Shown here piece by piece: positions 1-64,000 of a stretch of 64,000 nt of DNA (positions within the stretch are counted from its first letter, which is position 1; every line of letters starts with the position of its first letter). The notes beneath the pieces were generated by a model. That model had not been told where the DNA came from. It searched no databases and saw only the letters and a list, made by a program, of their open reading frames with translations. Source of the stretch: Blasia pusilla. Its lineage: Eukaryota. The stretch spans positions 34,782,001 through 34,846,000 of the forward strand of contig CM114271.1 in assembly GCA_050084515.1 (NCBI GenBank), written 5' to 3'. The translations under genes were made by a program, and so were the position numbers.

Positions 1-3
1 GTA

Positions 4-138
<135 letters not shown>

Positions 139-3133
139 GCAAGGCTCGACAAGCACCGCTTAATGAGTATAATCTCTCTCTGTCTTTCTCTAGCCTTCCT
201 TGGTCTCTTGCAAAAAATTCACAGCACACATAGTAAGAGGATAAGCCGATATTGCTAAGTTGATAACACCACAATTGTTCAACACATTCAATAGCCTTGA
301 TTCATTGCCCAAAGTTGTTGCACTAATAAGTAATGTCTATTAGGGATGCCAATTAGGTAAAGTAGATGATGTGGTGAAGAGATTCTTGGTTTACACTTGG
401 AAGCTCCGTACCAACACGTTGTTTGGTCAATACTCACACTATATGAAAGTGTCTCCCTCCTCTCATATGGTACCTTCTTCACTTCTTCCTTTGTTTACAT
501 CCATCCCAATCTCAAGCACCGTCCAACCAAAGTGTGGGGTCTGTGGTCGCAAGACTTCGTCAAGCATTACTTAATGGTTATAGTCTTTCTAGAAGCTACT
601 TAAAGAGACACTACTTAAAGAAGAGTCTGTCAAGGTTGCAAGGAATAAGAAAGAATATTTGATGAAGATTTTTTCTATCATTAGAAGAAAATTTCATGTT
701 CTTTATTTACAATGGGGTTGAATAATTAATGATAGGATATCATTTGAAATTTTTCCCATAGTGATAAAAACTCCCAAAGTCATACAAATATTGTATGAGA
801 AGTATTTTCATTTCTCTCATACAAGTATTTTCATTTCCTCACAGAAAGTTCTGCGTGATAGTCCTTACCCATCTATACTAATTAGAGTACTTTTTATTTA
901 TTCTCAAATTAAAAAAATTACGCTCTTTTTAAATTGTCTTCAATATGTTCAATAGCATGTATCCACTTCATTAAAGGTAGGAACTCAATTAATTATAGTT
1001 GATAATGTTGCAAAAGGCTTTTAAGTTGGAATTTAGAAATTCCAAATGTAAATTATATACGGTCAAGTATTCATATTATGTGAAATAAAATCCTTGTGCT
1101 AATACTATTCTACACCTCTTCTATCTATAGAATTAATGTACCTTCCAAGCTCATAATTTATTCTCTAAATTTTCAAGTGTCATTGTAAATCAACTTCAAA
1201 ATATCCTATTGATTCAAAAGAGGAGAGATCTTATTGGCTAGGAGTGTCAAGAGGAGTTTAAGAAATGAAATGGCACTCTCCAATAATAATATTAATGGTG
1301 TCTTCTCATTTTTCTTATATTATTATGTCTCATCCATCTCTATCATCATGTGCATGGAATGCATATCTTCTTAAGTGTCTTAGCAAAGTCTCTATCTAAT
1401 GTCATAGGGGTGCTATAAGTATTTGCACACGTGATTTAAACATGTTAGCTTGATTAATAGATAGGGAAGTTTTTTGATCAATAACTTTTTTCTACGGTCC
1501 CATTAAACATTGGTAAATATTTGTGTAATTTGCAAGGATCTTGTTGTTTCTTTGTAATATATATAGAGAGAAAAAGAACCATTTGTTTGCTGATTCTCAA
1601 AAAATATTTGTTCTAAAATACTTGTTAATGAGAGATGTTTTGTACATGCTTAGTAACAATAATTTCTAGGCTTATTATTAAATAATCAAGAAATTAAATT
1701 TCATGGGTTTATTTTATTTGAGCCACATAATAGATTCTCAAGAAGTTAGAACTGAATCTTGATGTTAAGCATCGCGATTCTGCTGATTTCGGTGAGATCT
1801 AAAGCCAAAAGAATCTTCTCTTCTATTAAAGGGATATATCCTTATGCATGGCATTAGTATTCTCAAATAATTATACATCAATTTATTTTGTAGCTAGAGG
1901 AGTGATGAAGGCTATGAATAGTTTTTGGCTACCATCTTTTTATTACAACTTGGACAACAAACCTAGCCTACTTATAAAGTCGGTATTAGGTTTAAATACT
2001 TAGCTTCCTACTTAATCTAGGCCTAGAGATGTTATGTTTATATGGATATTTGATTTGAATCAAAAGAGAGATATAAGCAATGCTAAATAGAAATTATTAC
2101 ATAAATAAAATAATATTTAGTTCAATGGGAATTCCATAAATTTAGATAAATGAAATAAATTACGTAACTAAGATTAACTAGAGAAATTTCTTGTATTTAT
2201 TTTATTTTATTTTATTTTTTCTCTATTTTAAGGTTAAAATTCATGGCACTTATCTTGAGCAACCTATAACTTCCGAGAAAGAAAAATCTGGGCAAAATCA
2301 TTTATAAATAAAAAATTGGATTTCCAAAAATTCAATACTAGTATTTCAAAACCCATGTAATGCATTGAGCTAAATAGGCCCTTCCAAGATGGGTTCCTTT
2401 GTCTTTGTGCTTTTAATTTTACTTTTTATGTTCCCTTAACCATAACCCATCCTTCCCTTTTTGAAGGAAGGGCTAACATTGGATGATAGTCTAATCAATC
2501 CTTCTCCCCTATGACATCTACTTGTCCTATTGAACTTTTGTTGTATGTCTCTCCTCTCCTTTCCTAAAAATTAATATTTAATAATTCAAGATGAAATCTG
2601 TTTTCCCTTTCTCTCCCTAACTATATTGACACTTCAAAATTTGAAAATATTATACACAAAATCTTCTATTCTCTCTTCACCTTCTAAATTGAAATCTTCC
2701 AAGCAAGTTTAAAAAAATACCTAGAGAAAATCGTGCGACTTCCTTCATATTAAACCTAACTCATCTCCATATTTTCTATCCAATAAATTTCTATGCTTAT
2801 TTTTTCCATCTCTTCTAATTTTTCTCTTTTTGATCTCACAAAGCACAAAAAAATCAAACCATAAAAAAGAGTCAAAATAGAATGTATAAATCATAGATAG
2901 CTTTAAAGTATATACTTTCCAATATAGAGTTAAGTTTCTATGTTAATAATAAAGTCCATATTTGTACAAGTTTGGGCTGTTGTTAATTTATTATTGGAAC
3001 ATATTGAAAGCTTATGATTATTTCTTATTGCATGCAGATCGTCTTGGGAGCATTAATCTTGGTGCAATAAAAAAAAATTCCTTCAAATATTTCCTTTCTA
3101 TGTAGACCTTGCCAAAGACTTTCCAAGTAAACA

Positions 3134-3595
3134 ATGTCTACGTCTGGGGATAAGTTGGGCAAAATGATCAACTCACTTTCATTGAAACCTGTATTAGAAA
3201 ATCCGCTAAACACAGAATTCTTTGGATCCTCAAATGAGTCCACAAATGTTATGAAGCTTATGGATACAAGACCTCGTCAAACAGGGGGAGAAACCCATCG
3301 ATCCCTTGATGAAAAATCTTTTAGTGAGATTATTAATTTCCCTGAAACATCTACTCGACCACCCCGACAATTAGAAACAGTCAAAAGCTCAGAATTTCTT
3401 GAAGGTATGGCATCTCCTAGTGTAAGGGCAGTTCCAGGCTCATGTACGCCTCGATTACAAATCACTGTTGAACCTCATGCTATGATCTCAAGCTCATGGG
3501 ATGCCTTACGAAGGTCTTTGGTATTCTTCCGAGGTAAACCCGTTGGGACTATTGCAGCATGTGACCCGACTGAGGATTCTCTCAATTACAATCAG
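3134..3595 (+). CDS. CINV: Invertase exon 1
   Basis: ATG at 3134, ends LNYNQ, GT donor at 3596. Confidence 0.9.
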
Positions 3596-6500
3596 GTACA
3601 AGCTTTGATTGAGAGATTTAAAAGCATACTTATACTTTGTAAAGCATATACTATTAATTACTAGCTTCGGGGAAGAGGAAAAATTATTTTAGATGGATCA
3701 AATTCTTACAACATACCATTTGAGGTACATTTGATATTCTCTAAAGAAAATTTGAAAAAATCATCTTGTTTCTTAGATCAACCTAAAACACCAATTATTG
3801 CATTTTTTGAGGAAAAAAAGTAGGAGGTAAAATAGAAGTGGATTCAAATATAGTTAAGCATATTACGATTAGGCATGCATAAAATCCTTCCTAGCATATT
3901 CTCTTAATATGGTTGGATATCAAGATATTTCAATAAATGAATAATAGAAAGTATATTGGCTCATTTAACAGCTTATCATCATAAATTTTCTTCTTTTAGA
4001 TCTATCAAAATCAAAATACAGGTGATTTTTATTTAATGGAAAAAACTCCCTATAAAAGTAGATCATGCATTTTGGAGATTCTCTTGATATTCTTATTTTC
4101 TTAAATTTATTATACAATGAAGATTTTGGTAGTCCTCTTGAATCTTCAGAATATTAGAGGGGGTTTTAACTTGAGGGGCTTTAGAAGAAGTTAAAACCCT
4201 TCAATTTAAACTTACCAAGAGGCAAACCTTCAATATATATTTTTAAAACTTTTAAATTTTGATATCCAAATTTATAAAACATGTATCCTTTGAGAAATTC
4301 AAAAAAATATTCAAAACAAGTTCAAACTTCATAATTATCTCGTTTCTGGTTGCCACATAAGAAAAAGGGTGCCGCATTGATGATAGAATATCAAATGAAA
4401 AGTGTGATGTTTAAAAAATCCTATTCAAATCATATGGAAGTTGGAACCTTGGAGTACTAATTGTCTAATTGAAATGTTATTATGTAGGTCTTTGTACGAG
4501 ATTTTGTTCCTAGTGGGTTGGCATTTCTCATGAATGGCGAACCAGAAATAGTGAAAAACTTTTTGCTAAAAGCACTTCGTCTCCAAGCTTGGGAGAAACA
4601 TATTGATTGTTTCACTCTTGGTGAAGGAGTCATGCCTGCAAGTTTCAAAGTCTTGCATGATCCTAGTCGCAAGTATGATACTATGATTGCAGACTTTGGA
4701 GAGAGTGCTATTGGTAGAGTTGCACCTGTGGATTCTGGGTTTTGGTGGATCATCTTGCTTCGAGCATATGTCAAAGCAACAGGAGATCATAGCCTTGCAG
4801 ATATGCCTGATTGCCAACGAGGCATGAGGCTTATATTGACATTATGCTTATCAGATGGCTTTGATACGTTTCCGACACTTCTATGCGCGGATGGGTGTTG
4901 CATGATTGATCGTCGTATGGTATATCTATTAGTGTTATCAACTTAGAACAAACATCTATCTAATTTTATCCTATAATTAAATTTTAATCTCTAAGAGTAA
5001 GGAAAGATAGTCCCTTAGAGCTTCATAATATGGCACACGTATCTCCTTTCGAAACTAAAAGGCATAAATATTACGGCTTCATCTTCTCAACAATTACTCT
5101 TTTTCTTTTAAAATTTTTAAGTTAGGGGTATTTTTAAGAGTTAAAAAGTATCGTAATTAAAACATGAAAATTATAACATAAATTCTAATTCTTTTGAGAT
5201 TTTGTGATTTTATTATTATATCACATTGAAAATAAATTATGTAAAAATTTACTTTTGCAGGGAATTTATGGTTATCCAATTGAAATTCAATCACTTTTCT
5301 TTATGGCCTTGAGATGTGCAAGAACACTTTTGAAACCTGAAGCAGGAGGAAAGGAATTTTTAGAGCGTATAGATAAAAGACTACATGCTCTTAGCTTTCA
5401 TATTCGTGGATATTATTGGTTGGACCATCAACAACTAAATAATATTTATCGCTATAAGACAGAAGAATACTCCCAAACGGCAGTCAACAAATTCAATGTC
5501 ATTCCAGATTCTATCCCTGATTGGCTTTTTGATTTTATGCCACTTAAAGGAGGTTATTTTATTGGAAATGTGAGTCCTGCTCGGATGGACTTCCGATGGT
5601 TTACTATCGGTAATTGCGTAGCAATTCTCTCATCATTATCTACCCCTGATCAATCATCCGCAATAATGGATCTTATTGAAGAGCGTTGGGAAGAGCTTGT
5701 TGGTTTTATGCCCATGAAGGTGTGCTATCCTGCTTTAGAAGGGAATGAGTGGCAAATTACGACTGGTTGTGACCCTAAAAATACTAGATGGAGCTATCAT
5801 AATGGGGGATCATGGCCAGGTAAATATATTTCTAAGAAATTATCACAACTCTATAAGGGAAATTAATCAAGCTCTGTTTCAAGTTTATTTAAATAAACAT
5901 ACCTGGCCTTAATTAACTTGTTCATGGACACTTAGAAACTATGATATAAACACATGTATATTATAAAATAATTAAAGGTAAAGCTACAGTTTCAAAAATA
6001 GGTAGATATCCATTAAAAGATTTAATTCCTTTGTTTGAATCAACAATCAACTTTCTGTTAGGTAGCACATATTAGCCATTAATTCTTTGAGTAGAAATCT
6101 CCACAAGTTTAGAGCTAAACCTTTGTCCATATACCTAATATTTATGTGTAAAATATTTCATAACCAAAAATTGCATCATTGCTCTTTTCAAATAGATGGG
6201 CTCTATTTATGTAGCAATTTCTTTATCTAGTTCTTTATGGATGTTGATAACAACCTCGATAACATTCAAATTGTGAGGAAGGCCATTGAGCTCTCTACAA
6301 GTTTAGAACTAAACCTTTGTCTATATACTTAACATTTCTATGAAAAATATATTAATCAACCAGAATTCATATTGTAGCTCTTTTCAAATTTGTAGCCACT
6401 ACTTACTTAGTACCTTGTTTGTGCAGTTCTTTTATGGATGTTGACAGCAGCCTCGATAAAGACAGGAAGACCCCAAATTGCGAGGAAAGCCATTGAACTA

Positions 6501-6716
6501 GTTGAGGCAAGATTAATGAGAGATGGTTGGCCAGAATATTATGATGGTAAGTTAGGGCACTATATAGGAAAACAAGCTCGAAAGTTTCAAACTTGGTCTA
6601 TAGCTGGGTATTTGGTTGCAAAAATGATGCTTGAAGATCCCTCACATTTAGGGATGATTAGTTTGGAGGAAGACAAGAAGATGAAGCCTTCTCTTACTAG
6701 ATCAATATCATTTTAG
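3134..6716 (+). CDS. CINV: Alkaline/neutral invertase (glycoside hydrolase family 100), probably cytosolic type; join(3134..3595,4488..4919,5261..5819,6427..6716), 580 aa
   Basis: Family motifs [57 protein letters not shown] and WPEYYDGK. All three introns are GT-AG with compatible phases (0,0,1). Total 1743 nt with no internal stop. The 4-exon layout is typical of the cytosolic clade. Confidence 0.95.
4488..4919 (+). CDS. CINV: Invertase exon 2
   Basis: tatgtag|GTC acceptor, VFVRDF...IDRRM, GT donor at 4920. Confidence 0.95.
5261..5819 (+). CDS. CINV: Invertase exon 3
   Basis: ttttgcag|GGA acceptor, GIYGYP...GGSWP, GT donor at 5820. Confidence 0.95.
6427..6716 (+). CDS. CINV: Invertase exon 4
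   Basis: gtgcag|TT acceptor, (V)LLWML...RSISF, TAG ends at 6716. Confidence 0.95.
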
Positions 6717-7023
6717 ACAAAATTATAGTGAGAATAGAATCTTGGATTTTTTTAATGACATTTGTGTAGAGATAGATAATGATCTTGTAAAATAATTTGT
6801 ATTATACAACGTTATGAAGATGGTGCCTTCTTATTGGATTAATGTAAATTTTTTCAAATAATTGTATAAAGATAGATTAATTTGTGAACGTGATTTGCAA
6901 ACACCTTTATTTTTTATCTTCTCAATATTTTTGGGATTTCTCCTATTACAAAATTTGAATCTCCTACGTACTTTGGAAGTTCTTTCCGAAAGATATTATT
7001 CTTTTTCATACCAATGAGGCTGC

Positions 7024-7029
<6 letters not shown>

Positions 7030-7086
<57 letters not shown>
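7030..7086. repeat. (AT)n microsatellite
   Basis: Perfect TA run. Confidence 0.98.
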
Positions 7087-7092
<6 letters not shown>

Positions 7093-7948
7093 TAGATTAA
7101 GTAAAAATGGATAAAATCATTTTGACTACTAATTTGTGAGAAATACAAGAGAAAAATTACATATCTTACTTTGAAAACTACTCTCATCTACTATGATAGA
7201 GTAATGATTCAAAATTAATCGGATGATATATATGGAATTGATGAGGCTAATTTTTTATGTTTAAAAAATTATGAATTAGATGAAAAAAGTTTTAGAATGA
7301 AAAAGAATGCTTGATCATGAGATTATGATGTTTCAAATATTATTGCAATAATTTGAGAAATAAAATTTCCAAAATTACTAATCTTTCAAGACTTAAACAT
7401 ATGCACACAAAGAAGAGAGCTAGCTTGCATAAATAAGAAGAGTCAAAATGTGTACAAAGAACTTGGGCATACATTAGAATTCCTTTTTAAGCTCAACCAC
7501 ATATCCTTTACACTTAAATGAAGTATGAAGAAATCAAATTGGCAAGGATGCCAACCAATTTTTGATAAATAATCAATATTTAAGCACTACTTCATCCTCT
7601 AGGACTTTCTCTCTTATTTAATAAAATGATAATGCATCTTAATATACTTTTTTCTTACATAAAACATGATATTGTTTACCAAATTGGTTCAAATAATGTT
7701 ATTTTCATATAGAGTTGTTGGATCCAAATATTCTAAAGCCTAGAACTTATGAATTCTACTGAGCTCATGCCACACTTGCTCTTAGAGTCCTATGTATTAA
7801 ATTTCTATAGATGATAAGATAGCATTTGGCTATGTCTTCAAAACTCAACTTCCTATAACCCTTCCAAATCTGAATTAACTCAAACTCAAAAAGTGAATGT
7901 GTTTGTTAAGGGTGTTTTAGTGTGCTCTTGACCTAATTTGTATCAATA

Positions 7949-8121
7949 TCTATATAATTAAAAGAGGACGGGGTTTGAGGACCCCATCCTCTGGTGATGA
8001 CACGTATACTTTGTGGTGTGCTCTCGCGATGATATCTATAACACGACAGTTGAATTTAGATTAACAAATCTGTGCTACGAGGGATGATTTTCACCTGTGC
8101 ATAGCACGGGTATTATACTAG
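7949..8121 (+). mobile_element. Non-autonomous mini-Helitron (173 bp)
   Basis: Inserted between A and T. 5' TCTATATAATTAAAAG, subterminal hairpin CCTGTGC-ATA-GCACGGG (8094-8110), 3' CTAG. These are the canonical Helitron hallmarks. Confidence 0.85.
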
Positions 8122-9589
8122 TATCTCTATAACTCCAAAAGCTCAAGGATTGAATGATGAAGTTTATACTAGTTTATGAATTTCATATACATCAAGATTT
8201 GCCTCATAACATAAAGATGAAGTTTTCTTGGTGTCTACATAAATGAATTTGCAAACTTGTTGTGCATACATGTATCACTATCTAACATATATGTAAGGAA
8301 GTGTGCCTATGACGTCTAGTTACCATCTTCTAAACATATAGTCAAGAAGTAGTGTTGATTGTTTGGAGATAAAATCTAGTTGATCTCAATTCTATTTGAC
8401 TAAACTAAAAGTGGACTAGGAAATGAAATTTAATGAATGCATGAGACGATTTCAAAGCCAAAATTGATGTTTGGAAGAGTGGGAATTCCCATGTTGCCAC
8501 AAAGTTGTGGCGACATGCAATACTCAAATATTTTGGTAAAATCCTTATTAACATATTGGCATGGGCAACAGAGAATAATGACCAAGACTTAGTTCAAATG
8601 GTGATCGAAAGAAATGTGTAAAATTTGCAAGAGTGTATGGATTCATGTGATAGCAATATTTAATATTATTAGGAAATGATATAAATACATGACAAACGAT
8701 GAAATTAAGATAATTTAATAAAATCAGATTTAAATATTTTAAGTAATATGAAATTTTATAAAAAAGAGAGATTTTAAAAATTAATATTGATGCCAAACTT
8801 AATGTAGGTGGAAATGAATCTATACCTTTATTTACATGGAAGTTTGCAATGAGGAAATTTTTTTTCAAATGGAATGAACAATTTACCAAAGAGGAAAGAA
8901 AAAAAATCATATGAGTTTCTAAAGTCATATTATTGTATTCATATAAGAATGGCACACTTAATCATTTCACTTATTTTAAAATTTAAATAAGCAAGGTTAC
9001 TTAATGTGGAAATAATATTCTAAAAAATTAATCCTATAATGGATTGATGATGTGTCTATTTGCTATTATAGAATTTGAATTTTTGGAATATTTTTTTAAT
9101 ATAGGAATACCTAACATGCTATGAATTTATAGTGTTAATTTGTTGCAAGTGTGTCTTATAAGCATTCTTGCTAGTATTGAAAGAAAGAACTTCAAGAAGG
9201 ATATATGTAATTTCATTAAACTTCACAAAGAAATGAACAAGTCTATGGAAACTTTTAGAAGTTAGAAGAAGGAAATTATCATGGACTTTATGAGAAATCA
9301 TTTAAGGAACCTTCCAAAAACTTTTCTAGATAGTTTGTCTTATTAGTTTGCTTTAGAATATATTTTTATAACTTCCATTAAAAATAGATGGTACAATCAC
9401 ATGGAAAAACTTTTATATTTTCCTTTTAGAGTAAATAAAGATTCCAAATAGAAAAAGTCAAGGAAAAAGACAAAGGAATCTAAAAATATCTTTGGCCAAG
9501 TAGACTTTGAGCCTTTATGAAATAGGAAAATTTCAATTACTTTCTATCAAATAGTTGGAGTTTTACTACAGTTAAAAGTCCATAGAGAG

Positions 9590-9597
9590 TATAAAAG
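9590..9597 (+). promoter_or_regulatory. Candidate TATA box for the GNAT gene
   Basis: TATAAAAG about 130 nt upstream of the ATG at 9720. Confidence 0.4.
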
Positions 9598-9719
9598 GGG
9601 GCCCTCTTGGAGAGGAAGGAGACTTCATTGTTGAAGTGTGGGTAGAAGTGTGAGACTAGGAGTGAGGCTTATAGATCAAGTTTTGCAATTTGAAGGCATT
9701 TCACGTGTGTGAAACAACA

Positions 9720-10291
9720 ATGATATTTTCTTCTTCTCTAGTTAATTGCTCAAGGACCCTCTCTTTGCATTGTGCAAGAAAATTCGCATGGATGTTTTTG
9801 TGGAAGAACAAGGAGTTCCTGTAGAGTTAGAACTTGATGATATTGATCACTACGCTCAACACTTTCTTATCACTACAACAAAGGAAGATGGAGGGAAGAT
9901 CGTACCTGTGGCAACAATGCGCATTTTTCCTTACAAAATTCAAGAGCATCACGAGAAAATGATCCTCAAAGTTGGACGTGTTGCTGTTTCTCTACCGTAT
10001 AGGAAGCACGGACTTGGGCGCCAAGTGATGGAAATGGCAGAGGAGTATGCCCTTATGCAATGTAGAGAGGAGAGGAAGTATGGAGTTTTCCTTTTACTTA
10101 CTTCACAAGCAGACAAGATAGAATTCTATGAAAAATTAGGTTACTCAACTTTAAGAACGTATAGTGAATTGGATGGATTGGTGGAAGCTAAAAATGTAAG
10201 GAAATTAGATGAGGCTGAACTTGAAGCCCTTACATTCTTAGAGGATGGTATATTACATGTGAGGATGGGTAAATATCTACCCTTTATCTGA
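9720..10291 (+). CDS. GNAT-family N-acetyltransferase, YjcF/ElaA-like, intronless; open frame 9746-10291 with an apparent 1-nt frameshift separating it from ATG 9720
   Basis: IRMDVFVEEQGVPVELELDD, GRVAV..YRKHGLGR (acetyl-CoA motif A), SQ...FYEKLGY and FLEDGILHVRM match the YjcF/ElaA pattern. An in-frame TAA lies at 9743-9745 and the first in-frame ATG is at 9788. Confidence 0.8.
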
Positions 10292-10329
10292 AAAAATTCC
10301 AATGAAATTTCATATATTTGAGGAGTTGG

Positions 10330-11520
10330 CTCGAGAAAATATATCTTTGATTGCTTATAAATGGATATAGTGGAAAAGGATTGAAAAGGGAACTAAGTAT
10401 GAGTGAGAGATTGAAATTAAATCCTATGGAAAAATTTGTTATAGATATTAATTATAGAATGTAGGAAGCTTATAATGGCATTGAATTGGGAAGTTGATGC
10501 CGAAGAGATCAAGAGATGGATAAATATTTTTTTCAACAAGGTGGTAATGTATGGACAATATAGAAATATTTGAAGGTTGTCAAGAACGAGAAGTTTGTGG
10601 TTGAGAGATCGCTCTACTAGAAAGTTTCTCTATAGAGTTAAAAAAATTTCAAAAGCCTTTTCAAAGGATATAGTAGCTAGTGTTACAAGGAAGATATTGG
10701 TAGTTTACACAGAGTTATGTGGATTTTGAACAAAGACTAGTTATAGGAGATGATCTATTAGATACTTTGAGGTCAGATTTTCACTATATTTTGTATGATT
10801 GTAAACTCAACATGATCTATGGATTTATAAAACACATTTATTATTGCATGAAGATGTTAAAAGAGAAATTTAGAATTACATTAAAGTGACATTGAAGAAA
10901 ATCAATGATGCGGAAGGAGATGGTTGCTTCTTTGATACGACGAAAGAAGGTCAAAGAAGCAACCATCTTCTTTGACCTTCTTTCGTCAAAGAAGATGGTT
11001 CTTGTGGTAGGAAGCTTAGTTGGTGGAGGATTCTCCATGTTCCATCTCACAATATTTGAATGGTGGTCATGTAGAGTTGGAGGGAGCATTGATAAAGTTG
11101 TAAATGTTGGAACTTTTAAGAATTTTGCAAATATAATCTAACTCATGATCACCTTCTCAATATCATGGAATTTTTTTACAAATGTGGAGTTTAACATAAT
11201 CTTCACCCAAGGAATATTTTCATTTATTTTGGATCTTATAAAAAACCTTGCATTGAGGTTGGAGAATTGAAAAGAGCCTTGTGGGATGACAAGTTTTTAG
11301 CTCTATCCTAGTGGTGGTTCCATCAATAAAAAAGAGTTGATGACATGTTTGAACTCCTTTTATATGCATAAGAACTTATGACATGTTTGAAGAGTAGATC
11401 TTTCAACATAGCCATGAAATCTATGTCATAGGGATGATTATGAAGAATTTGAATAATGAGGTTTAGGATCATTGTAGCCATAACAAATATGCAAATATTA
11501 GATGCACTTGTTTGGATAGG
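10330..11520 (+). pseudogene. Decayed protein-kinase-like ORF (copy 1), boundaries approximate
   Basis: Collinear similarity to 35700-36963: ALNWEVDAEE versus AFDWEVDAAE, and HNLHPRNIFIYFGS versus HIDLHARNMFIHFGS. Many stops and frameshifts. Confidence 0.6.
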
Positions 11521-12027
11521 ATCCAAAAATGGGCCCTAGAGTGCTCCAAACCCCTTAGATGGAAAAGCCTAGATTATGTTATTTCATATTTGAGAAGAAA
11601 TACTAGTCTCTTAGATGCAGAAATTTTAGATTCGGGATCAAGAGCATATAAAGTTACTCATTAAGTTTACCACTATAGGATTTTGGATTTCATGATAGTA
11701 TCGCTATTAAGCCAAATGAGGATTGTATGACTTCTCAAGAGATGGTATGTTAGATACTAAGATGATTGGAATTTTTATTATTTTGTTTTTTAATCCATAT
11801 AAATAATTCTATATGTATGATGTATCACCATTATTATGTTGGAGAAATTGGAAGGAGACAATTTTGACGAGGTTATTGCCTACTACTTGATTTTTTTAGT
11901 GACCTTATACTTCAGGTAATGGATGTTACACAATTTGTGTAACATCCATTACCGCCTCACAAAGAGAGAAGTCCTTACAACCAAGAGGATGATGGCAACA
12001 TGGACAAAGCATGAGATACCCCAAATA

Positions 12028-12432
12028 TGTAAGAAAATAGAAAGTGACGAAATCACTGAAATCTTTATAAAACTTAGAGATACAAAGTGGCCTAGTCTGT
12101 CCGTGCGCTCACAGAAGAGCTTCAATGGAACCTGAACATGGAGATAACATGACATACGAGAATGCGCTACCGCTACGGCTACCGACTATTTCACTACTCA
12201 GGAAACTAGGGTTTTTACCTATTTTTCTTCATTTTTATTAATAGAAATTTTTTTAGCGGAGATCAGCTTTAGGGTTAGATAATCCTAGTAACGCTACTCC
12301 AGAAACCATCTACGTTATATTCCTATGACTCCTTTGACGTCTAAGTCGGAACCATCAATCTAAGCTTCTCCTCATACAAGGGGGCAGATCAAATTAATGG
12401 TGCTCAGAGAAGTGGATGTTGAGAATCCAACA
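12028..12432 (-). repeat. Copia-1 3' LTR
   Basis: TG...CA ends and alignment to 16116-16549. Confidence 0.93.
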
Positions 12433-15400
12433 TCCTCCCTCAATATCCACTCTCATGTGGACTACTATCTTGGACCGATGCCAAGACCCTTCAAATGTCG
12501 GTGAAGCTGATCTCCGGTCAAAGCTTTCGTGAAGATGTCTGCACGATTATCGTTTGTTGGACAATAGACTAACTTCAAAACCTCTCTCTCGATCAAATCA
12601 CGAACAAAATGATACTCGATCTCTATGTGCTTCGTACGAGCATGAAACACACGATTATGTGCTATGGAAATGCAACTGTGATTGTCACACCACATTACAA
12701 TAGCAGTTTCTGGTGCTTCTCCTATGTCCTCCAATATCCATCTCAACCATACTCCTTCACAAGAAGCATAACAAGTCGCCTTGTACTATGCCTCGATAGA
12801 ATAAAGAGCCACTCTAGGTTGCTTCTTGCTGACCCATGACACCATACCTGATCCTACCAAGAAGCAATAACCCGAAACTGATATACGAGAATCTAAATCT
12901 CTTGCCCAATCCGAGTCACAAAAAGTTTTTATTTCCGTCCCTGCTCCATAGGTGATGCCGTACTCGATAGTGCCTTTGATGTACTTCAACACACGCATCC
13001 CTGCCTTCCAATGGTTCTCACGAGGCTTAGTTAAGAACCTACTCAACACTCCCACATCGAAGCTAATGTCTGGTCTAGTGTTACACAAAAATGTGAAACT
13101 GCCTACAAGCTTTCTATATAACTTTTCATCTACTAATGGTGAAACATCCTCCATCGAGAGTTTCAACTCTACCTCCATTGACAAGACCACTGCCTTACAC
13201 TCGGTCATCCCGAATGCCTTCAAGATTTCTCTAGCATACTTTTGCTGAGAGAGAAAAATACAATCTGACTGTTGCCAAATCTCCAACCCTATAAAGTAGT
13301 GCAAAAGACCTAAATCTGACATTTCAAACTCAGATTTCAACATTCCGTTCATTTCCTCTATTTTCTTACTGTGATCTCATGTGATGAACAGATCATCCAC
13401 ATACAGGACTATCAACATATACATCCCATCTTCGCTAAACACATACAAATTTTCTTCTAACGGACTCTTGATGAGACCCTTCTCTCGGAAGAATATATCT
13501 ATTCGTTGATACCATACCCGTGGGGCTTTCTTCAACCCATACAATCCTCGATGAAGTAAACACACTTTCTCTTCTGATCCGAGTGTCTCAAAACCTGGTG
13601 GTTGAGATACATACACCTCCTCCTTGAGACTCCCATTCAGAAAGGCAGACTTCACATCTTATTGCTATATATGCCAACGTCTTTTTCCTGCCACCGCTAG
13701 AACAATTTGAATGGTTGTCATCCTTGTAGTAGGAGAAAAAGTCTCACAGTAGTCAAAACCTTGGATTTGTGAACATCCTTGTGTAACCAACCTTGCTTTG
13801 ATTTTATCCAATGTACCGTCCGACTTGTATTGGTCTTGTACACCCACTTGGTGCGTATTATCTTCCTATCCTTTGGCTTCTCAACCGAAGTCCAAGTTTC
13901 ATTTCTCTAAATAGCATCCATCTCCATCTGCATGGCTTCTCTCCATTGAGGATGAGCAAGGGCCTCATCCAAGCATGATGGCTCTTCCACCTTCAAGACC
14001 TCTTTCATCAAGGCCATGTTGACAAGATGTGCGGAAGCTCTATTATGCTCCTCTAGTCTCTTGGATCTCCTTGGATACGTAACAACTTCATCAATTTTTG
14101 GTGGATCCTTACCATCCAAGAGCTGCTTTATCCACTTAGGGTATGACGACCGTAGTGGAAGACCAAGCTTATCTTTGTAATCATCACCAAATTCTTCTTC
14201 TTGATGATCCGATGTAAACATTGGTGGTATGCTCTGGTGGGTTATCTCTTCTTTTGATGATAATGTGGACGGACCACTCATATCCGCCACTTGACGAGGC
14301 TGTTCCTAGAATACCACATCACAATTCACAAGCAGCTTCTTTGACTCAGGACACCATAGGCGATAAGCTTTAGACTCATCACTGTATCCCATAAAGATGC
14401 ACTTCCTACTCTTGGACTCCAGCTTGGTCCTGGATGCTTTAGAAATATGTACAAAGCACTCACTACCAAAAGTCCTGAAATGTTCAACTGATGGTATCTT
14501 ACCTGAGTATGATTGATGAGGAGTCATGCCTTGCACTGACTTGGTAGCACTTCTATGTAGAATGTAAATGACAGTATTAACAGCTTCAGCCCAAAATCCT
14601 TTTGTCAAACCTTTTGCCTTCATCATACATCTTGCCATCTCCACCACTGTATGGTTTTGACGCTCAACAACTCCATTTTATTGTGGTGTATGTGTCGTGG
14701 TTAACTGTCGCGTGATTCCATGCTCCCCCAAATATTTGTTGAATTCTGTTGATAAGAATTCTCCTCCTTGATCGGTATGAAGCTTCTATATATTCTTTCC
14801 TGTCTCATTCTCAACCAGGTTGTGCCATACTTTAAATTTTCCAAAAACATTTGCCTTATCACAAAGGAAATACACTCACATTTTCCTACTATAATCGTCG
14901 ACAACTAAAAAGAAGTAGGAAGAACCACCTTATGCCACTATTCTCATTTTACTAGAGAGGTCAGCATGAATCAGCTCGAGAGGATCCTTTGCTCTATTGC
15001 TGGACTCTTATGGAAATGGTTGTTGGTATTGCTTGCCCATCATACAAGCTTCACATGTATCCGACACTCCCAAAATTTTTGGTAAATCAACAACCATGCC
15101 ATATTTCTGCATCTGACTTAGTAAGGGAAAGCTTAGGTGACCAAATCTTTCATGCCACAACTTACTACTTCTAAGATCTTTACCTACACTTGTCGTGAAA
15201 GTATACAACTCGTAGATATTTCCATGTCGTATACCTTCACCCATTACTTTCCCATTGGCATCCTCAATGACTGCTCTAGTTTTCTTGAAACGAACTTCTA
15301 AGTCACGATCATATAATACTACTACTGAAACCAAATTGTGCTTCAACTCTGGTACGTACAGTACATCGGTTAACTTCTTTTCATCTTCTTTTTGTGAGAC

Positions 15401-16115
15401 TAAAGAAATTGTGCCTTTCCCTTCTACAGGGCACTTTGCATTATTCCCAACAGTAACAACGATGGGCTCCTATAGAGGTTGTAAGGAGCTATACCAATCC
15501 TTATGATTGGTCATATGCCTAGATGCTCCACTATCAAGCACCCATGCATCTTCACTCTTTGACTAAGTGGAATGTTCTGCCTCTGATCTTGAAGATTCTT
15601 GATCCTTGTCAAAATTTGCTTCGCGCTTTCTCCTTCTGAAAAATTTCTTGGAAGTAAGCTGATTCTCCAGATTCTGAATCAGAGTCTCATTCCTCGTTTC
15701 ATATTGATTCTTCATAATGTTCCACGCCTCAGCAGCAGTGGTCGTATGTTGAATGAGAGTCATGACAGAATCAGTTACATTTGTGACAATCGCATATAGA
15801 GCATCAGCGTTTCTGTGTTTCCATGCCAGCACTACAACAGGATTGATATCACCAGATGAAGATGAACATGCAGAACTCAAAGTAGCTTGTGGTTTCGAAT
15901 CGACCGCTGTGGCAGTCTCGTAGATCTCAAATGATTCGAGGACAGTTCTCATTTTGAACTTCCACAATGTATAGTTAGATCTATCTAACTTCCCTTCACC
16001 CAGCGGAGGAGGGCGAGCACGAACTGACGAAGAAAGTAGCCATCTCTCAAAATTTTGTGCAAACACACTAGATCGCCAGAAATAAAATACTGGAAAACCT
16101 ACTGCTCTGATACCA

Positions 16116-16549
16116 TGTAAGATAACGAAGAGTGACGAAATCACTGAAACTTTACAAAATTTAGAGATACAAAGTGGCCTAGTCTGTCCGTGTACTCACA
16201 GAAGAGCTTCGATGGAACCTGAACATGGAGATAACTCGACATACGAGAATGCACTACCGCTGCGGCTCCTGACTATTTCACTACTTGGGAAACTAGGGTT
16301 TTTTACCTATTTTTCTTTGTTTCTATTAATAGAAATTTTTTTCGAGGGCTGCGCCCCATCACGGTGCCCCGCACCCTGATGTAATATAGGGTTAGATAAT
16401 CCTAGTAACGCTACTCCATAAACTACCTACGTCATATTACTATGATTCTTTTGACATCTAAGTTGGAACCATCATTCTAGGATTCTCCTCATACAAGGGG
16501 GCCGATTAGATTAATGATGCTCAGAGAAGTGGATGTTGAGAATCCAAAA
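16116..16549 (-). repeat. Copia-1 5' LTR
   Basis: Adjacent to the PBS. The + strand terminal CA is mutated to AA. Confidence 0.93.
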
Positions 16550-17930
16550 AAATAGGAAAATATATTTCAAGGTAGAAAAGAGAAAGGTGATCCCCGTAAT
16601 GACCAAAACATTATTGAAGTCAGCAAGGATCTTCTTCAAAGGAAGGTCGCAAAGGCGTGGATCAAGTGCCAGGATTATGCAATTGGTGAACTTTCCAAAA
16701 AACTAGAGAATGACCATTAGAACAAGGATTGGACCTATTTCCAAAAAAAAAATCTTATTTGAGGAAACTCACAAATGAAGAAGAACTAAGTGAGAAATAT
16801 TTTGAAGCTCCAAATGGCAAAGTTGATCAAGGGTACTAGACTACTAGTATGGCCATCCACTGTAGCGATATGGACAGTCCTTCTACGAGAGTTGACAAGA
16901 GCCCATAACTAGATCAAGGTTCTTCTCTACCAAGCTAGGCTAACTTCTTCGCCTAACTTTTGAAGCATTGACCCTCATTTGTTGCGTGATGATGTGCCAT
17001 CTTATTCTAAATGGCTTGGAGAAGTTTTTGATGCTAAGGAGCATGTGATCAAGGTGAACGTCAAAAAACATTACCAATGATGAAGAGCAAGCCTATCCAT
17101 ATGGCTTAACACTAGATGAGTCCACCAGTAGAAATTGCCTCTAAGTCCACCAAGACTAAGAGACCTAAAAGAGAGTTTGGCTTCCAAGAACGTTGCCAAT
17201 TGGGCCAAATTGTCTCCCTTGTTTGAGAACACCCCAAAAACTTGGCAACACTTACATTCATAACATATGAGAGATGTTCCAAATGATTTGGATATGGATA
17301 TTGGGTGAGTTATGAAAATGATCAAGGGAAGTTTGACTATTTGCTAGATTTCCATAAACATCCCTTGACTTTGCAAGAGGAGAATAGTTCTTTGCCCCGT
17401 GCTGGCATGAGTGGGATGTCCTCCAAGTATGATAGTAATTTATCATCTCACCTATCCAATTTGGAGAAGTTAAAGAAAAATTCCCAAAAATCTTGTAACA
17501 TTAAGAAAAAATTTAATCAATCAAATGGGAAACACAAATTTGTATTCAACATGAAAAGACTTAGAGAGAATTAAAGAAAACTTGAAGGAGTCCTTAGGTC
17601 AAGATGGGTTCCATAGGTGATGGAGAGCAATAATTGCAATCCCCATTGAGCAATAGAGGGGGGCGTATAAGTATATGGTATTTAGAACATAAAAAATGGA
17701 AAATTAATTGTAATAGCAAGCTAGGAGAAATATATGAGAATCGATATTAGAGATGACTCCTCACAAAGATGATTTGGTGAGAGAGGTGGATACGATTCTA
17801 TTCCAACTCATCTAGCAACTTTGGTTTCCTTTTCTCTGTGTTGTATGGAAGAATGTAGTGGATTCCAATGCCTCTAAGTATGCTTAAATCACAATATTGG
17901 TGCTAACCCCTCTAAATCATACCATGCAAG

Positions 17931-20900
17931 TGTGAGAAAACAAAATGGGACGAAATCATTGAAATCTATTACAAATCTTGGAGATACAAAGTGGCCTAGT
18001 TCGTCCGTGCGCTTGGAGAAGCTTTGATGGAACCTGCACATGGAGATAACTTGACAAACGAGAATGCGTTACCGATGTGGCTCTCGAATATTTCACTATT
18101 CAGGAAACTAGGGTTTTTTACCTATTTTTCCTCATTTCTATTTATAGAAATTTTTTGCCTCGTAACGCTACTCTATAAACCACCTACGTCATATTACTAT
18201 GACTCCTTCGACATCCAAGTCGGAACCATCAATCTAGGCTTTTCCTCATACAAGGAGGCTGATCAAATTAATGATGTTGAGAGAAGTGGATGTTGAGAAT
18301 CCAACACCCCCCCTCAATATCCACTCTCATGTGGATTCATGTCTTGGACCGATGCCAAGACCCTTCAGATGTCGTTGAAGCTCATCTCCGCTCATGGCTT
18401 TGGTGAAGATGTCTGCATGGTTATTCTCTATTGGATAATAGACCAACATCAAAACCTCTCTCTCGATCAACTAACAAAAAAAATGAACTGAATTTCTATG
18501 TGCTTCGTATGAGCATGAAACACAGGATTATGTGCTATGGCAATGCAACTCTGATTGTCACACCACATTACAGTAGCACTTTCAGGTGCTTCTCCTATGT
18601 CTTCCAATATCCATCTCAGCCATACTGTCACAAGAAGCATAACAAGCCGTCTTATACTCTGACTTGGTCGAAGAAGGAGCCACCGTAGGTTGCTTCTTGC
18701 TGACCCACAACACCACATCTGATCCTACCTAGAAACAATAACTCAAAATTGATCTTCGAGAATCTGAGTCTCTTGGCCAATCCGAATCACAAAAAGCTGT
18801 CATTTCCGTCCATGCTCCATAGGTGATACCATACTCAATAGTTCTTTTGATGTACTTCAATACACGCATCCCTACCTTCCAATGATTCTCACGAGGCTTA
18901 GTTAAGAACCTACTCAATACTCCCACAGCGAAGCTAATATCTGGTCTTGTGTTGCACAAAAATATCAAACTGCCCACAAGCTTTCTGTACAAATTTTCCT
19001 CTACCAAAGGTGAAACATCCTTCATTCATCCATCGGAGGACCCTCTAGATGCAAGAACAAACCCTTCCATGCCATAAAAGGGTTGAACCTTGTAGGGGCC
19101 CGTATCTCCTGGAAGTTGCACCATGTGTCGAACTCTTGGATGAAGTTGTCTAAGTCTATGGTGCTTACCTCACCATACCCATTTTCTGGTGAGGATGATG
19201 TTGAGAGTTTCAACTCTACCTTCATTGGAAAGACCTGTGCCTTACACTCGGTCATCCCGAATGCCTTCAAGATTTCTCTAGCATACTTTTTCTAAGAGAG
19301 AACAATAAAATCTAACTGTTGCTATCAACATATACATCCCATCTTTGCCAAACCCATGCAAAGTTTTTTGTGACGGACTCTTGATGAGACCCCTTTCTCA
19401 AAAGAATTTATCTATCGTTGATACCATACCCTTGGGGCTTTCTTCAACCCATACAATGCTCGATAAAGCAAATACGCTTTCTCTTATGATCCAGGTGTCT
19501 CAAAACTTGGTGGTTGAAAGAAATACACCTTCTCCTTGAGACTCCCATTCAAAAATGCAGACTTCACATTGTATTGGTGTACAGGCCAACGTCTTGTTCT
19601 TGCCATCGCTAGAACAACTCGAATGGTTGTCATCCTTGTAGTAGGAGCAAAATTCTCATAGTAATCAAAACCTTTGATTTGTGAACATCCTTGTGCAACC
19701 AACCTCGCTTTGATTTTATCCAATGTACCGTCCGACTTATACTCGGTCTTGTACATCCCCTTGGTGGGTATTATCTTCATGTCCTTTGGCTTCTCAACCA
19801 AAGTCCAAGTTTCATTTCTCTAAATAGCATCCATCTGCATGTGCATGGCCTCTCTCCATTAAGGATGAGCAAAAACCTCATCGAAGCCTGATGGCTCTTC
19901 CACCTTCAAGACCATTGTCATCAAGGCCATGTTGATGAGATGTGCGGAAGCTCTATTATGCTCCTCTAGTCTCTTGGATCTCCTTGGATGTGTAGCAACT
20001 TCATCAATTGCTGGTGGATCCTTACCATCTAAGAGCTGCTTTATCCACTTAGGATATGACGACCGTAGTGGAAGACCAAGCTTATCTTTGTGATCATCAC
20101 CAAATTCTTCTTCTTGATGATCCGGTGTAAACATTGATGATGTGCTCTGGTGGGTTATCTCTTCGTTTGATGATAATGTGGACGGACCACTGATATCCGC
20201 CACTTGACGAGGCTGTTCTTGAAACACCACATCACGACTCACAAGCATCTTCTTTGTATCAGGACACCATAGGCAATATGCTTTAGACTCATCACTATAT
20301 CCCATAAAGATGCATTTCCTACTCTTGGACTCTTGCTTGGTCCTCGATGCTTTAAGAATATGTACAAAGCACTCACTACCAAAAGTCTTGAAGTGTAGGA
20401 TTGATGGTACCTTACCTAAGTATGCTTGATGAGGAGTCATGCCTTGCATCGACTTGATAGCACTTCTATTTAGAATGTAAATGGCAATATTAACAACTTC
20501 AGCTCAAAATCCTTTTGTCAAACCTTTTACTTTCATCATACATCTTGCCATCTTCACCACTGTACAGTTTTGACGCTCAACAACTCCATTTTTTTGTGGT
20601 GTATGTGTCGTGGTTAACTGTCGCTTGATTCCATGCTCCCCCAAATATTTGTTGAATTCTGCTGATAAGAATTCTCCTCCTCAATTGGTGCGAAGCTTCT
20701 ATACCTTCTTTCCTGTAACATTCTCAACCAGCTTGTGCCATACTTTAAAATTTCCAAAAGCCCTTATATCACAAAGGAAATACACCACATTTTCCTACTA
20801 TCATCTTTGACAACTAAAAAGGAGTAGGAAGAACCACCTAATGCCACTATTCTCATTTTACTACACAGGTCAGCCTGTATCTGCTCTAGATGAGCATTTG

Positions 20901-22743
20901 CTCTATTGCTCGACTCTTGTGGAAATGGTTGTCGGTATTGCTTGCCCATCATACAAGCTTCATATATATCCGACATTCCAGAAATTGTTGGTAAATCAAC
21001 AACCATGTCATATTTCTGCATCTGACTCAGTAAGGGAAAGCTTAGGTGACCAAATCTTTCATGCCACAACCTACTACTACCAAGATCTGTATCTACCCTT
21101 GTCGTGAAAGCATACAACTCGTAGATATTTCCACACCGTATACCTTCACCAACTACTTTCCCATTGGCATCCTCAATGATTGCTCCAGATTTCTTGAAAC
21201 AAACTTCTTAGTGGCGATCACATAATACTACTACTGAAAGCAAATTGCGCTTCAACTCTGGTACGTATACTATATCGGTTAACTTCTTTTCATCTCCTTT
21301 TTGTGAGACTAAAGAAATTTTTCCCTTACCTTCTTCAAGGCACTTTGCATTATTCCCAATAGTAACAATGATGGGCTCCTGCAGAGGCTGTAAGGAGCTA
21401 TACCAATCCTTATGATTGGTCATATGCCTAGATGCTCCACTATCGAGCACCCATGCATCTTCACTCTTTGACTTAGTGGAATGTTCTGCATGTTTGCAAA
21501 ACTCTTTGATTGCTACCCAAACATCTATCTCATGTTCTCCTAGTTCTACATAATTTCCACACTCCTTCTTAGGTCTTAAACAACCGTTCTTCTCATCCTG
21601 ACTCCTCTTTCTACAATCTTTGATAAGATGACCTAGATTACCACAAAAAAATCATTTGAAGGCTTTCCTTGGAAATTTCTTCTTGACATTTGAACTATAA
21701 TCATGATTTCTACCTCTCTGTATGTTGGCAGTTTATGTTGCATCACTTCCCTCTCTTGCTTTGAAACGAATTTCCTCTTCTACCAACATTGCACTAAATT
21801 ATTTAAAAGTAAGCGGTGTGGGTCTTACTTGAGTATTCAATGCAGTGACCAAACTTTCATACCTCGAAGGCAAAATCCTTATGCATCGACGTGCCAAATC
21901 ATTGCTAGACTTTGAAATTCTTACGGACGCCATCTGATCTTGAAGATTCTTGATCCTCGTAAGAAATTGCTCCGCGCTTTCTCCTCCTAAAAATTTCTCG
22001 GATGTAAGTTGATTCTCTAGATTTTGAATCCGAGTCTCATTCTTGGTTTCATATTGATTCTTTAGAATGTTCCACGCCTCAGCAACAATGTTCGTATGAA
22101 TCAGAGTCATGACACAATCAATTACATTTGTGACAAACGCATATAGAGCATTGGTATTTCTACGTTTCCACGCCAGCAATACAACATGATTGATATCACC
22201 AGATGAAGATGAACATGCAAAACTCAAAGTAGCTTGTGGACTCGAATTGATCCTTATGGCCGTCTCCCAAATAATTTGAGGATGGTTCTCATTTTGAACT
22301 TCCACAATGTATAGTTAGACCTATCTAACTTCCCTTCACCCAGTAGAGGAGGGCGAGCACGAACTGATGAAGAAGTAGCCATCTCTCAAGAATTTGTGCA
22401 AACACATTAGATCGCCATATACAAAATACTAGAAAACCTATAACTCTCTTACCATGTGAGAAAATAGAATGTGACGCATGTGAGAAAACCTATAGCTCTG
22501 TTACCCCCGCGTTGTGTTGGCATACCAAGGGCTATGCTCCAGGACCCCCGCGACGCATCAAGGTGCCCCGCACCCTGATGCAATATAGGGTTAGATAATC
22601 CTAGTAACGATACTCCATAAACCACCTACGTCATATTACTATGACTCCTTTCTAAGTCGGAACCATCAATTTAGGCTTCTCCTCACACACGGGGGCCGAT
22701 CAAATTAATGGTGCTAAGAGAAGTGGATGTTCAGAATCCAACA
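17931..22743 (-). mobile_element. Ty1/Copia LTR retrotransposon copy 2, same family as copy 1, decayed
   Basis: LTRs at 17931-18306 and 22455-22743 (the second is rearranged). Degenerate PBS before 22455 and PPT at 18307-18315. gag/PR/IN/RT/RH fragments are collinear with copy 1. The YVDD region is deleted near 19321. Flanks GCAAG/ACAAC match at only 3 of 5 positions. Confidence 0.93.
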
Positions 22744-23857
22744 ACAACATGGTGAAATGGTCAATTGGTTGAGGGATGTCGCCATAAAAGAAGGAGGGAT
22801 CCTCACAACAAAAATTTGGTTGAAATGCATGACTTGCTTTATGCTAGATTCCCCACAAGAATGCTATATGATATAGACATGCATGCAAAACTTGTTATTG
22901 GCATCCCAACTGTCTCCAAGAGGAGATGTTATTGTCCCATAGATGCCCTACTTATAGACAATCTTGGTCATGGTGCAAACTCTACAATTTTCTTGATATT
23001 CCATTCCATACATAGAATAAAACCGGCCCTTTGGCAAATAGGGTGGGAGAGAAAAAAAATTGTAGTTCATAATACGAGGGAGGGGCACCACTAGTTTGTA
23101 TACCAGGTATATATAGGAGAGAATCCCCTCAAGGAGAGGAGAGAATACGAGGGAGGGGAAGTTTTGGCAAGAGAGAGAAAATGCTTGATATACAAACCAC
23201 CACTAGTCATAAGGAAGGACTTGTCCACCAATTTCATATAGAAAGGATGTACATAACTCAAAATAAAAAATTCACATATAGTTTGGGACACGAATGTACT
23301 ATGGCCTTAGAATTTTCCAAGAGACTCCCCAAAGTTTATCTTGGGGATTAACTAGTCAAACGTTAGTCAAAGAGTGAATTGCGACTTTGACTTACAATTT
23401 AGCCATACATTTATTTTTTAACTTTATCAATCTTCCCAATAATGTGATTTTTTTTGATAAAAATTATTAAATTTTTATTCAAGAATTTCATCATTCCAAT
23501 CATACAAGTTAAATGATATAAGAAAAAAATATTTATGTATATATAGATGAATTTTGTACAAAATAGAAACTCATATCACAAATCCTAGGTATACCTACAT
23601 CATTGATGTGCATTTAATGTTCCACATATGTGGAGTCATGTTGGTTGTGTAGAAGTTCCATCGCCTAAAGACATTTGTATCACGTCTTTTAGGATGGATT
23701 GAAAAGTATCCGTAAGGTGCCTATGAGAAGATTAGATGAAAGTCCGAGGATGTCAAGGATGATTTGCTGAGGTTCTAAGTAACTTGAGAGAGCAGGTTTC
23801 CCCTTTGTTTTGGCTCATTTGGAGCTATTTTGAGAAACTTATTATTTTGGATTTTTG

Positions 23858-23879
23858 GAGAGAGAGAGAGAGAGAGAGA
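23858..23879. repeat. (GA)n microsatellite
   Basis: GA run. Confidence 0.9.
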
Positions 23880-26800
23880 TTGTGTGCACAATTGGAGTGC
23901 TTTTGATTTACAAAGAGAGAATCATTATGAAGGAATGAGAGCTCTGCAATACGGAAGCTTGCTGGTTGTTTATTGGGCATGGTTTTGCATGTTGTGGACC
24001 GTGTTTCCCATTCACCAGTTCATGGAAGCATTGCCAAATTTTAAGTAGAATTTAAGTATGGGGACCATGTTTGCCATGTTGGAGCTCTTGGAAGCACGCT
24101 GAAGTTTTTCCTTTTCTTGTGTAATAAAAGAGGTCTATAATTTTTTGTGGAAGGATCTAGCGTGGAAGCGCTATCAAAGTTTTTGTAGGAGTTGCGACCG
24201 GGGGCCATGTAATAGTCACTGCCAATTTCAAATTGAATTCTGTAAGCTTTGACGAAGGAGATTCTTTCATAATGTTATAGATCAAGAAATTAGGCATATA
24301 TATTTAAGAAAATTGGTTATGGTATTCATGCTTAAGTCTAAAATTATGTCCATTTGCGTAGGGCTACCATAGCTACCATATGAGTAAGAACTTTGAAATT
24401 TTAGCGATAAATCTTTAGGAGACATGTAGAAAAGGAAGAACTTATTGTTTTCAATGGATACTTGAAGGAAACTTGTTTTTTGGAGGCAAGGTATTAATTT
24501 ATTTGGTGGATATTGAGCCAATATTTATGAGGTTAGTCGAATAAGAAGCTAAATTGGAGCAAATTAAGAAGGGGGAAAAAAAAAAGAATCGACTTGCGTT
24601 TACAAGAGGTCGAATTAGTAAAAAATAGTCATTAAAATTATATAATATAATTTGTTTTGAAAAAAACAGCTAATGTGCATATATTGACATACTTGTTGGC
24701 CACATTATTGCAGTTGTTCGTCATTTGTCTGTGATACTAAGGATTGATTTAGAGTTATCAATCATTAGTTAATGTTGTCGACATCGTCAAGAATAGTGAA
24801 AATGTCTCAATATCGACCGCAAAGTCATGGAGGGGTGAGTCGGACTGGAGTAGTTACATTATTTAGTTGGGTTCATCATAGGTTCAACCCCGTGGTTGAG
24901 TTCCTCACGGAGTTGCGGAGGAACTATCAAGGGATACGGACTGAGAAGTTGCGGAGCATCTAGGACTTCCATAGGCATGAGACCTACGGAAACAAGTAAG
25001 GCATAAAACCCTTTTGCATCGCAATTCACCTATGTTGAGAGATGTGTTTGAGATGGTCTATTGCATTGAGTGCAACATGGCCAAAGAGAGTGTAGCAGCC
25101 TTGAATTATGCGAGAGAGATGCCATAGTAACTACAACACCAGATATCTTGAGAGTGGAGTATGACACCAAGAGCCGAAGGAGGTTACAAAGAGCATGTAA
25201 GCATGTGCCATATAAACCTATGCCATCATTCGCGGGTTAACAACAACCATGAGTTTATTTGTTGGGCATATGGTAGAGCCCATCAAGGTAGTGGACATGT
25301 GCCCTAACTTATGGGAGTAGATGGGCCTCCACCAGGAGTGTTGTGATACCTAAAAAGGAGCTTAAGGGAAAAGAAGTTTGGAGGGAGGATTTTTTTTCAG
25401 ATACTTTGAAGAACTTCACATAAAATAGGTCAAGAAATTATTAGAAGAGCTAAATAAGTATTAAGGATTGTGAAGACCTTTTAAAGAAGAATTGTAAATA
25501 TTACGTTATGATTGGTTGAATCGGGTAGTCGTTACATAAGGGCCATAAGAAAACCAAGAAGATATATCTGGAGGACCATGAGGGATCATATCCATGGCTA
25601 ATAATAGAAATAAGGATTTGAGGAAGCCACAATCGTGAAGGACAGGAAGTCAAAATTGGCTTATCGAATGGTGATGGAAACCATTTTGAAGATGCACAAA
25701 TGCAATTTTCAAGAGTCTAGAAAAGTAAGAGTGAGTGATGCATATCGTGTGTAGAACTTCTTCAAGATTTCAAATTAAGGAGGCGTTGGATCAAGCAAAG
25801 AAGAGCTTTGTTATCAATCGAAGAGTTGGGATGTAAAATTGTGGGCATCAGTTTATGAGGTGAGATGTAGAGGAGTGGTGTATAAGGCCCAAGTGACAAT
25901 CATACAACTTGCATTCCTCTTCAGGAATCCAATAAAATCCAAGAATGTGAATGGCTATGAGGTAAAAGAGATCTGTGATGTGGATTTCAAAATTTTTGTT
26001 CAGGTGCTACATGGAATTTGGTTCATCTAGTTAGCTAGCACAAACGCATAGCAATCATCTTCAGTTTCATTGAGAGGCTTGGGGAGATTCTATTAGAGAA
26101 GAAGGTACAAGAGCATAATAAAGATAAGTTGTTAGAGGAGAATAAAAGCTTGAAGGACCAGTTAGATAATCCTCAAGCTTGAAGGACCATTTCAAAATGG
26201 TTTCCATCACCATTCGATGTAATTATTGTGCGCCTAATCCTCTTGAACGTCAATCTCTAGTATTGCAGAAGCATACGTTTAGCATATCACGCTCTCCTTA
26301 CTGATCTACATCCAAACACACTCACGTTATCTATGCTTTGGGTAAACTAGCCACACATCTCCTCGAGTTCTTATTTTGGGCTATCTAACGAGCTCAATAT
26401 TTCTTAGTCCCTCACTTCCAACACAGGCAAGTCTTTCTAGGTAGTCTAGGCACCTAAAACGGCGCTCACATGTCTGGCGGTTCCAAGTGTCTAATGAATG
26501 AGTCTCTAACCGAGAACTAATAATTGAGTCACAAGTTGAGGTTTAAGGTTGACATCTAAAATTCTCCCCCTCAGACTTGGCTTGGTGCCCATACCCAAAA
26601 GTCAACCTTCATATCTATTCCGTGCCCTTGGTTCATCCCATGGCGCTCCAAAGTAGAGTTCGGGTCTCAAGCACTCCTTAGAGATCCTCCCCGTTATATA
26701 TAGTTCTAAGGATCTCCACCTCCTTCCCACCTTTGGGAAATTTCTCTTGGGTCACTCATTTTTGCCTTCAACGCAACTACCAATTTGATATATAGTTTAG

Positions 26801-27769
26801 GGGTGGTTTCTCAATCCCTGTTCATGCATTTTTCTAGATCTTTTATATTTTGGAATTGTCTTTGCATAAGATTTCTAATGCAAAAATATTCTTCCTAAAT
26901 GTCCATAAGGTGTGGTTGTTATGACCATTAACACCGTAATTAAAACCCTCAAATGCTAGTCTAGTTCCAAATCCTCTTGGAAATCAACTCTCATGGGACT
27001 TGAGCTCCTCTCAAGTCTTGCTTTGCTTTTATTCTTGGTTTACTGGGTCACGATCCTCATTACTTGAAACGCATAACCTTGCTTGTATCTCACATCTCAT
27101 ATCTCATTTGAGAGACTTCTTGGATACACTTCAATCCTAATGTGAGCCTACTAGGGTTTTGATGTTCCGCATTAGCACTCGTTTGGCTATGAGGGTTGTG
27201 ATAATAATAAAGCTTTCTTCCAATTTCTTCTTGTCAATGAAAAATCTTCATAAATATGTGTTGCATGCATGAGGATCTGTTGTGAAGAAGATAACTTTGG
27301 TATTACCAAGGTATGGTGCGGTGAGGGGGAGATTGGTGTTTCAATCATCTTCTTCCAGAAGGAGTAGTTTAGTAATAAAGGATTATGCTGAAGGAGCAAT
27401 GTGGGATTTGAGGGAGAAAATTTTGAAGAAGGTTCTCAATAAGTTCAAAAGGAATCGATGCGTTTACAGAAGAAAAGATGTTCTTTTAGTCTCTAGTTTT
27501 GGATTCTGCTTCTTGGGAGTAAGGAGCCAAGCGGACAAATGCAAGAAAGGAGTGCTAGCTGCTAAATTAAGAATAAAGGCTGGTTTACAAACCAGTGGAT
27601 GTTGGATTGAGATTGATATAGTAATAAGAAATAATATTTTTGATTAATTGTGGAGGAATAACCAAAACAACCTAGTAATACTTCTAGAGGATCGAGTTTC
27701 CCTGTGGAATGAATTCAAATTGAACAGAATTAAATGTAAATTCTAGTTTGAAGTGTTACATTACCTCCA

Positions 27770-28699
27770 TCATAACAAGGGTAGAACTCCTTTTACCACA
27801 TTATGAGCATATACATAGTGGTAAAACCTTTTCACACTATAACATGCCTATCATTTTTATGCGCAAACCACTACGGTAACCTTAATTTACAAGACTCATG
27901 ACAATCCCACATATGTGATATCGATGAAATAAAATTTTCAAGCATTAAACCCCTCTTAAATGGCATTCCACATAAAGCTAAAGTCCACACCCCTATTTAA
28001 CGCCCTAAGCCCTTCTTAGCATTTTCCCTCATAAAATCATTTACCAACATCCACCTTGTAGATAAGACAAACATGACATCATAAAAGAAAAGGTTAATTT
28101 ACTTTTCTCTTCCCCTCCTATAGATTTTGGGGAAAAGCACGTCTCCTTTTATGACGTCCAAGATGTCGTAATATAATGAAGGGAGGATGTAAGTTGACCC
28201 TTTTTATGATGTCCCATGTATATTTCTTAATGAAGCCCTTTTAACAACTTCAAACATGTCGTAAATGGTTACAAGGGTTACGACGTCTGGATGTTGCAAG
28301 TAGAGCTATGGTACAATATTTGATACGTCCTAAACCAAGAGTACAATGTTTGGGACATCATAAAAAAATCCTACTTGGTATGAAGTATAAGACGTAACTT
28401 TGAAAGTTTTTATGATATCTTAGATGATGTAATAAAATTTTGTAAAATAGGGATTTTTTTAAATCTAAGAAAAAAGATGGTGATTTGTATAGTCATCGTC
28501 ATTGTGTGCGCTTTTACGAGGTAATTGGGGGTTACAAAATTAGGGGGTAAAAAGAAAAAAAAGTACCATGCCTAAGGAGTGGTAAAAGTTTAACCCACTA
28601 GAGAGGTGGTAAGGAGTCGGAGGTTTTACCACCCCTTTTAAATAGACCCATGTTGGGGTTGGTAAATGGCTAGTAACTAGCAAACCAATTCTAGTAGTG
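27770..28699. mobile_element. Probable CACTA-derived fragment; one terminus at 28699, left boundary uncertain
   Basis: TTCTAGTAGTG is the reverse complement of CACTACTAGAA. It is preceded by dispersed short motifs (GACGTC/GATGTC, TTTTACCAC) resembling subterminal repeats. Confidence 0.4.
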
Positions 28700-31600
28700 A
28701 TTATAACATAAAATAAACTTGTGACAATCATGTAATAGTGGTTACAATGATTTGAAAGAAGATTTTCCTATTTAATTTTAAAATATTCAGATTTTTGGAA
28801 AAAAAATCTCTCAAGTTAATTTTTGCATCCATAAAAATCTATGCACGTCTCAGTAGAAATTAGGTTTTTTTTATTCATCACATCTATACTATTAATGAAA
28901 TGTGGGGGGTTACAATAAGTAGGAAAAAAAAATCTGTTTAGTATCACATTTATTTTATCCATACAAATTGTGTGTATGAAAGAAGCACTACCTATTTTGG
29001 CGTAACTTTTATCCACACAACTATGCATGTGTGGATGGTTACACAAGGAATAATTTTTGTATAATTAGAGGTAAGAGGAGGTGGAGGGGAAGATAAGCTT
29101 TGGGATGAATTCACAGCTTAGATGGGGAAGCTGGAGCTGGGGAGCAAAGTGGAGGAGCCCAAGCCAACCAAGCCAAAATGTCTAATTGGCCAAAGTTGAG
29201 GGCAACGAGGAGGTGTTTGTAAGGGGAGATGGCATTGATTGGAAGTTGAGTACGTATGCTGATTTCAAGTTGTAGATCAAACAAGAGAAGAAGGAAGAAA
29301 AATAGGGATTCTGAGAGCAGACGGCTAGGGCGAGGGGAATCAGGGGATGGAGGGATCGAAATTAGAGATCTTTAAGTGAAGGTTTTCTCCAATTTTTATG
29401 TTTGGTTATGGAAATGTAAAGGAGCTTCACTACAATTTTTTTGCAATCTTGAGCAAAAAACCTATGGTGGAAGATACTCGATTAGGCTAAAGATTGCAAT
29501 CTTCAAAGGCTAAAATCCACCAACGCAAAAAGTGGAGAGAAGCATCATGAGAGTTTGGTCATGACAAATCTATACATGTAGCAATGCTACATGAGCTAAA
29601 TTGGTTGATTTGAGATTCTCTCAAGACCATAACTTTGAAGACCGAGTTCGTCTTAATAACTAGATCCATTCCTTACAAAGTAAATAGTTGTAGTGCAAAT
29701 ACTATGACCTATGGCCTCATATGTTCCCGTGACTCAACTTTGAAGTTTTTTATGATCTTTTGTCTCTATGGGAAACCATCCAATAAAATTACGGGTGTGA
29801 AGTTGAGGATGAAAATTTGAAGATCCTGTAATGCATTCCTTATGGTGACTATTCCATTTACATGTGACTTCACTCTATGCATATATAGTAAATTAAATGG
29901 TTAAGGAGGGACTCAGGTGGAACTTACAAAGCAGAAGGTGTGGATTTGGGTAGGTCCATCCCTTGGAGATCTCACAAGGGACTAAAATCCAGCGAAATCA
30001 AGAATCCAAAATCATACAAAGAAAGCTCATTTTCTCAAGTGTCATCTCCACACTTAGTGCCTAAAGGTCTCGATTTTTGTCGCCCCATCGAGTGGCATCA
30101 ATTACGTAATATTTTGTAGTGCCAAGATGTATTAAGAAAAATGAGGACCACTCTAGATCAATCTCTCCTTGATATATGCTTGTGTGCTTCTACACTAATG
30201 GTGACTAGAAATCGGCCAAATACCTAAGATCAGCTGAGATATGCCCCATTCGTTATATAATATAGATTTGAAACACCCTCACCCATATAGAGAGAGCTTC
30301 CTAGGGTAGAATGAGCTTTATGGGATAGATGGATAGTACTATACCATCATGGAGGATTTTTATGGCATATTTTTTGGAGGCCTCTATATTTCTGGCCTTG
30401 CCCGTAACGATCCGTACGCTTCACCTATGGACAATTTTTCTCTTGCACATTGGCTAGCTGGTAAGGTGCCTATACCCCCTTGATGAGATGTCCCATGAAT
30501 AGCCAAGAAGCAGGGACATCCTATGACGCTCGATCAGTGAACTAGCAAACACAAGGAAAATATAACCAACATGGATCTTCAAGATTCATTACGCAGCAAT
30601 CTGAGGGAAGAGTATACACAAATTGGCATAGAGTCAAGAGACTAAGTCTATTCTTTTTCTCTCTATAGGTGACACTGTATGTTAGTCTTAATAGGAGAAA
30701 TTTAATTTATAACCTCACTCAAAATCTGTGAAAATACTTGCATGTTGCGGTTCACGTTCTGACATGTATACACATACTTGTGTTAGTCCCCAATTTAAGC
30801 TACTCAATCATTGCATTTTCTTGGCCAATGAAGTGATGATTTTATACTTGGGAGTGTAGGCTCTTCTAATATCCAACATTCTATCACCTCTGTGAAAGAA
30901 AATGCTGATAATGTGAAATATATGCCAAGACACACGCTTGAGTTCGGGACTACAAAGGGACTTTCATTGCTAACCTCTATACCAATTGAAGTATACATGC
31001 CCTTCCACTCTCTCTAATTCAATCTTATGGGAGTATCATGACGTTCACAATATTCCCAAAACTTGTCCCATTTCTCTAATTGTAGGCCAAAGAGGACTTT
31101 AGATATTGAAATCCACTTTATTATGCTTGAGTTGTTTGATAGGGTTTAGGCAATTGCTCTTGAGAGCTGGTGATCACCTCTGGGAATTTGAAGCAATATG
31201 TGACTTTAGAAGTGACCAGAAGTGATCATTTGATGAATCGAATGACACATCATCATTTAATACTTATGACAATAGTATGGATATAGATATATCCCTAACT
31301 TAATTGAATCCTCCATTCTAAGTCTCATGACATATTCTCTTCCTTAGATTTGACCTATTCCATCTCAAATGATGAGATAAGTGCATATCATGGTGATCTC
31401 TCTAATTTGTACTTGTGTATGGTTTGAAGTAGATATGTAGTGGATGGTGTTAAGTTTATAAAAGCCAAGATTTTGTGACGAACTACTTTTATGGTATGCC
31501 CCAAGCATCCTTAAAAAAATTAACACGTATGGAGATGTCATCATTTTGTGTCCTACTTGGACTCATTGAAGACCATCATGCCTTCCAATGTGTCATCCCA

Positions 31601-32239
31601 AATTTTCAAGCTCATCTCATTGTTTAGTGCGTTATCACCCTTGACAAATTTGGGATTGGAAGTTTTTTGGCTTCTTCTCTATTCTTGTGGGGGATCTCCC
31701 ATAGATCTATGGTTAATTTCACAAATATATATATGATTGATCTATAAGACAACCAGGTTGAGCGAGTCAAGTGGCAAATCAATAAGAGCAGAAAAGGCTT
31801 GTACATGATTGATTTCTCTAAGAAGGGTTTTCCAAGATATGTATGTGTTACCTTGATTAAGGGAACCTTATGGCCTCTTAGTCAAAGGCCAAAGAACTTT
31901 GGAGAAACCTATTGTGACTAGAAGTGCAACTACTCAATCAAGATCAAGTTTTTTGTGATGTAATCGGCAAATAGTCATCCTCTTATTAAGTTGGATTTCA
32001 CCAATAGACCTTACTTTCTTCCCCTTTCCTTGTTAGTGCTTTATACCAAAAATTTCTTTGCTAGCAAGTATGTCAAGTTCAAATGGTCCCCCAACAATTC
32101 TTGGGGAAGCTGCTTGAAGAAATCAAAGTTATGGGAAAAGATGAGAGTTTGTAGTACCTTACACTAGGGATGGATCTAGCCTTTTGGGGGAGATCGGCTA
32201 GCTACTTCCCGCTATCTTGGTTGATTCCAATATTTAGGA

Positions 32240-34460
32240 TGGCATCTCATGATAAGTACAAGGAGGACTTCAACAAGTGCTTGCTGCATGCTCAAGTGGT
32301 TAACAAAGCATTTGATTGGAATTTTGAAGTCCCAGTTGCATTCCTTAAAGAAGTTGATGAATCAATATATGGAAAAATCGACCCCACAACCAAAGGTTAG
32401 TATGGTGGGTGTTCTGTTGCTCTCTCTTGCATAGTGCTCAACCAAAGTGATACATGGAGCACTAATGATGATTAATCCAAATAGATCTAGACAATTTGCA
32501 CAACTCTACCCCAACGGCTCACTCATCTAGACATGCTATAGGTATTAGATATGGGGATTATACTTAGTGCACAAGTGCAAGAGTTTGGTCTCGCTTTCAA
32601 CAAGCATCCCAGTGGATTTTGTCTTAGATTGTCATAAAAATAAATGAGCCACATGAATATATTGGGATTTTGATTCTTGAACTATTAGATAGTATTTCCA
32701 AAAATATGTACACTTTGTCTCCTTTTGGATGTCTCAAAGTTTTTACTATACGTGTGGACTCCTAAAATGCATGACTTGATTCATTACAATTTTGAGTACA
32801 ATATATTAATCCATCTACCTACTTTTGATTAGTTACAACATCTCAGGTTTTGATTCGAACACTCTACATGCACTGATGAGTTTCCATACTATGCTCTATC
32901 AAATAAGTAACTTAAGTTAATTCTAAGTGTAAACTCTGAGATCACACTTTATAAACTCACAATGTGTACACTCTGAATATACTTAGAGAAACCTAACACT
33001 CGAAGCTCATACCCCCTAAGTTAACACTTTGGGTATTAAGAGTGTTTCACCTAAGTATATGGTTTGAGTGTACAAAGCGTTTACTCTAAGCATACCCTAA
33101 CAGTGTTAACTTTGAGTAAATATTTAGAGTGATGTGAGTGTACCCTCTAAGTTAACACTTTGAGTATAAAGAGCACATGCTTACAATATACAAAGTATTC
33201 ACTTTATTCACCCAACCTATTATTTTGTAACACCATATTGAGCTCTAGTCTAGAGTTTCAAATGAGTACATGCTTTGAATTCTTCGAGTTTGTGCATTGA
33301 CTTGCATCACCAATTCTTTGATTTGCTAAGTATTTAGAGCTCTCAAGCATTCAATGATTGATCTCTCAATGGATCTCAATAGAAAATAATATGGATGCAC
33401 TTTAATTTGAAAGGGGTAAGACAAAAGGCTTTACTTCAAAAAAATTACATTAAAAATGTCATCGTGTGCAAAGAAGACCAAGTTCATGATTACATGTTTT
33501 AGATGCATAAAGTGTATTACCTAACTCTTGCTGAATCTAATTTTTTTTCCTCAACTTATTAAACTTATCTAAGAGTAAACGTATCTCTTGAATGCTCTTC
33601 CCTATACGAATGAGCTCAATCATGAGTAGGGAAGCATGATGCATCTTTGCTTTCTTTCGCTTTTTGTCTCAACCCTCTAGCCTTGTCGTTGAGCATTGCC
33701 TTCTTCCACTCTCTCTTCATTTCCTTGAGGCAACGACTTTGCTATGCTTTCTCAGACATGCCCTCTTGATAAATAGATATTAATGTGGGTTGGGCATTCA
33801 CATTCACTTATGGAGAAGTACCATCATTGATTTTATGTTAAAGCTTGTTGAGGACTAGGTGTCCTTCTCTCCTTGGTTCCTTGTGGAGGGGAATGAGTTC
33901 GAATGACTCTCCTCAAAGTCTTACGAGGACAAATAGGAACTATACTTTGTGTGAACTTGGTGTAGAGTCGATATGTAGAAACTCTCTATAATCTTCACTA
34001 TCAAACCAAGTTTCACAAGAAATAGCTTGGCTATCCTAGACATGTGTTAGGCTATTGTGAGTGGGACTCTCCATAGACATTTTCCACCATGCTTGCAAAG
34101 CCAACATCAACAACAACATTGGGATGACGGCCAAACAAAGCATGCATGCAATTAAAAAAAGGACATTTTTGGCTAAGCTTATCCTCAAGAGTTACAACTC
34201 TAGAGATTTCAGAATCTATAATACCAACAATGGTTTGGGGTGGAATGTTCATGTGGAGGTTTCCCTTTATGTGATAAATGAGTTTCCATGACACTAAATG
34301 TTTCTTTTTATCTTGCTATCACATCCAAGGATATTCTTGAAGCTCTCTGGGTCCTCTTTATATTCTAGAACACGGTCATAATCTTGGTACTGCATTTTAT
34401 GTTTGACTTTCTTGTGGGATGCACTTGACTTTCATGGATTATCTACTCCTACCACTATAT
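32240..34460. mobile_element. Probable decayed PIF/Harbinger element: transposase remnant (+, ~32240-33540) convergent with a Myb/SANT-like ORF remnant (-, ~33600-34460)
   Basis: Minus strand LEDKLSQKCPFFNCMHALFGRHPNV resembles the C-terminus of Harbinger-type Myb/SANT-like proteins. Plus strand fragments YALSN, DLHHQF and AFND...ISIENNMDAL...FTSKKL resemble DDE_Tnp_4 motifs. Heavily decayed and no TIRs found. Confidence 0.4.
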
Positions 34461-35699
34461 TTCCATGCCCGAGTGCGGGATCCATGAGCTCGCATTGCGC
34501 ACGGCCCGTGCACACTGAGCATTCCACCCTTGCCTGGCAAGTGTGCATCACGCCCGATGCCCATTTTTTGGTCAGGCCAGCGTCGCGGACAAGTTGGGCC
34601 CGCGTCGCGCTCTCTGATTCCTCACCTTGGGCCCTAGCCCGCATGCAGGCTCTAGGGCCCACGTCCAGCGTGCGAGCCCCCCTATGCTTGCGTGTGACTC
34701 CCCCCCACGGGCCCGCCATAGCCCGTGCAGGCCTCACCAAATTGGGTGGTGCCGCCGGCCATAGCCTGTTGACCGTCGCCCCCACGGTAGCCCGTCGTTG
34801 GTCTCGCCGTAGCCCGCCATCAAAGGCCCAATCGTTGAAGCCCCCATGGCGCCCACGTGGAGCCCGCATCCCACGAACCCTACGGGGACACGTGGCATCC
34901 TGTGAGTGGCTGGGATCAAGTTCGAACTTGGCCCCACTCCCGTTTCCCATCTCTTCCCCTTTTCTCCCTTTTGCGTAAAACCCATAAGGAAAGGGCCCAC
35001 AAGGGGCCCCAAAAATGTACACATGGAGGGGGGAGTTTAGGGGTTAATAACCTAATTATCACCCCCCAATTTTTTTGTGATATTTTGGATTAGGCTCCAA
35101 ATTTTTATGGTGCCTTGATAGCTAAGGGCTTTCAAGGTTACTAGGAATTTTGGGGAAATCCCTTGGGTGCCTTTTGGGGATACTTGAATTTTATTTGGGA
35201 CCAACTTGGATATTTGCGCTCTTTGTTGCATCCTAAAGAAACTCCAATTGACTCCACATTAGGAGAGTGCTTGTGAGTGTAGAAATCTCTTGTTTCACTA
35301 AACTTGATGGGTGATTTTGAGATTTCTGATTCATAGACTCGAGTGTTTGATTTTTTTCATTGGTTTTCCTTAGCACATTGGGGATGTGGAGGTGATCAAA
35401 GAACCTTATCTAAAAAGTCCATATCTACATATTCTCTTTGGGTGACCAACCCTAAACTTAGATCGCTGTTCCATCATTCACGCGCCCGTATATTTTAGCA
35501 TCTCGCGTCATTATCTTTTTGGTATTTTCTTATCCCAACCCTCACATTTCTTTTCCTTGTATTTTTAAAAGATTTTATTATCTTCTTCATCCGAGGGAAA
35601 TGTCTAGTGGGGCTAGGTCATCGAGAGCGGGAGAGAATCGAAACGAGTCCAACCTTGGTGCAAAGTGTGAGGCAAAGAGAAAATTCAAGGAATGATTTC

Positions 35700-36963
35700 A
35701 ACATGGCCGTAAGAGAGACATGGTTAGATCCATTTTTCCAGCTTTCTTTAGATAAGAGACAATCCTATATTTTGAGGGGTATGGATGGTTTCCATGACTA
35801 AACCTTGGAATTGCAAAGATTGTCCAATAGAGTAGCAAAGGCATTTGACTGGGAAGTGGATGCCGCAGAGGTTGATAGGTTAACTAAATTTTGTGCCCAA
35901 CAAGGTGTTAACCTGGAGAGAGCGTATGTCGATCTCAAGACATATAAGGATTCGAAGCAGAATGCTGCAGAATCCGCTCTCCTAGAAAGATTCTATGTAG
36001 AGATAAGAAGTGCTCAACGTCTTTTCAAGAGACGTAGTACTTCTCTAGGGCTGACATTGACAGTTCCGTGTGCAATAACATTGATTTTCGATAAGAATGT
36101 AGTAGTAGGACATGATCCGAGCGATATTGTGGGAACCAGTTTACACAAAATTGTGTACCATTGTAAAATAGGCTGAACCCATGGCTTTAGGGAAGAAATA
36201 TAGTATTGCATGAAGTTGTGTAAGGAATCATCTCTATCATGTTCTAGAAAATTGATGATGCAGGAGGAGTTGTTTGCGAGTATTTTACATTGTGGTGTTG
36301 TTCGCATGGTAGGAAGGTTGATCGAGGATCCACCACGTGCCATTTTTCCCTATTGGAATGATGGGCACCTCAAAAATTGGCTGCGAGTATGCCATAACTT
36401 GAAGAACGGTGGGGGTAATATACAAGAGTTAGGAAAGATGAGATGTCTCGCAATAGCATCAAATGCCAACCAGCTTGTGGTTGCCCTTCTTGGTACCATG
36501 GAGATTGTCCACAAGGATGGGGTTTTCATATCGACCTCCATGCTAGGAATATGTTCATCCATTTTGGATCCAACTCTAGCCCATACATCGGCGTTGGAGA
36601 TTGGGGAAATACCATGTGGACTGATGAAATCTTAAAGTCACCTCATAGATGGTAGTAGCATGAACAAAAAAATCATGTTGGGCATATAGCACCGGAGTTG
36701 ATAGTAGGGCCTCAGAATCTCCCTTTTAGCAAGGCCACTCAAATCTATGCCTTAAGAATGATTGTGAAGAATTTGAACTATGTGACATACAACCTCTCTC
36801 TATCAGGACTGCCCAAGCGAACATGAGATTTACTTATTTTGAAAGGATTAAAAAGTGGGTATTAGCTCTGAATTCCTCTGATCGCAAAAGCTTAGAGTTT
36901 CTTATTGCATATATCAGAGCAAATGCGAAAATATTAGGTGTAGACAATGTAGATTCGGGATGA
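35700..36963 (+). pseudogene. Decayed protein-kinase-like ORF (copy 2)
   Basis: Across frameshifts: FPYWNDGHL (hinge), VHKDG.FHIDLHARN (catalytic loop), GVGDWG (DFG equivalent), HIAPEL (APE), KATQIYAL (subdomain IX). Intronless. Confidence 0.7.
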
Positions 36964-37783
36964 AGGCCAGTAACAGTGATAGTGTGATTGTAAATCCGTT
37001 TGAGGATTGGATATTTTTCATGAGAAATGGAAGACTTGGTTCAAAAAGATGAATGTGTTACTATAAATTTTTGTAAATGATGAAGCTTGATTGATGTATG
37101 GATGTATATATCGTCTGTAATCGTATCACTATTATTGGAATTAATTGTTAAATCACCTTTCTTTTTGTATTTTGGTAAAAGACAAGATGGAGTTGCCACC
37201 TCATGAAGACCCTCATCCACATTGAGTATAACCCCACCGCCACGGTGGGATTGATGGATCCATTGGTGGTTGATCTTGTTTTGAGGAGACTTGAATTGAT
37301 CTTGCCACCTTTCTTATGGCAAGATATTCCTCAAAGGATTGAAGGCGGATATCCTCGAACATACCATTACCCTCATCGAATGCAAGAGGAACTCTTTGGA
37401 TTCTTCAAGAGAGAGTGGGAGATGTTTCCTACACATCCAACACAAGAAATAGATGATGGTGAAGCCGAGGTTAAGTTGGAGAGGACTATTCCTCATGGAG
37501 GTGGGATGCGCGCGACTAGAGCTAAGGAAAGAGGAGGAAGAGTTGGTGAGATGTCTGCGCCGATGTTACATATATCTGATGATGAATCAGATTAGATAGA
37601 ACGAGTTCATATTTTTATCTTTGTAATGTACATAAGTATTAGATTTCTCTCAATCCAGATATTTTGTGGGGAACTCCGGATCCTCATTTGTTGTAAATAT
37701 ATTTTCAAATTTCTCTTAAATATTCCATTGAGGAGATTTGTGAATATTGTGAGCCAATCACGAATGTTGTCCATGAAGTGAGT

Positions 37784-37917
37784 TGTCGTGCGGATACACA
37801 TCGCTACACAACATCCACCGTTGGTCATATCCACACCACACAACACCAATCTTCCCCACACACGGGTAGATCCATACATATATAGAAATCAACTTATACA
37901 TATATATGGAGATCACA
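37784..37917 (-). repeat. Terminal repeat B2 of the Gypsy-like element
   Basis: Aligns to 38401-38540. Confidence 0.88.
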
Positions 37918-38398
37918 AAAAAAAAATAAAGAGTAGTAAAAATGGCACACTCGGCCTTAAACTCCACTCCTCAATCTACATCAACATATTGAGCCTCGTC
38001 CACCCTTTGCTATCAAGGAATCCAGACGTTAACATCCAGTCCTAACTCACACACACGAGCAAGAATGGTACCCCAACGGCCCAACATGAGAAAAATGGCT
38101 TGGGAAAGCCATTTCCCCCCCTTATATAGGGTTCGGAAGAGCCAAAAGGCTCTTCTTGTAAAAATAACTATCCTCCTGGTAACGTGCGCGCACAGGTTAT
38201 CAAGGATGGATGACCTGCTAAACAAGTCACCTGGTTGTGAAAGACCTCAACAGGAAAGTAATCAGAAATAACGTTCCAAAATGGACCTATCCTCAACCTC
38301 ATCTCACACCTCGGGACAAAGATACACTCAAGACAATCTACTGCCTCCTATGCCCTATCCACGATAGATCTCGGCCTATCGGCTACTCAGATGTGACA
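37918..38398 (-). repeat. Terminal repeat A2 of the Gypsy-like element
   Basis: Aligns to 46322-46803. Confidence 0.9.
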
Positions 38399-38400
38399 GC

Positions 38401-38540
38401 TATCATGCGCATACACATCGCTACACAACATACATTCTTCGTCACATCCACATCCACACCACACAACACCGGTTTTTCCCACGAACTGGTATATCCACAC
38501 ATATACAGAAATCAACTCATACATATATATGGAGATCACA
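38401..38540 (-). repeat. Internal repeat B1 of the Gypsy-like element
   Basis: Aligns to 37784-37917. Preceded on the minus strand by the PPT-like AGGGGGGCAG. Confidence 0.88.
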
Positions 38541-38620
38541 CAACTGCCCCCCTAGCTGGCAGTTGGATCCTCCTAACTCCAGATAGAAAATATCACATCT
38601 CCCTGACATGACCTACTACC

Positions 38621-41540
38621 CTATACACATCTCGGACACATCCATCGTCCCGTGGGAACTACATCAAGAGGGGGGGGGTAGACATGACATATGCCACCCT
38701 TGAGAACAACCATCACATACCAACATGGTGGTTGCACCCCTCGCAGATCCGCACAACATACACCTCAAGCATGTAGGTACCACTACCAAGCTCATATACA
38801 CTGTCTCGTCCACGTTCAGAAGGTGACATTCGTATAGTTGCGCACATGATCCTTCCAAACCATACCATCCCCTCTCTAAACCATGAGGACTCCGGTCGGT
38901 AATACCTTGCGCACACGTAGGATTGTGCACCCTGCAGTGACATCTAGCATCGTGGGTACTGCCTGCTGTAAATACATGTAATCTCTAGAATGAAACCTCC
39001 TAATCCCTGGACGATAGCCTCCTCCACGAATGGTAGAGTACCTCAATGTATCCCTATGTTGAGGAATAGCTAAGTTCTCAAAGGCCATGGGCATAACTCT
39101 ACAAAAAATCTCCGCCCTCTGAGAACACGCTTGTACCCACACATCTGGATCATCAAGATCTAACACCTTTGCCATGTCACGTTGAATAGTTGCAGGTAAA
39201 TATGGCTCTCTCCCAAAGAGCAAAAAGTACCGGGAAAATGACGCCAAGGATGCTTGCTGATTAAAGCAATAATCCATAACCAACCATGGCAATTGTAGAT
39301 CCCACCCTGGTCAGTCAACACCTCCGCTAGTGCACCAAACTGACTAAGCACATGATCTAGAAATGCATAAGCTGTTCCCTTGCTCGTCTTGTCTGGTAGT
39401 GCCATCAACTCTATTCACTTGGAGAAATGGTCCACCATGATCAACACATACCTGTGATGACGCCCCGTCAATGGCAAAGGTCCTGTGAAGTCTAAACTCC
39501 ATCGATAACCTAAACCCATAATTGGCAAAGGATGTAACTACGAAGTGGGAGCATTGAAGGATGCTCACATACCATACATCTAGCCACAAATTGATGTACC
39601 CCAGTATGCATGCCGCGCCACCAATATTAAACTTGAAGTAAGCTGTAAGTATGCTTAACTCCAAAATTCCCTAACTCCTGATAGGCATGTCGTACTACAC
39701 ATGCTCGCTAGGAACGATGAGGTACCACTTGTATCCTACCATCTCCCCATACCCAAAAATTGTGAGTCTCCTCCCACTTGAACCTCTTGGCTCTTAGTAG
39801 GATCCGATCCTACTCCCTAGCACTCACTGTGCTCGCTATGATGCCAGTATGCAAGAACTCCAAAACCTCCACGTCGTCATGGATATCACTACCACGTGTC
39901 GTCTCCTCACTGACCTCCCGATCCAAAGACTCATCATTTGACCCTACCACTAGAGTCACCGCTTGCAGCTAACTTGCCATAGTCAACCAACAAAGATAGG
40001 CAAATGCATGCCAACCAGGCACCATCTCCTCATCACTCTCTCCATGCCATCAAGCTCCTGTGTCGTCTCTCTGAATCGGACATGGGTTACGACTCAACCT
40101 ATCCGCATCTTGGTTCAGCCGACCTGGCCTGCGAACCACCTCAAACTCATACTCTTGTAGTAATAGAGCCCACCTGGCAAGCTTTCTTGTAAGCTTTTCG
40201 GACTCCATCAACCACCTCAACGGATGATGATCAGTGATAAGTGTGAAAGGGTTGCCGAATAGATAGCACAATGAAATGTGCCACAATCCACACAGCAACC
40301 AAGCTCTCTCCCTCGTAGGAGTTGTACTTCGCCTCTGCAATGTTGTTTGATTGGCTCGCGTAAGCCACAATGAATTCCTTCTCCTCGTCATCCCTCTGAG
40401 TAAGCACTCCTCCTAGATCCAACATGCTCCAATTTGTATGTAATTGGAATTAATGGGCGACCCCTAATTAGTCTCTGTAAAATGGGTTAGGATGTCAACC
40501 TGTCCTTGAGCTCCTGAAATGCTCGCTCCTAATCATCTCCCCACAACCAAACCTGGTCAAGTCCCGTTAGCAAGGTCAAAGACTTCGCGATTGCACTAAA
40601 ACCCTTGACATACCATCGATAGAAGTTTGCCAGTCCCAGAAACGCTCAAACCCGACTCACATCTGTAGGGCGTGGAATCTGCGCAATAGCCTCCATCTTT
40701 GTCTACTGAACACCTAACCCACTTGGGTATATGGTGTGTCCCAAGAACTCAATCTGCTCCAGAAAGAATCTGCACTTTCCTGGATGTAACTTCAATCCAT
40801 GTAACTGCAATCTCTGAAGCGCCTCCTCCAAGTGTCGCTCATGCTCCTCAACTGTGGAACTGAAGATAAGAATATCATCTATGTAACACCGTACAAAATT
40901 CAAGCCAGCCAGAATTATATCCATCACTCTATGAAACTCCGCACGCACATTCTTTAACCCAAATGGTAAGAACCGCCATTGATACAAGCAAACTCTCCCA
41001 AACCAATCTATCCCCGAGAATGTTGTCCTCAATGTTATCTTCTCCCTGTCTTCCAATCTGATAGAAAGCTAATGATAGCTGGAGATCTAAAGTATTGAAG
41101 ATCTTTGCATGCCCTACCGCATCAAAGATCTCCTCAGGAGCAAGCATGGCATATCGATCTGACTTCGTCTATCGGTTGAAAGGTCGGTAATCCCCGCATA
41201 TCCGCCTATCCGTCCAATTGCCATTTATATCCTTCTTTGTCGGCATGATTGTGGCAGATGCATACTCCCCATGTAATAACTCCACAAGTCTTGCCTCCAA
41301 CAAGTCCTAACTCCTACTCTAAATCAAGGCTCGCACCATATTAGAATACCTGTAGGGTGGACAAAAGATCGGCGTATCACTAGCCAACTCAATCCATATC
41401 CCGAGACCCTTCAGCGTACCCAAGTCTCTCATACTAAAAGAAAAGCAACTGACATGCCCTCTCAAAAACCTATGAACTCGCCGTTGCTCTCCTCCTATCA
41501 ACTTGAGACCTATCACAGACTCCCAAGTCTCCATTATGAC
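38621..41540 (-). pseudogene. pol region (RT, RNase H, integrase, PHD finger) of the Gypsy-like element
   Basis: ORF fragments 41319-41534, 40703-41056, 40050-40391, 39160-39408, 38876-39292 and 38664-38930. Ends WMCPRCV-stop at 38621. Confidence 0.9.
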
Positions 41541-41849
41541 CTCACTTGGAGAGGACGCAACCTCCGGCTTTGGTTGCTATGTAGCAACCCTAGCCACCTC
41601 CGCAACAACCACTCCACTCTGACCTCCTACACCATGCTCCACATCTGAAAAATGAACATGTGCTGCTCTGGCCGCCTTCACACTCTCTGCTCAAACGACA
41701 TCCTAGGAAGTCCATGGGTGCTTATCTCTCCTCGTCCGTCCCCAGCCAATGCCTATACAGACCTTGTAGGCAATGCTGGAACTCGTGGACATGACGACAT
41801 GGATGATATGCGCATTCGTCTCTACTCACCCATACAAAGGCTAACTATC

Positions 41850-42765
41850 CATGTGAGAAAGTTGAGGCCCATTGCCTGCCCCAACACCTATCTCCATGAT
41901 GCCTCAGTCATACCCGTCACCGCCGTAGTATCCGTAGCGAACCCCATGGTGCGCTCGCGCTCATCCGGATTACCTCATCCCAAATCATGCATGACTCTCC
42001 TTGACAAAAGGCATGAGATATTGGGAAGCTCACCAACGTAGATAAGGTTGCCTTCAACTCCTTCACCGTATTGGCTATCGCCAACGGTGGTCTATCATCC
42101 CGCGTCACCACTTGAGACAGACACCTAGAGCCCAAAATAGCATCCACTGTGAGATGTGGTGCTCTCTGAACTCCATTGTATGCTCAACTCTGTACCTCTT
42201 ATGGTATTAGCTTCGTCCAGCACAATTGTGGATGGTGGGCGTCTGATCCAACTCTCGCTACATCTAACAACACAAAAGGTCCTAACCATAACCTCACCTG
42301 ATGCATACTGGTCATCACACGTGCACGAGTGTCTCCCAACAATGGAACGTTCTCCAAAATGTAGGCCGGAGAACATGTTTGACTCTCTTGCAAGTGTCGC
42401 ACTACTCATAGCATCTCCCAAAATATCCCTGACCTCAGATCCTGCAATCCAACCTCGGCCAGTCGATGAATGACCCTCACATGGCCATCCAGCAATCAGC
42501 AAATGAATGGTGCCAACTCTATCTAGATCCTCTGCCCCCACCAAAGAGATGTCGGCGGGTAGTGTATGTTGATACCCCCATACTGCAAATACTGGCAACA
42601 ACCCAGGATACCTCTGGACCAATCTCGCCAAGTGACGTAATGATACTCGCCGTGCGGTCTTATCTCTCTCCACATAAAGGTACGGATGCACCCGTATGCC
42701 CGCCTGCAACACCACAGCTAATCCGGTGCTAATCCCTCCAAAGAGATCACCACTGGATATCACAC
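41850..42765 (-). pseudogene. Retrotransposon-borne DNA (cytosine-5) methyltransferase domain
   Basis: Motif I DLFGGIS, motif IV AGWPCEGHS, motif VI ILENV, motif VIII-like DAHHPQLCW, motifs IX-X DERERTMGF...VLGQAM, in canonical order across frameshifts. Confidence 0.9.
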
Positions 42766-43269
42766 AATGGGTGTGGTATCCAATGGTGTCAACATCTCCA
42801 CTCCAGAAGCCCGATCGCCACCTGACTCTCGTTGCTCCGGGATAAAGGCATGACTCCACGCCTGCCTCACGAGGTCGTCAACACTCCTCTATAGCTCTCA
42901 AGTCGTACCCTACAATCGCGAAGAGGTCTCATCAACATGGGAATAGACACCTGCCATGGCTTGTGTCTCCATGGGACTATCCGCTACTAGGACATCCTCC
43001 GCATGTGCATTCCCCTTTAACTATCTCTGAATGAGAGGCAGTCAACTCTCCACGTTCACACAACATGATGGCCAGCCGGAATACCTCAGCTGGTCCAACT
43101 CCCAACGTCACCAACTCTATGGCAGAAAATAACTGAGCCTGGCTTACCCTGGTGACCACCTCCAACACTGTGGTTGACACTGACTCCACTCGAGCTCGCA
43201 TAGGAGCTGCCACTCCAACTCCTCGTGACATTGATGCACCTGCCTGACCTGTAGGCAGCACTGGTCGTC

Positions 43270-44984
43270 AAGGCACCATCAATGGTGTGTGAAGTGCCTC
43301 TGACAACATGAACAATTGTGGAACCCTAGCTTGCCGCCCATCGGTCCCCTCTGCTGGGTCAATCTCAACTCCACCTCTCAATGGCTTAGTGCCTCTCGTA
43401 GCATCCCAAGTTACCACCACAGTAGCCTCAACCTGAGCCGCACTACACATAAACCCCATATTAGCAAGATCCTCACCCGGATCAGAGTAAGAGGTAGAAG
43501 CTGGAGCCACACTAGCTACTCTCGGCTCCCTGCCTTCCCTGAGCTGCATCATCGTCATGGTAGCAATCCTCTGCTCCAATTGATTGATGCGCAAGAGAAG
43601 CGCCGTCTCTTGTGCTCCCGCTCCATCTCCTCTGGCAAGTGGTGGTCTTCTACCACCACATCCAACAAAAACTCCTCGACCTCCTCCAGGTTGACCGCCC
43701 CCACGCCCTTGGCCTACCTCTGGACGTGCCTCTCGATACAGGTCAAAACATCTATCCCTAGTGTGACCATATCTGTGGCAATAGTCACACTCGTACTGTG
43801 GTGGGGCCATCCTCTATGGCTCCTGAGCAATCGGAGGCGCTCGTGGTCCTCTCCCATGCTATGGGCAGTCTTTCTACCTATGGGCCCCTCCATACGTCCA
43901 ACAAGACAACATCGGTCCCTGCTGGGCAACATATGTAGGTCGGGTCGTTGCCTCATAGGCTCACGGTACCCGCCCTGCTCTTTGGGCACACTGGCCCGCT
44001 CCCGTTGTCGTGGTGCTCGCTGTGGCAAGTGTGGGGTTACCGTCGCTCGTGGACCCGTCAACTCTCAAGAAAATCCAGTGGTCACTACCTCCTCATCACT
44101 CATGTTGAGCTCAATACGCTCAGACAAATCAAAGACCACCTTCAATGTGAGCTTCGCCATGTGAATCAGCACCGCATTTGGACTTTCCTCCGGAGTTCTC
44201 GGTCCAGAACCCTGTACCAGTACTAGATTGACTACGCCTCAATCACTCCATAAGTAACAATGATCACCCTCCTCATGCGCGTGAATGCCTCTCTTAGACT
44301 CTTACCCAATCATTGCTTAAAATCTTGTAGACTCTTCAGCTTGCTGGTACGTAGGCCCTAGTAGCTCTTTCCCAACTGTCAGAAGAACTTCACTAAGGGA
44401 CTGAAGCTGGGTGGCCCTCTACCACCAAAGCTCTCTGCCATATTTCTTGTCTCACTGCCCTCCTCTCCATCTAGTCTCTAGGCTCATGGTGTGGGTCTCT
44501 CTCCTCTCACAATCCCATCATATGCCTCACAACCACTAGTGGACACATAGCCTCGAGCCCAATATATCCTCCACGCATCAATCTCTTCTAAATATAGTGA
44601 TCAAAGCTCCATGTAATCATTCATCGGAGGATGCTCCAAGTGTTGGAACAACCCCTTCCATGCCATGAAAGGGTTGAACCGTGTCGGGGTCCATATCTCC
44701 TCGAAATCGCATCATGTGTCGAACTCCTGGATGAAGTCATCTAAGTTGATGGTGCCTACTGCACCTGAGAAATGACGCACGCCTTGGTGGCCCATATCGT
44801 CAATCTCCTCCCAATTGACACTACCTCCGTCTGCGATCTAGTCACCAGATTCGCTATCCACTGATGAAGATCCAGCCACAGATGGAAGTCGAGTTAGCTC
44901 CTCACTCGTAACCCTTCGATATCTCACTTCACCCCGTGTCACACCACTACTACTGCTCGCACTACCCGATTCTTCCGAACCCAT
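43270..44984 (-). pseudogene. gag of the Gypsy-like element
   Basis: LDDFIQEFDT...FMAWKGLFQHLE capsid-like segment, CCHC knuckle and RGG-rich tail. Many stops. Confidence 0.75.
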
Positions 44985-46321
44985 GAAGAATGCCGTAATG
45001 AAAACCCTGTCTCACCCGCTCAAGCACTCAGACTCACCACGAGTCTCCCATACTCCTCACTAGCTCACCTAGGCTAATGGTAATCTTGTGACGACACATA
45101 TGTCCTCATGCACACTTAACACTCGGGCTCACCATAAGCCTCCCAAATAACTCACCTAAACTGCTGACACTCTCGGGTCATACATGTGACCCCTACTCGG
45201 CAACCGACATATATCCACAGACATGCTACACATGCATGGAGACTACACTCGTCACCATCGCTACACCCATCTAACCTCAACAACTACCCAATACCCAGCA
45301 CTCTCAATCACATAAGATAAGCGTGGGAAAAGGGACCCAAAAGGGTAACCTGATCACGCCCTCCAACCTACGACACCGTCAACACTCACTCCTCCATGTG
45401 GTACGGCAACCTCCGCAAAATGATACTCTCCTCGACACGCGTCAAACCTTTCATCATTGGATGCAAACTATTGTCGGCATCGACACGTGTGTCTCCATCA
45501 CAACCCTCGCAAATCCCAATCAGTGAAGAACTAATGAGTCAACCCCCAATTGACTCGTAATAGCTACCAAACTCCCATCGCAAATCCCACCATGCTCGCG
45601 CAATACCAAGTCTCAAAATGCTCTCCTACTACGTAACTCAACGCAGTCACATCCGCCCCCTCAAACTGGTAGCCTGAACCAACCGCGTCTGAATCCTTGC
45701 CCTACCATGTCCGCTATTGCCTCTACCACGTCGGCCTGACCTTACTACGTCCTTTCGACTGCCCACGTCGGCCCTGCTCGACTACGTCAACCTTGACCCC
45801 GACCACATCCGGTTTGCCTACCACGTCCATATTTTGACTACGTTGGGCACCTACCACGTCGTGAGGAAGACGCCGACCACGTCCGGAAAAGGAGGAGGGG
45901 GGAATGGCCCTTGGCTTGTGCCCCAAATCAGACTTTTGACTCCCGATGTACTCTGTCATGCCCTGCCCTCTTCCGTCTTTGACCTAACCCTAGCCCTAGG
46001 CAGCTACGCCCTAGCCTGGCCGCCTTTACTTGACAATCCCTGACAGCTACAAGTCAGGTTTCAAATTCCTCTTCTCCTTCTCCCGTTACTCTCGTCGATA
46101 CACTTGCCGCCCCACTTTGCGCTATGCCAAGCCGTTGTCCCCCGTCAACTTGCACTAGAGAAATTTGAGAAAAACATAGAGTGCTTCCACGCACAGCCTT
46201 TTGAACAAAAAAATGACAACAAAACGTCAACTAGAGTCTCCAGGGGCTCCCGGTCGAGGCAACTCGCTTGCCTACCTGCAACCAACGAATTCCCACCAGC
46301 CCCCTGACATCTTTCTCATGT

Positions 46322-46803
46322 AAAAATAAATAGTAGTAAAAATGGCACACCCGGCCTAAAACTCCACTCCTCAATCTACATCGGTATATCGGGCCTCGTC
46401 CACCCTGTGCTATCAAGGAATCCAGACGCTAGCACCCAGTCCTAACTCACACACACGAGCAAGAATGGTACTCCAACGGCCCAACATGAGAATGATAGCT
46501 TGGGAAAACCATCTTCCTCCCTTATATAGGGTTGGAAAGAGCCAAAAGGCTCTTCTCCTAAAAATAGCTATCCTCGTGGTAACCTGCCCGTACAAGTTAC
46601 CAAGGGTGGATGACTTGCTCAACAAGTCATCCGGTTTTGAAAGACCTCAACATGAAATTTGTCAGAAACGATGGTCGTGACACAACTGAAACCTATCATC
46701 AACCTCATCCGACACCTCGGGACAAAGTTACACTCAAGATTGTCTGCTGGATCCTATGTCTTATCCATGATAGATCTCGGCCTATCGCTACTCAGATGTG
46801 ACA
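46322..46803 (-). repeat. 5' terminal repeat A1 of the Gypsy-like element
   Basis: Aligns to 37918-38398 only. No B segment is adjacent. Confidence 0.9.
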
Positions 46804-48239
46804 GAGTTCATGAAATGGATGAAAGTTTTCTCTTGGGTTATAAGTCCTTGGATAAGGTGGAAGGTACGATAATTCAAAGGTTTGACATAAATTTAAATAT
46901 TTTGCTTATTAATATTAGAAGTATTTGCATATATTCGAACATCTTGAACTTATACTTCATATAAGGAGTTCTGATTAATTGTTTTATAAAATAATTAATA
47001 TCCAAGAAGTGTATTTTGAAATTTTGTTTCCAAATTATTGTTTGATTTTCCCTATACTAAGGTAAGTTTTCCATAGAAACGAGGGATTTTAAATCAATTT
47101 TAATTTTTTATTAAAAAAAACTATTTCCTGAAAATTTTTGTAGCCCTTCTATTTATTTTTTCATTTTTTTAATTTAAATTAATATTTCAGCATTTAGGAA
47201 AAAACCTATACTTGTAATTTCAGGTTAATTTTGGAAGTGAAAATACAGATGACTTTAGAACTACGTCATTTAATGTATTTTTCAAGTTTTTTTTGTCAAG
47301 GATTTTTTAAGAAAATTTTGAGACAAACTTGGGATCAAAATGATTTTTAACTAATTGAGAAACGTTGGAGACCACTATCAAATCTGTCCATGAATTTATG
47401 ATTTCTTTTTAGGTTTATCCTATACTAAGCAAAAATAAGAATGGGTAAGGTCGTAATAATAGTTAGTTAATTTTAATTAACTCAAATTCAAACATCTTCC
47501 CCATGAAATCTTCTAGAGTTTTTTTCATTTTTTTAATCTTTCCTCATTTGAGAAATTATTTTTTGTAGGTGAATGCAAACATAATTTAAAGTTTAGTTTT
47601 GAGGGGAAATCAAATTTTCTTTTGGGAAAAAATGAAAAGGATAATAGGATAGTAATGGGAGAAGAATTATTCTTCGAAATAAAGGAAGACATATTATTTC
47701 TATAAGATTTTAACTTTCAAGTTAGATTGGGGGGAAATTTAATGCCTCTTTTGGGAAATAAATTCATCAAAATAAGTGGTTTTCTTTTATTTATTGAAAG
47801 ATGGGGATTGGGTAAAAGGATGAATTTTTTATAAAATTTTAATAAAGGAAAATTATGTTTTAATTAAATTATAAAAGAAAATAATGTTTGAATTACGTTT
47901 AGTGAAAAATATTGCATGGGATAAAATTAGAAAGGGATTTGGGTGCAAATGGAAACAAAATTTACTTATTAATTCATATTTTATTTAATACTATAATAAG
48001 TGAATATAAATATTACTAAATTATTAAAAAAAATTAGATAAATAAATAATTTGTACCTTAATTCATATGTAATGGAAAGGGAAATTGAATTTTAATGGAA
48101 AAGAAATAGATTTGGTTCGAATTTTATAGAAGGATGAATTTACGTACGGGACTAGGATATCATTTATATTTGAATTGAGGAGTGTAATTACTTACAAGAA
48201 TGAAATGTAATAATTCTTCTAAGATTTTTTAGAAGACCG

Positions 48240-50577
48240 CAAATGGTCCCCAAGTTACATCTATCACTCTTGCAAATTATCAACCCAAATGAAGTTGTGA
48301 CCACAATCTAAAAAATGACCTTCTTGGACCCAAAGCACTAAACCTTGAATGAAAAAAAAAAGGTCTTTTAATTTTTCATCTTGTCCAACTTTCCCATCTT
48401 AAGCTGAAATTTAGCCCATATAGTCTCCAAGCTGCATCTAGAACTCTTGTTAGGTTTCAAGCAAAATCGAGTTGAGACCACAAGCTCAAAAATTGGTAAG
48501 TCCTTTTTTGACCCAAACCATGAGACCTTCTATCAAAACAAGGTTTTTTTTCATTTTTCATCTTGTCCAAATTTCCCATATTCAGCTGAAATTTGGCCCA
48601 TATGGTCCCCAAGGTGCATGTTCCACTCTTGCTAAGTTTCAAGAAAAATGGAGTTGTGACCAAAACCTCAAAAAATAACTCCTTTTTGGACCCGAACCAT
48701 CAAACCTTGAATGAAAATAGGGTTTTTTTATTTTTCATCTTGTCCAACTTTCCCATCTTGGGTTGAGATTTGGCCCACATAGTCCCCAAGGTGCATGTTC
48801 CTTTCTTGCCAAGTTTCAAGCAAAATGGATTTTTGCGTAAAAACCTCAAAAATTAATAACCCCTTGTTGGACTCGAACCATCAAACCTTGAATGAAAATA
48901 GGGTTTTTAAATTTTTCATCTTGTCCAACTCTCCCATCTTGAACTTAAATTTGGCCCACATTGGCATCAAGGTGCGTGTTCCACTCTTGCAAAGTTTCAC
49001 CCACACTGGAGTTGTCAGCAAAACCTCAAAATTTGGTAAGTCCTTTTTGGACCCGAATCATGACCTTGAATGAAAATGTGGTTTTCTAATTTTTCGTTTT
49101 GTCCAACTCTCCCATCTTAAACTGAAATTGGGCGCACATTGTCCTCAAGATGCATGTTCTACTCTTCCAAAGTTTCACCCATAGTGGAATTTTGAGCAAA
49201 ACCTCAAAAATTGGTAAGTCCTTTTTGGACCCGAACCATCTTACCTTCTCTCAAAATAAGAATTTTTTCATTTTTCATCTTGTCCAACTCTCCCATCTTG
49301 AGCTGAGATTTGGTCCACATGGTCTCCAATGTGCATCTAGCACTCTTCCCAAGTTTCATGAAAAAAAGAGTTGGGACCACAAGCTCAAAAATTGGTAAGT
49401 CCTTTTTGGACCCGAGCCATGAGACCTTCAATCAAATTAAGATTTTCTCATTTTTCATCTTGTCCAAATTTCCCATCTTAAGCTGAAATTTGGCCCAGAT
49501 GGTCTCCAAGGTGCATCTAGCACTCTTGCAAAGTTTCAAGAAAAATTGAGTTGGGACCACAAGCTCAAAAATTGGTAAGTTATTTTTGGATCCGAACCAC
49601 GAGACCTTCTATCAAAATAAGGTTTTTTTTATTTTTCATCTTGTCCGAATTTTCCATCTTGAGCTGAAATTTGGCCCACATGGTTGCCAAGGTGCATGTT
49701 CCACGCTTATCAAGTTTCAAGAAAAATAAAGTTTTGAGCAGAACCTCCAAAATTAATAACTTCTTTTTGGACCCAAACCATTACATCTTCTATCAAAATA
49801 AGGCTTTTGCATTTTTCATCTTGTTTGGTTTTCCTATCTTGAGCTGAAATTTAGTCCACATAGTCTCCAAGATGCATCTAACACTTTTACCAAGTTTCAA
49901 GAAAAATGGAGTTGGGACCACAAGCTCAAAAATGGGTAAGTCCTTTTTGGACCCTAACCATGAGACCTTCAATCAAAAGAAGGTTTCTTTATTTTTCCTC
50001 TTGTCCAACTTTCCCATCTTGAGCTGAAATTTGGCCCACATGGTCCCCAAGGTGCATCTTCCACTCTAACCAAGTTTCAAGTAAAATGGAGTTGTAAGAA
50101 AAACATCAAAAATTAATAACTTCTTTTTGGACCCGAACCATTAGACCTTAAATGAAAATAGGGTTTTTAATTTTTCATCTTGTCCAAATCTCCCACCTTA
50201 ATTTTGCCCGAACCATGAGACCTTTTATCAAAATAAGGTTTTTTCATTTTTCATCTTGTCCAACTTTCCCATCTTGAGTTGAAATTTGGCCCACATGGTC
50301 TCCAAGGTGCATGTTCCACTCTAGCCAAGTTTCAAGAAAAATTGAGTTGTGAGCAAAACCTCAAAAATTAATAACTCCTTTTTGGACCCAAACCTTTAGA
50401 GCTTTTATCACAATAAGATTTTTTCATTTTTTATCTTGTCTAAATTTTCCATCTGGAGTTGACATTTGGTCCCCATGGTCTCCAAGGTTTATCTAGCACT
50501 TTTGCCAAGTTTCAAGCAAAATAGAGTTGGGACCACTAGCTCAAAAATTGTTAAGTCCTTTCTGGACCCGAACCATT
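48240..50577. repeat. Tandem array of a ~180-bp unit, about 13 diverged copies
   Basis: ATTTTTCATCTTGTCCAA-like anchor recurs near 48371, 48553, 48730, 48911, 49089, 49270, 49451, 49631, 49811, 49991, 50170, 50246 (shortened unit) and 50426. Confidence 0.93.
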
Positions 50578-52790
50578 TGTCGTGGGCATACACATCGCTG
50601 TCATCGAACACACACACAAACATACACGATCCCATGCTAACTCATGGCATCCATACATAGAGGCCAGAAGTACCAAAATATCTCCAATGAAGTAAGATCC
50701 AATCTCTCTCTACATCATCTCACACCATAGCTCTCAAAGGTGTGCACTCTCTCTCATGTCAAACCAAACCCACTCTCCTAATGAGAGGCTTGGGTTACAC
50801 TCACAAGGCAAGGGACCATAGCTCCGTGGCCTTATGCCAAGAGGTTCAACAAAGAGAGAATGAGCTCTCAAGCTCTCTCTCTTGGAGGTATATCCCCTTC
50901 CCTCTCCCAAGCCCTCTCAACGGTAACCTATACTCGCAGGTCACCTCCTTGGCTCTTGACCTGCTGCTGCTCAAGGGCCACTTCCCAAAGTGGAAAGTCA
51001 ACTATCCCCAACATGGAAACTTACCCGAAATAGTAAGTTTCTCATTATGGCTCCAAATGAGCCGAAACGAAGGGGAAACCTGCTCTCTCAGGTTTCTCGG
51101 GGCCTCAATAGGTCATCCTCGACCTCCTAGGCATGTCCTACACTACTCATGCAGACGCTCTGCTAGATCCTATCGATCTATCCTAACAGTCGTGACAGTT
51201 GTCTTGCGCATACACATCGCTACACAACATACATTGTTGTCATCGAACACACACATAAACACACACGATCCCATGCTAACTCATGGCATCCATACGTAGA
51301 GGCAAGAAGTACCAAAATATCTCCAATCAGACGTGCCATATGCCAACCTCTCGAACATCCATCACAGACTAGCATCGTGGCCGTACCACGAGCAGAACCA
51401 CACAACATAGAACGCAAGCCCGCAGGAACTACTGCTGAGCTCGGATCTACTGTACCATCAATGTTAGGAAGGTGACATAGTGCACAATTACGCACATGGT
51501 CCTTCCATACCATACCATTGCGTCCCTCCAGCAAGAGAACACCGGATGGCAAAACGTCACGAACTCTCAGGATAGTGCGCCCTGCAGTCACATCCAACAT
51601 CGTCGGTGCCATCTGCTGCAAGTAGACATAATCTCCCTGATGAAACCTCTGGATAGTTGGTCGATAACCACCACCCCGAATAGTCGCATACCTCAACGTA
51701 TCCCGATGTTGCCCAATCGCCAAGTTCTTGAACGCCATGGGCATCACTCTCCGGAACAACTCAGCCCTCTGAGAGCATGCTCGCATCCATACATCTGGGT
51801 CATCAAGGTCCAACACCTCACCAGCATCTTAACAAATGGCCGTAGGTAAATCTTGCTCTGGGCCATAAAGTAGCAAGTACGGTGAAAAAGACGCTAGGGA
51901 TGAGTGCCTATTGAATCTATATCCCATTGCCAACCACAGAAACTGGAGGTCCCAATCTCCTAGGTAACCTCTCTGCAAGTCATACTTGCGGAAACCCCTC
52001 TTCACCGTCTGCACAACTCTCTCCGCTAATCCATCCACCTCGAGATAATCTCGCGAAGTCGTGCGGTGGTCGATCAGCGCCTGATCACACAAGGCCTGGA
52101 ACTCACCGCGAAACTTAGTACCCTGGTGTGTCAACACCTCAGCCGGTGCGCCATAATGACTCAACACTCTGTCAAGGAAGGCATAAGCTACTCCCTCACT
52201 CGCTCTGTCAGGCAATGCAACCAACTCGATCCACTTCGAGAAGTGCTCGACCATCACCAACACATAACGACTGTGACGCTCAGTTAAAGGCAAAGGTCCT
52301 GCAAAATCTAAACTCCATCTATACCCTAAGTCCATGATCCGTAATGGATGCAACTGTGGAGTCGGAGCATTGAAGGATGCTCGGACCCGATCACACACCA
52401 TGCACCTGGCAAAAAACTGCTGAACGTCAGTCTGCATGCCTCGCCACCAATACTGAATCTGGAGCAAGCTGTATATCCGCTTCATCCCAAAGTGACCCAA
52501 CTCCTCGTGGGCATGTTGCACTAGTCGTGCTCTCTGTGAAGGATGCGGCACTACGCGTACTCTACCATCCTCCCAAACCCTCAAAACATGTGTCCCCTCC
52601 CAATGGAACCGTCGGCCTGGCTGCCAGAGGATCGATCCACTCTCTAGCACCCACGGTGCTCGCAACGCTGCCAGTACGAAGGTACTCCTAGACTACTCCA
52701 TCATCATGAATATCTCGGCCACCTGTCGTCTCCTCACTGGCCTCGGGATCCAAGGACTCTCCACTAGACCTCGCCATCGAAGTCTCCATA
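50578..52790 (-). mobile_element. Second, related Gypsy-like element, 3' part only: integrase, partial PHD and B1-A2-B2 terminal repeats
   Basis: IN zinc finger HEELGH..CMVC, WSLDFAGPL, GLAER and PHD start MLCGS..VCDGCSRGWH. Repeat 50578-50688 ~ 51200-51327 with junction GTGACA-GT-TGTC at 51192-51203. Abuts the 180-bp array. Confidence 0.9.
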
Positions 52791-52799
52791 CTCTGGCTC

Positions 52800-53487
52800 T
52801 CATATCAGAACTAGCATTAGAACTCATTGTGTTATGTCCGCAACTACGAGTCATATAGTTATGTCTACATCACTTGTAGGGCCTTCTACTCTAGTCATGT
52901 GTCACTACTAGGTGAGTGACTTAACGTGACTACATGAGTACATTAAGGTATGGGAAAACATTGAAATGACTACAAGAGTTGCTAGCTACAACTAAATGAA
53001 AAAATTTAATGACTGGTGGAGTCATGACTATGCTCGCTAAGTGGATCCCTCACCCATGGAGTACACATGTCACATTGTCCTTGGATATTGTGTACTTTAA
53101 CATGACTAAACATGACTAATGTAGTCATTGGTGGTAACTAGAAAAATACCCTATATATGACTACATGAGTTGTCTTCCATAGTCCATGTCACACCAATTA
53201 GCCCATATCATCTGTGACATGTCACACCGATTGCTCCACGTCATACGTATACGTGTCATTATTCCACGTCATCTAAGTGACGTGTCAGTCATGGCCTCAT
53301 GACTACGCCTCCTAGTCATATACCAGCGTCCACCTAAGTTGACCATCCTAGTTAGCCTAGTCGTCTGACAAATATGACTTGGCTTTTGTGTCTAAAATAG
53401 GCGTGAGTCATTGTTAATTGTGATATGTAAAATATGACTCATATGAATCATATAAACTAGTCATAAAACCAAGGATTTCTTCTAGTG
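52800..53487. mobile_element. CACTA transposon terminal fragment, terminus at 53487
   Basis: GGATTTCTTCTAGTG is the reverse complement of CACTAGAAGAAATCC. Many ATGACT/AGTCAT subterminal motifs occur in both orientations. Confidence 0.6.
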
Positions 53488-54832
53488 CTACAACAACCCT
53501 ACTCCAACCTCTCAAGCCGTCCATCACCCTACCCCTAGACATTTAATACCCCACTAAAATTATCGGGCCCCCCACAATCCCCTTGCCCGCACCCTAGCCG
53601 GCACGTGTGCTCCAAGGGTCGCAACAAGCCCATGCACTCGCTAGGAAGCCCGAGTCCTTGCCCGCGGGCGAGCTCCAAGGCTCGCAACGAGCCCGCGCCC
53701 TAGGACTGCATGCGGGCTACAAAACTTGCCAACACGAAAAACTGATCACCAAAGTCTGCTTGCGACGTACCAAAGTAACTTCCTAAGGGAGGCCATGATT
53801 CACACATGTTCATCTAGGGTGGGAAGTGGGAATGTGCACACACCTGCTGTAAAGTAAATTAGGCGGTTCTTACTAGTTTTTATGATGCCCGGAGTGCATT
53901 TGAGATGGAAAACACGATTTCTTTGTCAAAGTGGCGAAAGAACCGTTGGGGATTGCCGGTTTGGCATGTAGGTTGCCTGCACGGGCCCGGCTGGGTTTTC
54001 CTCGGCAACTCAGTTGCCGACTTCCGGCGCCCAGGAGTCGATACCATCGACTCGTGGACCCCGTCCCACCCCACGATGAGTCCTCCGCGGTGACCGCCAG
54101 TTTAGGTCGTCCAACACATCGAAGGAGCTGGCATGATTCGAATAGATATTCGAACAGCGGACGAACGGGATCCAATCCTCGCTACCGGGCATTCCTGCGC
54201 CCACGTACCTACCCAGTTCACGAGCGGTGCAGTACCCGACCCCAAATCGCAAAAGGTACAGGTCCAAGTTAAGTTGCTGACACCCAAGATTAAATAAATG
54301 ATGGCGTGAATTCTGCTTTCACTCAGAGCACGCATCGGATCCTTGGGCTTACCATCGATCATGAGCGGGCCCTGAGTGGCTGGCTGGCAATCACTGTCTT
54401 CACGAATGGCGGCCTCGTGCTCGCGCAATCTGGGACGCTCGCTTCCAGGGCCTGCACTTACGAGCACATTTGTGCATGATTACACTATTTGAAGTTATGG
54501 TGCCCGTCCGAGTCCACCTTGTCTAAGTCGCCGGTCAGGACTGTCCAGAGCATAGAATTCCCACGCGCCTCCAAGCATCGAGTATCGGAACGTTAAACTT
54601 CTAGATCAGATCATCAGACGAGGATCTGTCATGGCATGCATACATGCGGAGAAACTGGCGGGGTATAATAAATAAACTTGTAGAAGTCAATGTTCCATGA
54701 CCACTGCTCACTCCTAAATATGGGGCAGGCGGTCAAAACTGCATTGTGCCGCACTGCAGCAGCAATGCCTGTGCACAACATGTGGCGGCGTGGCCTGAAC
54801 GTGTGTTCAACCTCCTCGAGACACATGTACTT

Positions 54833-54985
54833 GCGCACCGCATACACACAATAACTGAATTGCTGAATCAGAAACATCGTTGCCAGTTCCGTATGTTCGT
54901 TTACGCGCGCACCGCATACACACAATAACTGAATTGCTGAATCAGAAACATCGTTGCCAGTTCCGTATGTTCGTTTACGCGCGCA
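54833..54985. repeat. Perfect 74-bp tandem duplication
   Basis: Two identical 74-nt units bounded by GCGCA microhomology. Confidence 0.95.
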
Positions 54986-57900
54986 GGTGGCAGATATATA
55001 TCCAGTGAAATGGACATGAATCGGGAAGGGGACGAAGCTAGAACTGAAACAGGAATGCGAGGAAAAGCAGGCAGGCCTCTTATGTTGAAAATATCAAACG
55101 TCCTGATCGCCTGGACTTCAGGGTTAAATGTTCACAGATCGATCTGCGCGTGAGCAGCCTGTTCAGATGAGGCCGTCTGGGGGTAGGCCTCTTAGCAGTA
55201 GTTAATTAGGTAATGTACGCCACGTTCTTACTCGGCGAGCCGGCGCGCGCGATTCACGACCTTCTAATATCGATCTTTGGCACTACTCTAAGAAGAACGT
55301 TTGATTAATAAAATCGAAATATATGATCCTTGGGCATGGCTACAAACACTGAGCGATTCACGATGTATGTACGAGAACGATCGATATATGGATTTAGATA
55401 CCAACTAGTGTAGTTATGAAACTCGGCTTAGCAAAGCCTCACCTGTGGGAGTTCATTCTCGGGATCCGACGCATGAAGTCAGAACAAAGACTCTAGCTTC
55501 AGATGATTAAAACCAGCTCGGAATCAGTAATAAGATATTCTATCTCTCCATGATTCAGTCATGAGTCGATGCCTAGTTATACACGTTAGCAAGTTTGAAA
55601 GTCTCGTGGCTACAGATTGGAGGATCTGTCCTGAACACGAGGTGAATTTCGAGGCCCTGTACATTCCAGGTCCAAAGGTCGAGAGGTTTTGACTTGGACG
55701 GCCAGGCCCCAATGAGCGTTGCAGGTTTCCTGCTCTAGAGCTTTGTTCCATGATCGATATCGACCTGCGCATGCGTCGACATGCTGTGGAAATTCCCTCC
55801 TGAGATCCCCACGGGTAACGTCTACTATGTGCTCAACATGGCCTACATCGCATCGATCTACAAAAGCCTTCACGCGCCATGATATCTCCGTATTTTCGAC
55901 TTACAGACACAAGCCACGGAACAAGGTAGGTCACCGAGCTCGCACCAACAGTGGTAAACTTCTTCACCTTCGATTCGCAACCATGGTGACGTACGTACGC
56001 GCAAGAGGCGCTGATATCCATGAACATGCCTATTCAGCTCACCGTACATTACCGTCTGGCAAAAAGAGAATTTCGGAACTTGTAAATAATATTGGCCAAC
56101 ATCCAGGAACCTGAAAAGAGCCAGGATCGTGACGATTGATAGCAATAACACCTTCTCAAGCGAAACAAAACGTAACCTCCAAACAGCGGTTTACACGTAC
56201 ATAAAATGCAAGAATTCTTTTCGAGGACAGCACAGTCCAACAGCACATATATTTTCTATCGTAATTGTCGTTATCCAACATGAGCGGTGCCGGAGAACAG
56301 AAGAATTAGAGTTAACTTTGTTTGCAACGTCTCGCAACCCAAGCGCAGCAGGTTGGCAGAGCTCTAGAGCATTGAACCTTGGCAGTTCTTAAGTCATGAT
56401 CGAAAAATCTCAGGAACGTGGACGACTCCGGGCATTAAATCTCGCTGAGGAAAAGGGACATGACGACATCTACGAGTGTTTTCTCGTGAGATCTGTTGAA
56501 ATTTGATACGAGTCTCAGTTTGCCCGTACAATATAAGCATTTTCTCCTATTTTGATTACGACATTTCTCGAGTGTATTGCATATCTTCCCTTCAATCCGT
56601 CATCGTCCATAAATGACACTCATCGCATCATATATTTATACTTCACGATGAGATTCTTCCCATGTATGTAGAAATAGCATTCAGGATCATGACCGACTAA
56701 ATGAATTCATCGACCATTGACATCGGGGATCACCATTATGGACATTAAGATCGCCATGTCCAGTCTGGCCTTAATGTCCACAATTGCAATCAGAAAGTTG
56801 TAATTTAATCAAGGATAGATGTATCATTATTATAGCTGGTAGTGTCTATCAATCCATAACTCTAGACACATGTAGAGTTTTTTTCTAACTGGTAAATTTT
56901 CTTATGATTTCGATTGATATCGATGAACTACCATTAGTCTTGCAGCCAGTCTAGATCCTACATTTCAAGCTGGGTAATGGTTAGTGTCGGCCTCACGTAC
57001 TAAAAGATCTTACTCGATATTAAGTCTTTATAGAACCTTACTTGTAGGTCGTAGCTCATTTATCCATGCAGTAGTAGCATGACCTCGATTGAATGAATGC
57101 CCCATGATATGCCTGTACACACCATTCCTCTTGACAATCATCTGTCAGGGCAGACCTAGGCTGCTGACATGGCAACCTCGATCTCACTCATGATCTTCAA
57201 CCTGTGGATAAAATGTGTACAATGTTTGTCATATACGTTTGAATATGAACTGACATGTATATGAATTCAAAAGAATAAAACACACGAATTGTTTCGATAC
57301 TTACGTGAAAGCTCACAACTTGCAACTAAAAACTGGCTCGAAGATGGTGAATTTCAGGACTTCAAATTGACAATTGATCAATATTGTTTACATAGATCGT
57401 GAACGATTACAGTGAGTACATGATCATGACCATCGCAGCTCTAGATAGCTAATCACCATTCATGCTGTGAACTAGGTCCCAGATCTACATATGATATATA
57501 GAACTACCTGTAGGTAGACCTACATATATGTACATGTAAAGATCTATTAATGCATTGGTTGGAACTGTGGTGGTGGACACAGCCGGCACGAGCGGCCGAA
57601 TCTCGCCTCAAGAGAACCTGCTCTTGAAAAAGTAGCCACCACCTGATCAGCCACGTATCCCGGCCGCCAGCCTGGAGTCCCACGAGGTGCATGGCTGGAC
57701 TATCCCGGGAATGTTTGAGCTAGATTCCCGAGGATCTGCATGCTCCAGCACTTGTTCGGATTTTCATGACCGGCATTCACTTGTGGCCTTGGTGGTCCCC
57801 CTTGAATAGGGAACGCTTATGCACAAGGATCCGGAACGAGCTCCTGCTGGGCTCCAGCCGGCCGTGGACGTACAGTACTTAGCTAGAGCTTTCTGAAATA

Positions 57901-58898
57901 TGCTCGTCAGAAAGATCACCATGGATCCTATCCTGGCACCGATCAAGATCGAGAGATCTACACTTGATCAATTATACAGCACTTCGCGAAATCGGGACAC
58001 ACCTAGAGCTCTCTGTCTCTCTCTGTCACAGGCATACATGGTATCGATCTAGATTTACAGCCACACTGCCTCGGATCACGTACTTCCCGAGGGAAGAATC
58101 GATCCAAAAATTAAATTCTCTGTCTGGACAGCGTATGACTAATTTATCGTCCAGATCCGTTGCAGGCAGCAGCTGATCAGTGTACTAGATCGATGAGAGA
58201 ACTCGCAAGCGAGACCATGCAGCTGGTCCCTGGAGCTTGAACTGCATGTACATATAATTAAGGACCTTATATCTACAGAAATATATAGATCTCCAGGGTG
58301 CAGCACAAGCTAGCCTTATCATGGACGACATCGGAAAAGAAGAGAAAACACTATTACAGCTATCTAGGGACAAAACAAACTTGTCCTTGCAGTCATCGTA
58401 AGACATTACTTGCAAGCAATTAGCAAGCGACTAACCAACAAGTACGCACGCAGATGAGAAGAGTCTGAATCATGGCGATAACTAGTGCGAGCTAGCGCTC
58501 GAGTCAATCGGTGGCGCAGCTACAATACTTAACAGAATCTCAAGTGATCTAGAGTGACTTTACGTAATATATATTAAATGTCACGGTTCTGTCAGGAATC
58601 GCAAAATCAGGACTAACTGTGTAGAATTATTCCTCGCTCGTCCGCACAAGAGCGCGCTACACTTGAAAAATCCGCTGACCTTTACCTTCAAATTCGAACA
58701 TGTGTACTCGATCGCGAGTACTTAGTCTCGAACGACCAAAAGGACAGATGAATTGCGGAAGTTGCATCTTGAAATGAACATGAGTCCGGATCCATCAAAA
58801 TTTGGCACAAGTTTGATAATTCAACCCTTAGACCCGCTGAAACAGTGGTGGCCAGCCATCAGGTCTCGAAATTCTCGATACAATTCGGGTCAGTTCAA

Positions 58899-59628
58899 CT
58901 ATCTTGGACTGATGGACATATCATTGACATGTCGAGAGCTTCTCGGCGGAAATTGTCGCTCGGGTGAGTCGTCCATGGGATACTTTGGGGTGTTGGTCCC
59001 TGACAAGCTCTTCCTCCGCTGTTGGCTCACCATCAGCCTCTCTAGTGTTTGCTGGTGCTGCTGTTGCACAGTGTCGATATCGACCATATCGTCTCCGAAG
59101 CTTGGCGCCGGGCTGTGGATTGCGGACGGACCGGTTCCCGCCTGGTGCAAAGGTGGACGCTGATTCTGGGTGGTCGACGAGTTCACACGGTTTTCGTAAT
59201 CATCGTAGTTCATAGATCCAGAATGATTGGAACTCAGCGAGTTCACTGAGAACCTTGACGGATCGAAACCGAAGTCGCGATCTACGTCGTAGTTCCTGGA
59301 ATTGTTGTTGGAATTTCTCGCGTCGTAACTTTCATAGCGATGTTCTGTTCTGACCGTTCGTTGCAACTGGTAGTCAGAGTGCACCGTGCTCCTGGTCAAT
59401 GGTCCGGAGTTGTCGCTCATTGGGGTTGGTGATCCACGATCGTCACGCTGCAGCACGCCACTGTTTTGTCTTGAACTCTCCCGGGATCCGTCAGTAACCA
59501 TGCTTACAGTCTCGCTGATGGATCCTTCGGCGTTATAGATGGATCCTTCGGTGTTGTAAGACAGCGGCGTGAGCTCCCCTGGATAGTGTTGTTCGCCTGG
59601 AGGCATTCTCGCCATGCCTCCTGCAGCT
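58899..59628 (-). CDS. Last coding exon of the uncharacterised gene
   Basis: ttgaacag| acceptor, long open frame (ORF 58899-59636), TAG stop. Confidence 0.75.
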
Positions 59629-62359
59629 CTGTTCAAACAATAGCACAGTGGATTCGTTAAATTACGATTACATTACACGATTATATTAATTAACATTTCC
59701 ATCGACGTATATCGAGCTGTCACTAGGCACACATATATGTAACAACTGCTGCACCAGTGCAACGTTTGGTAGATAACTTAGTCCTTGTGATCGATAATTA
59801 TCACTTAATACAACCTGTCCGACAACCCTATCTTCTGACAGGTGTGCACTAATTATTAAGGTAGCAAATTGCGTTAACTTGTAATGGCAGTAGCTCCCTT
59901 TAAGCCAAGTTCAACGTTTTAATAATGAATGCTACAAATTGGAAGATAAACATAGCAATTGAATACATGCACAACAGTGGAATCAAACACATATCAATTT
60001 CCAGCATCATCCATCATCGAACCAACGTTCGATCGAAGTAGAGCTGATGGAACGTTTAAAGCGTACCTTCTGTTTCCTCTGTGATGATGGAACCTGGCGT
60101 GTGTATGCATAGTAGGCTGATTTGAAGGATGATACTCTGCGTAGGGTATCCATGATTCGTCAGCGATATCTTCCGTGATAGCACTCGCTTCGGTGATGGA
60201 ACTAGCTTGACTGAGGTCGCTATCATATGAATGTGCCGGAGGTGCCATCGGTTGCCCTTGTTTCAGGAGAAGATTCTGCTAGAGCCACATGCAATCCAAA
60301 ATTATTCAGTAAGAATTGATTGGTCATCGTACTAGCCGTGGCGCATCACCAAAACTTCTGGGATCATAGTTGGGTCCCATTTTGGCTCATAAGCGTTTCG
60401 CTCCAGTCCACATATATGGTCATAAATTGCTTCGGTGCTTCAGGAGCTCGAGAAATACATACATTAAAAGTGTTTAAACCGAGTCTAATCCAAGTAGTAG
60501 TTAAGTGGTCAGACGTAAATCTAGATAGAAACTTTAGGTCACACTAAGTTGAGGTCTTCAATATTCAATGACCTGAAGCTATCGATCGATATGATTGCAT
60601 GCATTACACTAATTGACGTGTACCGAGAGATATTATCTGCTGTACTCACGTTGGCGAGTTACAGAGTAGTCAATAAGTTTAACGCTGAAAAAGCAGAATA
60701 AAAGATCATGAGCAAGACCCAATGAAATTGATTCTTGATCCATCGCTCCGGAAACACACCTCTAATTTCAGTCTCTCGATTTCATGTTTGAGACTCTGGA
60801 GAGCTCTGCTCTCGGCCGCCTGATCTACGTCGACAATTTGGTCAAGGTCGTCGACATATTCCTCAGGATCGTGATCGGCCGCACCGTTGGGATGCGTCGC
60901 TGCGTGTTGGGGGCGAATCTCCTTGTCGTAAAACCTCCTCGACAAGTCGTACTCTGATTCGAATTCGGTGCTGATTGCAGAGTCGGCGTCATTGAAAGAA
61001 TCCAAGCTCGATCGGCTTGAGACGCACGACGACTTCGAAGATATGTGCGATATTTTGTGGCGCGACGTCGTGATGGTCTTTAGGCCCGGCCGATCTCGGG
61101 GGATTCTCATAATGATTTCGCCCGACCTTTCATAACCTGCATGCGAATTCGTCACGTTCACCGTCACAACTGAGAGTTGAAGTTAAGATCCCCACAGCCG
61201 CGCTAGTTATCGACAATACAAACGCGTACATATATGTGTATTCCGAGGTTACATGGGACAAATATAATGATTCTGATATACCGTACGATTGCAGGAAAGA
61301 TCATCCTGAGATGCGACTAGTATGAACAGAAGTTCGCGCGGAACAAATTAATCGTTTCATGAAGTAATGTCTTTCAACTGCAGCATGATTCGCTAAGGTA
61401 GTTCGATTCAGTCTCTGGACATGGATAGATCTCCATCTAAAGAGGAAGTGGCCTTGGAACGTGTGATTACCGACTGGGCCCTCCACGATACCGGGGTCGC
61501 GCATGCGATTGTCGAGCGAATCGTCCACAACTACGTAAGTCGGAACCGACGATGGCGGTCGGTTGGTGAAACTCCTCTGCGAATTCGAATGCTGCTGGAA
61601 TACAGCAAGATCATTAATCATAAAACTTATCACGTACACTCTTGACACCTTCTAATAGTAATACTAACGAGGTCTAGATTCATGACGCCATAGAGGTTCG
61701 AATTCCTCTTCAAGTAATTCTTTATTTCATGCATACGTAGTTCCAATTCGTCATATAATTTGAGACGGGTTTATCAAGGACTAAGATCAGGGGAACTCAC
61801 GAGACATTGGACTTTTATATTTCACACTGTAGATATGTTTCACTTGACATTAAATGTTCAACCGTACTTGAGTGTTCAATTTTGATGAGTTTCTAGACGT
61901 TAATCTTCACAGAAGTAGAGCATGTTTGAGCATATACCTCTTTAGAAGTTGATGGTTGTGGCGATGGACTGTAAGCTTGAGGCGGAGAGTTATCGAAGAG
62001 CGTTCGGAAGACACGAAAGCCTAGACTAGGCTTGCTTGTCTGCAGAAAGTTTGTACATTAGTTAGTCAACATCTAGATGATATTTCGATTACTTGTTATG
62101 TCCGCAGTATCTGCAGATCTAGACGATGAGCACATACAAGGTCTGTACTTATAGGCAGAGATCTAGATCTGATACTAGATGACAGGTACATGTAAGATTC
62201 CTCTTGAATCAAATGAAGACTAATCGAGGCCCGTCTCGATCATACCGACGTTTCTGCAATCACAGTCAACCAGTTCCTGCCAACCACATCTATGTGTACA
62301 TCTATACCGCGTGAATGGATGATTCTTACCTTGGACATGGGAGTGACTCCCGAGTCCAT
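58899..62359 (-). CDS. Uncharacterised Ser/Asp-rich, probably disordered protein with a short coiled coil; join(62359..62330,62039..61938,61594..61471,61136..60760,60278..60067,59628..58899), 524 aa, start codon uncertain
   Basis: Six exons with GT-AG introns whose phases (0,0,1,0,2) chain into one stop-free 1575-nt frame. Heptad-like segment ALQSLKHEIERLKLE|QNLLLK spans a splice junction. Confidence 0.7.
60067..60278 (-). CDS. Internal exon of the uncharacterised gene
   Basis: ctctag|CAG acceptor (NAGNAG) and AG|GTAC donor, phase-compatible with its neighbours. Confidence 0.7.
60760..61136 (-). CDS. Internal exon of the uncharacterised gene
   Basis: atgcag|GT acceptor and GAG|GTGTG donor, lying within ORF 60706-61167. 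Confidence 0.7.
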
Positions 62360-64000
62360 ATTCGAATGATCCTTGGGCCCTGGAATTTTGGCTGAAATGA
62401 AATTATGAGCCTGCAATAGGCGTAGCTTGAGTCTAGCTCCTCGGAACCCCGTGATGTCCAGCTCTGGTAACGACTGCAAAGTACATGACCACGTCCTTGT
62501 CAGTAACGAGTACTCTCCAAGTAACGTTCTGGTTTCCTAGAGATCCAACTTGGTCGAAGACGTTGGACCCGATCAATCGATCGAGTCCATGTCGACCAAC
62601 ACGTTTATTACCGGAGGCGATCTAGATTCTAGGTTGACCAAAACAACTATTAGACTACTATAATTTGGAAGGAACGGAAGTAGAGTAGCTGTGGCTTCAG
62701 TCGTGGGTGGAATGTTCTTCCTGAAATCCTCCCCCCCCCCACTCGCCTTCAGTGCTTCAAAACAGGTACTATAAAAGATCATGAGGAATTTCTCAAATAC
62801 GTCTCACCCTATGGATGCTTTCAATTAAGTAGGTAGCTAGTGCTACTTCACTTTGTAGGCCTGCAGAGTATGTAGAGGGCTAGTACGTTTGACACATGGT
62901 ATAAGTTCGGAAACACTTGCGAAGGATCTGCATCATAAATAACGAGGCTACCGTGCCTGGTCTGACATTTCCACATGCCTGCGGTCAAAGTCTCAAAAAT
63001 CGATTTCCCTCGTCAGACAGTTGCGAAGAGAAATGAAAGAATTACCTGGAGGGCCACAGGTGAGCGCACTAGCGCTAAAGATCTGATCCAACTCTCGAGA
63101 GCGGTGTTGTTCCAAGGCTCAACTCAGGCACATTTGCACTACTAGCTTCGCGCTTGAACTCCCCCGCGTAAATACCCCGCTGCCTTACGATATCTTCCCC
63201 AAAGGGGTCCTCACAGACCTGCTACCTCAGAATTTTCCCGCATCAGATCCTTCGCCAACATCTGCTTCAAGACATCCATGCCATGAAGGCCTAAGACTGA
63301 CCTGCCGTCCCCCAGCAAGACGTATACTTCGCCCGGCCGGCCCACGGCAACCTAAGCTGAACACGGATCCTCCGATCTGCATTGACCTGCAGTCGCTTGC
63401 ATGGCAGTTACAAGCCAGTGCGGCCTTTCTTAAGTAGCCTCCAGAGATGCTGCAATCTTTCCTGCCGATGGATATCCGCGGTCTAGATCTCGACGAGTAA
63501 AAGCAGCGGGGAGCAAAATGCTTAAATGGCAGAGCATGGGAGATCTAGAATTTATCTCGAGATCAAAACTCCCCGAACTTGCTTGCGAGATCTTGATCTC
63601 AGATTTTGTCCGGGCTCATACGCTGAACAGCTGTCCGCCTGCTACAGGCGACTGTGGAGTGGGCCCCGCTCCCGTTTGACTGGCTTGCAGCATTACAGTG
63701 ATCTACCTGATGTAGACCACATTTCGGGGTCAACATAAACTAATGAAATGTCTGCAGTGGCAGATCTGCGCTCGCTGTTCAAGAGATTTGGCGGAGCGCA
63801 TATTTCCTATGATGCGGAGTTGAGACAATTGTCTCAACTCCGCATCGTCTCGCGCATGCCCAGCATCTTCAGCCCATCGTGCTGGAGCCGGATCTCGGAG
63901 CGCAACCATGACCAGTTTTCTTCAATTCTTTTACCCAGGGCAGCTTCGAAAGGAGGACCGGTGCGACCACGAAGCCGATCACCAGCCCTTCTGTTGCGCC

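Follow-up and report, generated by a model that had tools for sequence, protein, structure and literature searches.

In the window, by which we mean the whole 64,000-nucleotide stretch of Blasia pusilla DNA that was analysed, a ~9-kb unit has been identified as a Ty3/Gypsy-type retrotransposon, in a copy that is old and dead. Direct reading of the minus strand gives the order A1, genes, B1, GC, A2, B2, in which a long repeat (A) and a short repeat (B) are each present twice. These repeats and their arrangement, noticed in the first-pass annotation, were recovered by a repeat search and by self-BLAST: A1 (46322-46812) and A2 (37922-38407) are 85.8% identical over 492 bases, and B1 (38403-38543) and B2 (37786-37920) are 81.6% identical over 141 bases. 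A1 opens with TGTCAC at 46803, directly after ACTC (46807-46804); B1 closes with GATA at 38401 and is followed by GC (38400-38399), after which A2 opens with TGTCAC at 38398; B2 closes with GACA at 37784, next to which ACTC is found again (37783-37780). The ends of the element are TGTC...GACA and ACTC is duplicated at both flanks (coding strand), in agreement with the earlier proposal that the asymmetric A1-int-B1-A2-B2 unit (int being the internal region) is what integrated. The chance of a lone 4-bp flank match is 1/256; the layout, the termini and the 4-bp duplications were also found in independent relatives. In this copy, divergence between the repeats is 14-18%, and no fewer than six frame changes are needed to read through pol. 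Its features are the following:

46804 to 46807, minus strand: target-site duplication ACTC on the 5' side, matching 37780-37783
46322 to 46803, minus strand: A1, the 5' repeat, starting with TGTCAC and holding the TATA box and the predicted RNA start (identity to A2 as above)
46522 to 46528, minus strand: TATATAA box within A1 (A2 counterpart at ~38122-38128), from sequence reading
46484 to 46492, minus strand: predicted RNA 5' end and self-primer, ~29 nt past the TATA box; its reverse complement directly follows A1
46312 to 46321, minus strand: predicted self-priming primer-binding site ACATGAGAAA, adjoining the A1 end, from sequence reading
43268 to 43813, minus strand: gag-like ORF piece with a CCHC zinc knuckle, from its translation (Pfam zinc-finger match weak)
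41998 to 42877, minus strand: decayed C5 cytosine DNA methyltransferase, motifs over three frames (BLASTP, tblastn)
40454 to 41534, minus strand: reverse transcriptase (YIDD box), frameshifted (Pfam RVT_1, 1.6e-20; tblastn)
40050 to 40449, minus strand: RNase H (Pfam RT_RNaseH, RT_RNaseH_2)
38831 to 39670, minus strand: DDE integrase (H2C2 zinc domain and rve core), frameshifted (tblastn with P0014 residues 1145-1446, 56-57% identity)
38664 to 38984, minus strand: PHD finger at the integrase C-terminus (Pfam PF00628, 1.5e-6)
38547 to 38553, minus strand: predicted polypurine tract AGGGGGG, directly 5' of B1, from sequence reading
38401 to 38546, minus strand: B1, the internal short repeat, ending in GATA where relatives have GACA (repeat search, self-BLAST)
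38399 to 38400, minus strand: spacer GC between the B1 end and the A2 start, in the internal abutted-ends site GACA-NN-TGTC (sequence reading)
37922 to 38398, minus strand: A2, the 3' copy of the long repeat (repeat search, self-BLAST)
37784 to 37920, minus strand: B2, the terminal short repeat, ending in GACA (repeat search, self-BLAST); the A2/B2 joint is placed to within a few bases, since it sits in a T-run
37780 to 37783, minus strand: target-site duplication ACTC on the 3' side, from sequence reading

The element encodes a gag with a CCHC motif, a decayed C5 DNA methyltransferase, a reverse transcriptase (RT), an RNase H, a DDE integrase and a PHD finger. RT, RNase H and the PHD finger are supported by Pfam on the ORF pieces of the window, and the integrase by tblastn with a relative, P0014 (Pfam was blank on two short window integrase pieces). 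This relative aligns colinearly over the RT, RNase H, integrase and PHD finger of the window element, and the solved structure closest to its polyprotein is Ty3 Gag-Pol (7q5b, 2.2e-94), through the RT-RNase H stretch. The integrase ORF of a second, truncated element of the window (element 2, see below) matches relatives with rve and Integrase_H2C2. The Ty3/Gypsy pol order of RT, RNase H and integrase, with a Ty3-like RT, is thereby present. No tyrosine recombinase (Phage_integrase) was detected in 20 decayed ORF pieces, ten from the window and ten from the related loci L062 and L046; since all copies are decayed, this absence refers to the surviving sequence. Pfam, tblastn and these ORF pieces agree with the initial description of Gypsy-type enzymes with a DDE integrase and without a tyrosine recombinase.

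Two further components, the C5 methyltransferase remnant (~41998-42877) and the PHD finger (38664-38984), were absent from the first-pass annotation. In the remnant, what we take to be motifs I, IV (PC), VI (ENV), VIII, IX and X follow each other in that order over three frames. It matches the DNMT region of the Klebsormidium nitens polyprotein P0033 (BLASTP, E=3e-8) and residues 158-251 of P0014 (tblastn, E=1.5e-6). Pfam returned no match on the window's 250-aa methyltransferase piece, and PF00145 was obtained at 1.5e-6 on an ORF of the related locus L062.

The layout is not peculiar to this copy. Within the window, a 5'-truncated element with ~72% DNA identity to the main one ends alike:

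50578 to 52692, minus strand: element 2, 5'-truncated (self-BLAST, tblastn)
51220 to 52692, minus strand: element 2 integrase-PHD ORF (52692-51220)
51200 to 51327, minus strand: B1' of element 2 (51327-51200)
51198 to 51199, minus strand: spacer AC of element 2 (51199-51198)
50689 to 51197, minus strand: A2' of element 2 (51197-50689)
50578 to 50688, minus strand: B2' of element 2 (50688-50578)

The family survey covered 80 metagenome loci, each examined by self-BLAST and for A and B repeats. Full A-int-B-A-B copies were found at seven of them (L006, L040, L056, L061, L062, L065 and L072), and B-A-B 3' ends occur at ~26 distinct places, the two of the window included, in three integrase sublineages. 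Complete copies, counting the window element, amount to 13, eight of them A-int-B-A-B and five A-int-B. Perfect 4-bp target duplications flank eight of these 13, three more have duplications with three of the four bases, and two (L056 and L046) have none. None of the 13 possesses two equal LTRs, and neither A-B-A-int-B nor tandem B-A-B-A was encountered among the 80 loci. In all copies, TGTCA opens A and GACA closes B, with substitutions as the only change, and the internal B/A spacer, always of 2 bp, reads AC, GC, AA, AT or TT across relatives. The family is characterized by its A1-int-B1-A2-B2 layout, by TGTC...GACA termini and by 4-bp target duplications. This survey of metagenome loci bears out the view, taken in the first-pass annotation, of the layout as a lineage trait, with the seven metagenome copies, the ~26 3' ends and element 2 all in agreement and equal LTRs, the contrary outcome that it had named, seen in none of the 13 complete copies. 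The metagenome assemblies are made from short reads, and A-int-B contigs might conceivably be collapsed repeats.

Signals resembling those which prime reverse transcription are also found in the element. A G-run, the predicted polypurine tract, adjoins B1 in the window element and in 24/24 related loci; element 2 lacks one ahead of B1'. In all three subfamilies, the sequence that follows A1 is the reverse complement of the stretch located at TATA+29 to +35, where the transcript is predicted to start. This match extends over 10 nt in the window (A2 copy at 38084-38093) and over 15 nt in L065; it is kept in 8/8 5' ends of the L061 subfamily, and in the L040 subfamily the modal sequence matches over 11 nt. 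Such an arrangement would suit Tf1-type self-priming, in which the first bases of the RNA itself pair with the primer-binding site. The predicted primer-binding site and polypurine tract bracket the B+A unit, not the inserted ends. Other candidates were rejected: no TGG-initiated match to a tRNA 3' end was seen by eye after A1, and TGGTGGGAATTCG, situated 25 nt downstream in the window, was weighed as a tRNA primer-binding site and dropped. A polypurine tract at the end of B1, which would make A the LTR, was also discarded, the stretch being A/C-rich and not purine-rich.

The boundaries between repeats do not behave alike. Among 16 distinct L061-type copies, nine differ at the A2/B2 joint, through small deletions, additions or a filler of 17 nt, and among six distinct L040-type copies this joint shows four states, whereas in the same copies the boundaries between polypurine tract and B1 and between B1 and A2 have no indel within ~8 nt, G-run length aside. 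This contrast fits an A2/B2 joint made anew at each insertion, the other boundaries being copied via RNA. Some of the A2/B2 variation (loss of AT beside AT) could have arisen by slippage, the stretch being AT-rich.

Based on these features, a replication route can be proposed, of which we infer every step after transcription from dead copies. Transcription would start in A1, ~30 nt past the TATA box, and the first 10-15 nt of the RNA would pair with the site adjoining the A1 end, as in Tf1-type self-priming; minus-strand DNA would then begin at the end of A, because this is where the RNA 5' end pairs. Plus-strand DNA would start at the G-run polypurine tract adjoining B1. From these primer positions, a normal two-LTR DNA, B-A-int-B-A, would be expected, with B+A as the LTR. 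The outer ends of this cDNA would not be TG...CA; the ends recognized by the integrase would lie abutted within each LTR, as GACA-NN-TGTC at the B/A boundary. The cDNA ends would be joined, either by circularization of the 2-LTR type or by end joining around integration, and this join would become the A2/B2 joint. The integrase would then cut the B/A site on the primer-binding side and insert the opened molecule with a 4-bp duplication, giving A-int-B-A-B. A-int-B copies could arise if both B/A sites were cut, if a one-LTR circle was cut, or by later recombination between the two B repeats. We consider on balance that the cDNA probably is B-A-int-B-A, joined at its ends and opened by the integrase at an internal B/A site; the inserted form indeed looks like a circular permutation of the expected reverse transcript.

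One prediction of this route has no counterpart among the copies. A symmetric circle would have two identical B/A sites, and the mirror product A-B-A-int-B is therefore also predicted. B precedes none of the 13 5' ends examined, and the absence of A-B-A-int-B among the eight copies with duplicated parts has a probability of ~0.004 under equal site use. The missing product calls either for polarity in site use or for a fast collapse of A-B-A by recombination. The circular cDNA put forward in the first-pass annotation is supported indirectly by the predicted polypurine tract before B1, the predicted self-priming site after A1 and the variable A2/B2 joint and weakened by the unseen mirror product, and we still infer it.

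A single orientation, A-int-B-A-B, is what would be accounted for by a DIRS-style route, in which RNA running from within A1 into B2 would be copied end to end, the missing outer portions of A1 and B2 being filled in from the internal B1-A2, and the linear A-int-B-A-B cDNA would be inserted by the DDE integrase. The repeat layout is also the A1-internal-B1-A2-B2 described for DIRS-type elements with split direct repeats (PMC8969392; PMC5890265, Fig. 1e legend). The position of a polypurine tract at B1 and of a self-priming site at A1, however, suits the two jumps of LTR-type reverse transcription, leading to B-A-int-B-A, and an A2/B2 joint copied from RNA should be as stable as B1/A2, yet it varies between close copies. 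We consider this route unlikely, though worth keeping in mind. Far less probable is that the element is itself of DIRS type, or mobilized by DIRS elements, with a tyrosine recombinase acting in trans and the Gypsy integrase irrelevant. The repeat layout, common to the window element and the DIRS order (PAT, Ngaro, SymbioDIRS-Dnmt3 and TOC1, the latter a non-autonomous DIRS according to PMC9940879), is the sole point in its favor. DIRS elements use a tyrosine recombinase and are described as having no target duplications (PMC8969392), whereas this family has a DDE integrase, TG...CA ends, flanking 4-bp duplications and a Ty3-like RT, the RT-RNase H stretch of P0014 being nearest to Ty3 among solved structures; the 20 ORF pieces, moreover, hold no tyrosine recombinase.

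It is equally hard to believe that the window copy is an ordinary two-LTR Gypsy element rearranged later through a nested insertion, a deletion or unequal crossing-over, although the age and decay of the copy make secondary events generally plausible. Against such a rearrangement stand the seven independent full copies and the ~26 3' ends which share the layout, with duplications at the outer A and B ends, as well as element 2, which is alike in the same window, and the count of equal LTRs, 0/13 complete copies. The end-joined B-A-int-B-A cDNA opened at an internal B/A site remains our preferred reading.

The combination of Gypsy enzymes with split repeats had been thought undescribed, which does not hold: a published element, KnitGypsy-Dnmt3 from Klebsormidium nitens, combines Gypsy domains with repeats like those of DIRS (de Mendoza et al., 2018, Nat Commun 9:1341; PMC5890265, Fig. 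4c legend). As described there, it resembles the window element by its Gypsy domains, by a non-rearranged putative Dnmt3-type C5 methyltransferase inside pol and, in the figure legend, by its A-coding-B-A-B repeats. The hosts are different, and the likeness is known from the protein and the description. A literature search found the split-repeat layout with an integrase described nowhere besides PMC5890265, and the name "KnitGypsy" in this one paper. The K. nitens polyprotein P0033 has the order DNMT, RT, RNase H, integrase and shares 51% identity with the integrase ORF of element 2; in an unrooted FastTree tree of the integrase only, it falls in another clade than the window's, and the window's integrase has liverwort and moss proteins as nearest named relatives (72-81% identity). 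We place the window element in a green-lineage clade with a putatively Dnmt3-like C5 methyltransferase in pol and an integrase ending in a PHD finger, and KnitGypsy-Dnmt3 probably in the same broad group.

Several other systems share single features with this family. Many chlorophyte relatives of the window integrase bear a PHD finger, and Gypsy-7a_cRei from Chlamydomonas has a Gag-Pol with such a finger and LTRs made of subparts, the left LTR lacking the last 8 bp only (PMC9940879). In that account, PHD is printed before INT and no DNMT is mentioned, whereas the window element has a DNMT and its PHD finger at the integrase C-terminus. Tf1/Sushi and plant Tcn1 elements would be matched in their priming: adjoining its 5' repeat, the window element has a putative primer-binding site able to pair with the predicted start of its own RNA. 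Self-priming has been predicted for the plant Tcn1 and TAR clades (PMC6317226). Unlike the window element, Tf1/Sushi and Tcn1 elements have two equal LTRs. As a precedent for internal cutting, retroviral integrases are described as opening abutted LTR-LTR junctions, giving processed ends (PMC1180852; PMC1905944). In retroviruses, this junction arises by circularization, a side route, whereas in the window family each LTR of the proposed cDNA would itself hold the abutted site, and the form in which copies are inserted is always permuted. New in the present analysis are the predicted G-run polypurine tract at B1, the predicted Tf1-like self-priming site at A1, GACA-NN-TGTC at the B/A boundary and the variable A2/B2 joint.

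By the textbook rule, what a DDE-integrase retroelement inserts is the linear DNA made by reverse transcription, which has the same LTR at both ends. The present family breaks the equal-LTR rule systematically, in liverwort-like, moss-associated and charophyte hosts, such a layout with an integrase having previously been mentioned in one figure legend, for an alga (PMC5890265). LTR-finding pipelines which expect equal LTRs flanked by target duplications would mis-delimit the family or miss it. A testable model emerges from four features taken together: the predicted polypurine tract ahead of B, the predicted self-priming site behind A, the abutted ends and the variable joint. DDE transposases of the IS3 family follow a copy-out-paste-in route through a circle junction. 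As a tentative but quite conceivable interpretation, in a whole lineage of DDE-integrase LTR retrotransposons of green plants the ends recognized by the integrase may have shifted away from the cDNA tips, to an abutted GACA-NN-TGTC site inside the LTR. Integration would then need, as in IS3, an end-joined, circle-like molecule opened internally, each provirus being a circular permutation of the reverse transcript that gave rise to it. The presence of a DNA methyltransferase and a PHD finger in the family is of interest for the interaction between transposon and host chromatin. Should the model hold, cDNA that is circular or joined at its ends would be an obligatory integration substrate and not a dead end, and these elements would form a mechanistic bridge between LTR elements and split-repeat DIRS elements.

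The Ty3/Gypsy-type copy at 37780-46807 (minus strand; element 1) carries a long repeat, A, and a short repeat, B, around its gene region (int). Repeat search and self-BLAST place both repeat pairs where the first-pass annotation had put them.

Repeats of element 1
46322-46812 and 37922-38407, minus strand: A1 and A2, 85.8% identity over 492 bases
38403-38543 and 37786-37920, minus strand: B1 and B2, 81.6% identity over 141 bases

In minus-strand orientation, an ACTC flank is followed by A1, which begins TGTCAC at 46803, and then by int. On the 3' side, AGGGGGG (38553-38547) precedes B1, whose GATA end lies at 38401, and a GC spacer leads to A2, which begins TGTCAC at 38398. B2 ends in GACA at 37784, with ACTC directly after it. 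No B was found on either side of A1 when this minus-strand sequence was read. Given the repeat coordinates, this reading and the lack of B beside A1, the asymmetry of element 1, its TG...CA ends and its 4-bp flank repeat are real.

The gene order of element 1 was obtained from minus-strand stop-to-stop ORFs, Pfam and tblastn with an intact relative.

Coding regions of element 1
43813-43268, minus strand: gag with CCHC knuckle (ORFs)
about 42877-41998, minus strand: decayed C5 DNA methyltransferase (motifs and BLASTP/tblastn)
41534-40454, minus strand: RT (Pfam RVT_1 at 1.6e-20)
40449-40050, minus strand: RNase H (Pfam)
39670-38831, minus strand: integrase (tblastn with an intact relative)
38984-38664, minus strand: PHD finger (Pfam PF00628 at 1.5e-6)

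The methyltransferase piece uses three frames and contains, in this order, motifs which we take to be I, IV, VI, VIII, IX and X. BLASTP aligns it with the DNMT region of a Klebsormidium nitens polyprotein (E=3e-8), and a Pfam scan of the piece (250 aa) returned no match. Because reading pol requires at least six frame changes by tblastn, this copy is dead. As had been noted earlier, a tyrosine recombinase was not found, either in 10 ORF pieces of the window or in 10 from two relatives, and the best solved structure for the related protein P0014 is Ty3 Gag-Pol (7q5b, 2.2e-94). The 2.5 kb from A1 to gag are devoid of recognised domains; in this untranslated 5' part, a 149-bp stretch (44617-44765) shows 82% identity to 19026-19174, 25 kb away.

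A second, related copy (element 2, 50578-52692) lies on the same strand, is 5'-truncated and shares about 72% DNA identity with element 1 by self-BLAST. Its tail is likewise B-A-B (primes denote its repeats).

Features of element 2
within 50578-52692, minus strand: integrase ORF, open, 287 aa
within 50578-52692, minus strand: PHD ORF
51327-51200, minus strand: B1', followed by an AC spacer and A2'
51197-50689, minus strand: A2', beginning TGTCAC as in element 1
50688-50578, minus strand: B2', with a GACA end as in element 1

Past about 52700, element 2 lacks RT, DNMT, gag and A1, and no G-run is present ahead of B1'. Elsewhere in the window, a 107-bp fragment (23744-23850, plus strand) is 81% identical, in opposite orientation, to A2' positions 66-172 and is probably the remnant of a further copy. 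Between the two elements, an AT-rich interval (48240-50557) made of about 13 tandem units, each of ~180 bp and 60-85% alike, looks like a satellite. At 54828-54975, in GC-richer surroundings, a 74-bp unit is tandemly duplicated with 97% identity.

The integrase ORF of element 2 matched 136 longer proteins. Among the named matches, the best are from the liverworts Calypogeia fissa (79-81%) and Riccia sorocarpa (74%) and from Sphagnum (72%). K. nitens KFL_009030040, in which Pfam identified DNA_methylase, RVT_1, RNase H, H2C2 and rve in this order, is 51% identical, and chlorophyte proteins (Haematococcus, Volvox, Pleodorina and Chlamydomonas eustigma) show 43-45% identity. In almost all matches, a PHD finger follows the integrase. 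The methyltransferase is located ahead of RT in P0014 and P0033 (the K. nitens polyprotein) but separates RNase H from integrase in two other related proteins, P0042 and P0056, a difference pointing to repeated acquisition or reshuffling within the clade.

Scanning metagenome contigs with a 17-integrase alignment yielded 80 loci, all of which were annotated for A/B segments by BLAST, with self-BLAST performed on the 23 loci with enough flank. Four pairs (L012/L015, L044/L049, L064/L065 and L071/L072) were counted once, as their identical flanks suggest one place assembled twice; L006/L008, whose A1 copies are near-identical, are probably a fifth. With duplicates counted once, seven copies have the full A-int-B-A-B structure (L006, L040, L056, L061, L062, L065 and L072), all colinear with DNMT, RT, RNase H, IN and PHD. 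About 26 distinct B-A-B 3' ends were counted, including the two in the window and those of a third subfamily (L054). In an unrooted FastTree integrase tree of 133 rows, the layout occurs in three sublineages, namely the window with L040, L006 and L004; L054; and the L061 group. The A-int-B-A-B layout is a family trait, and the asymmetric unit described in the first-pass annotation recurs well beyond the window. Five other copies (L004, L017, L019, L045 and L046) are A-int-B, with more than 3 kb of downstream sequence available but no A2-B2 in it, and B-only 3' ends number about 15 across the 80 loci (duplicates counted once).

Every copy has an A that opens with TGTCA(T/C) and a last B that closes with (G/A)ACA. 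Inside the element, the end of B1 and the start of A2 are exactly two bases apart (AC, GC, AA, AT or TT). Target duplications were scored in 13 complete copies.

Target duplications
Perfect 4 bp (8 of 13): window ACTC, L006 AAGG, L040 CATA, L061 ATAA, L062 ATGT, L004 TACA, L019 TACA, L045 CCAA
Match at 3 of 4 bases (3 of 13): L065, L072, L017
No duplication (2 of 13): L056, L046

From these termini and duplications, it follows that a DDE integrase inserted the unit running from A start to B end. The repeat parts best conserved between subfamilies are the B terminus, over its final 30-50 bases, and the very start of A, which fits candidate integrase binding sites.

A run of six to nine G adjoins B1 at its start, both in the window (element 1) and in 24 of 24 loci, and B2 has no such run ahead of it. 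The sequence following A1 is the reverse complement of a stretch of repeat A that begins 29-35 nt past the TATA box on its downstream side. This match spans 10 nt in element 1 (ACATGAGAAA versus TTTCTCATGT), 15 nt in L065 and, taking the modal sequence, 11 nt in the L040 subfamily, in which the site doubles as an arm of a 10-bp hairpin; the same complementary pair is found in all eight 5' ends of the L061 subfamily. The L040 hairpin is perfect (CTCAAAGAAC-ATA-GTTCTTTGAG, A ~158-182) and coincides with the predicted start of the RNA. The 5' arm recurs in the same sense right after A1, followed by another same-sense repeat, TGGGAGTAGTT, and these features may be part of a priming structure.

Judged by what is known of Tf1 self-priming, the complementarity between the bases after A1 and the predicted RNA start region would be a self-priming signature like that of Tf1/Sushi elements. 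When LTR elements are reverse transcribed, the base after the polypurine tract (PPT) becomes the left terminus of the cDNA and the base before the primer-binding site its right terminus. Since in this family the PPT adjoins B1 and the primer-binding site follows A1, the cDNA should be B-A-int-B-A, with B+A as the LTR. The inserted A-int-B-A-B is a circular permutation of this predicted cDNA, opened at a B|A boundary. Self-priming has been predicted for the plant Tcn1 and TAR clades (PMC6317226).

The A2|B2 joint, at which the cDNA tips would meet, is variable. Among 16 distinct L061-type copies, seven have the modal joint (A end then directly ATACATG) and nine deviate: three at -2 and one each at -1, -1, +C, +G, -5 and +3 or +4, the added G being a polypurine-tract base. 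Six distinct L040-type copies show four joint states; one of these, in L009 (2670-2688), has a 17-nt filler similar to a nearby part of repeat A. In the same copies, no indel occurs within ~8 nt of the PPT|B1 and B1|A2 boundaries, G-run length aside. This is the pattern expected if A2|B2 is made afresh at each insertion by joining cDNA tips, much like a 2-LTR circle junction, and the other boundaries are copied via RNA. Slippage could account for the loss of AT next to AT; the remaining variants are not easily explained in this way.

A route can be proposed on this basis. Transcription would start at TATA+30 in A1 and end in A2 or B2. As the priming signals indicate, a self-primed minus strand and a PPT-primed plus strand would then yield B-A-int-B-A, the tips of which, judging from A2|B2 variation, would be joined either as a circle before integration or around integration. 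Integrase would cut GACA-NN-TGTC 3' of both CA dinucleotides, leaving recessed CA-3'OH ends and 2-nt 5' overhangs, i.e., the usual processed form, and the opened molecule would be inserted with the 4-bp duplication, its ends and duplications being those observed. Internal cutting of abutted LTR-LTR junctions is described for the integrases of PFV (PMC1180852) and HIV-1 (PMC1905944). The A-int-B copies, three of five with perfect 4-bp target duplications, could result from cutting both B|A sites of linear cDNA, from cutting a one-LTR circle or from later B1 x B2 recombination; collapse in short-read assembly is possible for these contigs.

The B|A site would occur twice, in identical form, in a joined two-LTR molecule, and cutting the other one would lead to A-B-A-int-B. 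B lay ahead of none of the 13 5' ends that were checked, and the single orientation of all eight copies with duplicated parts has a probability of ~0.004 under equal site use. This orientation is better accounted for by DIRS-style replication, in which A-int-B-A-B is completed by copying internal B1-A2 and then inserted as a linear molecule by integrase. However, such a route does not fit a PPT before B1, a self-priming site after A1 and a variable A2|B2 joint. If a joined cDNA is opened at B|A instead, one may speculate that integrase first captures the site in the LTR beside the primer-binding site, because this LTR would be double-stranded long before the other. Equally speculatively, A-B-A might quickly collapse through recombination of the longer A repeats, feeding the A-int-B class. 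The circular cDNA opened at an internal B|A junction, as put forward in the first-pass annotation, is plausible: it gains indirectly from the priming signals and the A2|B2 variation and loses from the absence of A-B-A-int-B.

The combination itself, for which the first-pass annotation knew of no description, is already in print, since de Mendoza et al. (2018; PMC5890265), in the legend to their Fig. 4c, present Gypsy with DIRS-like repeats for KnitGypsy-Dnmt3 of K. nitens; the account of this element there gives no termini, duplications, primer sites or mechanism. Purifying selection is reported to act on the K. nitens elements. Literature searches returned no other paper using the KnitGypsy name, no further description of split direct repeats with integrase and Gypsy, and none of DNMT3-bearing Gypsy elements in bryophytes, and neither "PHD" nor "methyltransferase" occurs in a plant LTR survey (PMC6317226). 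TOC1, earlier named as a parallel for the layout, is classed as a non-autonomous DIRS element (PMC9940879). The window copy is a decayed new member of a known, barely described kind, in a host that has liverworts as its nearest named relatives. The mechanistic reading, in which the provirus would be its reverse transcript in permuted form, opened where abutted ends are built in, was found in no paper reached by the literature searches and deserves testing.

Follow-up and report, generated by a model that had tools for sequence, protein, structure and literature searches.

Retrotransposons that carry a cytosine-5 DNA methyltransferase (DNMT) have been described in dinoflagellates and in the charophyte alga Klebsormidium (de Mendoza et al. 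2018, PMC5890265), as the first-pass annotation of the present locus had correctly stated. KnitGypsy-Dnmt3 of Klebsormidium nitens combines DIRS-like repeats with Gypsy domains, and the figure legends of that report describe an A-coding-B-A-B layout for DNMT elements, KnitGypsy-Dnmt3 included. In that report, retrotransposon DNMTs are described as establishing CG methylation de novo, and its authors suggest self-methylation of new cDNA. A 2026 preprint (10.64898/2026.05.21.726589) mentions "streptophytes (Gypsy-DNMT3)" and extends the list of DNMT-bearing elements to Cymbomonas and Euglena. On this subject, the relevant passages of a 2025 paper (PMC12344493) cite only the 2018 report, and a passage of the opinion paper PMC6338049 states that methylase-encoding transposons are absent in land plants. 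Full-text searches of the literature outside subscription journals returned no report of a DNMT-bearing retrotransposon for land plants, including bryophytes, or for Closterium.

Here, we analyzed a stretch of 64,000 nucleotides from the liverwort Blasia pusilla (GenBank assembly GCA_050084515.1, contig CM114271.1, positions 34,782,001 to 34,846,000 of the forward strand), termed the window, whose first letter is position 1 in all coordinates given below. We conclude with high confidence that it contains a decayed DNMT3-like domain that was a regular part of pol in a Ty3/Gypsy-like family with the A-coding-B-A-B layout, of the KnitGypsy-Dnmt3 kind, residing in a liverwort. The copy is a dead element of the known Gypsy-DNMT3 type and extends the host range of this type to embryophytes.

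To delineate the methyltransferase, the window was searched in six frames with a family profile of 341 positions built from 38 full-length relatives. The minus strand at 41828–42748 matched profile positions 14–334, corresponding to 321 of the 341 positions, as three collinear pieces far beyond chance; this was the sole match region in the window, and a resemblance by chance was rejected based on the profile E-values. The first piece (42452–42748; profile 14–116, E = 3.3e-31) comprises motifs I to IV, from DLFGGIS to GWPCE, and its comparison with alignment A1 by hhalign yielded a probability of 99.7% and an E-value of 6.6e-26. The second (41971–42453; profile 117–279, E = 6.6e-33) contains motifs VI and VIII together with the target-recognition region and three in-frame stops, and the third (41828–41974; profile 286–334, E = 6.9e-11) contains motifs IX and X and one in-frame stop. 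Three-frame translation of 41600–43000 located motif I (DLFGGIS) at 42748–42728, motif IV (GWPC) at 42490–42479, motif VI (ENV) at 42354–42346, motif IX (ERERTMGF) at 41962–41939, motif X (LGQAMG) at 41884–41867 and, in combination with the profile, motif VIII at 42264–42214, all on the minus strand. The motifs follow the canonical order without the permutation typical of DRM, and the catalytic cysteine is retained in GWPCE. The domain is full in extent with no intron-sized gap between its pieces, confirming the earlier description of intronless motifs lying on the strand of pol. A stop-to-stop open reading frame (ORF) of 250 aa (42125–42877, minus strand) opens the region. The antisense ORFs across the DNMT region matched no Pfam family, neither tblastn nor the profile revealed a further copy of the DNMT elsewhere in the window, and an Rfam search of the whole window gave zero matches.

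The first-pass annotation had described the methyltransferase as complete, which is correct for its extent but not for its integrity. Two frameshifts, near 42452 and near 41972, and four in-frame stops (42408–42406, 42201–42199, 42186–42184 and 41890–41888) leave no uninterrupted coding sequence, and an additional frame change is located immediately upstream of motif I. Furthermore, the PCQ of motif IV is changed to PCE (Gln to Glu), motif VIII has lost both of its arginines, and from the 41 columns with a conservation of 85% or more across 74 family rows, 29 are kept and 12 are changed. We considered whether the segment could nevertheless be a working or domesticated host gene. Only the preserved motif order speaks for this reading, which we regard as extremely improbable in view of the broken frame, the altered residues of motifs IV and VIII and the location of the domain in a decayed element with repeats diverged by 14%. 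The window copy is thus long dead: neither a methyltransferase nor a protease nor an unbroken pol protein can be made from it, and it has no present function.

The DNMT remnant resides in a Ty3/Gypsy-like element of about 9 kb on the minus strand (37786–46812). In this element the DNMT accompanies the Gypsy pol set (RVT_1, RNase H and rve integrase), and the order is gag knuckle, deleted protease (PR), DNMT, reverse transcriptase (RT), RNase H (RH), integrase (IN) and PHD finger. Translation revealed a gag-like zinc knuckle of the form CX2CX4HX4C at 43748–43789 inside an ORF spanning 43268–43813; Pfam gave no significant gag or zf-CCHC match in the window element, and the Closterium relative P0280 has a zf-CCHC upstream of its DNMT. 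Directly preceding the DNMT, a conserved linker at 42766–43020, in a frame different from that of the first DNMT piece, aligned by tblastn with residues 1–81 of the relative P0004 at 43% identity. Downstream of the DNMT, the RT (40685–41309; family RT profile E = 2.8e-33 and 5.1e-25, PF00078 E = 1.6e-20), the RNase H (40128–40455; family RH profile E = 3e-16 and 3.7e-18, PF17917 E = 9.4e-11), the DDE integrase (39295–39728; family IN profile E = 9.9e-32 and 6.1e-13) and the PHD finger (38621–38765; PF00628 E = 1.5e-6, family PHD profile E = 3.5e-10) each extend over two frames owing to frameshifts. No tyrosine recombinase (Phage_integrase) was matched in the frames of the element scanned, the DDE integrase being present. 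This domain map agrees with the initial placement of the DNMT between gag and RT, on the same strand as pol.

Neither Pfam nor the family PR profile detected a protease in the window element. In the relative P0018 from the liverwort Calypogeia fissa, the protease (residues 101–196, E = 2e-31 with the family PR profile) lies between a block containing AEVFRLA and the linker, whereas in the window the AEVFRLA block (43171–43052) and the linker (43020 onward) nearly adjoin. Since the blocks that flank the protease in P0018 are almost contiguous here, we attribute its loss to an internal deletion, with the deletion site at 43020–43052 of the minus strand.

The element is bounded by an A-coding-B-A-B arrangement of repeats, all on the minus strand, rather than by plain LTRs. 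The LTR-like repeat A1 at the 5' end (46322–46812) is 85.8% identical to A2 (37922–38407) over 492 columns with a K2P distance of 0.148. B1 (38403–38543) and B2 (37786–37920), the latter forming the 3' end of the element, share 81.6% identity in an alignment of 141 columns and have a K2P distance of 0.153. This divergence of about 14% indicates an old insertion, and the repeat ends are too diverged for calling a target-site duplication. Immediately upstream of B1 on the element strand we observed a purine run, AGGGGGG, at 38544–38560, which is the position expected for a polypurine tract if plus-strand synthesis starts at B1.

The remaining window contains several further features. Exons of an alkaline/neutral invertase extend over 3131–5866 on the plus strand (PF12899, E = 1.6e-94), and the exon at 5198–5866 is 96% identical to Calypogeia fissa, 91% to Riccia and about 82–87% to other land plants, which places the host among the liverworts, near Calypogeia. 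A plus-strand ORF at 9746–10291 encodes a GNAT acetyltransferase domain (PF13508, E = 1.8e-10), and Copia-type remains with RVT_2, Retrotran_gag_2 and a retroviral SH3-like domain occupy 12786–16195 and 19859–22314 on the minus strand. A stretch of 149 nt in the gag-side region of the element (44617–44765) is 82% identical to 19026–19174 in the Copia-rich region. A tandem satellite at 48300–50000 consists of at least 8–9 copies, 60–92% alike, of a unit of about 180 bp. A related Gypsy fragment at 51220–52692 (minus strand) is about 72% identical to the main element at the nucleotide level and contains an unbroken integrase (family profile E = 4e-71) with no RT, RNase H or DNMT alongside.

We then turned to the identity of the methyltransferase. 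The first-pass annotation had named the lack of a significant DNA_methylase (PF00145) match as an outcome that would refute it. PF00145 indeed gave no significant match for the window's own sequence, neither for the DNMT ORF (none at E ≤ 0.1) nor for the frame pieces (none at E ≤ 10), and a phmmer search of the second piece against the PDB sequences returned none at E ≤ 1. The 250 aa ORF, searched by phmmer against 1.84 billion representatives, yielded 407 matches with E-values of 1e-3 or lower, 71 of them at 1e-10 or lower, and the best showed 68% identity. PF00145 was detected at E ≤ 0.001 in 14 of 16 relatives scanned, 13 of them above the Pfam cutoff of 22 bits (for example 45.5 bits for P0016, 45.7 for P0057 and 32.3 for P0280); P0003 and P0076 had no match at E ≤ 0.001. 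As the window itself lacks a PF00145 match, its assignment is transitive, proceeding through relatives that pass PF00145, through the profile search of the PDB and through the predicted fold.

A profile of 18 relatives searched against the PDB sequences gave the strongest match to DNMT3A (E = 4.4e-22), followed by DNMT3B and DNMT3C (about 1e-19), DRM (9e-13 to 2e-10) and M.HhaI (3e-8), and no DNMT1 chain was retrieved at E ≤ 0.01. An AlphaFold model of the relative P0020 (pLDDT 82.2, pTM 0.82) had as its top Foldseek match the DNMT3A chain 6f57_D (E = 1.9e-16, target TM 0.82), and among the matches listed for this model all were DNMT3A, B or C. At the family level, the profile and the predicted fold thus place the enzyme closer to DNMT3 than to DNMT1, DRM or bacterial enzymes, in line with the initial suggestion of a DNMT3-related domain that is not permuted.

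Domain mapping of 182 relatives showed the arrangement PR-DNMT or DNMT-RT in 37 and RH-DNMT or DNMT-IN in 38, with 107 being too short to tell. Named relatives in the window's order (PR-DNMT-RT) belong to Closterium spp. and to C. fissa. Looking up the names of 30 relatives identified P0003 and P0018 of C. fissa, located on different large contigs, several Closterium strains and a Scenedesmus "pol" protein; a further search added more Closterium as well as Chromochloris. In P0003, P0004 and P0018 of C. fissa, the DNMT is found at the same position of pol and behind the same upstream linker as in the window. Continuous PR-DNMT-RT-RH-IN proteins are represented by P0274, P0276–P0278 and P0280, and P0275 comprises PR-DNMT-RT-RH without IN.

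A scan of metagenome contigs, which is biased towards the window's order because an alignment of this order (type A) served as the query, yielded 46 loci, with 40 in the window's order, 4 in the other order and 2 with the DNMT alone. Several of these loci extend through PR-DNMT-RT-RH-IN-PHD, and one (L019) has a clean ORF of 2034 aa. Another locus, L001, is open from 976 to 8226 (7.2 kb, gag-PR-DNMT-RT-RH-IN-PHD) save for one stop at 5083 between DNMT and RT, which may represent either a single mutation or a site of read-through. The A-coding-B-A-B layout was clear in 2 of the 16 loci examined for it (L028 and L037), partial as B-x-B in L011 and L042 and reduced to a 29 nt B in L013; it was not seen in L034, L046 and the rest of the 16.

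One public DNA run, holding a 0.06 share of the sampled words, was compared with the element; the public runs listed as sharing sampled words included no RNA runs. A total of 5349 contig pieces matched the element at a likeness of at least 80% (443 at 99% or more, 1146 at 95–99%, 2075 at 90–95% and 1685 below 90%), covering all 30 bins including those of the DNMT. The summed depth, which is no copy number, was 1174–2502 in the DNMT bins and 3400–4525 in the RT bins. The coverage of the DNMT bins indicates that the DNMT part is repeated along with the rest of the element.

These data bear on the question of whether a fragment of a host DNMT3 was captured just one time, by this copy alone, or whether a DNMT retro-pseudogene inserted into the element. 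Such an event might be surmised from the window, where the DNMT segment is single-copy and the related integrase fragment at 51220–52692 has no adjoining DNMT. The shared pol position and linker of the three C. fissa sequences, the presence of the DNMT in the polyproteins of Closterium, its placement in 40 of the 46 metagenome loci, and the many distinct contigs of the DNA run that cover the DNMT bins like the remainder of the element contradict it, and we rejected this very improbable explanation. The absence of the domain from other copies, which had been named beforehand as another outcome that would speak against the DNMT belonging to the element, was not what we found in the relatives. 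Judged from sequence comparison, the DNMT is a family trait and not a one-off capture, appearing in the same place in C. fissa, Closterium and the metagenome loci.

A tree of the DNMT domains, comprising 75 rows, was calculated with the quick method of IQ-TREE, without an outgroup and with SH-aLRT as the sole measure of support. In it, the RT-RH-DNMT-IN-PHD type formed a single group of 44 rows (SH-aLRT 95) that included none of the window's type. The window copy is positioned with the PR-DNMT rows, its branch being long (1.01), and the smallest well-supported set holding it contains 31 rows, of which 23 are of type A and 3 of type B, the other 5 being undetermined. Separately, we noted a small sister clade of polyproteins formed by P0067, P0301 and P0302, in which P0067 carries both a C5-methyltransferase (PF00145) and a Dam-like adenine methyltransferase (PF05869), resembling the dual-methylase "EpiLTR" elements of the preprint 10.64898/2026.05.21.726589.

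To assess selection on the domain, we determined dN/dS for the DNMT domains of the relatives' loci by the Nei–Gojobori method. Among the 30 metagenome loci with a single-frame DNMT, five domains were free of stops, and most relatives fetched as DNA were decayed. Two stop-free copies of the window's type, L001 and L002, gave dN 0.034 and dS 0.256, corresponding to a ratio of 0.13; the dN/dS test proposed at the outset points to purifying selection. The median DNMT ratio was 0.39 over 157 pairs with dS of 0.05–0.3, 0.31 over 40 pairs with dS of 0.3–0.8 and 0.12 over 20 pairs with dS of 0.8–2. For the 48 of the 157 pairs that also have RT, the medians were 0.39 for the DNMT and 0.42 for the RT, and this similarity indicates that the DNMT is constrained about as strongly as the RT.

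The family polyprotein runs from gag and protease through DNMT, RT and RNase H to the DDE integrase and the PHD finger, and in intact relatives the DNMT is translated together with pol and maintained under purifying selection. The best PDB matches of the PHD finger were the PHD fingers of CHD4, PHF12, PHF21A, KDM5, ATXR5 and UHRF1, several of which read unmodified H3K4. By analogy to the chromodomains of chromoviruses, the PHD finger behind the integrase would probably read histone H3 tails and steer integration. The DNMT in turn probably methylates DNA de novo, acting on the new cDNA of the element or on the DNA at the insertion site, and the ancestors of the window copy may have done likewise, as we infer by analogy to those retrotransposon enzymes that de Mendoza et al. 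2018 (PMC5890265) assayed. The original suggestion that the element carried its own methyltransferase stands for these ancestors; for the window copy, with its frameshifts, stops and altered motif residues, it does not.

The occurrence of this lineage in liverworts contradicts the statement on land plants in the cited passage of PMC6338049. The host-range extension is also backed by the annotated C. fissa fragments, and the Closterium relatives are intact. The members in the liverwort of the window, in C. fissa and in Closterium suggest that the lineage crossed the move to land or re-entered after it. A retrotransposon with its own cytosine methyltransferase is a rare case of a parasite owning a silencing tool of its host, and the natural sequences of the family allow one to ask what such enzymes methylate and how an integrase-bearing element replicates with DIRS-style repeats. 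The most interesting by-product of the analysis is the wider picture of the family with its two domain orders, PHD tail and DIRS-style repeats. It is plausible, if somewhat short of probable, that Gypsy-DNMT3 represents, rather than a peculiarity of Klebsormidium, an old green-plant lineage of chlorophytes, Zygnematophyceae (Closterium) and liverworts, marked by its DDE integrase, PHD finger, DNMT3-like enzyme and A-coding-B-A-B layout, within which the DNMT moved in pol between a place before the RT and one after the RNase H.

Compared with the described systems, the window element shares with KnitGypsy-Dnmt3, as described in PMC5890265, the Gypsy-type RT, RNase H and DDE integrase, the unpermuted DNMT3-like domain in pol, the lack of introns and the DIRS-like A-coding-B-A-B layout. 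Purifying selection on the DNMT is likewise common to both, with a Ka/Ks below 0.2 given there for KnitGypsy-Dnmt3 and the ratio of 0.13 between the two stop-free relatives. The two differ in that the host is a liverwort, and thus a land plant, instead of a charophyte alga, and in that the window copy is dead. The kinship is based on architecture and on the figure legends of that paper, and the liverwort, Closterium and metagenome family could be separate, originating from a second capture of a DNMT3-like domain by a Gypsy element with convergent resemblance. In accordance with such a separate origin, DNMT capture is known to recur, the DNMT is located in two different places of pol within the family, the 2018 paper presents the capture as particular to the lineage of K. 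nitens, and no Klebsormidium protein was found among the relatives by word-based searches and look-ups of 30 names. The last point is weak evidence, as these searches depend on shared words and length limits, and both DNMTs are DNMT3-like and unpermuted while the unusual combination of the A-coding-B-A-B layout with a DDE integrase is shared with the KnitGypsy-Dnmt3 legend; we therefore consider a separate origin unlikely and retain the assignment to the KnitGypsy-Dnmt3 kind.

SymbioDIRS-Dnmt3 of Symbiodinium, presented in the same paper, also combines a DNMT3-like domain in pol with the A-coding-B-A-B layout, but carries a tyrosine recombinase, whereas the window element has a DDE integrase (rve, with an H2C2 zinc domain in relatives). 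The chlorophyte RT-RH-DNMT-IN-PHD elements of Scenedesmus ("pol", KAF8056149.1) and Chromochloris contain a homologous DNMT and the same tail of integrase and PHD finger; their DNMT follows the RNase H, in contrast to its location before the RT in the window's type, to which they form a sister group. The catalytic domains of host DNMT3A and DNMT3B are the best sequence-profile and fold matches to the family and exhibit an identical motif order and a short target-recognition region. Unlike in these host enzymes, the domain of the window lies inside a retrotransposon polyprotein with no adjacent PWWP or ADD domain, neither of which gave a Pfam match upstream of the catalytic domain, and the sole reader is a plain PHD finger far off, downstream of the integrase. 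In chromoviruses, the chromodomain behind the integrase is presumed to guide integration; the window element similarly appears to have a histone-reader module fused behind its integrase, the putative reader being a PHD finger rather than a chromodomain.

What the first reader, a model, noticed from the sequence alone, without database searches (positions are those of the whole stretch)
50578..51327. Independent second element repeats the B1-A2-B2 end architecture
Seen: 50578-50688 is repeated at 51200-51327 around a 509-bp segment ending GTGACA. That segment is not visibly alignable to the A segment of the first element, and only the first ~30 nt of B (TGTCGTGCGCATACACATCGCTACACAACAT-like) are shared. 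Inference: the same layout in two diverged families argues for a conserved mechanism rather than an accident of one insertion.
Basis: partly seen in the sequence, partly recalled or inferred. Interest (0 to 1): 0.75.

Follow-up and report, generated by a model that had tools for sequence, protein, structure and literature searches.

The report
Split-repeat end of a Gypsy-DNMT retrotransposon
The repeat is real: it is the broken-off 3' end of a plant retrotransposon from a lineage, already noted once in a green alga, that pairs an ordinary retroviral-type integrase with the odd A...B-A-B repeat layout otherwise known from a different class of elements.

Summary
On the minus strand the order is B1 (51327-51200), a 2-nt spacer, A2 (51197-50689, 509 nt) and B2 (50688-50578). 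B1 and B2 match at 105 of 111 aligned nt, with a 17-nt indel.

Upstream lies only an integrase plus half a PHD finger (about 52790-51328). The element is therefore 5'-truncated. Its 5' end and its methyltransferase cannot be checked.

Protein relatives place it in the Ty3/gypsy "Gypsy-DNMT3" lineage. De Mendoza et al. 2018 already state in a figure legend that the Klebsormidium member has DIRS-like repeats with Gypsy domains.

The complete neighbour el1 (46803-37784) shows A1-internal-B1-nn-A2-B2, a 4-bp duplication (ACTC) and a decayed DNMT. An independent contig (L002) shows the same 3' layout with identical B copies.

New here are three placements:
- A G-run primer tract abuts the start of B.
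- A self-priming primer-binding site abuts the end of A.
- The genomic termini sit abutted as GACA-nn-TGTC inside B-nn-A.

So the replicative LTR is B-nn-A and the genomic copy is a permuted form of it. I infer that the integrase opens a two-LTR circle at that palindrome. The layout is a new member of a known kind. The mechanism is inferred, not shown.

The parts
50578..50688 (-). el2 B2: terminal copy of repeat B (111 nt). Its outer end ...CACGACA abuts the 180-bp satellite.
   Evidence: E 5e-36
50689..51197 (-). el2 A2: 509-nt segment that starts TGTCACG in element orientation. It is family-specific.
51198..51199 (-). 2-nt spacer (AC in element orientation) between the B1 end and the A2 start. 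It forms GACA-AC-TGTC.
51200..51327 (-). el2 B1: internal copy of B (128 nt). It carries 17 nt that B2 lacks.
51328..52790 (-). el2 pol remnant: integrase (H2C2 + rve) and the first half of a PHD finger. It is cut exactly at the B1 start. One in-frame stop lies at 51829-51831. There is no RT, DNMT or gag upstream.
   Evidence: Pfam; translations; tblastx/tblastn
48240..50577 (.). ~180-bp satellite array, interrupted by the el2 insertion.
46321..46803 (-). el1 A1 (5' repeat, A only). Its TATATAA box lies 31 nt upstream of the 13-mer that pairs with the PBS. The ACTC duplication sits at 46807-46804.
46308..46320 (-). el1 candidate self-priming PBS, directly after A1. It is complementary to A at 12/13 (A2 copy) and 11/13 (A1 copy).
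   Evidence: 4 of 20000 random 13-mers reach 12/13; the only inverted repeat in 46200-46830
38620..44786 (-). el1 coding region, broken by frameshifts and stops: gag-like, DNMT-like (42859-41741), RT, RNase H, integrase, PHD.
   Evidence: Pfam; tblastn; BLASTP
38544..38556 (-). el1 G-run tract GCTAGGGGGGCAG abutting the B1 start (candidate plus-strand primer).
38401..38543 (-). el1 B1
37921..38398 (-). el1 A2 (spacer GC at 38400-38399).
37784..37920 (-). el1 B2. The ACTC duplication sits at 37783-37780.

Best explanation
El2 is the 3' end of a 5'-truncated Ty3/gypsy retrotransposon of the PHD-finger/DNMT-bearing 'Gypsy-DNMT3' lineage, inserted in a satellite.

Shown here:
- The lineage has a DDE integrase, not a tyrosine recombinase.
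- Its genomic copies read A1-internal-B1-nn-A2-B2. The termini are TGTCAC...CGACA, and el1 has a 4-bp target duplication.
- B1-nn-A2 is those two termini abutted (GACA-nn-TGTC).
- A G-run tract sits directly before the B1 start.
- The 13 nt directly after the A end are complementary to a site about 30 nt downstream of a TATA motif within A.

Inferred from these placements:
- Reverse transcription is canonical, with Tf1-like self-priming, and its true LTR is B-nn-A. In effect U3 = B, the spacer and the upstream part of A, and R-U5 = the rest of A.
- The linear cDNA is therefore [B-nn-A]-PBS-internal-PPT-[B-nn-A].

Further inferred, with no direct evidence:
- The ends of this cDNA are joined (two-LTR circle or tandem LTR), which creates the A-end|B-start junction.
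- The integrase then cuts both strands after the CA of one internal palindrome, giving a 2-nt stagger, and inserts the opened molecule.
- Opening at the 5' LTR gives exactly A-internal-B-nn-A-B. This form still yields a terminally redundant RNA from the promoter in A1.

El2 itself is dead. Its pol is deleted from mid-PHD exactly to the B1 start, and the primer tract is lost with it.
For: Lineage:
- Integrase_H2C2 and rve on 51832-52692(-).
- 141 longer homologues, the best from the liverworts Calypogeia and Riccia (73-81%), then Sphagnum, Klebsormidium and chlorophytes. Many carry PHD and some carry PF00145.
- El1's DNMT remnant matches P0016 at E 6e-23, including the GWPC motif.
- Print: Fig. 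4c legend of PMC5890265.

Layout:
- El1, el2, L002.
- In el1, B1/B2 are 84.7% identical and A1/A2 87.0%. The difference is not significant (Fisher p 0.48), so both pairs date from one event.

Palindrome:
- GACA-nn-TGTC occurs at the junction in el2, L001, L002, L003 and L004. El1 has GATA-GC-TGTC.
- It is the best-conserved non-coding block between el1 and el2.

Primer tract:
- GCTAGGGGGG(G)CA abuts the B start in el1, L001 and L002. TTAGGGGGG lies upstream in L003 and L004.

PBS:
- El1: 12/13 complementarity at TATA+31; 4 of 20000 random 13-mers do as well.
- L001: 13/13 at TATAG+29; 1 of 19144.
- Both were also found blind by the repeat finder. L003 has a 16-nt, 94% pair.
- L002's A end, defined by its A2|B2 junction, aligns without gaps to L001's PBS start.

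Junction:
- El1's A2|B2 junction has exactly the length expected from abutting the A end to the B start, with 2 mismatches in the 10 nt at the join.
Against: - No circle, linear cDNA end, transcript start or poly(A) site was observed. These steps are inference.
- A two-LTR circle holds two identical palindromes, and nothing here shows how one is chosen.
- The target duplication rests on one element and 4 bp (chance about 1/256).
- The primer tract is a 6-7 G run, not a long polypurine tract.
- El2 lacks the primer tract, and its PBS cannot be examined.
- L004 showed no inverted repeat at the thresholds used.
- L001 is a collapsed or circular 9158-bp unit with identical 127-nt ends, so it cannot show an A-only 5' end. 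L003 and L004 show no second B.
- A third relic (23633-23850) has a B-end-like motif upstream of an A that is followed 1.2 kb later by a gag fragment. This is not the standard layout, and the motif similarity is only modest (7-27 of 1000 shuffles; 74 of 2908 random 60-mers).
Confidence: 0.55

Rival explanations
1. Reverse transcription alone rebuilds the layout, with no circle. The RNA runs from within A1 to within B2. First-strand synthesis starts next to the B1 end, transfers through B homology to the 3' end, and later transfers through A homology to regain the upstream part of A. The internal B1-A2 pair serves purely as a template for the untranscribed ends, following DIRS logic.
For: - The layout is the same as in DIRS-order elements, where an internal copy of the ends is held to restore them (PMC7192593 passages).
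- The B1-nn-A2 junction is the most conserved non-coding block.
- The A end and B start are AT/T-rich, as plant poly(A) regions often are.
Against: - It needs a primer site at the A2 start. None was found there, and the sequence has no tRNA-like TGG.
- It leaves two placements unexplained: the 12-13-nt self-complementary site exactly at the A end and the G-run exactly at the B start.
- It needs three homology-guided transfers and two RNAs.
Confidence: 0.2
2. An ordinary LTR element (LTR = A, or A+B) that acquired the extra B by accident. Possible routes are a local duplication, a nested solo LTR, unequal recombination in a tandem array, or misassembly.
For: - El2 and el1 are both decayed.
- El2 carries a deletion ending at B1.
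- Rearranged and nested elements are common in this window.
Against: - The same breakpoints recur in el1, el2 and L002, where the B copies are 100% identical and followed by flank. The layout is also reported for Klebsormidium.
- El1's duplication ACTC brackets A1...B2 as one unit.
- In el1 the B and A pairs are equally diverged.
- The copies in the window differ, so this is not an assembly collapse.
Confidence: 0.04
3. A true DIRS-order (PAT-like or Ngaro) tyrosine-recombinase retrotransposon with its methyltransferase.
For: - The A1...B1-A2-B2 split direct repeats match (PMC4157794 passages).
- A methyltransferase is present in el1.
Against: - No tyrosine-recombinase domain was found in 142 of 158 window ORFs of 75 aa or more that were scanned. 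The 16 left out lie in the repeats, in the satellite, or antisense to el2's pol.
- None was found in the three L001 ORFs and the one L002 ORF that were scanned.
- H2C2 + rve integrase is present.
- TG...CA termini and a 4-bp duplication are present.
- The methyltransferase is a C5-DNMT3-like enzyme, not Dam-like.
Confidence: 0.01

Closest known systems
KnitGypsy-Dnmt3 of Klebsormidium nitens ('Gypsy-DNMT3' of streptophytes). Sources: de Mendoza et al. 2018, PMC5890265 (section 9 read in full); bioRxiv 10.64898/2026.05.21.726589 (passages).
   Same: - Ty3/gypsy pol with RT, RNase H and DDE integrase, and a Dnmt3-like C5 methyltransferase inside the polyprotein.
- Repeats drawn as A-coding-B-A-B.
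- A Klebsormidium protein, P0033, matches el2's integrase at 51% identity, E 3.8e-75, and carries PF00145.
   Different: - The host here is a land plant. The closest proteins are from liverworts, an inference.
- Both window copies are decayed, and el2 lacks the DNMT region altogether.
- The paper gives no replication model, PBS, primer tract or junction palindrome in the text I read.
DIRS-order split-direct-repeat elements (PAT-like, Ngaro, VIPER)
   Same: - The A1-internal-B1-A2-B2 layout.
- An internal copy of both termini.
- A methyltransferase in some members.
   Different: - They use a tyrosine recombinase, make no target duplication, and carry a Dam-like adenine methylase.
- Here there is a DDE integrase, TG...CA ends, a 4-bp duplication and a C5-DNMT.
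Self-priming Ty3/gypsy elements (Tf1/sushi group; Tcn1 clade in non-seed plants; PMC6317226 passages). The Tf1 mechanism itself is recalled, not read.
   Same: A PBS directly after the LTR, complementary to the first ~11-13 nt of the transcript.
   Different: Those elements have ordinary paired LTRs whose ends are the integration ends.
IS3/IS30-type insertion-sequence circles, and retroviral two-LTR circle junctions cut by integrase (recalled from memory; no call).
   Same: Abutted inverted ends, separated by 2-3 bp, serve as the substrate of a DDE enzyme.
   Different: - Those junctions are formed transiently at the circle joint.
- Here the abutted ends are a permanent internal part of the LTR. 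Their use is only inferred.

Membership tests
Ty3/gypsy (Metaviridae) LTR retrotransposons | pol order RT - RNase H - DDE integrase | tested here: met
   - El1: RVT_1, RT_RNaseH, then the integrase homology.
- El2: H2C2 + rve only.
- L001 ORF2: RVT_1, RNase H, H2C2, rve, PHD.
Ty3/gypsy (Metaviridae) LTR retrotransposons | Two identical direct LTRs bounding the element | tested here: not met
   El1 has A alone at the 5' end and B-nn-A-B at the 3' end.
Ty3/gypsy (Metaviridae) LTR retrotransposons | TG...CA termini and a 4-6 bp target duplication | tested here: met
   El1 has TGTCAC...CGACA with ACTC on both sides. This is n = 1. El2 has only its 3' end.
Gypsy-DNMT3 lineage (KnitGypsy-Dnmt3) | Integrase/pol homology to the Klebsormidium elements | tested here: met
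   P0033 at E 3.8e-75, plus P0040 and P0067. No tree was built.
Gypsy-DNMT3 lineage (KnitGypsy-Dnmt3) | C5-DNMT domain inside the polyprotein | tested here: inconclusive
   - El1: a remnant, E 6e-23 to P0016 with the GWPC motif, but no Pfam hit.
- El2: the region is absent.
- L001: PF00145 at E 6.8e-12.
Gypsy-DNMT3 lineage (KnitGypsy-Dnmt3) | A-coding-B-A-B repeats | tested here: met
   El1 shows the full layout. El2 and L002 show the 3' part.
DIRS order (PAT-like/Ngaro) | Tyrosine recombinase | tested here: not met
   No such Pfam hit in 142 of 158 window ORFs scanned, nor in the L001 and L002 ORFs.
DIRS order (PAT-like/Ngaro) | Split direct repeats A1...B1-A2-B2 | tested here: met
DIRS order (PAT-like/Ngaro) | Integration without target duplication | tested here: not met
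   El1 has ACTC/ACTC, n = 1.
Self-priming (Tf1-like) elements | PBS next to the LTR, complementary to the transcript 5' end | tested here: inconclusive
   Complementarity is strong in el1 and L001. The transcript start is only predicted from a TATA motif.

The most novel reading that the evidence does not exclude
In this lineage the integration ends have moved inside the LTR. The cDNA's true LTR is B-nn-A. The DDE integrase works on a permanent abutted-ends palindrome (GACA-nn-TGTC) in a circular or tandem-LTR intermediate, much as insertion-sequence transposases work on circle junctions. The provirus is therefore a circular permutation of the cDNA. If so, the 'split direct repeat' layout of DIRS-type elements is simply the footprint of integrating a two-LTR circle at a site within the LTR, and it has arisen with two unrelated enzymes: tyrosine recombinase and DDE integrase.
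Probability: 0.4. Interest if true: 0.8.

Novelty: new member of a known kind. Interest (0 to 1): 0.55.

Why it matters
LTR retrotransposons are taught as integrating a linear cDNA by its LTR tips. A lineage that keeps the retroviral-type integrase yet carries DIRS-type split repeats challenges that picture.

- It is a natural experiment on how terminal information is preserved through an RNA copy.
- It bears on whether DDE integrases can use circular or internal substrates.
- The lineage also carries its own DNA methyltransferase and a PHD reader, and it extends from green algae into land plants.
- Standard LTR finders will mis-annotate its copies as having unequal LTRs.

Tried and rejected
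- DIRS/tyrosine-recombinase reading: rejected on domain content.
- Search for el2's A1 or any further el2 coding downstream (52800-64000). BLASTN, tblastx and tblastn with 120 relatives found nothing. No satellite continuation is in the window.
- tRNA-type PBS: no TGG-type site directly after A1 or after B1 (read by eye). No tRNA scan was run.
- RNAduplex of the post-A1 25-mer against all of A1 put its best energy on a site upstream of the TATA and was not significant (17 of 500 shuffles). The position-specific 13-mer test replaced it.
- Idea that el2's B start corresponds to el1's 3' UTR: not supported (158 of 300 shuffles). Homology of the B bodies between families is weak (21 of 300).
- Relic 3 aligned end to end with el2's terminus: only the B end, nn and the first ~185 nt of A align.
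- A second B in L003 and L004: none found.
- A fuzzy-regex motif scan timed out and was replaced by a Hamming scan.
- Literature. Searches for split direct repeats, Gypsy+DIRS+integrase+DNMT, KnitGypsy/Gypsy-DNMT3 and liverwort+DNMT3+Gypsy found no paper describing liverwort copies or a replication model for this layout. The chlamyvir and REM1 searches added nothing on termini.
Full-length relatives of el2's own family could therefore not be fetched.

Full report
**What is at the coordinates**

On the plus strand, 50578-50688 (111 nt) recurs at 51200-51327 (128 nt). The two copies flank a 509-nt segment, 50689-51197, that ends in GTGACA, followed by a 2-nt spacer. The copies align with 105 matches, 6 mismatches and one 17-nt indel. 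The 97-nt core scores E = 5e-36 in a self-BLAST of the window.

The 509-nt segment has no BLASTN match to the A segment of the neighbouring element, and MAFFT aligns it only as noise. The two families share one 52-nt block at 90% identity (38393-38444 with 51192-51242). It covers the last ~40 nt of B, the spacer and the first ~10 nt of A.

**Orientation and content of the second element (el2)**

Coding is on the minus strand.
- ORF 51832-52692(-) carries Integrase_H2C2 (1.8e-15) and rve (2.2e-11).
- After one stop, ORF 51223-51828(-) continues into a PHD finger.
- In element orientation the order is pol, B1, AC, A2, B2, then a ~180-bp satellite. This is a 3' end.
- Homology to the first element stops near 52790-52800.
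- tblastn with all 120 fetched relatives finds nothing further in 52800-64000. No copy of A lies downstream.

El2 is therefore 5'-truncated or interrupted. Its 5' end and any methyltransferase cannot be examined.

The PHD finger stops after ...GWHMA(R)L, whereas relatives continue for ~20 more codons to ...CPxC. The break falls exactly at the first base of B1.

**The first element (el1)**

El1 runs 46803-37784 on the minus strand (9020 bp). Its parts are:
- A1: 46803-46321
- internal region
- B1: 38543-38401
- spacer GC
- A2: 38398-37921
- B2: 37920-37784

ACTC lies on both sides, and the termini are TGTCAC...CGACA. A1/A2 are 87.0% identical and B1/B2 84.7% (Fisher p = 0.48), so both pairs were probably identical at the same time.

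Pfam finds RVT_1, RT_RNaseH and PHD. tblastn with relatives adds gag-like sequence up to 44786 and a block at 42859-41741 homologous to their DNMT parts. BLASTP of ORF 42128-42877(-) against P0016 gives E = 6e-23 across the GWPC motif. P0016 carries PF00145 and matches DNMT3A chains. Pfam itself does not call the el1 ORF.

**Lineage**

A search for longer homologues of el2's integrase returned 141 proteins.
- The best are from the liverworts Calypogeia fissa and Riccia sorocarpa (73-81% identity).
- Next come Sphagnum, Klebsormidium nitens and chlorophytes.
- The typical architecture is RT, RNase H, H2C2, rve and PHD, with PF00145 in several.

No tyrosine recombinase was found. I scanned 142 of 158 window ORFs of 75 aa or more. 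The 16 left out lie in the repeats, in the satellite, or antisense to el2's pol.

**What is in print**

De Mendoza et al. 2018 (PMC5890265; section 9 read in full) describe KnitGypsy-Dnmt3 of Klebsormidium. The Fig. [quoted passage not shown]' The same paper draws DIRS repeats as 'A-coding region-B-A-B'. A 2026 preprint refers to 'streptophytes (Gypsy-DNMT3)' (passages).

The layout in a DDE-integrase element is therefore already recorded, though only as a legend remark. My searches found no replication model for it and no description of liverwort copies.

**Independent relatives**

A scan of genome contigs with an integrase alignment (A3) hit contigs filed under bacterial MAGs that are evidently eukaryotic.

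- **L001** (9285 bp) has identical 127-nt ends, so it is a collapsed or circular 9158-bp unit. Its ORFs are intact: gag, aspartyl protease and PF00145 (6.8e-12), then RT, RNase H, integrase and PHD.
- **L002** (2905 bp, 87% identical to L001) reads integrase-PHD, then GCTAGGGGGGGCA, B1 (2311-2416), GC, A (2419-2778), B2 (2779-2884, 100% identical to B1), then 21 nt of unrelated flank. This is a third independent B1-A2-B2 end.
- L001 and L002 are 66% identical to el2 in the integrase. They are a further family of the lineage, not el2's own family.

**Where the cis-signals sit**

1. The junction B-end, nn, A-start is the element's two termini abutted.
   - GACA-AC-TGTC in el2.
   - GATA-GC-TGTC in el1.
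   - GACA-GC-TGTC in L001 and L002.
   - A perfect CGTGACA-GC-TGTCACG in the distant L003 and L004, whose integrases are 40-43% identical to el2's.
2. A G-run tract, GCTAGGGGGG(G)CA, abuts the first base of B1 in el1, L001 and L002. TTAGGGGGG lies upstream of the junction in L003 and L004.
3. The 13 nt directly after A1 in el1 (46320-46308) are complementary to A at 12/13 (A2 copy) and 11/13 (A1 copy), 31 nt downstream of TATATAA. Only 4 of 20000 random window 13-mers reach 12/13 anywhere in A2.
4. In L001 the 13 nt at 7415-7427 are 13/13 complementary to 7239-7251, 29 nt after TATAG (1 of 19144). They begin exactly where L002's A ends.
5. The repeat finder recovers both pairs blind and finds a 16-nt, 94% pair in L003. 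It finds none in L004.

This pattern is the signature of Tf1-type self-priming. The Tf1 mechanism is recalled from memory. PMC6317226 passages say that self-priming is predicted for some plant chromoviruses.

**Mechanism**

A primer tract before B and a PBS after A mean that, for the reverse transcriptase, the LTR is B-nn-A. The cDNA should then be [B-nn-A]-PBS-internal-PPT-[B-nn-A]. The genomic copy instead starts at the A start and ends at the B end. It is this cDNA shifted by one B.

The simplest route, which I infer and have not shown, has three steps.
- The cDNA ends are joined, making the A-end|B-start junction.
- The integrase cleaves after the CA on both strands of one internal palindrome. 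This leaves the usual recessed CA-3'OH ends with 2-nt overhangs.
- The opened molecule is inserted with a 4-bp duplication.

Opening at the 5' LTR yields A-internal-B-nn-A-B. This form can again be transcribed from A1 into a terminally redundant RNA.

Two observations fit this route.
- In el1 the A2|B2 junction has exactly the length expected from abutting the A end to the B start, with 2 mismatches in the 10 nt at the join.
- El2's deletion ends exactly at the B1 start, which is the expected plus-strand discontinuity.

The rival is an RT-only scheme using DIRS logic. It does not explain why the PBS-like and primer-like signals sit where they do.

**Caveats**

- No RNA ends, cDNA ends or circles were seen.
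- The target duplication is n = 1.
- The A-only 5' end rests on el1 and the published cartoon.
- L001, L003 and L004 are uninformative on that point.
- A decayed third junction (23633-23850, plus strand) is followed 1.2 kb later by a gag fragment (24883-24975; P0106 aa 81-111, E = 5e-7). It may represent the other predicted permutation. However, its B-end similarity is modest and the link between the two pieces is unproven.

**Verdict**

- The layout is a new (land-plant) member of a kind already noted in print.
- The placement of PBS, primer tract and abutted termini, and the permuted-LTR reading, appear to be new. They are inferential.

Noticed in passing
window 48240-50577: An array of at least 13 monomers of a ~180-bp satellite (spacing 177-182 nt, with one of 255). 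El2's B2 end interrupts a monomer.
   Followed up: partly
window 23633-23850 (+) and 24883-24975 (+): A decayed third B-end/TT/A-start junction, related to el2 (74% over 186 nt). A gag-like fragment of the same lineage lies 1.2 kb downstream on the same strand. This order is not the standard layout.
   Followed up: partly
window 12027-22744 (-): Two related Ty1/copia copies (84-90% identical) sharing LTR-like pieces at 12027-12430, 16115-16547 and 22550-22744. The second copy holds a ~177-bp insert (19026-19202), of which 19026-19174 is 82% identical to el1's gag start (44617-44765).
   Followed up: partly
window 63811-63846: A perfect 36-bp palindrome centred on GAGACA-AT-TGTCTC. Its form resembles the abutted-ends junction, but no related coding sequence lies nearby.
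   Followed up: no
window 52800-64000: 11 kb at 43-50% GC adjoining el2's break. No Pfam domain was found in any ORF of 75 aa or more, and there is no match to the lineage. Short repeated motifs (tagtcatg-like) lie next to the break, and a 74-bp tandem duplication lies at 54828-54975.
   Followed up: partly
window 3131-6713 (+) and 9746-10288 (+): Host genes: four exons of an alkaline/neutral invertase (GH100) and a GNAT acetyltransferase ORF. They mark the AT-rich left part of the window as genic plant DNA.
   Followed up: no
L001 1-127 and 9159-9285: The contig ends are identical over 127 nt, inside ORF1. The contig is therefore a circularly closed 9158-bp unit with one B-nn-A. It is either an assembly collapse of the repeats or a real one-LTR circle.
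   Followed up: partly
L001 7228-7255: A perfect 12-nt hairpin (4-nt loop) overlaps the predicted transcript start and self-primer region.
   Followed up: no
window 51222-51236 and 51400-51414 (-): The conserved B-end motif (...TGTATGTTGTGT...) resembles the codons for C-M-L-C at the start of the PHD finger in the same element. This may be chance or a trace of B's origin.
   Followed up: no
window 7024-7090 and 11915-11953: Two further palindromes in the genic region: 64 nt at 94-100% and 39 nt at 97%.
   Followed up: no
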